Shown here piece by piece: positions 1 through 57,118 of a stretch of DNA of 57,118 bases. Positions within the stretch are counted from its first letter, which is position 1. Every line of letters starts with the position of its first letter. This stretch comes from Dimargaris cristalligena (taxonomy: Eukaryota): NCBI GenBank assembly GCA_003614675.1, contig ML002253.1, positions 1 to 57,118 of the forward strand. The letters run 5' to 3'. Below the pieces are notes generated by a model. That model worked only from the letters and a program-made list of their open reading frames with translations. It was not told where the DNA came from and made no database searches. The translations under genes were made by a program, and so were the position numbers.

Positions 1-1666
1 AAAGGGGAGGGAAAAAAACTGGTTATACCAGAAAAAAAGCCACTTCATACCCTGTATAATAATAATAATAGTAATATAATTAGTGTGGCTTATAGGGGGA
101 CAGTACACCTTGCCATACTGGACCATATCCCCTTCTCTCCTAGACAAATGTTTAGGAACACCTAGGTGCCGCCATGTACTAAGCACAATGAACTCGCCAT
201 GATAAAGGTGTCCTGCTACTATCTCACAAAGCGGTTTACAAAAAAATAACTACTTCTGTCCCAATAATTCCACACCCTTGAATATGTTCAGCTACCCTGT
301 TCCCCATGCACTCCCTTCCTACCATGGACCTATGTTCACCCAAAGGAGCCCCTTTATTCTCCAGTTAAACCCAAAAGGGATTATGATTGGCTATCTTTAT
401 TTTTGACCCTTCAAGGTCATTATTCCTTGAGTTACAATGTAAGCCTATAAGTGTACTGCTGCATAGTGCAGGTTTAAGGGAAGCTTATTCCTATCAATTC
501 CTTTATCAGGTCTACCAAAACCCAGATCATTACTATATATATCCCATTTAAACCAAAATGAGCATTAACACTGAACTCGCAGCCTAGAGCTAGCCACTAT
601 CTCTGAAACCATGAGAGAAGACGGTATTTTCTAAGCTATGAGATCATAAGGTGTTGAAGGAGAATAGTCGAGAGGGGAGAAATCATTGTCAATGACCATT
701 CAGCACCTGTTACAATTATTATATCTTAGTCTTGCAATTAGGGTATAAAAACCCACCTATTTTACTCCCTAGTTTGAGGAGCAATCCACTGAGAAAACGA
801 ACTAGTCATATATTACTGATTATACTGCACTTATTTCTAAATAAATATTCTTTTGTAAAAAACTTATCTATTAAACCAAATACTATCAATCACATCACTT
901 TAACAAGGCCATCGAAGAGCAGATATAAAGTAGCCATGGTCCCCGAATTCGAAATATATTCATTCCTTTAAAAACGAAATGATTTACCAAAGTTTTTTAA
1001 AGTTATTTTATTAATATAACACCATGTTCCGTTCCAAGCATCCGTTCACTGGGAGCCTGGAGGTATCTCCTCTGCCATCTCCATCCCATCCCTGCCCATT
1101 ACTTGAATGGTTGTTTCCGGTCTCCTCCTCCTCACAGTCCGGTGCCCTTCAACCCAACAGGGCCATGCCAAACACTCCTGAATCCCCGGGCTGTGGTACT
1201 ACAGTTGTAACTTAAAGTCTATAGTGGTCAATCTTAGGTATGCTGCACTATCATGCCTAGGAAAAAATGATGGTGATAAAAAGCCTGCAGCAGCAGTTCC
1301 AGTCTAAAGCCTTAGCCCATTAGCCATTTTCAAACAATAGCCATGCTACTAACTAGCCAGGATTTTGGGTAAGGCATCTACTTCCTCATAAGCATTTGCT
1401 AGTTAACAGACTTACTTATTACTACCTATTTCTGAATTGCTGGGTATCAGTAATGAGTATCCATAAGGGCAACTTACAGTTTAACAGTATAAGACTGTAA
1501 ATCATATGTTCAGGGGGGTGGGGTGAGGTACTTAAAATGTATTAGAAATATCTTATTAATTGAAAAGTTCTATAGTAAAGTAGCCCAATTGAGCCTCTCC
1601 CATTTCACATTCTTGAGCAATACCCCAATAAAACAAGTCTAGAGTAACCCAATAGCAGTTCCTTTC

Positions 1667-2247
1667 TGTTGGACCATCTAATACTCCTTAATCCGGACAC
1701 CTTAGTGTCCATCCCTATTAGGCCTTATAGTACTATATTAACCTTTCCATGACCATCCCTGGTATTATGGGATCCTCCTATATCATATAACCATTCCCCT
1801 TCCAGACCCTGTCTTGTCACACTAATCACTTGAGTGCTGATCCAAATACTCTTCTGGTTACCATTAGAGTCTTCTGGGTCCTAATGGTTATCCAGTTGGC
1901 CTATTTACCTATACCTTAGTCTTAGTAGTATCCTGCCCTGGGGCCTCCCTCTGGAGTTATCCCCACATATATATAACTGGGCCCCATTGGGACCAGTCCA
2001 ATTCTTCAGCTTATTATTACCCCCTAGTTTATCCCAATAAACTCTATATATACTCACCACCCTTTTATTGACTAGTAAATGTACCCACTGCATATTCCTT
2101 GCATATTATTATGCTTAGCCTTTATTAGTTAGTAACTTATCTATACCTAGCACTAGTGGCCCACTTAGCCGAGCCTGAGCCCCATCTACTGTTAGAAGCC
2201 TATCCTTGGGATTCTTGATGGACTAAGAGTAGTTAACCTAGGTGATA
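1667..2247 (+). mobile_element. Degenerate LTR, family A copy 1 (581 bp)
   Basis: Aligns end to end with 21744..22326, sharing e.g. TATACCTTAGTCTTAGTAG, CCTCCCTCTGGAGTT, ACATATATATAAC, CCCAATAAACTCTATATAT and TCTTGATGGACTAAGAGT. Begins TGTTGG and ends GGTGATA (decayed ...CA). Contains a TATA-like element followed by AATAAA. No TSD (flanks CTTTC/CTAAT). Confidence 0.7.
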
Positions 2248-3868
2248 CTAATATCTATATTTTTATAGACCTGATGTAGGATATATAGTTTTACTATTTA
2301 ACATATATGAACTCATGATAATCTACACTTTTAATATATGTAGTGTATTTCTTTGGCATATATCTGTGTTTTCAAAAAGGATTTAGTAAATTTATTTGAT
2401 AATGTCCTTTTCCTGGTGACTTCCATAATGTCAAAATAGTATGCAATGTCATATTATTTGTATATGACTGATTCATCTGGGGGCTGCTCTTTCTTATTTG
2501 TTTAACCTTGCTGCCATAGTGGGCAGTTATTCAGTGGTGACCCTCTGTCCTTCAACAAGACATATTATATCCTACTGTATACTGAAATACCCTTTTGATA
2601 CAATTTTGGTAGGTTTAAAAGATAAACCGCCCAATTTTACATTTGTACTTCATTGAAGATCCCGTGGAATTGCACTTTATTTCACCTGGATGTACCCATG
2701 ATACTTCCTGACTGCAAGGACAACGTAGCGCCTCTCTCCTCCATCTGACCAGCTTCCTTAAATGGGACATTTAACTATATCTAGCCCCCTTGAGTCTATG
2801 CACCAATAGTACCCCACAGAATCTCTCTATTCGTCTTCTACAAAATGTGGTATTAGAAAGTTTTATCAATGTATAAACTATGCCATTGCCAAATTCTTAA
2901 ATTTTGATTATCCTAAAACAGCCCATTTCTTACTAGGTTTTGCCTATTTGCCAGCGACTATTGAAAATGTTGGGTTTTGGTGACTGGTCTGAAATAGCAG
3001 ATGTGGACTTTTTCATACGCCAAAGCAGTGTCCAAACTGTAATTATATGAATGTAGAACTCTGGAATGCTTAGGAGGGTAGACCATGGCCAACCCTAATC
3101 AATATGGTGAATATTCATTTGGGAGCTGTGTGCAATACTAAGCATATTCCGTATAATGGAAAGGTCTCTGATATGTAGGTTGGAATTACTGAGAATGCAT
3201 ACATACAATAATGAGGGAGAAAATTGCAATATCTTCGTCTTGGGATAGGAATAGATATCAGAATACACTACATGACTGGGTTGCCATGCCTTCCAAATAG
3301 TTGCGAAATCTAGGATCGTACTGTATATCCCGGAATGCCCCGATTAGTTCATCCAATCAAGGACAATTCCACCAGCCCTGGGACTTATTAACCAATGGAT
3401 ACATCCGCGGGACATTTTTCTCCGATTGTAATAGTGTCATTATGTATAGATTGTCCAATCAACTAGCTAATAAATCCTTCTATTTTTTTTACTTTCCCAT
3501 TTCTTTTAAATGTCTTTGAAGCGCAACGTTAGCCAAAAGTTTTCCACAGCTGCCAGAATGTTATAGAGTTAGACAAGACGTTGGGAGCAGTGCACAGTTG
3601 TTTCGTTTAGGTTACACTTTAGTCAAGTCTATTCATTTTTTTACCATTTACCATTCGAAGTGGCAATCCTTATAATGACCCAGCTTGTTATGGAGAGCGC
3701 CTATTGTTTTTAAAATACTGTTATTTTTTCAGCCCCCTCCCCTTCTGAGTATAAGCCGAGTACTGGGTTCCCTCGACCCTTTTAGACCGAAAGCCGCCGA
3801 ACCACGCCCTTTTTACTTATCAAGTCTACGGGATTCCCCAAGACCACCGCACTGTTCGAAATTCCACC

Positions 3869-6085
3869 ATGGGCCGGAGGAAAGACAGTCGTTACTATGC
3901 CAAAATTCGTAAATGCAAACGACGAGGTCGTTCAGGTAAGAAACCTTTGAGCTTTGGTGAATTAAATAGCACCTTACATTATTACCCAATGTCTGGTTTA
4001 CAGCTGCCCCACGTCCCTACCCTGTGCCACAGGCGCTTTGGCCCGATTTCCACTTATCAGCGGAAAACTGAGCCAGAAAGGGATGGACAATCTCGAGCTT
4101 TATCAAGTCGAATGTCTGTATTGATTATCGTTACATTCGTTTGCCTATAGATGAATAGACCTAATTTGCCGGTTACCGGGCTGATATAATAATATGATTT
4201 CCCATCGCCCAATTAATTATTCACTAACCCCCCCTCCCCTCTTGCTCTCTCCGGGAATTAATTATCTATAGAATTGAAAATCGACGAATGGGACCGCTTC
4301 AAGTTCGCCAGCCACGATTTCTGGCTCGAAACCACGCAGGACACGATACCCCGCATCGCCAACGACCAAGTCAATGAGCAGGAATTCATTGATCGTTTCC
4401 AGGCCCCCGACACCCAACTGCCCGTGATGATCACCGGGGCCACGGGGGCCTGGCCCGCGGCGGAACGGTGGGCCACTCTGGAGCGATTGGAAACCCGATT
4501 CGGAAACCAAAAGTTTAAAGTGGGCGAAGATGACGACGGGCATAACGTCTATCTGAAATTCAAATACTTTGCCCGGTATGTGCGGGAGGATGCCCACCGC
4601 GACGATAGTCCGTTGTATGTATTCGACAGCAACTTTAAAGATACTCGCCGGAACACCGTGGCCAAAGGTAAAGTAGCGGCCTCGGCCGCATCGAGACCGG
4701 ACCCGGTGACCCCGGCTGGAACGGCCCTGAACTCGGGGGCTTCCACTCGCCGTAACTCACCAACGGAGTCCCAGGACGAAGGGGCATCTGGCATGCCGGC
4801 TAAACGACTCAAACCTACCTACACCCCTAGCATGCTTACTCCGGCCGATTCACCTATTTCCTTCAATGCCACTACCTCTTCGCTGACTTCTGCTGGGAAG
4901 AAGGGGAGAGCAGACAATGAGGAGGAGGAGGACGACAACGAAAGTGGTGATGGCGAGCCAACACAGGGGGAGGCCCTGGCTTCTAAAGCCGAACTTCTAC
5001 ACGACTTTGTCGTCCCCAAATACTTCCGCGAGGATCTCTTTCGTTTAACCGGCCGTAGCCGCCGCCCCCCTTTTCGCTGGTTTGTGACGGGGCCCGCCCG
5101 GAGTGGCACGGGGATCCATTTCGACCCCCTCGGCACGAGTGCCTGGAACAGTTTACTAGTGGGTCATAAGCGCTGGGCCCTCTTCCCACCCCGCACCCCG
5201 CGCGAATTGGTTGACCCCCCCTCTATGAAACCGTATGACCGCGAAGCCGCCAGCTGGTTCTACCACGTGCTACCCAAGTTCCACCAACCCCCCACCCCGG
5301 ATTTCTTCCAACGCTACGGGGCGTGGTACGGCTACGGACCGTGTGCGGATTTCCACGACGCCCACCAGTTGGCTCTACGGTTTCGTCGCCATACCCTGGG
5401 TAGTCTCATCGGTATCGTCGAGGGCCTGCATCACCCCGGCGAGACCATTTATGTACCCGGGGGCTGGCAACATGTGGTCATTAACCTGGATTTCACCGTA
5501 GCCATCACGCAGAATTTCTGTGCTCCGGTGTCGTTTGACTACGTGTGGCTTAAGACGCGGTTTGCGCGGCCGGGATTGGCGGCTAAACTCGAACGTGAGT
5601 TGAAGGCCCGGCAGTGCTTACAATCCAGTTTGACCTACGACCCCGCAGTACCACTACTATCCGGGCCGGGGGACCAGGGGGAGAACGAAGCGGGAGAGGT
5701 GGGGATGGATTCGATGACTCCCTCGGCTCTGAAATTGCGGGACTTCTTAGATATATTGCACCAATGTCCCGATGGATCACCGCGCCTTTACCGTCTCCTG
5801 GCCGACCGTATCGAAGAGATGACTACAGTACCGAATCTTTATACGTCGTCTTCAACACCCTCCTCATCATCATCATCGTCGTCGTCGTCGTCTTCTGCAT
5901 CGTCCTGCCCGTCCTCGACGCCCACGCAGCCGATAAAAACCTTAGAATCCGCATCTTCGGGACTTTCACACCCTCATTCGCTACTAGCGACGCACGCGGG
6001 CTTTCCGGAGCCTGTAGGGGGCTATTCCTGCCCTTGTGAACGCTGTGCAAAGTGGCTTCAACAGCAGTTGAACAAACAACGATAG
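3869..6085 (+). CDS. JMJD6: JmjC-domain arginine demethylase/lysyl hydroxylase JMJD6 homologue; exons 3869..3935 and 4272..6085
   Basis: A phase-1 intron (GTAAG...ATAG) joins MGRRK...RGRS to ELKIDEW. Motifs typical of JMJD6: KFKVGEDDDG, DDSPLYVFDS, RRPPFRWFVTGPARSGTGIHFDPLGTSAWN (HxD), GHKRW, PGETIYVPGGWQHVVINLD (distal His) and a C-terminal poly-Ser. Confidence 0.93.
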
Positions 6086-9000
6086 GCGCGATTTCTATTT
6101 TGTTTTCATTTTTTTATGATGACCTTAAGATCTTTTCTATTTTTAAACTTTTTTTTTGATTTCCAAACCACTCTCGACCACACCCTTCCACGGCTTTTGT
6201 GGTCACTGGATGGCCATTGGGAAGCCATTGAGCGGATCATATTGATCATGAGCGGTTTACGATGGCAGGCTTGGTCCCCGAACAGGGATGTTTGATACCA
6301 GCTCCCATTCAGTATACTACAGGGAATATCGTATCGAATCATCGGAATGGGGATTCAGAAAAGAACGGTCACCGGAATCGGTCACGAGATAAGGAGAGGA
6401 GATTCATTGACCAGTCCAATAGATGATGGCTTGGAAGTCCCACTTGGCAGGCTATTGATGAGACCTCAAATGTGGAACACTATCCAACCTAACCCGGTCG
6501 ACGAAGGAGGAAGAGGTGGTGGTGTTATTTATCAAATACTTCTCTGCTATCTGTCTCGACTAATAAACAGGAAATGGAGAGGCTGGGAATGATAGTAATC
6601 AATGGGCCGGGGATTGGACCCCGGTTGCATTAGGCGGATTGGCGCGATTCAGGGGCATGATCACCCATCTCATATACATGGGGCTGTGTGACGGTAGTGG
6701 GTAGATTCCAATGCCTAATTTAGGTAATTGGTATTCCTTGGGCCTCTTCATACAAACCCATCATCCCCTGGTCATAACAGAGAGGTCTCATGCAGCCACG
6801 ATGGCCTCCTAGTGGGAAGGAGGCTACTATCATAGTGCACCCTTGGCGGGTTTTATTTATTTCTGGTAAGCGGCGGAGGAGTGGGTAGTGGACCCTGAAT
6901 AAGTGATATCATTGTAATAAATGGGCTGCATGCCGCTAGTCTGTTGCTGTTATACTTCGCCATCAGTTGAAGGATTTTTTACTTGGTACGAACCACTCTC
7001 ATCCATGGGGGAGGGTTTTGCAAGTGGTCAACCGCGTTGACGATAATTTCATATGGTGGGAAACTGGCCGTTAGGTTTGGGCCAGGCTAGTCGTGGGGGA
7101 TCACCCCCTATCAAATGGAACATTAGGAGACGGGGATAGAGGGGGGTAGAGGAGAGGGCATGGTGGTGGTATAGGAGATTAGCCCTTCGTTCATCAGTAT
7201 TTAGTGATTGGAATGGTAATAAGACTTGCAGGAGGGTTATTCGGATCCACTTGCGATGGATGGCTTATGAGGTGCAGTTGGGCGAGAGAATAAACGCAGC
7301 AGTGCGACCAAGGTTTGCATGCAACATCGAATTGAGAGCAATGCATGGGTGGGACATACGACCCATATTTAACCCTATTGACAGTTGTAAAGACATCGCG
7401 CCATGCCAATGTATATCTAGGCAGGTAAATAGATATATAGATTACCCATGCTGGGCGTGGTTATGTTTAGCCGAGTAGGTAGAAGCCCTTTTTATTACAG
7501 TAGCCACGACCTAGGATACAGGGTGGGTCATGTAGGATCATGCCTAAAAACATGCCCACCATCCTAGTATTGCCTAAATTCCCACCGTTCCATCTATTTT
7601 TTTGGAATACGAAGGTATTTAACGCAATGTCTTTGTTTTTATAGAAAGGACGACGGCAGTTCCCGTCACATCTGGCTATATTGTATATTGTTTACTGATC
7701 AAATAGCGGGGTATGTGCCTACTAAAGACACCTTTGACCAACCCCCTGGAGGCCATAGAGGGGCAAGTATTCGCCTATGGCCTTCGCCTAATCCAAACGG
7801 TTGTAAAGAAAATATATCACCTAATCCTCTCCCACTCTCACCTTGCTGAATCAATTCAAAGTGGGAGAAGTTCATCCAAGCTGTATAACGAAAAATCCAT
7901 TAGATTCGGCCAATATTACTAGTTAAAAATAGATTTCCCATACACGTAAATGTAAACCCTTATATAGCTGGGCCGAATTTCACCCAAGTGCAGCCCAAGG
8001 GAAACAGACTGTGCAATCAAATCATGGGTCATCCGACCCAGGAGGAGATAAAGATGATGGATAGAAAGGGGTGATTAGGACTAGCCTTCTCCTGTTCCTT
8101 TTCCTTCACCTTGGCCGCTTTCACCTAGTGTCCACCCCTCACCTACGTCGGTCTACTGATGTTACGGTGGATATAATGCAATGGTGGCGACCGAGTGAAT
8201 CACAGAAGTCCACGGAGGCTAAAAGGCTGCGCTCAGAGGGGATGCGGCTATTCTACATGGGCAATTTGGGGGCTCATGCTAACTTGTTGCCCCATTGGAG
8301 AACCCAGGAGAAGAAGGGGGGCCGATAGTGGAGGATTTGGCTTGTATAATTCGAGTAGGGGAGGAAGGCGGAAGACTATTGAGTTTGGCCAGGGGATGCG
8401 GGCAAATAGAGCGACACCACCACCCAGTCTTTTACCTCTGGGCTATGGAAAAGAACCGACGGGCGTGAAACAAGCTGGGCGATTATTTGGAAGGCCAATG
8501 TGGGCTAGTAGGGATTTTTGGAGAGTGCTAGGGTGGTTGGCCCAATCAACCGGGTCAACAATCCGTGGGCGTCCGAGCCACCACTAGGCAAGGTGTCTGT
8601 CGCCCTGTATCGACCGGGGGGGTGTGGCTGGTGGTGGTGGTGGCAAGTAGAAGAACAAAAAACGAATATCAGGCAACCTTGCCCGGGCCTGCAGCCTATA
8701 ATATAGCCCTAAGACAGGGTTGCGGCAGGTGGGCCCGGGAATATAGAGATAGAGATAAATATACATATTAGGCCTTATTGTTAGCTAAAGTAGACCACCC
8801 CGAGTTGTTGGTCCAGGTCAGCCAATCACAGGGGCCTATGTGAAGTTCGCCATCCACACCAAGGAAATCCTTTTCGAGTGTTTTCACCGCTGGACTCGTG
8901 CGGACTCTGTACTGCAGTATAGTATATTGGATTGCATTGGATTGTTTTATTCATAGGTTAGGTAGGGTTAGTGCCATTCAGTTGGCCTAGAAGGCTACTA

Positions 9001-9829
9001 GGCAGACAGCCCCAGTCGCCCAGGATTAGTGCACCGCCAATATATAATTAGGGTTAGTTGATTTTATAGTCTACTAATAAAATGGCTCGCCGTTGTGCGG
9101 TGCAGGCGGCTGAATGGGGAAAAATTTAGAAGGTGTGAATCAGAAAGCACACCCTCTCTCCTTGTTGTTCCCAGCGATGGTCACTCTCTCTCTCTTTCTT
9201 TCTAATTATTAACGAGACTGCCCCTGGTCGTTCCCCGCTAACTCTCCCGGTATATAAGCCCCGTCTCGCCCGCCCCCTCCCGGCCTTTTTCGTTACGATT
9301 TCGTTGCCCACATGTGTATCTAAAAGCCCCCCTCTCTCTTTTTATTGTCTCTTATTAATCCCGATTGTGTGTATGTTAAACTGGGCCTATAAATAACTAT
9401 TGGTTCAATTCGGGTGGTGGTTGACATATGTGAAACCCGCCTATCCCTTTTTATTCGATTCTCACTGCTGCTGACTTATTTTCACACCCCCTTTTGGCTT
9501 TCCTCTCGTGCCACTCTGCCAGTATTGTCAATTTGCCGCCTTTTACTTGGTCCATTCGGCCGTCTTGGTCTTCTGTATTGCTGTCCCTTTTCTATATTAT
9601 ATACCTTTTTTGACTTGTACATAGTGTCCGTCTCATTGGCTCATTACGTAGAGGTCCTTTTCAGTCCAGCTGGCCCCCACTGAGCCCAAGTATAGATATC
9701 AGTATACCCTTTTACCCGTTATTCAATTCCCACCCCCACCCAGATATATTTATAGTTGAAGTTATTAGTAGCAGTTTCTTTTTTCCCTTCTAAGCCGTGC
9801 TTCGAATACCACTTCCTCCTGTATACCCC

Positions 9830-11206
9830 ATGTCGCAAATTCGTACTCTCCTGCAGACTTGGACGACGCTCCGCCTGCCCTGGCGCCGGACTGTTCTGGC
9901 TGGCCGCGACCACTTTGGCAACAACTACTTCGAAAAGCGGGAGAAAGGTAGCCTATCCATTGACGACATATATTCGCTTACTAGATCCCCAGCGGGGTAT
10001 GGCGGACTGAGGACCGGGGTTTCCGATCAGCAGGGTCCTCGAATGGGGAGAAGCCACTATGCGTCCTCATTTTGGTCTCCCAACCCCATGTAGCCAAACT
10101 GACCATCCCCGTTTGGCCCTACTCGCGATTTTATTCTGCCTCTGTTTCCCTTTGACTTACCTAGACCGGATCTACCCGCGCCGCTGGGTCGAACTAACCA
10201 CCGACTCGGACCACTATTCACAATACGACGTCAACAAAGTGCCGGGTAAGTCTAAATTATCCAGCTGTCACTGCCAGCCTGACAAGGGTCTGGCTGGATG
10301 ACCAGGGTCGTGTGCAACCCCCGGCAGGTCAGATGTTTATCGGAATAGTTTCCTCTTTTGGGTAGTCTCTGTACTAACCCTCCCTGTATATATCTATCCC
10401 TCGGTATATGATATCTCGGGTATCACCTTTCTATCGGGCATCTTCTATTATGTTTTTGCTAGTGCAATGGCAAAGCTGGCTTCGGCACACCCGTTTCGAC
10501 CCCCCCTCCGTCGAGGTAAGTTGGTTCCCTTCCCCATTCATAGATCAGCCAATTAGCTAATCATCCTTTCTGGCGCCCCCATGGCTCTTCTAATAATAGT
10601 TTTATCCCTTTGAGTGTTGCTTTGCATCGATCTGCCCATATTAATCATCATTTTTGAAAGTCGGTATACTTGTTTTTTGATCTTATATTCATTAGGAAAT
10701 CGCCAAGGCTGACGCGCGCCGTGAACTGATTCAACAGCGAGCCAAAGAGATTGACCGAGAATGGGCAAAGGTATGCATAATCTACGATTCCCCTAGTAAC
10801 CCTTTGGTGCAGGGCAGTTGCAACCCGATGGTTATTGTTTTAGTGGGGCTATCGAACCCCGTACCACTAGCGTGTCCCGGGGCCGTGTCACTTAAATACT
10901 TCTGGGGTATTTTGCCGCTCCTTTTTATTTATTGGTGAAACTTTATAATAACCCATGCTTCGTTCACATGTGTTTATTGGTAACCATCCTCCATTTTAGG
11001 CCAAGCCCATCGTTAATCAACTGCCGCCCTCCCCCACCCACTCGGCCAGCTCCATCTACTCTGATACCACTATGATCTCATCAAAAACTGCCCCCACCAC
11101 CGGTCGCTCTCGTAGCAACTCCCGGGATAAAATGCCGTCCTCGGAGCCGACCGGGAAAGGGCACGATTACGAACCTGGCTCCTGGTCAGCGGCTTCCCGT
11201 CGTTAA
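9830..11206 (+). CDS. NDUFAF2: NDUFAF2/NDUFA12-family complex I assembly factor; exons 9830..9947, 10165..10245, 10463..10515, 10696..10770, 11000..11206
   Basis: Four phase-compatible GT-AG introns give MSQIRTLLQTW...GRDHFGNNYFE...RRWVE...VPVQWQSWLRHTRFDPPSVEEIAKADARRELIQQRAKEIDREW...EPTGKGHDYEPGSWSAASRR*. The W-x-x-W-L-R-x-T-R-x-x-P-P and C-terminal PGSW motifs match the NDUFAF2 branch. Confidence 0.85.
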
Positions 11207-14200
11207 AACCGAACCAAGGGGGTTTCCAGTGAGCTGACCTGTAATTCTCTATTTCTGTACCTTGCTACACTATTCTTCTTTCTTTTTTTTTGATTTACAT
11301 TGCACTAGCTGATTTGCTCGACTATCTATTCTTCATGTTCTCTGTTTTTTACCGAGATATTGATTGATACGGTGACCACATCCATAGAATGGTGTTCAAT
11401 CCAACCACCAGCACCAAAACACCCGTAAAATCCATGTATAAATTTGCTTTGCTATTTGAATATTGTATCCTCAGCTATAGGGAGAGAGTTAAAAATACTC
11501 GTCAGTCAAGGGAAAAATATATATTATTCATTAGGGTGGGATCTTACCATTCACATATAAGGTCCAATTCTCGCTTGCAAGTGTTTAAATCCACTGCTCT
11601 CCCCCTCCTACCGCCCAACTAAAGTACTGAAGCACTGTGTCTTTATTTTCCGACATACTATGAATTGAATACCTGTCTGGGATTCAGTCCCTCAGAGTGC
11701 ATTGCCATATTGGTTAGCATACCCCCTAATCAATATCAGCATTCATTTAATAATACCGTGAGCGACATTATAATTACAAATGCCCACATACATTTCGAAG
11801 TCCCTACACTGGCGTATACCATTCAACTGAACTAACCACTCAGCGTATTTCATGTAGAAGGCCATAGAATATGAGTGCCAGTTGCATTGGATCATGTGGG
11901 AGTAGGGCGGCCGTACAAGGGACAGGTCACAGTTTAAGTGGGAAGCTAGTAGGGGCCCATGTCGGCATCGATGAAGGCGGTGGAGAGCCACTCCCGGTGA
12001 TTTGGAGTCCTATCAATCGTATCCGGAGTTTATCGCTACTCATGAGGACGATTTGCATAACGACTTATTTATTGCAGCTCTCGACCGTTGGACCACTCTG
12101 CAATCCAGCCCACTTGCCAAATGGGGCTTCTATCCAAAAACGGATAATAGTATGGCTTCTTTGTATATGGCGAGTCATTTTTGATACTAATGGTTATTAA
12201 TATGGCACTCTCTGAGCCAGTGTCCTGCTGGGCGTGTAGCCTACAAGAACTGACTTGAGGAGGTGGCATTACAATGCAATTACCCGTACTTGGTTGTAAG
12301 CATGATTGGGTAATACAGTCTACCTTCCGAGCGCCCTATTATATTCCTTCTACCGGGATAGAGAACCTATTGGACCTCGGTTTAAATGGTACTGTAAATA
12401 TAATTGCAATGGTCCACCCACCCATTCTTAGTCCGTGACCATAAATTAATAAGCATGCGGGCTAGTTTCTCATCAGATAAACCGCGAATAAGTGTAGATT
12501 GGTCAATCAGTCCAACCACAGCAAACTATATATACAATGCCCGTTTGTCATTATTATTACAAATCCACCTTTCTCCCCTACTTGCACCGACGTATACATT
12601 TTAGCATCAGCGCCAATCGGCGGACCGGGGGCGGGGAAAGGTAAATCATTCCCAGGCGTCCTACCAGACCGGGGCGCTAAAGGTGCTCAACCTTATTGCA
12701 ACAGAGATAGGCATGTATATTACTCGGATAAATAGATACTCCGAAAAACAACCATCAAATAGTAAACTGGCATATGTTAATTTCGTTAAAAGGGGTTGTG
12801 GGGAGTCGAATATCAGCTCAAATGAGGCATTCAAATGCCTCATAAGGCCGCGACCCAATGATTTGAGATTAAACCCATTCTATAGATCTCGCCGCGCGTC
12901 ATTTTGGAGGAAAGATCCTAATGCAGGTCAATTGCGTATCTATTCCCAAGCATATGTCCGACTGGTGCTTTAAAAGAAGGGTGCCTATATCCGAAGGATA
13001 TCCCTAAATTTTAGCTTGAAGCAGGGCCACTGGAGTTGCACACCATCACCATACGTCACCAAAAGTTGAGATGGATAATTTGAGCCCGCAGAGGAGTCGT
13101 TTGCCCCCACAAACGGGACGTATTACTCCCCTTTCTACCATTATAATTGGATTATGTTCATTAGTAGTGGGGGGTGGACGGAGAGGCGTATGAGCGTTTT
13201 GTTTGGGACTCTGTGATTTGATGGCCGGCCCATCAGATAAATAACTCAGCCTATTTTGTGGGTGAGAAGATGGCTATATCATACCGCCCTACCCCCCCTC
13301 TCTCTACACTTACCCTCCCCTAATCCCTACGATTCGCTGAAGAGCCGAGTGTGAATTAATTGGGTAACACCACTTGCCTGATATTTCCCCAACCGCGATT
13401 TTATCTGATCCTACACTTTTGACCCAAACTGCGGCGCGTGGGTCTGGGTATCGGTCAGCACATGTAAGGGACGCGGGCCAGAGATGGGGTTATGAAACAG
13501 ACAAATCGAAAAATACCCTCACTCTTTCTTCGCACACTGCCGTGTTGGTCAATTCAGCCACCTTTCCGTATTTTACTTTGACCTAAGATCAGTGGCTACA
13601 ACGAGTACCTGACGCACACAACCGCCGCACATCAACGTGTATATTTTGAAACAGATAAGCCCATGGTATCGGGCCATTTTACATGTAATAGATACGCGAA
13701 ATCCCCTTTCACCAATCCAATGCATGGAAACGGAGCGGGAGCGTAACCATAGCCGTGGCCCGGCCCAATCACTGATTTGTCTGACCAGGGCTGTTTTTAT
13801 TTTTCGACTATCTGATAACTTGCCACACTGGCGGTAGAGGAGTCCCGGTTTCACCCTGGTCTCCCACACTGCCATGGGCATTCCCTCTGTTCCTGAGGCC
13901 CTGTATATTGCAATTGAACTAGGGGGTTCCCCTTCTGATGTCTTTGACCCAAACTCGAGAGTAGTTTTCATTTGTCCTACACCAAACTGGGCGTAGGGGC
14001 AAGCAATGTAATGAATGTGGCGACGGTGGTTGGAAAAAGGGACCAATTGGCCGGTATTTCGTTTACTTTGACACGTCCGCACTACCTTACCTATAATACA
14101 CTCCCAAACCCCGTATGTCGGTCGTCAGATAACTTTGCTTCCAGCCCATATGTCTTCCATTGCCCTAAAACGGGTAAATCAGAGCAAGGTAGTGGCAGTG

Positions 14201-15479
14201 TACTCCGCCCATCTTTCCAATAGTCTTGGAGGGGAAGGGACACCCCCAAGGTGGAGGAGAGGGCGAGGGTAAACCAGCCCAAGACCCTAGTTGAACCCAT
14301 CATTACTTTTTCGGGTTATAGTGCCACCAGCGAGTATAGGTGCCTTGAGAGGGCATGCGGATAATTTAGTTGGGGGTTGGGAACGGCAAGATATGAGTAG
14401 CTTAGCTAGCTGGTGTAGGTGTGGAAAGAGCAGCCGAAGGTTCTCCAATCGGAGTGCACAAAGGTCGGTTTGTGATACATGCCGGTTAAATAATGGCTTA
14501 GGGGGATTGGGTGCTTGTCCAACCATCCTCCACCAGCTTCCGATTCTTTCCTTTACACCATGGTCTATCTATGGTTGCGGAGTGTATACGGCTTTTATTC
14601 TCCTGCCTTGCCTATTATCTTCCTACCCCAACCACTCCATTATCGGTTTGTTCTTCCATTTTTTTAGTGTGCCTACATACCCCCTAAATCAAATACGGAG
14701 CTATGCCTATCCGATAGTGGCCATGATTAAATGGCCAGGCGAAGAAGCACCCCGGCCTTCTCAATTAAATGCCCGGAGTTTGCTTTTAGGCTGAGCGCCT
14801 TTTAGAGTAATAGGCGCAATGTCACCCAAAATCCATGGCCCAGCCTATCCACCAAGTAGCCACCTCCTGTGGACCTTGGTTATTGGTATTTCTCAGACTA
14901 GGGGTTATATTAACAAGCGGCCAACCCACCTATGAATTAGCCTCCCAAATGTCCATCCGATTGGTGACCAATTGACTGTAGCGTAATATTATGGCCGAGT
15001 GGGCTACAGTAGCAACATCTCTTGGTACTTACCTCGCTCTTTAATCTACCATGGCATTATCCCTTGCATTTACACCGGAATACAGGTATTGCTTAAATGG
15101 CAGTGCCTTGTGGTAGTTTCTCCCCAATGGCGACTGTCAGACCGTCGGAAAGTCCACCCGCGCAGGTCACCCCACTTGAATGTACCACCGTCCGTTTGCT
15201 ATTGAGTTTTTCTTCCTACTTCGACAGACGAAAAGCCCAATGTACCACTGGCACGACCAGCGCCATCCCCTTACTCCCATTCTACCGAGCCTCTCCTTCT
15301 CCTTCTTTCCTTTTTCCCACTCCCAGTGGGCAAGGCTCCTGTAGTTTTGGAGTTGGGTGGGTACCAATTTACTTTACTATACGAACCGTGAATGGGCGGA
15401 TAGGTAGCCTGCTTAATCTAGCCCCCTTGCTACTGAAGGAAATCGGGTCGGGTGACTGACCAAGCCATCGGTTTCTCAA

Positions 15480-15487
15480 TATAAATA
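15480..15487 (+). promoter_or_regulatory. Putative TATA box (TATAAATA) upstream of the MFS gene
   Basis: Canonical TATAAATA followed by a pyrimidine-rich leader, ~570 bp before the ATG at 16058. Confidence 0.4.
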
Positions 15488-16057
15488 GCCGAGTGCCGCC
15501 CGTTCTATTTCTTTTTTAAACCCACACTACCACCTTCAATTCCATTTTGGGCTCTGGTTATTTTATTTGACCGACATTCCAGTCTGCCCTTTACTCTGGC
15601 TTGCCACGTTCTATTCGTCGGGTCAGGTCGGCCATACCTACTTCTTCTCTCCCCCTTCATCCTTTATTTACACCTCACTCGCCCCTTGCTGCCGGTGGCA
15701 CGAATATCCTCCCTGTAGTTGATTCCCTTACATGGGAGTGTGGTTTACTTATTGGTTGTTTCCTTATTGTTATTCAAATTAATTATACTGGTTCATTACA
15801 GGCCACTTGTTGAAGACTTTGATCATCTTTACTTCTTTAGCATACCTTATACTTTCATTATACCAGTAATTCTATATTTAAGCAACACGGCTATTACAGC
15901 CACATTCCATTTAATCAAAATCCTTGACAATACCGCCATTTGTTGCAATTCGATTCGCCTATCCCTTATAAGTATACTGTTTTGACACTCCCCTATCCAT
16001 TCCCTTATTCCTCTGCGTGACCTTGCTCCCACCCACACATACATTTATAAATTAAAA

Positions 16058-17860
16058 ATGGGTAGCTCCATTGACCAAAAACCTCAGGCAGTCAGCCAAG
16101 GCGATTTCGCCTCGCCGAAGCCATCCCTCGAACTCTCCGAAAAGCATTACCCCCAAAGCAGCAAGGATGCCCGCGACTTATACGAAGGGCGGGGTTCGGA
16201 TGAGGTCACCGAAACCGATGCTAGCGAGCCGACGTCCGACTCGGCCCTGGACAAGCAGCAGTGGCGGTACAAAATCATCGCGCTGGGCGCCACCCTCATG
16301 TTATCGGCCGGTTCCCATTTCGTCAGCAACTCGCTCAATTCCCTCAAGAGTACTTTGAAAGTCGAGTTGGCCATCACCAATACGCAATACGGTGTGTTGA
16401 GTGGTACCATTTCCCTGGTCAACACGATCCTCCCCTTCTTCTGCGGCGTTATTATGGACATGTTCGGGCCGGGCTGGGGTGCTTTTGGTTCCTGTTTTGC
16501 CATTGTGCTGGGCAATTTCATCACCATCATTGGAACATATACGGGCAAGTTCGCCCTGTTAGTCGTGGGCCGGGTGATTTTCGGTTTCGGCTCGTCCACC
16601 ATCGTTACTACCCAGGAAACGATGCTGTCCCACTGGTTCCGCGGCAAGGGGCTGGCCCTGTCCATTGGCGTGCAAATTATGGTGTCGAAACTCTTTGGTT
16701 GGCTGGCCTCGGCCACCGTCGTCGAAGTAGCCGAACGGACGGGTTTCTATGGTAACGCTTTCTGGGTCGGAGAGGGAATTGCCCTGTTTTCGCTGCTCAT
16801 GGTGGCGGTATACGCCCTGATGATGTGGAAATTGAATCGGCTGGAACAGAAGCAGCGGGAGGTCGCGGAAAAGGGTGGGCTGGTGTATACGGCCGCTCCA
16901 GTCATGTACGGTGGTCACGGGCAGGAACAGGACCAGCAGCAGGAGCACGAAAAGGCGGACCATAGCCCGTCAGCCAATAACGGCCTTACGGTAATGTCGG
17001 AATCGGGAGCCGGTGGTAGTAGTAAGCCTTCCCCGGGTAAAGGTCGCGGTGGCTCGTCCTCCAAGAAGAAGATCTCCTGGCGCCAACTGTACTACATGGT
17101 ATACTTCCCCAATATCTACTGGCTGCTGCCACTAAACGAGTTCATCATGGGGGCCGTTTGGACCCCTTTCTTGGGTATCGCCGCTGAGTACGTTAAGAAA
17201 CGCTGGCACGAAACCAACGCCATGGCCGCTTGGAAATCCAGCATCTCACTGGCCATTCCCATTGTCGTGTCCCCGCTCATGGGCCTTTGCATCGATCGGT
17301 ACGGTCTGCGGGGGCACATGGTAATCAGTTCGGCCCTGCTGTTGCTACTGTCCATGATTCTGCTGGGCTGGACTCACGTGAGTCCTGAAGCCGGTCTCAC
17401 TTTGTTTTCCCTGTCCCTGACCCTCGGCCCCGTGGCCCTCACATCGGCTGTGGCCTTGTACTTACCCATGAACATGGTGGGCACGGGTATTGGTCTGATT
17501 AAGTGTGGTCTCAATTTCGGCATTATTATTGTCGACGTGTTGATCGGGCGGCTGCAGGACTTTGATAATGACGCCTACGATCGTGTCATGGTGATGATGT
17601 TGGTGTTGGCCTGTATATCGGTCCTTACTTCCCTGGCCTTTACCTTTGGGGATTATTATCTGGAAGGTGGGCTACAGAGCGTGGGCTACTATCGCCGTAA
17701 TGAGCTGATGGAGAAGCGGAAGCCCATCGAACAGGCCATGGCCAAGGCCGCCGCGGAAGGCGCCCCTATCCCCAAGTACAAGTACATTTATGTGGCCATT
17801 TTTATCGGATTTTTTATTGTCAGCTGGATCATCTATGGAGTGTATTTGCTTGTCAAATAA
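16058..17860 (+). CDS. Major facilitator superfamily transporter, MFSD1-like (600 aa, intronless)
   Basis: About 12 hydrophobic segments in 6+6 arrangement around a polar central loop. Motif A-like GVIMDMFG and GLCIDRYG, plus GRVIFGFG and SHWFRGKGLALSIG, which resemble the MFSD1 family. Confidence 0.88.
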   Translation: MGSSIDQKPQAVSQGDFASPKPSLELSEKHYPQSSKDARDLYEGRGSDEVTETDASEPTSDSALDKQQWRYKIIALGATLMLSAGSHFVSNSLNSLKSTLKVELAITNTQYGVLSGTISLVNTILPFFCGVIMDMFGPGWGAFGSCFAIVLGNFITIIGTYTGKFALLVVGRVIFGFGSSTIVTTQETMLSHWFRGKGLALSIGVQIMVSKLFGWLASATVVEVAERTGFYGNAFWVGEGIALFSLLMVAVYALMMWKLNRLEQKQREVAEKGGLVYTAAPVMYGGHGQEQDQQQEHEKADHSPSANNGLTVMSESGAGGSSKPSPGKGRGGSSSKKKISWRQLYYMVYFPNIYWLLPLNEFIMGAVWTPFLGIAAEYVKKRWHETNAMAAWKSSISLAIPIVVSPLMGLCIDRYGLRGHMVISSALLLLLSMILLGWTHVSPEAGLTLFSLSLTLGPVALTSAVALYLPMNMVGTGIGLIKCGLNFGIIIVDVLIGRLQDFDNDAYDRVMVMMLVLACISVLTSLAFTFGDYYLEGGLQSVGYYRRNELMEKRKPIEQAMAKAAAEGAPIPKYKYIYVAIFIGFFIVSWIIYGVYLLVK

Positions 17861-18552
17861 TGGCTCGGTTATTATTATCCTTAGGTCTCTTTCATTTACT
17901 TTTACTAACTTCCAGTATTTAACGTCGGCTTTTGTGCCCCGGCAAATTATATACCTAGGATATTGACCCCCTAGTGAGTTCTAAATAATAATAATAATAA
18001 TAATAAGTATAATGCATGATCACCTAGTCCAGTGGACCAGTGTCAAATAAAGTATAGGCATCTCCAAGTTTAATCAAACAGATTATGTATGATGTGCGCA
18101 ATATTCCGGTAGTCAACCGCCTACATCAAAATGCCGTGTGCCATGTATCGTATATAATAGTGCAATGCATTGGGCTGTATATGTTCGAGTGCAAATAGAT
18201 AATCGAAAGTGTGTTTATTAGCTACTCATATTTTTGGAGGAAAAGAAACCGGGCTAAAGCCAATACACTGATGAAATACCACTAGAGCTTAAGGATATAT
18301 AGATAAAGTAGAAGAAGTTGGAGTCCTCAGTTTAAACAAACCAAAACAAAACAATTCGGAAACATAATAAAATTCAATAATTAGACAAACTATTATTATT
18401 ATAATAAAAAACCACTAACCACATGGGTTCTTAAATTAATAAGAATCCCGAAAAAAAAGGGGCTGCACTGACCAAGCGTCTATCTAGCTAATATGTACTG
18501 AAAATCTTGATATTTCACCCAGCCTATAGAGCAAAGGTGTTTGGACCTTCAT

Positions 18553-20808
18553 TTAACCTCGATAGGCCTTCAGCCCCGCCTGGATCGTGGCCCTGAATAA
18601 GAGCTGTTCGATGAGGATTTGCTGCCCTAGGAACATATTTTCAATGTATTTATACAAATAGTCATCATCAGATGCCGGAGTTTTGCCCAATACAGCGGCG
18701 GTTGAAGAAACTCCGGCTTCATCAATGCCGTCCATATCGGCATCCATGCCCCCTTGAGTGCTGTCCAACCGATCGAATTCCGAATCTTCCATGCCCATGT
18801 CCATATCCATATCCATATCCATACCCTCTTTAACATTGTCAAAGCGACCTAATTCCGAATCATTACCTGATGCTGCCCGGGTTGTAGGAACTCAGGTTTC
18901 ATTGATGTCGTATATGTCTACATCCGTCCTTTTGCCCTTATTAGGGAGTTCGCTGTAATCATCCGAAATGATCTTTTGGCTCAACTGATTGAATAGTTCA
19001 AGGAAGCTATTCAATTTTTGGACTAGGCGATTGGAGGAATCGGCAGAGGTGAGGTCTGGGCTGTTGGGAGCGATCCGTTGGCTAGGTTCAACAGATTCAG
19101 AAGAGGCGATGTAATTCATATGCTGAATGACACGGACGAGGGAATTGGCCAGTGGACGGAAATCGATCATAATCTTTCGAATAGTTTTCCGATTCTCCAT
19201 ATCGTTTATCAACATCGCCATGGTACTCAGATAATCCATGTTATCCTTGAGGAGTGTGTCATAGTTGCTAGAGACCACCACCGGCACTAGGGGGTTCAAT
19301 TTACGATTATAGCAAACCCGGATCTCCATACCGTCAACTACTTAACTTTTCGGAGGCACGACTACATAGCTCTGGAAAGAGAAATTTTGGTAACATCTCA
19401 AATGATCAGCGGGGGTAAGACTTCTGAAGTCATCCGGGAACACTGGAAGCAAATGGCTGTCGGCATTCGTGTAGAGAAGTGCCACCATACACGTAATATC
19501 ACTTTGGATGAAGGGGTCGCCAAATTCAGCGAAGAGTGATTGATATTCCGGAACTTTGTATTCCATGGCCCACAAATAAAGGGTCGCGATGGTCAGCCGA
19601 AATGGACTACGGCGGAGTTCTTCGGCGCCATCGTAATTAAAGGTGGGCTCGCCTGATAAGTAATTAGGAGGTTTATTCTGGCTCGTTGCACGACTTTTGG
19701 CCTGAGTAACCTCGATTGATGGCTCGTCGGATCCCACCAGATGGGGAAGTTCCAATAAGAAATCGTCAACGTCCGGCATTACGTCTGGCTCATTGGTATC
19801 GACGGCCCCACTTGATTGTGGTGCAGTGGGTTTTATTTCTTGGCCACTTGTAATCCAGGTTTCGATCATCTGCCTGAGCGCCTTGATATTTCCGGCTCGA
19901 ACTAAATGCGCGGCCAGATGGCCCTTCACCAAATAAGGAATGCGACTGGGGGTTTGCCTAGCCAGGTTTTCCGGAAGAGTAATTCGAGCCAGACCCGGGA
20001 ACGCGGTGGCCAATGTAAAATAATCCCGCCGGTAACCATAGATGTTGAGGCTGTTGGTCATTGTCTCCAACTTTTTGGTATCACCCCGGCCTTTGTCAAG
20101 GCCATAGGCAACCAGGGGGAACACGGTCTCGAAGTCAGCGGGTTCCATTAGGTCTGATCGCACATAATCTACGTTGTTGGCCCAGTCCGCGAGCTCCGCG
20201 TAGTTATGACGCAAGTTGCCTATGGTCGGGTTGGTTTGGTATTTTTCCTCGTCAGATAAAAGCGGATATTTTTGGGGTAGGCTGAAGGTGGTTAAGGGGA
20301 ACGAAAAATCCGCCTCCGACCTCGCCATCCCCATTTTATCACCCACTCTCTCCTTTCGGGTTGCCAATAACTCCATCCGTCGATTTGTATTCTGGTTGAC
20401 CGGTCTCGCGTCCATTGACTGGCTCTGATAGTATTCGGAGGCATCTTTGGTGGCTTGTCGTTTCTGGCCCTATAGTTTGCCAATTCAAATATAACAAAGG
20501 GTTTATATTGAAATATATTGTACAAGAAAAATAGGTATTAGTTAAATTGTTCTAAATTGTATATATTATAATGTAGGTTGGGGATGCCAGATAGTTTAAA
20601 TAATGATATGGTGGTAGGGTAACCATAAAGCCAGGACATGCCCTACATAAAGGGACCTGTGCTGACTTACCAGCTGATAGCAAAATAGGTGCAGGCCAGA
20701 TTGACCACCCACCACCATACTTCTGGAGTCCAGCCCATGGGGAAGATTGGCAGTGAAATTGGCAAGAGCCATACTAACTATGGATACAGAGAGGATGGAG
20801 GACTTCAT
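18553..20808 (-). pseudogene. Orphan secreted-protein gene A (~684 codons); exons 20808..20671 and 20469..18553; in-frame TAA at 19342..19344 and TGA at 18892..18894
   Basis: ATG 20808 starts a signal-peptide-like MKSSILSVSIVSMALA. A phase-0 GTAAGT...TATAG intron joins it in frame to ORF 19342..20415. ORFs 18892..19329 and 18553..18822 continue in the same frame across single stop codons. Confidence 0.7.
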
Positions 20809-21028
20809 TGTGACAAGGAGTTGGTGGTGGTAAGAAAGGACAGTTGACTTGAGGCTAGAATGTGGAGTAATGAATTGTAAATCTTTGCACTTGAGCAATA
20901 TTGGAGGGGAGAAAACTAAAAAAAGGTAGGGAAGTGTAAGTGTGGCAAAAGATTTAAAGAGAATCACTATGTAGACAAAAGAGGGGTAAGCAGGTGTAGA
21001 TTAATCAATGGTGACCAGAAAGGTGGGT

Positions 21029-21038
21029 TATTTATATA
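21029..21038 (-). promoter_or_regulatory. Putative TATA box of secreted-protein gene A
   Basis: TATATAAATA on the minus strand ~220 bp upstream of ATG 20808. Confidence 0.4.
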
Positions 21039-21743
21039 GTACTAGGCACAGTGGTACAGAGGCATGGTCACAGGAATGCTACATGGTGCCCAAGCAATAG
21101 TTTTCCATTGTCTCAAGTGATAGACAAGAGCCAGGTTTTTATTTTATGGTGGTCACTAAAAAGGCAGCAGAAGTGAGGTGACAAAAGCAGAAGTGGCCAA
21201 AAAAACTGTCACTTGTATCTCTATATTACTAAATAGGAGAAAAATCAATTAAATTAGCTAGGTGGCTTATATAGTGCCATCCAGAGGTCAGCACTTATCC
21301 TCAGACTATGGGCAGCCAGTCCTCATCATCAGAGGGCAGAATATACTGCAATATATAGTGGTGGTATCATTCCCATCATTTTCCCAATAAAATTGCTGCC
21401 TATACTGTGGCATATACTAAAAATACTAAAAATATTGTTATTTTTTTTTACACTCATAGTTTGCATCAAAAAAGTCCACCCTTCTTCCTTACATTTAAAA
21501 GTCTGACCTATTTCTCAGTGGATTCTTTTCCATTCCATTTTATTACATTCATTAATTATGTTCTATGTCCCTTTCTTTGTATTCAGTGGTCCCTAAGGCC
21601 TACAGAATGGTTACATAAGTAACCAGTGAATTCCCTCTCATTTTGGAGGGAGAATAATCACTACTCATTTTATTTTGAACTCATTTTACTAATCCTTGAA
21701 CTCAACTGTGACTTTTCTATTTATTATTTATTATTAACACCAC

Positions 21744-22326
21744 TGTTAGCCTTTCTAATCTGACTTAATCTAGGTGTAGTAATCATCCATCCTGACTAGG
21801 CCATATAGCACCATATGTAACTTCCCATGGTCACCCCCAGTACTATAGGATCACCCTATTCAATATAACTGTCCCCTTTCCAGACTCTTAGGTTCACACT
21901 ACTCACTCCAGTGCTGATCTGACAACTCTTCCAGTTACCACCCAAGTCTTCCAGACCCTCACAACTGTCTGGTTGGCTTATTTAGTATACCTTAGTCTTA
22001 GTAGCATTTCCCTTGGGACCTCCCTCTGGAGTTGTCCCTACATATATATAACCAGGCCCCTGTTGGGACTGGTTCAATTCCTCAGCTTATTCTTACCCCC
22101 TTAGTTTACCCCCAATAAACTCTATATATGCTCACACTATTCAGTCTAACTAGTAAGTGTGTTCACTGCATGTCCCTTGTATATACCTGCACATAGCCTT
22201 TATTAGTTAGTATTATGCCTCCCACCTAATACTAGGACCCACTTGGCTAAGTCTAAGCCCCATCTGACCATTAGAAGCCTACCCCCAGGACTCTTGATGG
22301 ACTAAGAGTGGACAACTCAGGTAACA
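21744..22326 (+). mobile_element. Solo LTR, family A copy 2 (583 bp), with 5-bp target-site duplication
   Basis: TGTTA...TAACA termini. Flanks ACCAC (21739..21743) and ACTAC (22327..22331) form a 5-bp TSD with one C>T change. Homologous to 1667..2247. Confidence 0.8.
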
Positions 22327-23613
22327 ACTACCAGTTTCATTAATTTTTAATAAACTTTTGCACCCCTCATTTATCTCCCCATCTTCCATCTGATTTACTG
22401 ACCATTCACCCCTCTGAAATCCCACCATGATGATGCCCAACTCTGCCCCTGTCTCATCCAACTCTGTGAACCTCCCATCTTCTACCACCAGGGAGCTGGC
22501 CACTGTGACTTTAGGCTGTGCTGATAAGGATGCTGCTGCCTCCTTGCAAATTCCAAAGGCCATTGGCAATAGGCCGGATCTCCCAGGTAGTACACTTACA
22601 GTCATTGAACCAGCTCCTATAAAAAAAAGTCACTTTTTAAATAAACATCTGTGAATAATCAACAATGTGGGCCCTGTTACACAGTTTTGATATTATACTT
22701 GGTAGTGCTAAAACTAAATGAAGCAAAGGAAGGAAATGAAGTGGGATTAGAGAAGGCTGAGGAGAGTACAGGAGCTAACATATAGGGTCCCCGGAGTGGT
22801 GGTGGTGAGTATCTAATACCACCTGACCTATTATCATATATGCCTTTGGGCCAGGGATTCTTGATCAAGTTATCCTTTATTATGCTCCCTGTGGATGGCA
22901 ACTTATGACCAAAAGGTCGCCTACCTTGGATTCACTTTATATAAAACTCTACTTCACCTGGGTCAAGGAGTCTTTCTCTTAATTGGATAAAGATGTGGCT
23001 AAAACTCAGCTGGGAATACTCCTATCATCCATAAAGCATTTTAGTTTAGTTGACTCTTAGGACAGTCCTAACAGAAACCCCGCCTTGGCCTACTAATTGG
23101 TATATCTGGTGTCGTGTCTTTAAACTTGCACACTCCACACTGTGTTGTCCTCCCGGCTACAACGATACAGCTAAAAAGGGATTTGAAACAGGAGAAATCC
23201 CCGTTTAACATGGACCTAAAACGAGCGCAGGCCATTATGCCTAGACCGAGCCAAAATATCAGCAGCTTCCCTACCCAACACGATACCCATGCAGCCACAA
23301 TGGCTAAAATTAGTGTCCCGCTTGTATACATTCAACTTTCACTATTGGCCAAGTGTTACAATACTTGCTAAGGCAAGATATCCTGCTTACTTGAGATAAG
23401 TCCATTGTCTCTTGGGCCCATTCTCCACCTAACCGTAGAACCGGTGCTAAATCTTGCTTTGGCAATAGGCTATACCATTTTTTCGCTGTATAATCTGTCA
23501 CCGGTGTGAGTGTATTGCATAGACCACTACTGCCGCCACCCATTTGCGTCTGACTAAGAGTGGTCTCGTTGACTAATTTATTATACCCGACAATAGTATC
23601 CAGTGGCACATAT

Positions 23614-24081
23614 TGTAACGACTATTGCACCCCGTCACACGCAATGCCAATGTAGATGGGCTTAAAGTATCTTATCTAAGCTAACCTACGACTTCCTCTT
23701 TAGTTTAATAAACGGCAACAGGTCACTTGACCAATAGAATAGTTTGGGTAATATCCAACAGGACGGGAGGATCTCTGTCCGTCTGGGATGACCAAAACCA
23801 CCAGGCCCCGTTCCCCCCCCGGAACGGGGACGTGCCTTTATCTAGTATTCCCATTGTAACGGCCCACTCGACCTATAGCAGGGCCAATGCGACATTCAGC
23901 AGGACGGGATGATTTGCCCTGTCGTTGGCTATCAAAACCTACTGTCCCCGCTCCCCCCACCATGCTCTGGGATGCCCTTTCCTGCCTACTTCGACCTTTG
24001 TAATGAGCCGCTATATATACATATAATATTTCGATCTAACCGACACGTAACACTATAACAATAAATTGGCTTAGCATTACA
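23614..24081 (-). mobile_element. 3' LTR (468 bp) of a second LTR-retrotransposon family
   Basis: Terminal inverted repeats TGTAACG...CATTACA (6/7 match). On the minus strand the LTR directly follows a polypurine tract. Confidence 0.7.
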
Positions 24082-24100
24082 ATCCCACCCCCCCTCATCC
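24082..24100 (-). other. Polypurine tract (PPT) of the LTR retrotransposon
   Basis: The minus strand reads GGATGA, a G run, TGGGAT, then TGTAATG (LTR start). Confidence 0.7.
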
Positions 24101-25300
24101 GCGCGTAACAAAAAATCAGTAGGTGTGCTAAACGAGTATTGCATTTACACCTTGTTCCGATAGTCAATATATCTGATGACTATCAGCCTATTGCCAGTGA
24201 GGCTGTTCCGATTAATATATTGCGTTAAAAAAATATGTACGATTTGAATAGATGTTATTCCCTATCGCACCTTATTGTCTTACAACACCTTTGTTTAGTG
24301 CCTTCACCGCGTGTATTTTTTATCAATCGCGTAAACTTGAGCATATAGGACGGGCGGATATCGCCCCTCTGGATAAGGCGAAGTAAGAGGGTTTATTTCA
24401 ATCTGAACCACCCAGCCCAGCGATGTAATACACATTTAATTGATAGGTATATCGAGCTTTTTGCGGGGCCGATGAAGCAGTTTGCACATGAATGGAAGCA
24501 GGCACTTTGGCAGGTGGGCCAAACTCCTGTTGATAGAGTTGTGCGACAGCCAGCACATCACCCATCCCGTGTTACAACTTTGTACCCTCCTAGCCTTGCC
24601 AATTATAATATGGGAAAAGTTCAACCAGGCTGCATAACGATAAATCTGTTGGATGAGGCAAAAATCACTGGTTAAAAACGATTATCCTACATATTTCCCC
24701 ATACGTGCATCATTCAAAACCTTATACAGCTACACTGAATTCCACCCATATTCTTCTCGTATATCTACTCCACTTATTCTGCCCCGGTATGTATGGCTGG
24801 TTACACTTTCCCCTCAGTCTTTTAGTATATAAGGGCATTGAGACTTTTAGCGTTCTATAATTGATAAAATCTCTAAAGTTTCCAAAACTACTATGCCTTT
24901 TTTCGCATAAAGGCACCCCAATAATGGACCAACTTAGTTCGATGGTTAATGGTATGAATGATTTGGCTATTATATTTCTAGATAGCAGGCCAGTCGGAAA
25001 ACTTGACCCATATTTTCCGACCACTAATATTATCGATTTTTTTGACACTCGACGGAACTATTTAATTAGGCCATACCCGCTAGGGTACTACTAGTAACGT
25101 CACTATACATTTCCCCCCGAATTTAGGCAAGTCGACTTTATCGTACACCCGATAAAAATTCATTGGCGCTATTAAATGTATTGTCAAAATAAATGCCCCG
25201 TTGTAGGGCAGCCTGCCACTTTGTTATATATATATTATGAGACAATGGAAAACCAATCCAGCTGGATTAAGGCATTCCTAAATTGCATCAAGTATTTAAT
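24101..25300 (-). mobile_element. Heavily decayed and deleted Ty3/Gypsy-like pol relic (protease and RT remnants)
   Basis: Minus strand ~25253..25290 gives frameshifted DA(I)-LGMP and NP-LDW, like the protease-end motif DxILGMPW..NPxIDW. ~24850..24960 gives SFIP..LSWS...VPLCEKRHSSFGNFRDFINYRTL, like RT (GFIRPS.SPW...KKDG.LR.C.DYR.LN). Both lie upstream of the PPT and LTR in the same orientation. Confidence 0.45.
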
Positions 25301-26186
25301 TTTGCCAAGCAGTAGTTTTACCCGACAAATCGGGAGTTTTATTATATATTTTAGCTGAGTTTAGCGCCTATTCACCAATTAATATTCACGATACAGATTT
25401 TCATCAAACTGATTTACTGATGGCAGGACTGACCCATAAATTATAGTCCAAAATGGGAACTTCGGCCAATAGATAAGATGGAAACAAAAAAAAAAAGGAA
25501 CAAACTGAAAATAGTAATGGTTCAAGGCGAAATGGGATTTGGTAAAAGAAAAGGAGGGGGAGGGAGCACACATGTTGGTCACAAACAGATGAATGTACGG
25601 AGTGCAGGAGGCAGGGTAGAAAGTGAAGGGAGGGGGTTAGGGTATTGAGAACTAACTGAACCAAATAAAAAACACACAAAACCGCAAATATCGTTAATGA
25701 GAGGGTTCAATAGGGACATGCATAATGGATATGTGATTAACAACTGAATAATTGGAATGGTAAGAAAAGAAGTGAGCTGCAATGTTGGAAATAAAAGGTT
25801 GATTGGTGAGAAGCGAACGATATCTGTAATACCGATATAGTATTAGAAACTTCCGCAGAAGATAGCACCAAAAAGTAGGAACTGTTATCAAAATAAATAT
25901 TATATAATAAGCTGGGCAATATCGATAACTAAAGTAATAAAAATAATAAAGGGCAAATATCAAAACAACCCCGAAATGGAACAGCGGCAGTCAAGGGGGT
26001 AGAGAGAGGGTCCAGGGAAGGGGAGAGGTAGGACAGGAATTCCTATTGTTAAGCGAAATAGCTCAGGGGGATGTTAAGGAGGGGGAGGAGCGGGGACGAG
26101 GGGGCTGAATAAAAGAAGTGGTACATGAGCCATAGGAAGTAACGGCTATAGAATACATGAACCCACCTACACTACCCTCCCACTTA

Positions 26187-27977
26187 CTAATTCCAGGAGT
26201 AATCGGAGCCGGCGGTAGCGGGTCTTCCCACATCCGCGTTCGGATCGATCCATTCCCGCCAATCCACGGGGGCTTCCGGACGCGGGCGACACAGGACGTA
26301 GAAGAAATTTGAGATGAAGGACGACCCGTGGCCAAACGGACTCGTATACCGCCGCCGTCCACTGGTGTAAGACGATTTGATTTGTTCGTGGGTGGTCAAA
26401 TTCCGGCTCATCAAGTACGCATGGTACGCCGTCAGGCCCCCCACGGACCAAAAGAAAACAAAGGTGTAAATGACCAGGACCAGGGATACGGGGGTTTGGC
26501 CCAGATTCTGGCCAAAGGAAATGGGGCGGCCCAAGCCGTCGGTTTCGTGGCGTACCACCGGTTTGAGCAGGTGCCAGAGGGAGCAGGAGAAGACGTAGGC
26601 GCAGAGCGCGGTGGTGGAGGCTACGAAAATGAAGAAGTAGCGGTAATTACGGCGTCCCACGCAGGTATTGAGCCAGACGCAGTGGTGGTCTTCGTTTTCG
26701 ACGCACATGTTGCACTGCCGGCAGTGTGAGGCCCGCGGGGGTCGATAAATACGGCACGTGTCGCAGTATTTGAGACGAATAGGAATCCCGTGAATCAGGA
26801 CCTGTTTAGTCGTATGGGGGGCGTACACGAAGGAGGGGTCGGCGCTAATGAAGTTCGGGTGCATCGGAGGCACAGGTCCGCTGGACCGACCCATGCTACC
26901 ACCCCCGGGACCGTACTGGGCCGATGACGACGACATGCCCGGGCCGATGGTGGAGCCGATCGTAGCGCCCGCCCAGGTAGGCTCCCCCGCCGTGACGTAA
27001 CTCAGGGGGTCGGCATGGAGATTTTGGGGCAGAATACCAGGGTCCGTCCAGGAGGTGCGGAACATATTACTGTATACGAGTAGGGTCAAGTAGCCGAAGA
27101 CCACCACCAGAGCGGGGTGGACATCGTGCCACAAGAACGAGCACTCAAATACACAGAAAAGGACCACGGGAATGGCAATCAGGACGATACCGATAAGGAA
27201 AGGGACCACGGTGGTGGCCGTCACCAGCCGGCCTCTGAAGAGGAAATGAATTTGCCGTCCCCCCTTCACTTGGTACCGGCGGCGGTAGTGAGCTGGGACT
27301 ACGACTGTTCCTGAAGTAGTCCCAGCAGGGGGTGGAGGTGGATGATGCTGATAGGACGCGGACAGGGTTGGGGAACGGGAGCGGGAAGGGGGGGCAGTCA
27401 GGGGTTCGGCCAAAGCGGAGGGGGTGAGAGTAGTAGTGGTAAGGTGTGGGGCCGCGGCTAGTGAGGAGAAAGACGTTGTTGTTGGCAGCACAGACCCGGA
27501 ACGCGGTGGGATGTGCAGTGGTTGGACTTCGTCATACGAAGTGGGGGACGAGGATAAGAGACCCTCCAACGACGATTTCCCTAGGACGGCCGACGGCAGC
27601 GTAACCGCCGGTGATGTTTGGCGGCGACCGATGGGCAATGGCTGCTGGGGCGGTGGTCCTAGGGAATTGGACAGGCCGAGGTCCACTTGGGGGTCCATCG
27701 CGAGAGCCTGGAAGATGCTTTGGTTGGCGTCGGGGCTCAGTAACGCCGGGGTAGCACCTATGCCGGGCGATAGGGGACTCCACCGTCGACTAACGGCCGT
27801 GGTGTTAGTGTTGGTGTGCGTAGTGCTGTTAGTAGTAGAAGAAGACAAAGAACCCCCCGTGGTGGCCAGGGGGGTCAGTAGGAGCGGCTGGAGGGCGGGG
27901 GGCTTTTTGGACGACCAGGCGCGGGGCGGCGACTCGGGAGCGTCTTCGGCCGCACCTGGGTCGTCGGGAAAGCGCAT
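26187..27977 (-). CDS. ERF2: DHHC palmitoyltransferase, ERF2/ZDHHC9-like
   Basis: LKYCDTCRIYRPPRASHCRQCNMCVENEDHHCVWLNTCVGRRNYRYFF (DHHC cysteine-rich domain), SWTDPGILP, NLTTHEQIK (TTxE), four TM helices and the ERF2-type FLFRGRLVT motif. The first ATG is 27977; the ORF track starts at an upstream TTG (28016). Confidence 0.92.
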   Translation of the reverse strand: MRFPDDPGAAEDAPESPPRAWSSKKPPALQPLLLTPLATTGGSLSSSTTNSTTHTNTNTTAVSRRWSPLSPGIGATPALLSPDANQSIFQALAMDPQVDLGLSNSLGPPPQQPLPIGRRQTSPAVTLPSAVLGKSSLEGLLSSSPTSYDEVQPLHIPPRSGSVLPTTTSFSSLAAAPHLTTTTLTPSALAEPLTAPPSRSRSPTLSASYQHHPPPPPAGTTSGTVVVPAHYRRRYQVKGGRQIHFLFRGRLVTATTVVPFLIGIVLIAIPVVLFCVFECSFLWHDVHPALVVVFGYLTLLVYSNMFRTSWTDPGILPQNLHADPLSYVTAGEPTWAGATIGSTIGPGMSSSSAQYGPGGGSMGRSSGPVPPMHPNFISADPSFVYAPHTTKQVLIHGIPIRLKYCDTCRIYRPPRASHCRQCNMCVENEDHHCVWLNTCVGRRNYRYFFIFVASTTALCAYVFSCSLWHLLKPVVRHETDGLGRPISFGQNLGQTPVSLVLVIYTFVFFWSVGGLTAYHAYLMSRNLTTHEQIKSSYTSGRRRYTSPFGHGSSFISNFFYVLCRPRPEAPVDWREWIDPNADVGRPATAGSDYSWN

Positions 27978-28998
27978 GACGAGGTGGGTGGGGGCAATAC
28001 CGGGGCTGCTGCGCAAAGTGCGAGTGTGTGTATAATTGAGGGAGGGGTATGTATAAATGGAGGACGCCCTTTGTCGCCAATCAAGAGGCTATGTAACCCC
28101 ACTGGGAATGCCAATAAAGACTAGACGATAAGTTAGTTGGGATAAAAGGACTATCTAGCTAGTAGCATTTGTGTATTGAGGTATTTACGAGAGTGTATAT
28201 ATATATATATAGGACGCATAGAAGAGTGAAAAAAAAACTAGTAGGCAGTTGCTTGATAAACTAAGAGTGAATCCGCGGAGGAAGTGAATGGCCCTTTTGA
28301 AGGGTAAGCCATGGGAAGGGGGGGTGGAAAGAGGGGGAGGCCAATAAAGCTTGCCAAAAACGAGCTTCAGTAGTGCGGGGGGGGGTGTGGGGTGAGAGAA
28401 CAGAAAGGGTCAATTGGGGATGGTTCCACTGTGAACTCGGAAGACGACGGTCCGTCGGTTGTCGAATGCTTGTATAAGTCAGTATACAATTATATATAAT
28501 TATTAATAGAGGAGTGTTAAAGGAATGACGGACAAGAGCTAAAGGAAGTTCAGACGGAGAATACAATATGGGGCTGGCCACCCCCTCTGTTCTGTTCTAA
28601 CAGACGAACGTTCAATTGAGAAGGGAATGACAACCAACGTGGGGTAAACAATAACCACAGCCAGCAAGCAAAGTCCGCCAGGGCTTCAGTATCCAGAAGC
28701 AGGGCTGGAACCCTCTCCGCCCTCCCCCTTGGACTTGCACTTGGACTTGGTGGATTCTCCCCCCCCTCCCTTCACCCACTAGCAGCCAAATGTCGGTGGG
28801 CCCTGAGGAAAATGGGTGTGGCTACTATTCGTGCATTCTTCAAGCCGCCGTAATATGGCAAGGGGGAAGAAGAGTCGTTTAATATGGAGAGGGAGAGGGG
28901 GAAATGGCCCTCTCCTCTTCATTCTCGGCTGGGTGTTTTTTGAAGAGTTTCACCCTACCCTACTTCTCCCAGTTGTGTCTATTTCTGTGTTCGCTACC

Positions 28999-29485
28999 AT
29001 GTCGACCGATTTCGCCGACGAAGAGCTACTGGCGCTTGTCCAGTTATCTACCACCTCCAACGACCTGCCCCAATTCGCCCTACCCAGCCCCGCCGCCACT
29101 CGCATTCCCATGGGCCGCTCACCGCTTGACGGTAAGTAGTCCACAGTTCGACAGCCTTCGAAGCAAACTTCCAACCCTATTTGTTGACCAAGCTTTCGGA
29201 ACTTCCCTCCTACCACCGAGAGCCACAACAGGGTTCCGTGCTATTCCAAGGGTTCGTGTATAACCCGGGCGCACCTACCTATATTACCTTGATAGTCGGC
29301 CTATTTATTTCATTATTCACCACTGCTCACTCACTCAGCTCACTCTCATATAAATTACCCGCTACCAAACGGCCCCTTCCGTAGAAGCCCACACCAATAT
29401 TATGGCTGACTTGAAGCGCCTGGTAGCCGAGCTCGAGGACGACCGGTGGCAGTTCGAAACTAAGCCCGAAATGATCATATTTTAA
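28999..29485 (+). CDS. 77-aa two-exon microprotein, APC16 (ANAPC16)-like; exons 28999..29131 and 29385..29485
   Basis: ACCATG start and a phase-1 GTAAGT...CCGTAG intron give MSTDFADEELLALVQL...SPLDEAHTNIMADLKRLVAELEDDRWQFETKPEMIIF*. L-x-x-L-V-x-E-L-E-x-D-x-W-x-F matches the APC16 C-terminal motif as I recall it. Confidence 0.6.
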
Positions 29486-29762
29486 AAAAGACCGTTTTAT
29501 TGACCCTAGAATAATAATACTAGCCCAAAGTAAAATGAATAGGACATAAAAGTACATGGCGCGCTCTAAACAAAATTGTAGGAAATATAGAGAGTGGGGG
29601 GGGGGGGTTCTGGTTTAAATCGGCCAGGAAGACGCGAGTCTCCGAAGCGAGTAATAAAATGCATAATTGAGTAGAATACAGTCCATAATGTATTGGAATA
29701 CACGAACCAGCCAAAAAACAAAGGATTGCCTCTTTGCAAAGTATAGCATATCCCCAGGGCGA

Positions 29763-32700
29763 TTATAAATTATCACCCGCATGGTCAGAGCCCTGCGAAT
29801 GGCTAGTAGAACCAAACCCAAGGTCGGCATATAAGTCATGAACCGCCGCAATGGTCTCGGGTAAAGCACCTCCATCCACGGAGTCCGAGCTCGACCCCGA
29901 TGTTAATTCGGATTCCGATGGGGTCCCGGAATAGGTTCCCAGTTCCAGCGCTGACGACCCGCTGCTATCGCTACTATGGCCAACCAGGTTGAACAATAGC
30001 CCATCGGACCATACGGCCTGGGATAGCTCCCGGATCTGCTGGACCCGATTACGCAGGATAATTTCCCCCTCGCGCCCGAGTAAGCTGGGCGAAAAGTACG
30101 GGAATTCAGGTGGAATGGGTTCCGTCCGTTGGGATGGGTCACCACCACCACCACCACCGGTGGCAGCGTATCTGCTATTGCTCTGGTCGACGACCCGTCC
30201 ATTCCGCATTATAGTAAAAATGGGGGCGGGTGTTCCGTTCGTGTGCATGTTCGTGGAGGTCACCGCTGCTCCATCACCCACCCGCACATTCTCACCCTCA
30301 GACGCACCCCCTTGACGGGCCGTTTCCAGCCCACCCTTTCCGTACCACGCGTAATACGGGCAATCGTGTCTCTGGTAGGGCGCCATAATTTTAATCGTAT
30401 CGTCAATGCCCGACACAGCCAAATACGGTAAGGTCGGATGACCCACCGCCACATTGACCACCTCGCCGTCCCCTTGAATCAGTTGGGCCAGTCGCCCGGT
30501 GCGTTTGGTCCATAGGAATAAATTGCCGTCGTCACTGCCCGACATGACATATTCGTCGTGGGGCCCGAAGAACCCGACGTCTTTGGTGGTGAGCGCGTTG
30601 ACGTGGCCGAAGTACTTCTGGATCGGTTGGGCCATGTCCACGGCGGCTTCGCGCTTAAAGGTGGTGGAACGGGGCCCACGGGTGCCCCACCGGCAGTCAC
30701 GGAAAGCATCTTCGGAATCGACATCATCATCGTCCGTTTCGCTATTAGGTTCGTCCTCGTCACTCTCAACATAGTCATCGGCGGGATAAGAGATTCCGCT
30801 ATCATACCGCTCTTCAGATAGTCCCGCGAGTTCAATATCCGCGAATGTTGGCGACTCCCGGTGTCGATGGTAGGGGCGAATACGATCGTCATTAGTGTCG
30901 TCGACATCCATGGCCATGTCCTCCATATCGGCATCATCTAGGGAGTGGTTTTCATATTCGGTTATCCACTGGTCGCTTACATTGGTCGAAGACTGATGGG
31001 TATTGTTCTGAGCCTGCACAGTCGATGTCGGTTCCGAATAAACCGAACCCGACCGGCGAGGGAGGACACGGTGGGAAGAGGTCTCACCATCGCCATCCGC
31101 TGGCACAGTGGGCTTAGGCACAGGCACATTGCCCAAATACAATGCCAACGCCGGGAATGTCAGAGCCAGCTGGAGCACCCAGGCCAAGGGGGAATTTTGA
31201 TCAATGATTCTCAAAAGCATGCTCCCTAGCTCCGGGTGCCATGGGAGGGCACGGTTACCGTCGGTATCACCATGACTGCCAGGACCGCTCCCCGTGGATG
31301 GTGAGTGGCTGGCTCTTTCCCCTAAGGGATTTTGGAGGAGTAGGGCGTAAGTGGCGAACGTATCCGCTGACAAACCCCAGTAGCCGGGATGAACGGGCCA
31401 TGCGCCCTGGCGAATGGATTCCATGGTGGTTTCCCGCTCCGAACTTTCGCGTTCCGACGCGGGAGAGGCACGACTACTAGATCTATTCTGGGTGCATTCG
31501 AATTCCGACCATAAAGCATCGATACCATCCTTCCATTGGCAACCCCTGCCACTGCCACTGCCACTACGATTGCTATTTCTGGTGCTACCACTGTGTGGTA
31601 AACCTGAACTTCCGGCAGCGCTTCCGGAAAGGGAATCACTTCCGCCGTCCTGGAGAGGGGGGAGACACTGGCGAATGGGGAGTTGCACCGCCTTCCGGGC
31701 CCGGTCGATATCTTGGGTACAGCTTGACCGACGCTGGTAAGCACTAATCGTTGCATCACCGTCTTCACCGGTGGGTTCGAGCAGATGCCACCAGGCCCGG
31801 TAGCTATAGGCGACGGACCGAACCAAGGCAATCATAGGATGGTGAACACTACTATCACTATTGGGTGACGATGACGGCCCACCTTCGTCCGTCCAATCGA
31901 TACGGCTAGAACTTAACCCCGCGACGGACACATAGTTTGGGTTAAATATAATCCGCCGCTGGGCCATGTCCGCCTGAGCCAGAGTGTCGATGATATTATC
32001 GAGCCGATTCACCACATTCCCGAACTGCTGGTAATCAGCGGCACTCACGACATCTTCATCGCGACTGAAGATTTCCCGAATTCGCGCCGCCGTGCCGGCC
32101 ATAGTAGGAGTAGCGCCCGCCGGGGTGGGAACTACCAGTTGAATACTCGCCTGGGTCTGGCGGTGAACTTCCCGGAGTAAGAAAAGGACTTTAAGTAGCT
32201 GATAGAAGGTCTCTTTGGTCATGAGCCACCGGCGGTACAGGGGTATGGGGGGGGCCGACGGACGGTTACCACCCTCTTCCCCTCCCCCTCTCATTTCCCC
32301 ACCCCCCAATTCGGACCGGGAGTTAGACTGGGCATTCTCGCCCACCCCGGTGGAACGGTCGACTATAGGAGGCCCGTGGGTGTTCGGGGTACTATTACTC
32401 GACCGGCTATGGTTAATCAGGTCCGCAATCCGCAAGTAGGCGTCATCCGCATGGCCCTGGAAGGCCGCCAAGGCGGCTTGGAGAAGGCAGGCCTCGATGG
32501 CCTGACTGGCTTCGGCCAACGGGGATGAATGGACACTATCACTACTGCTGCTGTTTCGTCCTGCGGTAGTGTCTGTGACGTAAGGGGTCGTGGTGGTTGT
32601 GGTAGCCGACCGGGGTCGCCCACTGAGTGGAGAAAGGACGGTCATGCCCGATATCCGACGATCCACTGGATGGGGGTGTCCTTCCGATCCAGAGGCTGGA

Positions 32701-34262
32701 CTTCCACTTAGTGTCCCGCTGCCGCCGCCTAATTCCGCCGGTCGACCCGGGGATGATGCGGATCGACCCCGTCCCTGTAATAGGAACGAAAATCGGAAAC
32801 CACCCCCGGGTGGGGGACGAGACGGTTGGGACAATGGCGTGGTCGTCGTCGGGGCTGCTGGTTCATTTAGGGAATGCCCCGGGCTTTCCGGAGGGGCGGA
32901 TTGACCGCGAAGTCCCACCAACTCCTGGTACCGTGCCTGAGGGTGAATCCGACGGTGGGCTAAGGTGGGTACCGTTTCGTCGGTAGACCCACTTACACTT
33001 ACACTGCCGACTGCCAACCGCTTGGGGCGCCGGGCAGCTGGTCCACCGGCCGCACTGGTAGCCGACAGGGCCGGTGACTGATGATCGCGGCGTTTTGCCC
33101 GCTGTGGAACGGTAGTCGTATCCATAGTAGTGGATGCCCGGTCTGAGTGGTTCCCCCCGGCCGAACCCGAGTTTGTGGACCGAATGTCGAATAAATACAC
33201 ACACTCGTGGGACCAACTGCCCAGCAGTTCATGGGGGTTGGTGCGACTGAAGGTCACGGCCGTTGGGAATATCGCCCGGGCGGACACGTCAATTTGCGGC
33301 GGGATAAAGCGCATGATACTCTGAGGGGGTAGGAGGTCCGACGAAGACAGAGATGAAGATGCAGATGAAGATAGTGAAGACGTCGGGCTATTGACGAGGA
33401 CAGGAAGCATGCGTCGATCGTGGAGGAATGCGCAGGGGTAATTGGCGCCCCCCGAAGCCAGATAATTCTTATTGTGTTGGTTGAGGGCCAGCGTGGTGAG
33501 GTGGATACCGTAGTCGTGAAAATCCACCAACCATCGCGAACAGGGATCCGCCCGGTCCGACCTCGACCACGGCGGGCGGTGTCCGGGCGAAGTATTTGTG
33601 ATGGCCGGGGCCGGGTGGTGATGCACCCTTTCCCTTAAATCAAACTGACGAATCCGCCCGTCTTCCCCACATGATAAGAACACAAACGGGTTGTCGTCCT
33701 CGCATACAATCCGTTTAACGGGATCCCCGTGGCAAGTGTAAACCTGCCGTAAGTTAAAAGGTGGGGACTGCGACGGCGTTGGGGCGGAATGGGTGGATCG
33801 ACCTAATGCAGCCGTCGTCGACGATAGCCCCGGCGGGAACTCAAAACTCGTGATATCGCGGTGCAGGTCGTGCACCAAAATCTGGCCATCTAACGACGCA
33901 CTCACAACGACAGAGTCCCCGGTACAGGGCATAAACCGGGCACTGAATATATTGGCCTGGTGGCGGGTCGGGTAGCGGGCCACCAGTTCGTAGTCCCGGT
34001 CCGAACGCCACAGGCCTAACGTCGTGTCATCGGAACCCGAAAGAAGTAATTGGCCCGTACTGGACCAGGCCAGAGTATTGACACAGCCGGTGTGACCACC
34101 ACCACTCTCCCGCCCACTGCCGTTCGGACCGCCAAGAACGTGGGTAATGTGTAACTGTCGGATGGTGTTGGCATCTTCGTAGACGGCATTGGTAAACGCC
34201 GTCGGTGGAGTGGGACGTATGCCGCGCTGGGTCAGGCGTTGGGCAACAGCCGAACTGGCCAT
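29763..34262 (-). CDS. WD40 DDB1-CUL4-associated factor, DCAF6/DCAF8/WDTC1-like (1499 aa, intronless)
   Basis: GHTGCVNTLAWSSTGQLLLSGSDDT, HQANIFSARFMP, FLSCGEDGRIRQFDLR, C-terminal YFGHVNALTTKDVGFFGPHDEYVMSGSDDGNLFLW and VVNVAVGHPTLPYLAVSGIDDTIKI. These are hallmark DCAF6/8 blocks separated by a long insertion. Confidence 0.9.
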   Translation of the reverse strand: MASSAVAQRLTQRGIRPTPPTAFTNAVYEDANTIRQLHITHVLGGPNGSGRESGGGHTGCVNTLAWSSTGQLLLSGSDDTTLGLWRSDRDYELVARYPTRHQANIFSARFMPCTGDSVVVSASLDGQILVHDLHRDITSFEFPPGLSSTTAALGRSTHSAPTPSQSPPFNLRQVYTCHGDPVKRIVCEDDNPFVFLSCGEDGRIRQFDLRERVHHHPAPAITNTSPGHRPPWSRSDRADPCSRWLVDFHDYGIHLTTLALNQHNKNYLASGGANYPCAFLHDRRMLPVLVNSPTSSLSSSASSSLSSSDLLPPQSIMRFIPPQIDVSARAIFPTAVTFSRTNPHELLGSWSHECVYLFDIRSTNSGSAGGNHSDRASTTMDTTTVPQRAKRRDHQSPALSATSAAGGPAARRPKRLAVGSVSVSGSTDETVPTLAHRRIHPQARYQELVGLRGQSAPPESPGHSLNEPAAPTTTTPLSQPSRPPPGGGFRFSFLLQGRGRSASSPGRPAELGGGSGTLSGSPASGSEGHPHPVDRRISGMTVLSPLSGRPRSATTTTTTPYVTDTTAGRNSSSSDSVHSSPLAEASQAIEACLLQAALAAFQGHADDAYLRIADLINHSRSSNSTPNTHGPPIVDRSTGVGENAQSNSRSELGGGEMRGGGEEGGNRPSAPPIPLYRRWLMTKETFYQLLKVLFLLREVHRQTQASIQLVVPTPAGATPTMAGTAARIREIFSRDEDVVSAADYQQFGNVVNRLDNIIDTLAQADMAQRRIIFNPNYVSVAGLSSSRIDWTDEGGPSSSPNSDSSVHHPMIALVRSVAYSYRAWWHLLEPTGEDGDATISAYQRRSSCTQDIDRARKAVQLPIRQCLPPLQDGGSDSLSGSAAGSSGLPHSGSTRNSNRSGSGSGRGCQWKDGIDALWSEFECTQNRSSSRASPASERESSERETTMESIRQGAWPVHPGYWGLSADTFATYALLLQNPLGERASHSPSTGSGPGSHGDTDGNRALPWHPELGSMLLRIIDQNSPLAWVLQLALTFPALALYLGNVPVPKPTVPADGDGETSSHRVLPRRSGSVYSEPTSTVQAQNNTHQSSTNVSDQWITEYENHSLDDADMEDMAMDVDDTNDDRIRPYHRHRESPTFADIELAGLSEERYDSGISYPADDYVESDEDEPNSETDDDDVDSEDAFRDCRWGTRGPRSTTFKREAAVDMAQPIQKYFGHVNALTTKDVGFFGPHDEYVMSGSDDGNLFLWTKRTGRLAQLIQGDGEVVNVAVGHPTLPYLAVSGIDDTIKIMAPYQRHDCPYYAWYGKGGLETARQGGASEGENVRVGDGAAVTSTNMHTNGTPAPIFTIMRNGRVVDQSNSRYAATGGGGGGDPSQRTEPIPPEFPYFSPSLLGREGEIILRNRVQQIRELSQAVWSDGLLFNLVGHSSDSSGSSALELGTYSGTPSESELTSGSSSDSVDGGALPETIAAVHDLYADLGFGSTSHSQGSDHAGDNL

Positions 34263-35179
34263 GGCGGGTTACAAAAAAAAAATAGAGGGAGGGGTGTGGG
34301 CGAGAAGGTGCGACAGCGGGAAGGCGGGTTCGAATTTGGCCGAGGAATTATGGTGTGCTCGCTTGCGAAGGACTGGCGGTAGTACAAATGAGGTAATAGG
34401 AGTGAGGAGTAGTACTGCGAGTGCCCGAGGTGGGGGGGAATCTAGCTCTGGCTAGTAGTCGAGTTAGCAGGGTCGGATGAAAAATATATATATATATATA
34501 TATACGGGATAGCTCAGGCTGCTACTCTGAGGTCTCTTGGAAGGCAAGGCGGCCAAGTCTTCCGAGTCAAGAAAATTCTATGGCTTATCGTGAATGAGAG
34601 GGGTAGAAGTTGAATAGAGAAGAACAAGGAATAGATACTGAGAAGCGACCATCGGTGAAGGTCACTTAATAATCAATTACGAAGTTTGGCGTGGTGGCTA
34701 TTGAAGAGCCCATATGGACTGTGGAAAGAATTAACCGTACATATATATATACAGGTGGTGGCGATCAAAGTAAAATGACTTGGAGGAAAATCACGACGGC
34801 GTTTGGATAAAGAATACAGCACTAATGTAATGACCATACCCCAGTAGTTAGTAGTTGTTAGTCACCAGCCTGCTTAATTTGTAGTAAGGCGTAGCAAATA
34901 TAGGAGAATAAATCAACGAGCCATGCCAGCTTATCGGTTAAACCCGGAGGCGTCACTATATATTACCCGCTTATTATATATATATACTATGTCAAACCAG
35001 CCAAGTCACTGCCCGCTTAATTGATCACAAGGCTGGCAAATGACCGGCACCCCCCCTCTCGGCTAATTTCCGGTGCCTCACACACATTCCAACACCCACC
35101 CAACCCAGCCCCACGCCAATCTAATCTTATTTGATAAACGCCCGTCACCAACCACCATGATGTGGGGGGGGGGAGCGAA

Positions 35180-35288
35180 GCAAGTCAGGGCAAGTCAGGG
35201 CAAGTTGCCAGTTAGTCAGTTCGCTAGTCACTTAGTCAGTTTTAGTCAGTTAGTCAGTCAGTTAGTTAGTTAGTTAGTTAATTTAGTT
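35180..35288. repeat. Compound tandem repeat: GCAAGTCAGG x2.6 followed by degenerate (CAGT/TAGT)n
   Basis: Read directly: gcaagtcagg gcaagtcagg gcaagt ... ttagtcagttagtcagtcagttagttagttagttagtt. Confidence 0.85.
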
Positions 35289-37651
35289 GGTGTTGGTTGT
35301 GGAGGAGGAAAGGAGAAACACCGCACAAATCAAACAAAACGCCTCCGCCCAATTGTTAACGCCCACTGCACTGATCCTCCGACAAGTGAACTTCCGAAAC
35401 CGCCGCGCAATTCATTTATTGAACCAGCCCATCCCCCCCCCATAAATGTCGTGGATATCCAACCTTTTAGTACTCCAATTCGGCCCGACAATACCCTTAC
35501 TACAGCTTGCACCGACTCTCATATATACATATATATAATTCCACCAGGGATGTCGATCACCATAGTCGGCTATTTTGGGCCCTGCATGTGCCCATTTCAC
35601 ACGGCGTGGAGTACTGGGGACCATCCCTCGAAAAGGTAATAGCTTCACGAACAAACTATGAAAACATATATATAAGAACAGGCTCATCCACGGCCATTGC
35701 CCCAACTCACCTTTGCTTTCGTATCCAATCCCAATCCCAATCACAACCCCCAACCTGCCAGTGGATATGAAGAGAGTAGTGCAATCAACCTAAATCTAGA
35801 CTGTCCAGGCCTAGGAGAACTAGCGTAACAGGAGAGTAAACGCAATGGGTGGGGGAGTCAGTGAGTTAAATAAAAAAATGGCCGTGCATCGGAATAACCC
35901 AAAAATGGGCTTAATTGACCCTCCACCAAAACACACAGGTATACCGTGTCGCTTCGCCCTCTTCCTTGTATCTTCCCTCCTCCGTTCCGTTCTCCTCCCA
36001 GACGATCCGTAATTGGGCGGGAGTCCGCCCTGTATGTCACCCGACAAAATACACTACGCGTCTTCAATAACAAATCCAAAAGCACTCCCGGAATGTGCAC
36101 TATGTTAAAAACAAGGTACACGCACATGCACTGCCCAATCGGTCTATGTTGGTTAAGATAGGAAAGCCGCGAGGGAATATATCCGCGTATCATAACAATG
36201 CTATGGGTATAATTACCACTATTTTAACCCAGTTTCCAAAGAACTAACCATGAGGCCACTTAAGTACTAAACAGCCGGGCGCAAGCCAAGCCTCAGCCAT
36301 GGTGTGAACCTGATTATCCTGACATTGCAACTCCAGCAATGGGCCCCGATGCACAGTATATCAACTATTTTATTAGGTCGAGTGGGAGATGAAATTAATG
36401 AAATCCATGAAAATCTGCACTCAAGATGACAGGGATAAAAGGGTAATTCGACTTAAGAAGGAAACACACAGAACAGTGAACAGAAGTTAAGTTAAGTTAA
36501 TATACGAGGAATTCAGATCAACGCCTGGACATACCCCATCAATAGAAGGCAGGAAAATGACTGGTCATTGGTAAAACAAATCTACTGAACAGTTATATAT
36601 ATATATATACCTATATATAACCATTTTTAAAACAATCGCCAAAGCTAAAAACAACGTAAAGCAGGAGGATAATGCATAGAAGTACAAGGATTTTTTTGGG
36701 AATTGAGGAGAGGGGGTGATGGTCTCTTGGGAATCAGTAATTATAACTACTGATTGTATACAGAAAGTAATAAATGATAAGGCGATTAACAAAAAAGCAC
36801 GACGAAGAGCTATGATGTCTACAAATGGCAGTATGGCGCATGTCAAGAATGGGAAAAATAGAACGGATATTTAAAAGACAAACGGAATGAAAATTAAATA
36901 TGGTACATGCAACCAACAGGCTAACAGGCTAATATGGTGCTGTAGGTCACCCCAAATGGAGCTTCCCTAATCCAAGCACCGGGATGAAGAATCAGAGGAT
37001 AGGGAGAGAGTGTGGTGATGTAACGGGCTGATGAAAAGTGCAAATGGCTACAAGCAGCGAGTGATTATGAATTCGTAAAAGCGGAGCCAAGCACCCAAAC
37101 GGGAACGAGCCAGCCGAGCAGGAGGGGAAGAGAGAGAGAGAGAGAGGGCGAAAAGAGGTTGGGTGATTTTCATCAGTACAACTAACTGCCCAAATGGGGG
37201 AAAAGGGTCTGGAGATAATATAATGTGTGGAAAACACAAAGATAAAACACACTCAGCCACCGAGACGGAACCTCCCCCCATGGATAGTGCGTGAAAGGAC
37301 CTCGGGCTGGCTGATCCAAGCAATAACGATCAAGAATACAGTTGAATGAAAAAAGAAATTAGTCCTACAAAACACCAAAAAGAGAGGGAGGGAGAGATAT
37401 CATGGTGGTCGGAAGGAATAGTGTAACCTGGGCCGGCGGCAATTGCCCACACCGAACATTTGCCCAACGTCCATGACATAAATAAAATAACAGTGTCAGA
37501 CGGGTGGCGGATATGCTACGACGCGGATGACGAAGCGAGGATACCCCAGCTCAACCCACAGTGATGAATGGGGAAAGGGTACACACCCCCTCTGCCATGG
37601 CCACCGTACACCTTATTCCCGATTATCCCGACGCTCGGCCGGAAGACATCC

Positions 37652-38374
37652 CTACACAAGGTAATCATATCGACGGCAGTGGTGGCACTGGAATATCAGG
37701 GATTGATTGTCGAGGTCCAGGAAGGGTTTGAGGGCAATGATGGGCTCGGCGGGACAGCTTTGCGCGTGTTCAGCTTGGCACTTTTCTAAGCGGCGAGTTA
37801 ATTTAAGTAGCGCGTCCCTCTCGTGACCCGTATCAATAGAAAGACCGCAGTCGCAAGATATAATGGTACCGTTCAAGGTCAGGGAGCGAGTCTGGCATAA
37901 TGGGCAGGGAACGTGGGCCCGGGTTCCGGGAGACGGACAAGACGTGGAACAAGTCGGAAACAGCGGATGCATAGGTGGTGGTGGCATGGCGAGGTAAGGG
38001 TATTGGACGACTAGGGTATTAGGGAGAGGCACAGTAAGAAGGGGGCCGCCCTGACAGGGGAAGTAGCCCGGGAACGGGACCCCAGAAGAAGACGAACTGA
38101 CGTGCAACGCCGGGGGCACGGGTCGACCAAGGGGGGTGGCGTGGAGACTGGCCGGGTGTGTGGGCACACCCGACTTAGCGTCGGGTGCGAAATAGTGTCC
38201 GATGGGGCCAGCCTCGTGCACGGGGGAAATAGGAATCATATGGGGACTCCCAACAACATGAATGAAGCCAGGGAAGGGGGATTCAGGTTCTCGACGGGTG
38301 CGTTTGGAGAAGTGCTGACCTGAGGGGATAACGTCGAGGTCCAGGTTGGCCTCAGCCATACGGTGTTTGCCCAT
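37652..38374 (-). CDS. Protein with a C-terminal RPA-interacting-protein (RPAIN/RIP)-like zinc finger, ~240 aa
   Basis: CPLCQTRSLTLNGTIISCDCGLSIDT...HAQSCPAEP...LIFQCHHCRRYDYLV* has the CPxC...CxCG...H...C...CxxC pattern of the RPA_interact_C domain. Likely start is ATG 38374 (MGKHR); the upstream part of the listed ORF is pyrimidine-rich and UTR-like. Confidence 0.7.
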   Translation of the reverse strand: MGKHRMAEANLDLDVIPSGQHFSKRTRREPESPFPGFIHVVGSPHMIPISPVHEAGPIGHYFAPDAKSGVPTHPASLHATPLGRPVPPALHVSSSSSGVPFPGYFPCQGGPLLTVPLPNTLVVQYPYLAMPPPPMHPLFPTCSTSCPSPGTRAHVPCPLCQTRSLTLNGTIISCDCGLSIDTGHERDALLKLTRRLEKCQAEHAQSCPAEPIIALKPFLDLDNQSLIFQCHHCRRYDYLV

Positions 38375-41300
38375 AGAAGGGGGGTTAAATATAAGAGAGG
38401 AAGGAGGAGGTATAGGGGAAAGCAAATGAGGAAGGTACGGACAAAACAGGAGAGCGGGCCGGACTTTAGTAGAGAGAAATATAAATAAGGAATGAAAGAG
38501 CGTGAACGAAAGAGAGACTAGAAAGCCAAGCGTAATAAGAACGAGGGATCGTCTGGTAAAAAAAATGAACGAGAGTGGGCCGAAGGAGGGGGGAGTATAA
38601 GAAAGCTGTAGAGAGGGTACTGAAGCCGAAGAAGACCAGTAGTGTGTGTAGCGTCGGGCAAGGTTCACAAAAGAAAGGATATACAACGGAAGAACTAAAG
38701 AAAAGTATTGAGTAAAAAGTGGTTTCGAGATGAACCAAAGTCAGCGAGCTTTCAAATAGGCAGGCGCGGGGAATAGGGGGAAGAGGGAGGGGAAGAGAAC
38801 AGCCACCGAGAAGACGGGCAAGAAGTAATAGCCAAGGTAACCAAAAGAAGTTCGCAGTGAGGGAGAAAGGGAGAGAGAGAGGGGCACCTAACTGAGCAGC
38901 AAGGGACACCTTGGGACAAGGGAAAGCACGCGCCAGGCCGTAGTGCGGGATAAGAGTACAGAGGCGAGCCAAAGTGGGGAGGGAGGTCTCTCCAGAGTGA
39001 TGAAAAAAACAAGAGGGCGCTTGGTGGAGGATTGGTTAGTAGAGAGTTTCGAGCGGAGTTGATAAATTGAAAAGAACAAGGAAGTAGTCAAGTGAAAAAA
39101 TGGCAACGGAGGTAAGGTGACTCTGATTAAAAGGTCAGGGCATATGGACATGCAACCAAAAGTGCAAAGCTGAAGCAGCACCACAAACACTACAGGCTAA
39201 ATCCACGGGCCGGATGGTCAACGTATATATATATATATATATAGATGTGTGTGTAATTATCAAGAATAAGTAGACAGGGTCAGCAACCAGAGTTAGCCAA
39301 GATGAAGAGAGACAGAGGGAGCGGGAGGGTAAGGTATGCCTTGTTCACACTCACACTCCCACAGACACGCGCACGCAAGTAGGCCACAGTTAACAAGTGA
39401 ATATTACAAGGAAGTATAGTCAACGGGTACGAATAGCAGCGATGGTGCAAGGACAAGTGAGATAGGAGAGTGGCGGGGTGTGTGGGGCAATGGAGTAGTG
39501 GTGGTGGGTAGTGAAGAAACACCAAAGCCAACCAGATGGGCTATTGATAATGAAACTAATAGATGTATACCAGAAGAGAGGCGGGACACAGTACTATTCA
39601 AGGGCAGTATTGGAATGTGGGGGATATATAAAAGGAAAACTGGATTAGATATATCCTAGTGTAAATACGGATAAGGAGGGTATTCTCGAAACCCTGTTGA
39701 AAATTTAATAATAATATCATACAGTTTTTTTAGGGGGAAAAGGCATAGAATAGCCCCGGTGGTGGGGCCGGGGTTCTTCTATTTCAAGTCTAGTTCGATA
39801 CAGGCCCATCTCACAGCGGGCAGGGCTATATTCGGCAATGACCCGTATGCCATATACGCCCAATTGCACCTACCTACCTTATATAAATACGATGGACCAC
39901 TTCCATGGTGGAATAGAGAGCGAGCAGCAGTTAGGCAAGGGGCAGAGAGAAAGAGAGTGGGGCAACATAAATGTGATTGATTGAAATCCCAGCGATCAGT
40001 CGGTTAGGGTTAGTGAGGGGAGGGAAAGAAAGTGCGGCGTTGCGGGCGATTTGACGGATGGACAAGTTGGGGAACCAATATTGTAGTTATTCACCCCCAA
40101 ATGAATGAGCAGCAGACCAACGCACACTGGTGAAGCACACACATACACACCGCCGATACGACGTATGAAACAACGTTAGGGTTAGAGATGGGAGACTTAG
40201 AGGGTTACTCACGTGAATGTGCCGCGCTGAATGTGTCAAACAGCAAGAACAGTCAATTGGTATATATATATAAATATATAATAGTCAGGGCTGCCAAAGC
40301 GAAAGAAATAACGAAAGTGAAGAAGAAGTAGAAAGGGTTAGGGAGAGCAGGCCGGGCCATCTCCCTTGGTTTAAATACACCTCCACCGACCCTCCTCGGG
40401 TGAATATATGCGTGCATATATCTTCCAATTCGCCTAAAGCAAAGGGCCGGTGTGAAGGGGGGGTCGGTCCTCTTTGCTTCATAGCGCCGATCTCATAATA
40501 GAAGGGTATCCTAATCTCATGGTAGGTTGGTGAGACTGCACCACGTCTTTCCTTCTCACCGTATCCGCGGAGTTCCGTTTCCTTTAAGTTCCGCTATCTG
40601 TTCCTTTCTGCGGCAAAACTTCTTGCAAACAGCGTTTGGATGTCAGAGGGTTGCCGATTGAGGAGGGGCAATACTTTAATATATACAAGGACAGAGCTCT
40701 TCCCAAGACCCCACCCCAGTAATTCGGATTCGTGTTTCAAGGGAAGAAACCCAGATATAATAACAATGGCCATGGGTCGCAGCTATCTTCAGGTGGCGGG
40801 GGCCTTTCCCCTCGGAATCCCTCTGATCTTCCATAAATATACATCAAAATCCCGGATATCCCACCCAGCACCCTCCACACTCAAATGTTAGGCAAGGTCA
40901 AGGCCAATAAAAGGAAGGGCCTCCGTTCTCGACAGCTATTGGCTTCCCATTTATCGGGCAATGACCCGTCTCCGCTGTCACCCGTGAAAATCGACCGCCC
41001 ACTGTAATGTCTGGATCAGTCTGGCCTTAACTGCACGGGGCGTGGTTGATGTTATACAAGGCTGTATAGTCTATGGCGTGTATTCCTTTAAAAATAATCC
41101 GGCTTAGCCGGATGGGGTTTTTATGTCCTAAATGGCCCTCCGATTAGTAAGAGTGTATGGCCAACTGGGGGGGGGGGACTTTCGCCCTCAGCTGCACTCA
41201 ACTGTATATAGGCACTTTCTCCGATTCTCAACCGTTCTTATATTATTTTTTTAAAGGAGGAGGGGGCGTATTGTAGTATACTGCACATCAACCGGCTTCA

Positions 41301-43634
41301 CCCAATGCCATGGCAACCGGCTTCCACTTCCCCGCTTTCGTTGCAGCGGGCCCCTTTCGGGCGGGTTGCCCTAGTCCCACTCATTCGGGTAGCACGGGTG
41401 GCAGGTCAGTGCACACACCCACACCACTGCCGCTGGCCGGAATCGGTTACTTATTGACCGCTCTCTTTCACCCGCTTCCTCTCTCTCTCTCTCTCTCTCA
41501 CTCACTCCCTCTCACCCACTTGCTTTCATTCCAAGACCTCTCTGCTCATACATTTTTATTGTCCTGCCGACCAGCCCCCCTTCGCGCGCCCCGGGTGCAG
41601 TCCTGCACTCCACAAAAGTCACCTTCCCGCCCATCTATCTTATGGGCCGGACAAGTCGATATACACAGGGAAGGTGAAACGGCCTCATCCGGAATGCGAC
41701 CCCTCCACTATTATAAGCCGTCGACCGGAAGCTAGACTGATCTGTAAGACATATTCGGCGGGTTCACTTGGTGGCTAATCACCCAATACTATATTTCTAG
41801 TAATTATTTATAGTGATTATATACACAGGGAAACCTCGGGCCACGGAATTCCTCCAAAAAAATATGGCTTCATCAGGACTTGTTCGCACACGAAACTATT
41901 GTGATTTGCCTGGCAAATATTAGTAATGCATCGGTTATTCCGATGCCCGCCAGTTGATTCCCAATCATATGGCGTGTGTTTACCCTCGTTTGTTGGGTCA
42001 CCACCACACTACCAGAGCCCCCCATACGCCGTTACTGTCTCCGGCCGGCGTGAGGCGTTCCATACGGAAAACCTTGCTTCATGGTTAACACGTTATCGAT
42101 TAAACCGGCCCGGATTTTGTTTTCTCTCTTTCCGAACCGTCCAATTGACTTCCAACCGACCGGGGTGGTTTTTGATGACCATTGCGATGGTAAAGAGACC
42201 TGTGGTATGTAGGACACAGTCGAGGAGATAAGGGATGAGCGGAAAACCCGGCAGGGAGTGGATAATAAGTGGGGAAATGGGGAGAGAAGCGACCATGGCC
42301 TAAAGCAATATAGTCGCGGACGAGAATCGATAAGGGATGAGATTAGCCGCAAGGTGGTAGTATAATATGGGTAACACTGGCGGATCCTGAAACAATTCTA
42401 AAATGCAGACTATAAGAGGGGTCTGGACACACACACACACATTAAAATGGGTTTGAATTGCAGTATGTGTAGTATAGTTACATTTATCGGCATGGCTTTT
42501 TTAGTCTCAATGGATTCACTCCTTACTAAAGACACCCAAGTTGACATGGTGGGGTATTAATCCTACTACTATCTTCACTATCCCCCGCAGCTACTTGAGC
42601 CACCTTCTGTTCGTGACTACTAAGATTAAAATAAATACATGAAACTGCCCTTCCCCCACATAAACCCCATCATATTACCCACTGTATTCTCGAGGGCGGT
42701 GCATTTTATTATAATTTCTGAACCCCCCCCCCCGACACACACCCACTCACACATATATATACACACTCGAAACAGAAAACCAGTCTCTCATTTCAACGGT
42801 CCCAACTCTGTTCCACCATTGGTTAAACGGCACAGCCTCAGCGTTTCAAACACCGATTGATAGCAAAAAAATCAATAAAAGTAGGCCCAGCCGTTGCTAA
42901 CTGGGCTGATCAGGTTTCATGGCGGATCTACAAGGTGGGTGATGATGATGATGAAACGACGGGTTGAGAGGTCCGATGAATATGAATGCCAGTGACGAGG
43001 GATCAGTATCAAACAAGGTCCAACTTGGCTAATCAGCCACATCACTCCAGTTACTGTTTTTCTGTATACATCGGTTCATCCTCCGTCTCTTTATTTTCTT
43101 ATTTAAAAAACGGTACTTGTCGGCAATAATTACGTTACGTATTGCCCTAAAGGGCCGATAAGATCCCGAGTACATTTAGTTGGGTATTTACTCGTGGTTG
43201 TATGTACGCTAAACCCGGGTGAGCGGGTACGTATGCGTAAAGGGCTAACATATATATAGTTAGTATTATTCATTCAAGTTATTTACCCGGACCGATCGTC
43301 ACCTCTCTTTTTAATCCTGAAGGTGGTTTGTTTTTTACTCGACTACCTTCTTAATTGTATAAATGTGGATAACGTATCAGTCTCGGCAACCAGTGCACAT
43401 GGGGTGGCCTAGTGAATGGAAGGAATGTACCCTTATAGTTGTTTTTTTAAAAAAAGTGCAAAGTATCACCACCCTTTCCCGTTTATCAAAGTACTGTATT
43501 AAACATACCAGGCGATTTCTATAACATGACTGTGTTGTACTACAGTCTCAATGGCCAGTCTCCTTGACGAAACAAGTGAATATCCCTCCACTTACCCTAC
43601 CTTTTTGTTTTGGTCACTTTAATGCCCAACATTT

Positions 43635-43658
43635 TATATATATATATATATATATATA
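43635..43658. repeat. (TA)n microsatellite; similar runs at 28196..28211, 34485..34504, 36594..36609, 39224..39243, 48442..48462
   Basis: Read directly from the sequence. Confidence 0.95.
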
Positions 43659-45058
43659 ACATAATTTAGGCATATGTACCGTGGCGGATTGATATATCTA
43701 ATGTAACACTGTTTGAACCAGTAATTCCATTCCCTCCCGAATTTACTTTATTGTCTTTACAGCCTATAGGAAGGCCCCGATTACAATGCATTAGTGTTAG
43801 TGAGTATGGGTGGGTGGATAAATGACATGGGTGGGGGAGAGTAGGAGACAGGCTAGTATCCCATCAAACACTACGAACAGTGTGTGTCAGAATTTAAACT
43901 ATCGAACCCGAGTTTGGTAATGTGGAATGGTATTTATCGCCTCGAATTATTCCACTGGTGTGGGTGGACCGGTTTAGGAAAGGTGGGTGGGCGGCCCGGT
44001 GGCTCAGCGACAACAGTCATACATACCAGATGTGACTTTATTTTCGGAGTAGACTGGTCAATAAAATACTGATGCAACCCCAGTTATAAATATTTAGGGG
44101 GCTATTAATAGTGTCGCTAGGGCGGTTGATTCGTGTACTATACACTTAACGTTCATAATAGCCGAGTATTTTACAAAATCCCCAACTTTTTTTTATAGAA
44201 AAATTGTCCGTCAAAATAACCATCCATACTTTTGATTATCTGTGGGTGGGAAAGGGTATTGTCAATCAACGTAAGTGTTTGGAAGTGTATAATCTCATAC
44301 AAAAAAACCCCCCAGAGAGTGTATATGGGTGAGATACAGAGGAATGGACCGGGTGGCCTTGACGTCCATGCCCATGCCCACCCCACCTCACCCACACATC
44401 CCCGCCGACACACACACTGACCCCTCGAATGCGCACCGGCATAATTAGACGGATCCCCGCCACATAATCACCGCTCTTCCTCTCCCACACTTAACAAAGG
44501 CCCAGACGTTTCAGCCTTGTGTCCTGAAACAGATACCCGGCCAATAGAATATCCACTCCACTTGAGATACTCTTAGAGTATTGGATGATATACCTGGAGA
44601 CCATGGACATAAAATTTGCGGTGTTCTGTTATTAGGATCACACATGAAACGCGATGTCTAAAAAAAAAAAGAAATTTCTAACAGGCTACTCCGCAAGGCA
44701 CTTCGACAATGTGGCTGGAGACCCATTTGGTAACTGCCCGAGACTTGAGTGTCAATCGAAAGCCTTAATTTATAAGAATTATAGACGCCGCTACCATTAT
44801 AACCACATAAAACGGAAAAATCGAGCCTCGAATTATTATTTTTTAAAAAAAAATCACTTGAAATGTCTAACACCACCAAATAGGTCGCAGAATCTCCCCA
44901 TTGGTGAGAGAGGTTTAGCTTACAACATTGATAAAATCACCAAGGAATTAAAATTACGGCGCTGCAAATCCACACGCGAAATTGAAAGTTATAGAATCCC
45001 AATCCCAATCCAAAATAAAATGATAATCGAATTGTAGCTGGGCACACAGCTACATCAC

Positions 45059-48000
45059 TTAATTGACGCGGAAAACATTGATAATATCCGAACGGTACTG
45101 ATTAAACTGGACTTCCGTCACATTGCCCGGAATCAAAAACTGGAAAGTTTTCCCTTCCATGTGGTTGTAGCCCGCATTCTCTGGTTCCCTGGCCCCGCCC
45201 CGATTCCCGTTAGTGGCCGGTTTCGCGGCCACGTCTTTCGAGGATTGGCCGTTACCGGGGGCGGAAGGCGCCGGGGTGGGATCAGTGGGAACGCCCTCCC
45301 ACCGGTCGCCTACTTCTTCTTCTTCTGGGCGGACCACCTTGGGAGGATTGGCCACGGGTGGCGGCGGGGGGGAATTCCGCTGTGGTCTATTTCCATTCCC
45401 CGGGGTAGTGGCATGCACAGGATGATTAACCCGGCCCATGAGCTGGGCCTGCGTGAACGAGGTCAAAAAGCCCTTGATACATTTAAATACCATCGTGGTT
45501 CGTTTCTGTAGATACGCATCGCGGGTTAGGGAGTCGGCCGTTTCCTGGAGTCGGTCGGGGTCACTTAGGAAGTACGGCGGTAGGGCTAGTGTGCCAATGT
45601 CGAACCGGGTCATGGCATCCATCACCAGCTGGAGACTGCGGGCCTCGACGCTTTGCTGATTCAGCGAGTACTGGAGACCCCCGCCACTGGGGGCGGTTCG
45701 GTCAGTGGTCGCCGGACTGCTGGTGGAGGCGATGGCTTGGGCCGTTGGGACCCGGGTGGCATACAAAACGTCATCCGGTAGGACCACGTGGAAGACGACG
45801 TGGACCAAGGGTAGGTTAGAATGCCGGGTGACCAGAATATCTCCCGGTCGAATGGACTGGCCCCCCGTCGTAAGCTGGCGATAGCTGGCCTCGAGCTGTT
45901 CCGACACGGACGGGAAATGATATTCCGTCGTTTGTTGGCACTGTTTGAAAAAATACTGGTTGGCCGTGTTCCCCAAATAGTAGTAGCGTATTTCATTATC
46001 AAGGGGGTTGTCGTCAACAACACCCAGGCCTAAACTTGATGACGATGGAAATGACGTGGACAGACCATCGATAGTCCCTCCGGTACTATTGCCCTCCCAA
46101 TCGCGAGGGGACAGTAGCAGGACCACCGCATTAAGTAGAGGCGAGTAAATCGAAGCCGCCGTTTGGGCCTGGACCGCCATACGCCGGGCCGGGTGTTTGG
46201 GTAAACTTAGGAATGATTCATGGTTGGTGGCGCTGAGGCGGAGATTATGGGTCAACGGAATCGGTTTACCCAAGGAAATCGTGAAATTGTCGACAAACGA
46301 CATTTGCCTCAGTTCCTCCTCGACCGCGGCGGCGAATTCATCGGACATGTCCTGTGGCCGGGCGGTCAGGGGCGGTGCGCTTAGCGCTGTCAGGTCACCC
46401 AGACTAGAGCTGCTGTCGCTTACTGTAGGCCCCCGGGGTCCGGCGAAAACCGAGACCGGGTCGGCTAGTTCGAGACTAATCAAAGGGCCTGTGGTCTCGG
46501 CTTGGTCGGCGGTCGGTACTGGGTCCGATTCCATCTGTTGTCGGGCTACGGGGACCCAGGCGCGGGTCAGACGGCCCAGTTTAAGGGCCAGTGATCGGGC
46601 CCGTCCGTCGCCAATGTACGAGGCAAAGGCGGCAGTGCGGCCGCGGAGTTCGTCAGAATCTACCATTTCCTTTTTGGGAGCCGCCACCACAGCCGCCGGT
46701 GCTACTGTCGTTTTCACGGAGGAGGAGTCATTAACCTGGACCAATGTCGGGTTGGGGTCCCCTTCCGCCTTGGTCGTTGATTCCACCCCCAAGCCCTGCG
46801 GATAGAGTGTACTACCACACACCACCGCTGGGTTGATGCTACCGTTAGTGCTGGTGGACAAAAGGGGGGATGCCGAATTAGTGCTTCGGGCCACCAAAGG
46901 GGTCCGTGGTGAATGGGGAGTCGAAATACCGGAGTTCGCCTCGGATGAAAACGAGGCCGTGATAGGGCTAAACGCCATCGTGGGCGTAGGCGCGGTGCTC
47001 GTTCCCGGCGAGGATGACGAATAAATGGACGATGTCCCACCCCCCTCCGAACCTGCATACAAATGGGCGGTGATGGACAAGGCCCGGGGGGATTTGGCCC
47101 GATGGAAGTTGATAATGTCGGGTTTGGTCAATAGAATATTGATGGCCCGGTCCATATCCCCTTGGTATAGGCGTAGGGAGGTGATGGACTGTTCCAGCTC
47201 GAATCCCATTTCGGTCAGGGATTGGATTTCGTTGGCGTGCTGTTGGCAGAACTGCTCATAGTCGGTACGCTCTAATTCGCCTTCGGCGGGTTCCGCCAAG
47301 GTGGGGCTGGCTGATGAGGCGGATAGCCCGAGTCCCTTAAGGGGGTTAGTAATGGGCGGTCCTTCAGTGAGGGGTTGGGTAGTAGTGACAGGGCGGGTCG
47401 GTCGAAGGGGCCGGAGACACTCGGGATCAATGGTATGGGCAAACTCGGCAAATCCAGCCTGGAGAATGGCCCGGGTTAATTGTCGGGTATCAAGTACTAG
47501 CTCTGACAACTGTTCTGGGCCATGGGTGGCGGAGGCATCATCCGCAGCGGTTGCTGGTGGAAGGGAAAACCGCGACCGTCGGCAGTGTTGGTATAACAGG
47601 GGAATAAATGCACGATAGTCTTTCCGTTGGATTGCCTTAGCCTCGTCAATCAGCTTGTCCCAGATATAGTCCAGAGTGGAAGGGTTCTCAATGTCTCGGA
47701 AATAAAGTTGGAATCGGCCAACGGGCTCAGGGAGGCTGATTTTACGATTGGATCTAGTCGTGAAAGGCGATAATATAATTTTCCAAATAATAATAATAAT
47801 AATGAAATTAGAGTAGGTTGGCGAAGAGCCGACTGTGCAGAGTTGGTAAGTGCTACGCGGTTGACGTATCTACAATGCCAAGTTCGCAACCGTGGTTTAT
47901 ATAGCCACTTACCCTTTTTTAATCGCCCGGCACGAGCGCTCCTTCTCGGCGACTAGCGACCGGATCACAGCGGCATTGTATCGCTCGATTTCCAGAAGGG

Positions 48001-48902
48001 CGTCAAATAGTAAAGGTAGGGACGAACTGGTCAGGGATTGGTAAGATTCGGGAAATGGGTCCTAGATGGAAGGTTTCACGGGAAATAGTACACAAGAAAT
48101 ATACATTTCAAATACGGTTAGAATAATAGTTCGATATACTAAAAAAAAACATAGTATAAACAGATATTAGTGAGTATATCAAGAGCGCTTAAGTGGGACA
48201 ATTTGCCAATACCTTTTCAATAGATTTGAAGAATTTCAGGGTAGTGAGGGAGTACTTGTCGTGGAGAAGACGATAGGGCCGTTTATTGCTATCAATAACT
48301 AGGTGGGGTAGGTTCATAAGGGGCATGGGTAGCAAATGATGGCAAGTTAATATTAGAAACATTTAACGGCGGTGCGATTCCGCTGACTCAAACGAGCGAA
48401 CACGGTGCTTGTGTTGGAGACCATTCCAAAAATCAAATAACTATATATATATATATATATATTGCCTAATTTGGGATTCAAGGATCAACTTACTTTGGAT
48501 ATCAACCCGTCGATGCGATTTATAATTATCTCGCAAACACGACTGCACGAGCGTATACAGGCGGGGATACAGGTACGGCGGAATCCGGTATTGTCGCAGG
48601 AACTGTAGGACCACATCGTAAACCATTTGATGTTGCTTGATAGTAAAAGCGGCGGCATGGCCCCGAAGTTCCGCCAGAAAGTCGGTGTTCGGAAGCGAGT
48701 CTTCGTCGCTTTCGTCGCTGTGCGCTTGGGCCCGCTGGCCGGCGGTGGTACCTTGAAGGGGGCGGAGTTTCCGGGCTAGGTCATCATCCAACGTGGCGTT
48801 GATGTGGAAGGCAAACGGGTCCTGGGCCAGAAGGCACGGCTTGCCATTCTCGATGGACGGGAAAATAAGGGTCAGGTCGTGGGGGGCAATGGCGAAGGGC
48901 AT
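45059..48902 (-). CDS. C12orf4/FERRY3 (DUF2362)-like protein with an internal UBA domain; exons 48902..48494, 48298..48213, 48061..47913, 47753..45059
   Basis: Three phase-compatible GT-AG introns (phases 1, 0, 2). FPESYQSL...LLEIERYNA, WDKLIDEAKAIQRKDYRAFI, DNFTISLG, TEYHFPSVSEQL and GDILVTRHSNLPLVHVVFH resemble C12orf4 (G.FYITRHSNL..HV.FH). UBA-like EIQSLTEMGFELEQSITSLRLYQGDMDRAINILL. Confidence 0.82.
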
Positions 48903-50282
48903 GGTCCCTACCCAGATGATTTACTCTACCCAGGGTCGAGTTGGAAACGGGAGCGTAGGTAGGTAGGTAGGTGGGTAAGGGCGGTTGAGGAGATAGAGGC
49001 AGGGTCGCTAAGACTAAGGCACGGGTTGGTGCGGAGGTATAGAATGCCCCCAATGGTAAACTGCTCGTTGGCAATGATTTCCAAGTGGGTGACTAGGCCC
49101 GGTTAGTAGGGCTGCAAGTAGGTGGGGGGGAGAGGGGTACAAGAGAGGTAAATCCACCTGGGCAATAAATGGCCGAGGGACGAAAGGGGAAAGGAACTGA
49201 ACCAGGAATGGCCTGAGAGGCACGGAGGTTAAGTTGGGATAAGGAGGGGTTGGGAACCTTTCCGAGCCCCACAAAATTAATCTAGTCGGATTTGGGGGTT
49301 CTTTGGCTGGCAAAAGTGGCCGACTTTGCAGGGTCTCTCACCCCCCCTATAAAATTAAGGATCTGCTAGCGCAGGGGTGGATTGGTCAATGAAGGTGACT
49401 GGCTATGTTACCAACAATAAAACCATGGGGATGCCCCCCCACTGCAACTAAACTTCCCCATAGCCCATGTGGCCAGGTTATTGTTAGGTGGGAGATACAA
49501 GTAGGCTTAGTGTTCATTCGGAATTGGGTTGTTGGATACAAGATGCATGGTGGTCCCTTTAGTGGCCAGGAATCAGCAATTTTATGTACTGGAGCGTATC
49601 GTCACAACAGTAAATTTTAAAATGGGGGGAATTCAGCGATTAGCCCCAGTCGGCCTCGGGATGTAGGGCTAGATATTTGTCGGATTAGGGTTTACCCAAT
49701 CCATTAATATAAAATCGCTGGGTAAAATGCTGCCTACTTAGGAACCTACCGTTACTAGGATTGGATTAGGTCTAGAAATAAAACTACGGGCTGCTGATAC
49801 TTTATCCGCGCTTGAAAGGCAATAACATATCCCAATAACAACCTTGGTCCTAGTTTTTTTCTATATTACAGACCCTAGGCTAACTACCCTTCATGCCGAA
49901 CTATTGCCAACATTAATTTGCACACCAGTGGTTTTTCCACGCACGCTATAACGGAGGCCAATGTCAAAGGTTGATCATATATAACTATCATGACCATCCT
50001 TGTGAAGTTTGACATAACATAAACGACACACCTCCAAACTATTTATTACATTTCCATTACATAAAGGAATGTATTTTATTCGGATAAAAATATGTATTTA
50101 TATATCCACTAAAAAATATTGCTATGTACTGAGTAGTTACATGGGCCCATAGATCAGTGGTTGCAATATGTAACTCCAAAATCGGTTCATAAAACTATAC
50201 CCCGAATAATCAAAAAGGGGAAATGCAAGAAATTATATTCTAGAGAAGACGGTATTGGGGATCGGAAACCCATTACCAGGGC

Positions 50283-52117
50283 TTAAAAATCGGGTGTAAC
50301 GTCTAGATCTGTACTCAACAGTGAGTTTACTACCACATAGACTCTTTCGCCTGGGTTCTGGCGGCCACCAACAAACGCAGCGAGCCGAAGCTGGTCGAAA
50401 GCACCGGGTTGCAACTCATTAGCGAAATAAAGCCAGTTTGTATTTGTGGTGGGGGTTACATCTTTAAGGGCCTATTTGGCTGTGTCTTGGGAAGTGGTAT
50501 CAGATGCTGGCACGACGATGATCATTTGGTTATCGTCGGTCAGATGCAGATGAGTCATGAAAGGTAGGTATCCGTGCATAAATTCGGCAGTGATGGGTTC
50601 CTCCCCGACGTTCCTATCGTCAAGTGCGCCGTCGGTGGTTAAAGGCCCACAATTCCAGATGGCTTCTAAGAAATCGGCACTTTGGGAGAGGTTCATAAAT
50701 CACATCACCTTGACCATGGTACGCTGCCCGGCCAATAGTTCGGCGTATTGACTGTCCGAATAGGGGCCGGTAAATCTATCCGTCAAACGGCCCAGAGTGG
50801 AGATATTGCGGGCCAAGGCGGCCAATATAATGGCCAAGCAGTTGAAAGGCCGGTAAATATGACTGGCGTTACTTCTGGTCAATGGGTCTTGTTCGAGCCA
50901 TGTCCACAATCCGGTCATGAATTCTTCGAGACAATCGAGTCGGTCGGTCGTCGCCAATCGGGCCATCACGAGGGCAGTGGTACTGTCAATTGAATCGCTA
51001 AAAATACGGATAAGCTTAGACTCCGACCATTCCGTTTGGGGGTCCAGCTTCAATAGTTCGCGCATATGTTCCAGTTCGGAGGGATCCCAACCGCGGCGCA
51101 CGGTTTGGATCAATTGAGGATCGAGTAAAGCCCGCAATGACCCAAGAACGTGGTGGCCGCTAGGTAGGGCGTCGGTTAAGGCAAGCAGGGGAACTTGATT
51201 GACCAGAGCCTTACTTGGCAGTTGGTTCGGATTCACGAGGCGCCATGCGCCAGGCTGGAACATCGGTTCGGCCTTATGCTTCTTGAGATATTGATAATAG
51301 CTCTGAATTGACGCTAATGGCATATCCATACCGCCGGGCTCGGCCGATCCATCGAATAATTGGCGTGTCCTGTAACACGAGTGGTATGCTTCATGGTACA
51401 GCCTGCCGGAAAGCTGGTGGCGAAAAAAGGTGTGCCATAGAATAGCTAATTCTTTGGGCTGTTGCTCGACTCCGGGCTGGCTTTTTAGATTGGACCACTC
51501 GCCCAGAAGAGCCCCCAAGGCAGACTAAATGACAGAATCGATAACACGAATAACAGATCAATGGGGAATATAGGCGGTATTAGATCATTGCTAGGCATCA
51601 GTAATTGGTTTGTGTGATGGACTAGGATACATTTAGTTATTGACTACAATTATTATAAAATTACTGAAAATTTCCTTCAAACTGAAATTAATATTTAATA
51701 GCATTTTCAAATTTTACGTACCAGTGTAGTTTCGTATGGATGAAGTTTCACGTGTTCCCCGATTCCCCTAGAGACCCTTAGTAACTCCCCACGATTACCG
51801 ATGAGGGCCGAGTCAATAATTTCTTGAATAATTTCGCTAGGCATGTTGTCTAACTTATGTTTTTGGCCATTGACGTATGTTGCAGCTAGGGGGGGGGGGC
51901 TTTTACAAATAGTTTCCAGTTCCATGGGGGGGCTACCATATGTAGCTTGGGGTGTGGTGGAGACAATTGGCTCGCAAAAAGAGGTGTCATCATCGGCAGA
52001 TTCCAGGCAGAGACTGCTCATTAAGTTACCTGGGGCTGCTTTGGAATCATGTATACGGTGGACGAAGGCCAAGGCAATCACCGTAAAACCAAAAGTGTGC
52101 ATGTTATAAAGGGCCAT
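50283..52117 (-). pseudogene. Orphan secreted-protein gene B with an F-box-like motif (~545 codons); exons 52117..51722 and 51524..50283; in-frame TGA at 50700..50702 and TAG at 50472..50474
   Basis: Hydrophobic N-terminus MALYNMHTFGFTVIALAFV. A phase-0 GTACGT...TTTAG intron joins it in frame to ORF 50700..51518. The frame continues ATG TGA TTT ATG into ORF 50472..50696, then 62 more open codons after the TAG to TAA 50283. Confidence 0.68.
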
Positions 52118-52280
52118 TATAAGTAGACTTGGTTAAAAAAAGGGGGGAAGTCAAGAAATTTAGACGCCAAAAACGGGCGTTTATATATAAAGAATGAGGT
52201 TGGGCAGATTTTCCAAACGAATAGGGAAAATGGATGGGTGAGTGGTTCGGGTGATTTGGTGCTGGGAGCAACTAATCATG

Positions 52281-52290
52281 TTTATATATA
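52281..52290 (-). promoter_or_regulatory. Putative TATA box of secreted-protein gene B
   Basis: TATATATAAA on the minus strand ~165 bp upstream of ATG 52117. Confidence 0.35.
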
Positions 52291-55200
52291 GTTCATTAAA
52301 TTAGGCACCTCATCTTGGCCCAATGATTACTTTGGCTACATCAATGTGCCTAGTGGTATATTGCCATTCTTGGGCCAATATTTTTGTTGTTATGACAGGT
52401 CACTTTATTCAATACTGTGGCTGTTGGGCAATGGGGGGAGGAGGACAAATTAAACAAACCCAATGACCACCATCTATAACGCAAGAACAGTGAGGCCACC
52501 ATCGAGTGGTACAGATGCGGGATATATATGTGTGGCTATTGTGCAGGAGGGGCTTAGTGTTGGAAATATGGATTTGATAGTAAATGCAAGTACCTTCGAA
52601 TACAACTAAAATGTTTTAAAGAAGAGAGAAAGAACCGCAAGGGGCAAGGCTAGATGCCCGCAGTAGGTTTTATTGAGTTGGAATTAGTAGTAATAATGAC
52701 TAGGACGAAGTCCCAGGTATAGAATGATATAGTAAAGATTAGAATATAGTCCCGAGTATAGGACGAGCCAATCAGAGTAAAGGAATTGGTGGGATGGGGG
52801 AAATGAATTTCCAATACTTAGCGTTAAACGAAAGAAACACTTTTCTTAAAGACACCTACAAAACGACATTGGGTGAAATGCTGTGGTGGGACGGTATATC
52901 CTTGTAGCTACCTGTACTACTAGTCCAGACCCAATTTCTATTCACTGGTAGTGAGCTGGTTTTGGTGCTTGTCGATTATCTAAAGGGGGCACGTGGAGCA
53001 TTCTTTGATAGTTCGCTGAAACCATATTGATGCGGATTATCGCTCGCACTATAGTGGTGCATTTTACTCGGAGGTAATTAAAATTGATTGACTCTCAGAA
53101 AATAATCAACCAACAGAGCCTATGAATTGTAGCAGGGCATTACACTCTAATAGGGGTGACATGGACTTAAGCTAAACCATACAGAGACTCCATGTTTCGA
53201 AGTCGTCGATTTTGGTGCCGAAGAGTACTCCGCGACAGCGATCGTGGAACCACTGTGTTATTGCTAGGTGTCATATATTGGTAGTGTGTTGGTCCACCCA
53301 ACCAACTAACTGAAGGTGTGCTGGTACAAAAAGGCGGAATGGAGAGGCATGTGCACCATTTTCACTAATTGCGGTTACATGGTAAAGATGGCCGAGTGTA
53401 GTTTCAATGGGGTGGCCAATAACCACTTCAGAATGGCCTCTTTTGAGGTTTTACAGTAATATATATTAGCCTAAAGAATAAGAATTCACATATTACCTAT
53501 GTAATTTCTGTGGAGGGACTTTTGCTTTATACCAGCTTTGAAAAATGCAATCCATTGAAGCAAACTTCACCCGACAATGTTATGGTGATTTATATATATA
53601 GAGTTCGTGTTGTTGAAGTGTGAATATGGGCGAGGGTATACTTTTTATACTCGCCGCAGTATGACATGGCCACTGCCAAGGCTGTAAATTTACAATCACC
53701 TCTTATCAAGACTAGCACCAATCTATAGCGTAGATACTCTTGAATGGAAATAGATATTGGGCTGTGTTAGGGGATATCTAGGGTGTCTACCCGGGATAGT
53801 TTGTGAGTAATAGATATGCCAGTGTGGATTGCGTAAGGTTATCACTACAGATCAAAGGCGACCCCATTATTGCTTTTGAATACGCGACGGTATGGGGCTG
53901 GCGTTTAGGGGGTTGGGGCCCAGAAGATGGTGCCTCCTTGCAACAAGATCCATAATCCACTGCTACTAATACCAGCGGGTTGGGAAAGAAGTCCGTCCGA
54001 TACCTCCACAATATTCTCTACTAAGGCGCACGGCTAAAGAACGTGAGTATCGGATTGTGGAAGACCCTGTAGGGAATCTAATCATGGGACTGACGTATTT
54101 TATATTACGCTCGAATAGCATGTCGATTTCATGAGAATATATCACTTTTCTAATATTGAAACATCGTTCCAGTGCACCTTACAACCCGCAATTGGAGTAC
54201 AAAGCTCGTCCCCACGCCCGTGTGTGTGGGTACTCTACCAATGGCTCAGTCTGAGTGACCTGTTATATAGGAAGACACAGAAGTCCCTCTCCCCTTTGTA
54301 GTAGCCAGAGTATTAGGTGTTGAAGCACCTCTACGCTTTCACCAATCCTATCCCCCCGAACCGGGAATATTGATTCACTTGTAGATTTCCCAGGGCGCGG
54401 CCCTACGGGAGGACTGTTTCGCTGACGTCACCGATGCCCTGATTCAATAGTGTGGATACCAGGGCTGTGGCATATAGCCCAAGCGTGTCCCAAGATGAAC
54501 GTCATTTCTGCCGCCACGAGAATGGGCTACTAACTCGCTCAGTAGCTTTAGGCGGCATTCCGTATTTGAGGTTTCCGCTCATGCATACACCCATACGCGC
54601 ATAGAGTATATATATATACCCTACATCCATCCCGCGGACACCCCGGCTCTCCGTTAATCCGACGATGCGAATCCGTCTTTATTGGCCTCTTTATTGCACA
54701 CTGCACTAGTTCATTAACCTTCCTTTTCAACTCACTGACCCCCAAACCGTGTTTTTATCGCCTACATTCTTCTCCCTCGTACTCTGCTTGCTTAGTAGCT
54801 GTATCTGCCGCATTACCCCCCTTTATATACAGCCGACTTCCCCAGCACCCTTGCCCTCTTTTCGATATATTATCTCTTTTCGTTGTACTCCCCAGTTCCC
54901 TACCCTCTCTCATTTCTGCACTTTCACTACCTCGGTAGCTGTACTCCTACTAACCCATACAACTGTCTCCGCATACCCACTGCACCACCTTACTCCCTTA
55001 TCCGGTTATATCGGTAAGCTAGCCTACATATTCCATCCCATCTTGACGCTATCTTATCCAGCTACCCTCTCCATACGTTGAAGTATTCCCCCGTGTCTCT
55101 CCTATCAGGTGGAACTCTCTGCCATCCTTTTGGACCAACCACCAACCTTAATTGCCAACCTATTATTCCGGGGTGACGAAAGGAGGTGGGTTGGTTCAGC

Positions 55201-55473
55201 CTCTTGCGCGCTATTTCATAAGGTTTTATCGATTATATGGCGCCGGACACCCCCCCAGTCGTGGTATATATAGCACATATTCTTTCCATTGGGTTCACCG
55301 TTCTCCCATTTGCCCCTTTTCCTTTGGCCTTCAAAAAGGCCCAGTCCGACCTGACCAAATTAACCCATAGTCCACTACTGTTCCCTCCATAACCTTGGTG
55401 TACGCCCTACTACCATCCAGACTCGGCACCTACTTTGTGTGGCCACTCTCCCTCACTCCCATTCCCATCCACC

Positions 55474-57118
55474 ATGGACCCCACCCTCATTGTCCACACT
55501 CTTCAACTCAACGAGAATGGCGAGCCTGGCCAAACCAACGAATTTCTACGGCTCCCAGCTCCCGTGCAGCCATACGGTCTGCGTTTCCAAATTACGGCGG
55601 GTTCCGAAGCCGCCAACCGGCCCGTCCTGTACACCAACTACCCCTTAACGGGGGTCAAGTTCTCCCGGACCCAGTTCCATCCCCGCCCCTTCAGCGTGGG
55701 AACCAGCAGCGAACTCGTGTGCGAATTCCCCATTACTGTCGCGGGACCCTACCAGTACTATGTCGAATACCGGGACGACCACCGGGAGGAGGGCCGTAAC
55801 CGCACCGCCACCGCTTACTTTATCGTGGACCCCGACCTGACCATCCGGTCCCGCCCGGCCGCTCGGGGTATCCTGCGGGAGGCCGAAGCCGTGTCCGTCC
55901 GGCACTTGCCCCTCGACGGCATAGCCTTACAAACGATGGTCCCGAAGTGGATGGGTCCCCTTCGCGACTGGAACCGTCACCTGGAGGCCAGCTCCCAGCT
56001 CGGCTATAACATGATTCATTTTGTGCCCCTGCAGAAACGCGGGGAGTCCAACTCGCCCTTCTCCATCTACGACCAACTGGCCTTGTCCGACGACCTGTTC
56101 ACTTCCACCGATCGCATCCAAAGCGACGATGACAAATACGAACTGTTGGCCCAGCTGCTGGTGTCCATGGAGGCCGAAATGGGCATGCTAGGCCTGGTGG
56201 ACATGGTCTGGAATCATACCGCATTTAATTCGGATTGGCTGCTAGACCACCCTGAAGCCGGGTATAATTTGGCCAATTCGCCCCACCTGACCGCTGCTTT
56301 TGAGCTGGATGAGGCCATTATGAAGCTGTCTGGAGAACTCGCCCAGCATGGGGTCCCTTCCGAGCTCAATACTGAGGCTGATTTGAACGCCCTAGTGGCC
56401 GCCGTCAAGGAACACGCCATTCGGGGCATCCGCCTGTGGGAGTTCTATGCTATTGATGTCGAGTCCTGTCTGGCCGCCACCCGTGCTGCCCTGGAAGACC
56501 CCGCGAATCTCCCTGTGGTTGACCGCTTTGACACGCGTACCCTGCGGGGGCTCCCCCTCGCCGAAAAGGCCCTCAGGCTGTACGAAGCAGCCTTTGGTGG
56601 CGATCGTCCAGTCGGCACCCGTCGTACCCCCAACGTCTGTGACTTACCCGTACTGCTTTCCTTCATGAAGGCCCTGTGCGGGTCGCTGAATGATGTTGAA
56701 CACGTGATGCAGCACACTCAGCAACTGCTGAACGAAATCAATGTACCCCACTATGCGCTCTACGACCAGCACGTGGATAGCATCCTGTCCAATATCCGCA
56801 ATACCGTCAAGTACGAACGGCTCGACAGCAATGTNNNNNNNNNNNNNNNNCGCCAATGCCTTGGACAACTTCGCCGAGGCCCACTCCACCGCTTATCTAG
56901 AACGTAAGGTGATCGTCTGGACCGACTGTGTCAAGCTCCGCTACGGCAAAGCTCCTGAGGATAATCCCTACCTATGGGACCACATGAAGCGGTACACTCA
57001 GATCATGGCTCGCTACTTCCACGGGTTCCGCATCGACAACTGCCATTCCACCCCCATTGAGCTGGCCGAGTATTTGATTGACGCCGCCCGTGAGGTGCGC
57101 CCCAACCTGTACGGGTTG
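55474..57118 (+). CDS. GDB1: Glycogen debranching enzyme (4-alpha-glucanotransferase/amylo-1,6-glucosidase), 5' part
   Basis: ACCATG 55474. Before the gap: [56 protein letters not shown]. After the gap: [19 protein letters not shown] and [11 protein letters not shown] (catalytic Asp region). Runs off the window end. Confidence 0.96.
56835..56850. other. Assembly gap (16 N)
   Basis: N run. The GDB1 frame shifts across it, and conserved residues appear to be missing, so the real gap is probably longer. Confidence 0.95.

Follow-up and report, generated by a model that had tools for sequence, protein, structure and literature searches.

Methylated transposons of vertebrates and plants and the DNA neighbouring them lose CpG to TpG and CpA, and RIP that leaks out of repeats damages the effector genes of Leptosphaeria lying beside them. 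Where methylation is maintained site by site without de novo activity, the edge of a methylated region would stay at exactly the same base pair for long periods. For vertebrates and plants the loss of CpG to TpG and CpA has been described in silenced transposons and nearby DNA (PMC12582260), and for early-diverging fungi, including Linderina pennispora from the same subphylum as the species studied here, 5mC has been reported to be confined to repeats and transposons (PMC11258239, PMC12695648). Furthermore, a Dim2/Dim5-dependent pathway is reported to reach single-copy DNA in Neurospora (PMC12543289), and the DNMT5 of Cryptococcus is described as performing maintenance-only CG methylation (PMC7862722, 10.1101/2023.01.30.526367).

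The locus that we compare with these systems is a CpG-free tract within a window of 57,118 bp, which is an entire contig of Dimargaris cristalligena (Zoopagomycota), so that the original prediction of a probable early-diverging fungus was right. The tract resembles what has been reported for L. pennispora, Phycomyces blakesleeanus and Spizellomyces, in which CG-context 5mC is found almost only on repeats and transposons while genes are spared (PMC11258239, PMC12695648). These fungi differ in that direct methylomes exist for them, whereas Dimargaris is known from a mutational scar alone, and the accessible parts of the two reports (PMC11258239, PMC12695648) describe neither spreading into genes nor a complete erasure of CpG. 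With vertebrates and plants the tract shares the change from CpG to TpG and CpA in transposons and neighbouring DNA, but the depletion there is about 80%, whereas in Dimargaris the loss is total and stands on a CpG-normal background. Like RIP, it represents repeat-directed damage to a single-copy neighbour, a gene from a lineage-specific and probably secreted family, although RIP targets CpA and not CpG and no gain of TpA is attributable here. The TpCpG hypermutation of Pucciniomycotina, which prefers a 5' T, is similar with its C-to-T changes in CpG context concentrated in repeats (PMC3318451). In Dimargaris every CpG of the tract is gone, and the decayed LTR sites were mostly CCGG. The likeness to the Cryptococcus DNMT5 is one of fixed-edge logic only, and a DNMT5 in D. 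cristalligena, like the lack of a de novo enzyme there, is hypothetical.

The CpG-free tract and its background

By dinucleotide count no CG is present in the 2114 bp from 20461 to 22574 (C 461, G 392; G+C 40%), just as had been noticed. Base composition would lead one to expect 85.5 CpG, and at the observed/expected ratio of the whole window (0.81) there should still be 69. The distance between the two bordering CGs (20459 to 22575) is with 2116 bp the largest between successive CGs in the window, and the next three longest gaps (507, 476 and 458 bp) all lie within 1187–2628. This second zone, which had been claimed to be nearly CpG-free at about 1190..2625 around another LTR copy, does contain just 2 CpG in 1188–2627. 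In the rest of the contig, away from the two CpG-poor zones, no gap exceeds 232 bp and CGs follow each other at a median distance of 12 bp, and 2114-bp windows (step 100) clear of both zones show a median CpG observed/expected ratio of 0.83 and a minimum of 0.59, against which the tract with its ratio of 0 is an outlier within the contig. The genome background as seen in the window ratio is CpG-normal, so the islands appear as sharp holes. The features of the locus and of the second island are as follows (strand given where assigned).

1188–2627: second CpG-poor island, 2 CpG versus 50 expected
1667–2243: other LTR copy, 76% identical to 21744–22326, 2 CpG left
19345–20469, minus strand: exon 2 of the P0001 gene, CpG-normal (70 versus 70.9 expected over the frame 19342–20469)
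20461–22574: CpG-free tract, 0 CpG versus 85.5 expected from composition
20470–20670, minus strand: intron 1 (GT..AG), AT-rich, 0 CpG versus about 4–5 expected
20671–20808, minus strand: exon 1 (46 codons), 0 CpG versus ~8 expected, TpG+CpA at ~1.5 times expectation
20809–21271: upstream region, single-copy, 0 CpG (14.6 expected for 20811–21271)
21272–21743: repeat B (host repeat), left part, depth about 10 times single-copy, 0 CpG versus 13 expected
21739–21743: left target-site duplication, 5 bp (ACCAC)
21744–22326: solo LTR, 583 bp, termini TGTTA...TAACA, 0 CpG versus 25.5 expected
22327–22331: right target-site duplication (ACTAC, 4/5 match)
22327–22476: repeat B, right part
22575–23122: right-hand gradient, 5 CpG (22575, 22792, 22918, 23081 and 23113) versus 22.5 expected
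22721–23122: further diverged repeat, about 25 times flank depth in run X5

That AT-rich non-coding DNA lost its CpG by an accident of composition, without any directed process, would be in line with the G+C content of the tract and with intron 1, which alone would be CpG-free by chance at P ~0.02. At the window's own CpG ratio, however, the tract would be free of CpG with a probability of ~1e-30 and its single-copy part with one of ~1e-10, and low G+C was rejected as the cause because the CpG observed/expected ratio is ordinary (0.54–1.23) in AT-rich windows of 500 bp from other parts of the contig. As the TG/CA swaps between the LTR copies described below also speak against it, we regard the chance of such an accident as negligible.

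Solo LTR, host repeat and decay between LTR copies

The element at 21744–22326 shows TG..CA termini, a terminal inverted repeat and a target-site duplication, is multicopy and has no internal coding part, all of which characterizes a solo LTR. A Pfam search with the 9 stop-free ORFs in 21258–25057 matched no family. The summed contig depth, profiled over 18500–24500, is flat over 20461–21112, climbs from 21272 and reaches its maximum over the LTR, the family of which is very abundant in all four runs (18–270 times the flank in the individual runs). Paralogous contigs with 90% identity begin at 21272, the start of repeat B, and diverged contigs lacking the LTR, in which 21741 is joined to 22335 (runs X2 and X5), represent a paralogous empty site. 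The tract holds 811 bp of single-copy DNA besides the solo LTR, which sits within a second repeat. The original prediction that the tract covers the LTR and its flanks is borne out by this depth, which shows the LTR and its immediate flanks to be multicopy, while the question whether 20461..21743 is itself repeated receives a divided answer: 20461–21271 has single-copy depth and only 21272–21743 is repeated (about 10 times depth).

Each of the two CpG-poor islands in the contig has at its centre an LTR, and both LTRs belong to one family, an association observed in one 57-kb contig and in the depth for 6 kb. The homology between the two copies (544–620 bp) was found using blastn and local alignment, a default repeat search having given only a 64-nt match. 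The alignment comprises 570 columns, of which 136 are mismatched. Among its 25 adjacent double-transition pairs, 13 have TG in one copy and CA in the other (binomial P = 2e-6 against 1/8), a swap that arises when an ancestral CG decays on one strand in the first copy and on the other strand in the second. From the 13 swaps it follows that the ancestral LTR had about 26–28 CpG with a ratio near 1, and the CpG decay came after the insertion and took place separately in each copy. The survival of CpG is 0/~28 and 2/~28 in the two copies versus a non-CpG divergence of ~0.12 per lineage, and from this comparison CpG decay can roughly be estimated at 20–30 times the background rate. At the 13 reconstructed ancestral CpG sites the 5' neighbour is mostly C (34 of 52 strand contexts), all CpGs of the tract having already been lost.

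The dinucleotides that result from CpG decay are enriched, as the observed/expected ratio of TpG+CpA is 1.18 in the tract and 1.28 in its single-copy part versus 0.99–1.00 in the rest of the window, and (CpA+TpG)/(ApC+GpT) is 1.27 in the tract versus 1.05–1.16 elsewhere. For GpC the observed/expected ratio is 1.10 in the single-copy part, 0.84 in the whole tract and 0.63 in the LTR alone, the latter showing that part of the LTR composition is a family trait. This CpG-specific loss with a gain of TpG and CpA is what the predicted loss of the 5mC-deamination type should leave behind. Classical RIP, which had been named along with it, does not fit: the C/T differences between the LTR copies, sorted by 3' neighbour (A 14%, C 17%, T 11%), are without the CpA-to-TpA bias of RIP, and CpA+TpG is raised and not lowered in the tract.

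The neighbouring gene and the edges of the tract

To the left of the repeats lies P0001, an orphan and Dimargaris-specific gene without a match to any Pfam family, which belongs to a family with at least nine paralogue clusters in the same species. Its protein may be secreted, the N-terminus resembling a signal peptide by eye. The depletion does leak into this gene as had been claimed, extending past the repeat edge over 811 bp of single-copy DNA in which the promoter region and exon 1 lie as well as intron 1, whereas exon 2, which had been called CpG-rich, turned out to be CpG-normal. A 59-nt segment with an in-frame TAA (19342–19344) may be spliced out as a further intron. Exon 1 shows 4 departures from columns conserved among six paralogues, three of which are explained by CpG decay, namely P39L, R43C and R44Y (CCG>CTG, CGC>TGC and CGT>TAT) at residues kept in 6/6 paralogues. 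In exon 2, CpG decay explains none of 24 such departures, and the contrast between both exons gives a hypergeometric P = 0.0012 (worked out by hand from the counts 3/4 and 0/24). CpG loss has altered conserved residues of the protein, including a dibasic RR motif that all six paralogues share. From the scar in exon 1 and the changed RR motif we conclude that orphan gene families lying near a transposon can decay or diverge faster by a route distinct from RIP.

The last CG (20459–20460) is part of an Arg codon and is located 10 nt within exon 2, in agreement with the original placement about 10 nt inside the exon start at 20469 (acceptor AG at 20470–20471). With 13 CpG in 20263–20459 and none thereafter the left edge is abrupt, its position being resolved only to ~200 bp because the AT-rich intron 1 expects just ~4 CpG. 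The tract had been described as sharply bounded, which holds for this left edge but not for the right one, where CpG returns in a gradient (5 versus 22.5 expected). At the island margins 8 of the 10 surviving CpGs are CCG (post hoc P = 0.014), but a protected CCG context was ruled out, as the decayed ancestral LTR sites are mostly CCGG too. That the left edge is so abrupt and lies right next to the boundary of an exon counts against our preferred explanation given below.

One might assume that the methylation decay is real and that the left edge is a recombination scar, either from gene conversion by an unmethylated paralogue or because the 5' part of the gene arrived with the transposons. The edge coincides with GQKRQAT, the most conserved stretch of the P0001 family, and the many paralogue clusters in the same species would also fit, but no recent conversion donor is visible because even the nearest paralogue known shares just 48% identity, which disfavours gene conversion. 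Moreover, the peptide encoded by exon 1 has homology to the N-termini of the paralogues, a normal GT..AG intron joins exon 1 to exon 2, and the identical junction is present in a second strain, making a recombination scar rather improbable. The abruptness of the edge is also the only point in favour of an artefact or foreign DNA, such as a chimera from assembly or amplification or contamination from a CpG-poor genome. As contigs bridge position 20460 in 4/4 runs from two studies, exon 1 is homologous to paralogues of the same species and each of the four runs is rich in the LTR family, we consider this origin extremely unlikely.

A probable methylation footprint and a possible hypermutation

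The tract is probably the footprint of CpG-context cytosine methylation on a silenced transposon cluster, from where it reached about 0.8 kb into the neighbouring gene. The agent would be 5mC written and maintained by an enzyme of the DNMT1 or DNMT5 type, and the decay would be passive deamination and not the work of an active mutator. In such a model CpG methylation would be laid on the transposon cluster, that is the solo LTR nested within another repeat, and the methylated CpGs would deaminate to TpG and CpA until none is left. The methylated domain would run past the repeats over about 0.8 kb of single-copy DNA, taking in exon 1, intron 1 and the region upstream of the gene, and would stop where exon 2 begins or no more than ~200 bp away. 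Coemansia and Linderina are reported to carry CDCA7F, a factor nearly always co-occurring with DNMT1 (10.1101/2023.01.30.526367), whereas the scarcity of 5mC described for Zoopagomycota overall (PMC11258239) counts against the methylation reading. Our literature search found no report of a methylome or methyltransferase for the dimargaritalean lineage. The loss is also more complete than in a vertebrate-style decay, and an active mutator would account for the ~20–30 times rate as well.

Such a mutator could be an active, repeat-triggered CpG hypermutation acting in bursts and leaking into the single-copy flank, either RIP-like or similar to the TpCpG type of Pucciniomycotina, and we consider it possible but unlikely. 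The complete loss (0/~85 CpG), the estimated decay of 20–30 times background and the abundance of the targeted repeat family would all agree with it. CpG-context repeat hypermutation is reported to exist in Pucciniomycotina (PMC3318451), and the Dim2/Dim5-dependent RIP pathway of Neurospora is described to mutate repeat-flanked single-copy DNA (PMC12543289). On the other hand, neither the missing CpA bias between the LTR copies nor the raised CpA+TpG is in favour of it, and the 811-bp single-copy flank is wholly cleared up to the step, without a decaying gradient. In addition, two strains differ at former CpG sites singly, matching gradual decay, and RIP-like signatures were found only in ascomycetes in a kingdom-wide screen, according to the accessible part of that report (PMC12543289).

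There is a small chance that Dimargaris has either a CpG-aimed, repeat-triggered mutator, which would be RIP-like but outside Dikarya, or a maintenance-only CG methylation of the Cryptococcus DNMT5 type. A mutator would mean that neighbouring lineage-specific genes for secreted proteins are eroded as RIP does to effectors, and with maintenance-only methylation a site-by-site inheritance could explain an edge that stayed fixed near the exon boundary while the methylated CpGs decayed. For the methylation footprint as well as for a CpG-directed equivalent, the locus provides sequence-level evidence that such a process acted on the transposons of a dimargaritalean mycoparasite. As 5mC on repeats with CpG decay is a well-known principle and we deal here with a known feature in a new lineage, the value of the locus is that of a marker and test locus and not of a new mechanism.

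The strain differences mentioned above come from run X5 of the second study, in which record 25 spans 18500–21300 with 22 differences from the window, 12 of them in 20461–21300, and shows the same junction. A TG/CA swap between X5 and the window is found at 21052–21053. At 21211 the window has CA and at 21073 GG, while X5 has CG at both positions, so that 2 CpG missing from the window survive in X5. These differences show that CpG loss continued since the two strains split and suggest that the process is still acting.

Extent of the CpG depletion

The window contains 2694 CpG in total (observed/expected 0.81), and its widest CpG-to-CpG gap spans 2116 bp from 20459 to 22575. The CpG-free tract of the original prediction, 20461-22574, was reproduced exactly, with 0 CpG vs 85.5 expected from its content of C (461) and G (392), or 69 if scaled to the window-wide ratio, and a P(0 CpG) of ~1e-30, and so was the second zone, found here at 1188-2627 with 2 CpG vs 50 expected. 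The gaps ranked second to fourth (507, 476 and 458 bp) are all located within 1187-2628, and beyond both zones the CpG spacing has a median of 12 bp and a longest gap of 232 bp. With regard to CpG observed/expected the tract is a clear outlier, as no 2114-bp window clear of both zones falls below 0.59 (median 0.83). Base composition is not the cause, because AT-rich 500-bp windows elsewhere in the contig keep ratios of 0.54-1.23. The CpG-free tract is correct as observed and far beyond chance.

Lowish ratios were also seen in the 500-bp windows 28501-29000 (0.43), 49001-49500 (0.37) and 52001-52500 (0.42), and at 49370 and 52248 there are short intervals of 149-232 bp between CpGs. Window positions 1-1187 are CpG-poor down to base 1 (0.15-0.57 per 500 bp), and the left end of the contig may be an assembly break inside a larger repeat-rich, CpG-depleted region. 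Close to the right end, a run of 16 N at 56835-56850 marks a scaffold gap.

A nested LTR and its single-copy flank

Using blastn, 20300-23400 gave one extra match in the window, 21786-22322 vs 1708-2243 (75.7% identity), and by local alignment the LTR homology reaches 21743-22355 vs 1666-2270. The parts of the tract are as follows.

Elements of the tract
21744-22326 (583 bp): solo LTR, starts TGTTA, ends TAACA
21272-21743 and 22327 to ~22476: repeat B, the host repeat of the LTR, from depth and paralogous contigs
20461-21271 (811 bp): single-copy part, single-copy at ≥88% identity

That the LTR is a solo copy, as had been proposed, could be confirmed by its termini, by the flanks ACCAC and ACTAC, a 5-bp target duplication one transition apart, by multicopy depth and by a paralogous site without the LTR. 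The summed contig depth of the public sequencing runs is level over 18500 to ~21112, goes up about tenfold from the bin containing 21272 and has its maximum over the LTR (45,000-49,000 vs 180 in X5, a run from a second strain); a second rise follows at 22721-23122 (~25-fold in X5). The window's own unitigs end at 21271-21300 in all runs and paralogous contigs of 90% identity begin at 21272, while a diverged contig in runs X2 and X5 links 21741 straight to 22335, the two being separated by five different nucleotides, and therefore represents a paralogous copy of the flank without the LTR. This copy and the breakpoint at 21272 together indicate that the LTR is nested in repeat B. No Pfam family was detected in any of the nine ORFs tested across 21258-25057. 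The predicted leak into the neighbouring gene also holds, as the 811-bp single-copy part including exon 1 has 0 CpG vs 28 expected (P(0) ~1e-10 at the window's ratio), with GpC normal (1.10) and TpG+CpA at 1.28.

The orphan gene and the edges of the tract

On the minus strand, 19342-20469 forms a 375-codon frame whose translation matches, at 100% identity, a Dimargaris cristalligena hypothetical protein of 551 aa. This species is an early-diverging fungus (Zoopagomycota, Kickxellomycotina), which bears out the suspected early-diverging origin; six of the eight longest window frames carry ordinary eukaryotic domains (JmjC, MFS, DHHC, WD40, RPA-interacting, Fy-3). Residues 1-420 of the database protein are recovered by the following gene model.

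5' part of the orphan gene
20671-20808, minus strand: exon 1 (46 codons)
20470-20670, minus strand: intron 1 (GT..AG)
20469, minus strand: start of exon 2

The protein, P0001, matches no Pfam family in a Pfam search. A full-library protein search gave 8 more cluster representatives at E ≤ 0.001, all of these clusters holding D. cristalligena proteins only, from two assemblies, so that the family comprises at least 9 clusters restricted to this species. As the exon-1 peptide and a GQKRQAT stretch at the exon junction are common to the paralogues, exon 1 is genuine coding sequence and not transposon-derived. In the family (gene at 18892-20808), the dibasic motifs RR and KR are conserved around residue 45, and judged by eye the N-terminal end resembles a signal peptide.

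The database model splices out an in-frame TAA at 19342-19344 (frame 19282-19344, minus strand) via a ~59-nt GT..AG intron; the skipped segment is still open in frame as a peptide (…EIRVCYNRKLNP…) and is exonic in paralogues. The P0001 cluster has one member, the other assembly being without a clustered protein, and the gene may have been truncated or have recently become a pseudogene.

In order to compare the exons, columns were taken as conserved if at most one of the relatives present (at least 5 of the 6 aligned) deviated. The window protein departs at 4/17 of these in exon 1 and at 24/112 in exon 2. CpG decay accounts for three of the four exon-1 departures, Pro39Leu (CCG>CTG), Arg43Cys (CGC>TGC) and Arg44Tyr (CGT>TAT), the last two destroying the RR pair retained in 6/6 paralogues, and for 0/24 in exon 2 (hypergeometric P = 0.0012, calculated by hand from 3/4 and 0/24).

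Contigs of four public runs (X1-X3 from one study, X5 from another) were mapped over 18500-24500.

Contigs across position 20460
19482-21635: X1 record 3
18500-21300: X2 record 9
19482-21521: X3 record 18
18500-21300: X5 record 25, second study, 22 differences

An assembly or amplification chimera at the left edge is excluded by these contigs, which span 20460 in 4/4 runs and two studies. The tract had been called sharply bounded, and this applies to the left edge, where 13 CpG in 20263-20459 (7 in the final 100 bp) are followed by none, but not to the right one, which is a gradient (5 CpG vs 22.5 expected in 22575-23122). The position of the left edge is limited by the low G+C of intron 1, for which only ~4 CpG are expected (P(0) ~0.02); for exon 1 the values are 6.6 and 0.0014. 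Gene conversion explains this edge poorly, as the best paralogue is just 48% identical. More speculatively, active-gene chromatin or a 6mA domain might begin near exon 2, or methylation might be maintained site by site without de novo spread.

CpG decay and its possible cause

The dinucleotides, the LTR pair, the strains and the protein point to CpG-to-TpG/CpA decay in place. TpG+CpA is elevated everywhere CpG is absent. The LTR alignment covers 570 columns with 136 mismatches, and in 54 cases two adjacent positions both differ. TG vs CA is the commonest class of these, making up 13 of the 25 double transitions (0-4 in each of the remaining seven classes; binomial P = 2e-6). Such a swap would result from an ancestral CG decaying on opposite strands in the two copies, and the 13 swaps imply that the LTR arrived with ~26-28 CpG (ratio near 1), lost separately at each site. 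As 7 of the 13 are CTGG vs CCAG, the ancestral CpGs are reconstructed mostly in CCGG, which also explains the CCG bias of the few CpGs surviving at the island margins. Both LTR copies (21744-22326 and 1667-2243) are also GpC-poor (0.63 and 0.72; individual 500-bp windows give 0.37 and 0.47) and TpA-rich relative to ApT (1.51 and 1.30), seemingly a trait of the LTR family not accounted for by CpG decay.

RIP proper, the repeat-directed mutation at CpA, was rejected: TpA/ApT (1.05) and (CpA+TpG)/(ApC+GpT) (1.27) of the whole tract show no shift toward it, and LTR C/T differences have no CpA preference (3' A 14%, C 17%, T 11%). According to PMC12543289, RIP-like signatures were found in ascomycetes alone, and PMC3318451 describes TpCpG hypermutation in Pucciniomycotina and puts the plain CpG excess in other basidiomycetes down to spontaneous 5mC deamination.

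With TG/CA sites excluded, 110/544 columns differ between the LTR copies (68 transitions, 42 transversions), a Jukes-Cantor distance of 0.236 or ~0.12 per lineage. Of ~28 CpG each, one copy retains 0 and the other 2, from which decay at CpG would have been some 20-30 times as fast as at an average site, a rough estimate that assumes half of the doubly decayed sites to show as swaps. This rate fits dense methylation with poor repair, and a CpG-directed active mutator is a less likely alternative. From its sequence, we consider the tract to be most probably a scar left by CpG methylation of a nested transposon cluster; the methylated domain would have reached ~0.8 kb into the adjoining orphan gene and altered its protein. 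The locus is useful for testing such a scar on repeats.

According to PMC11258239, 5mC lies almost only in repeats in Phycomyces and likewise in Linderina pennispora (Zoopagomycota), and is overall scarce in Mucoromycota and Zoopagomycota. CDCA7F is recorded in Coemansia reversa and L. pennispora, and almost all CDCA7-bearing species have DNMT1, neither of these two fungi being among the exceptions named in the available text (10.1101/2023.01.30.526367). Our literature search found no report pairing Dimargaris with a DNMT, although supplementary tables may list its methyltransferases, and no treatment of D. cristalligena methylation by title or abstract among the matches listed.

Between the window and the X5 strain we counted 10 differences in 18500-20460 (0.5%) and 12 in 20461-21300 (1.4%), including a TG/CA swap at 21052-21053. 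X5 retains 2 CpG within 20461-21300, at 21211 (CA in the window) and 21073 (GG in the window), and these differences indicate that decay has been ongoing since the strains split. The sole exon-1 difference, at 20701, is at the third position of codon 36 (CAA to CAG, as determined by hand).
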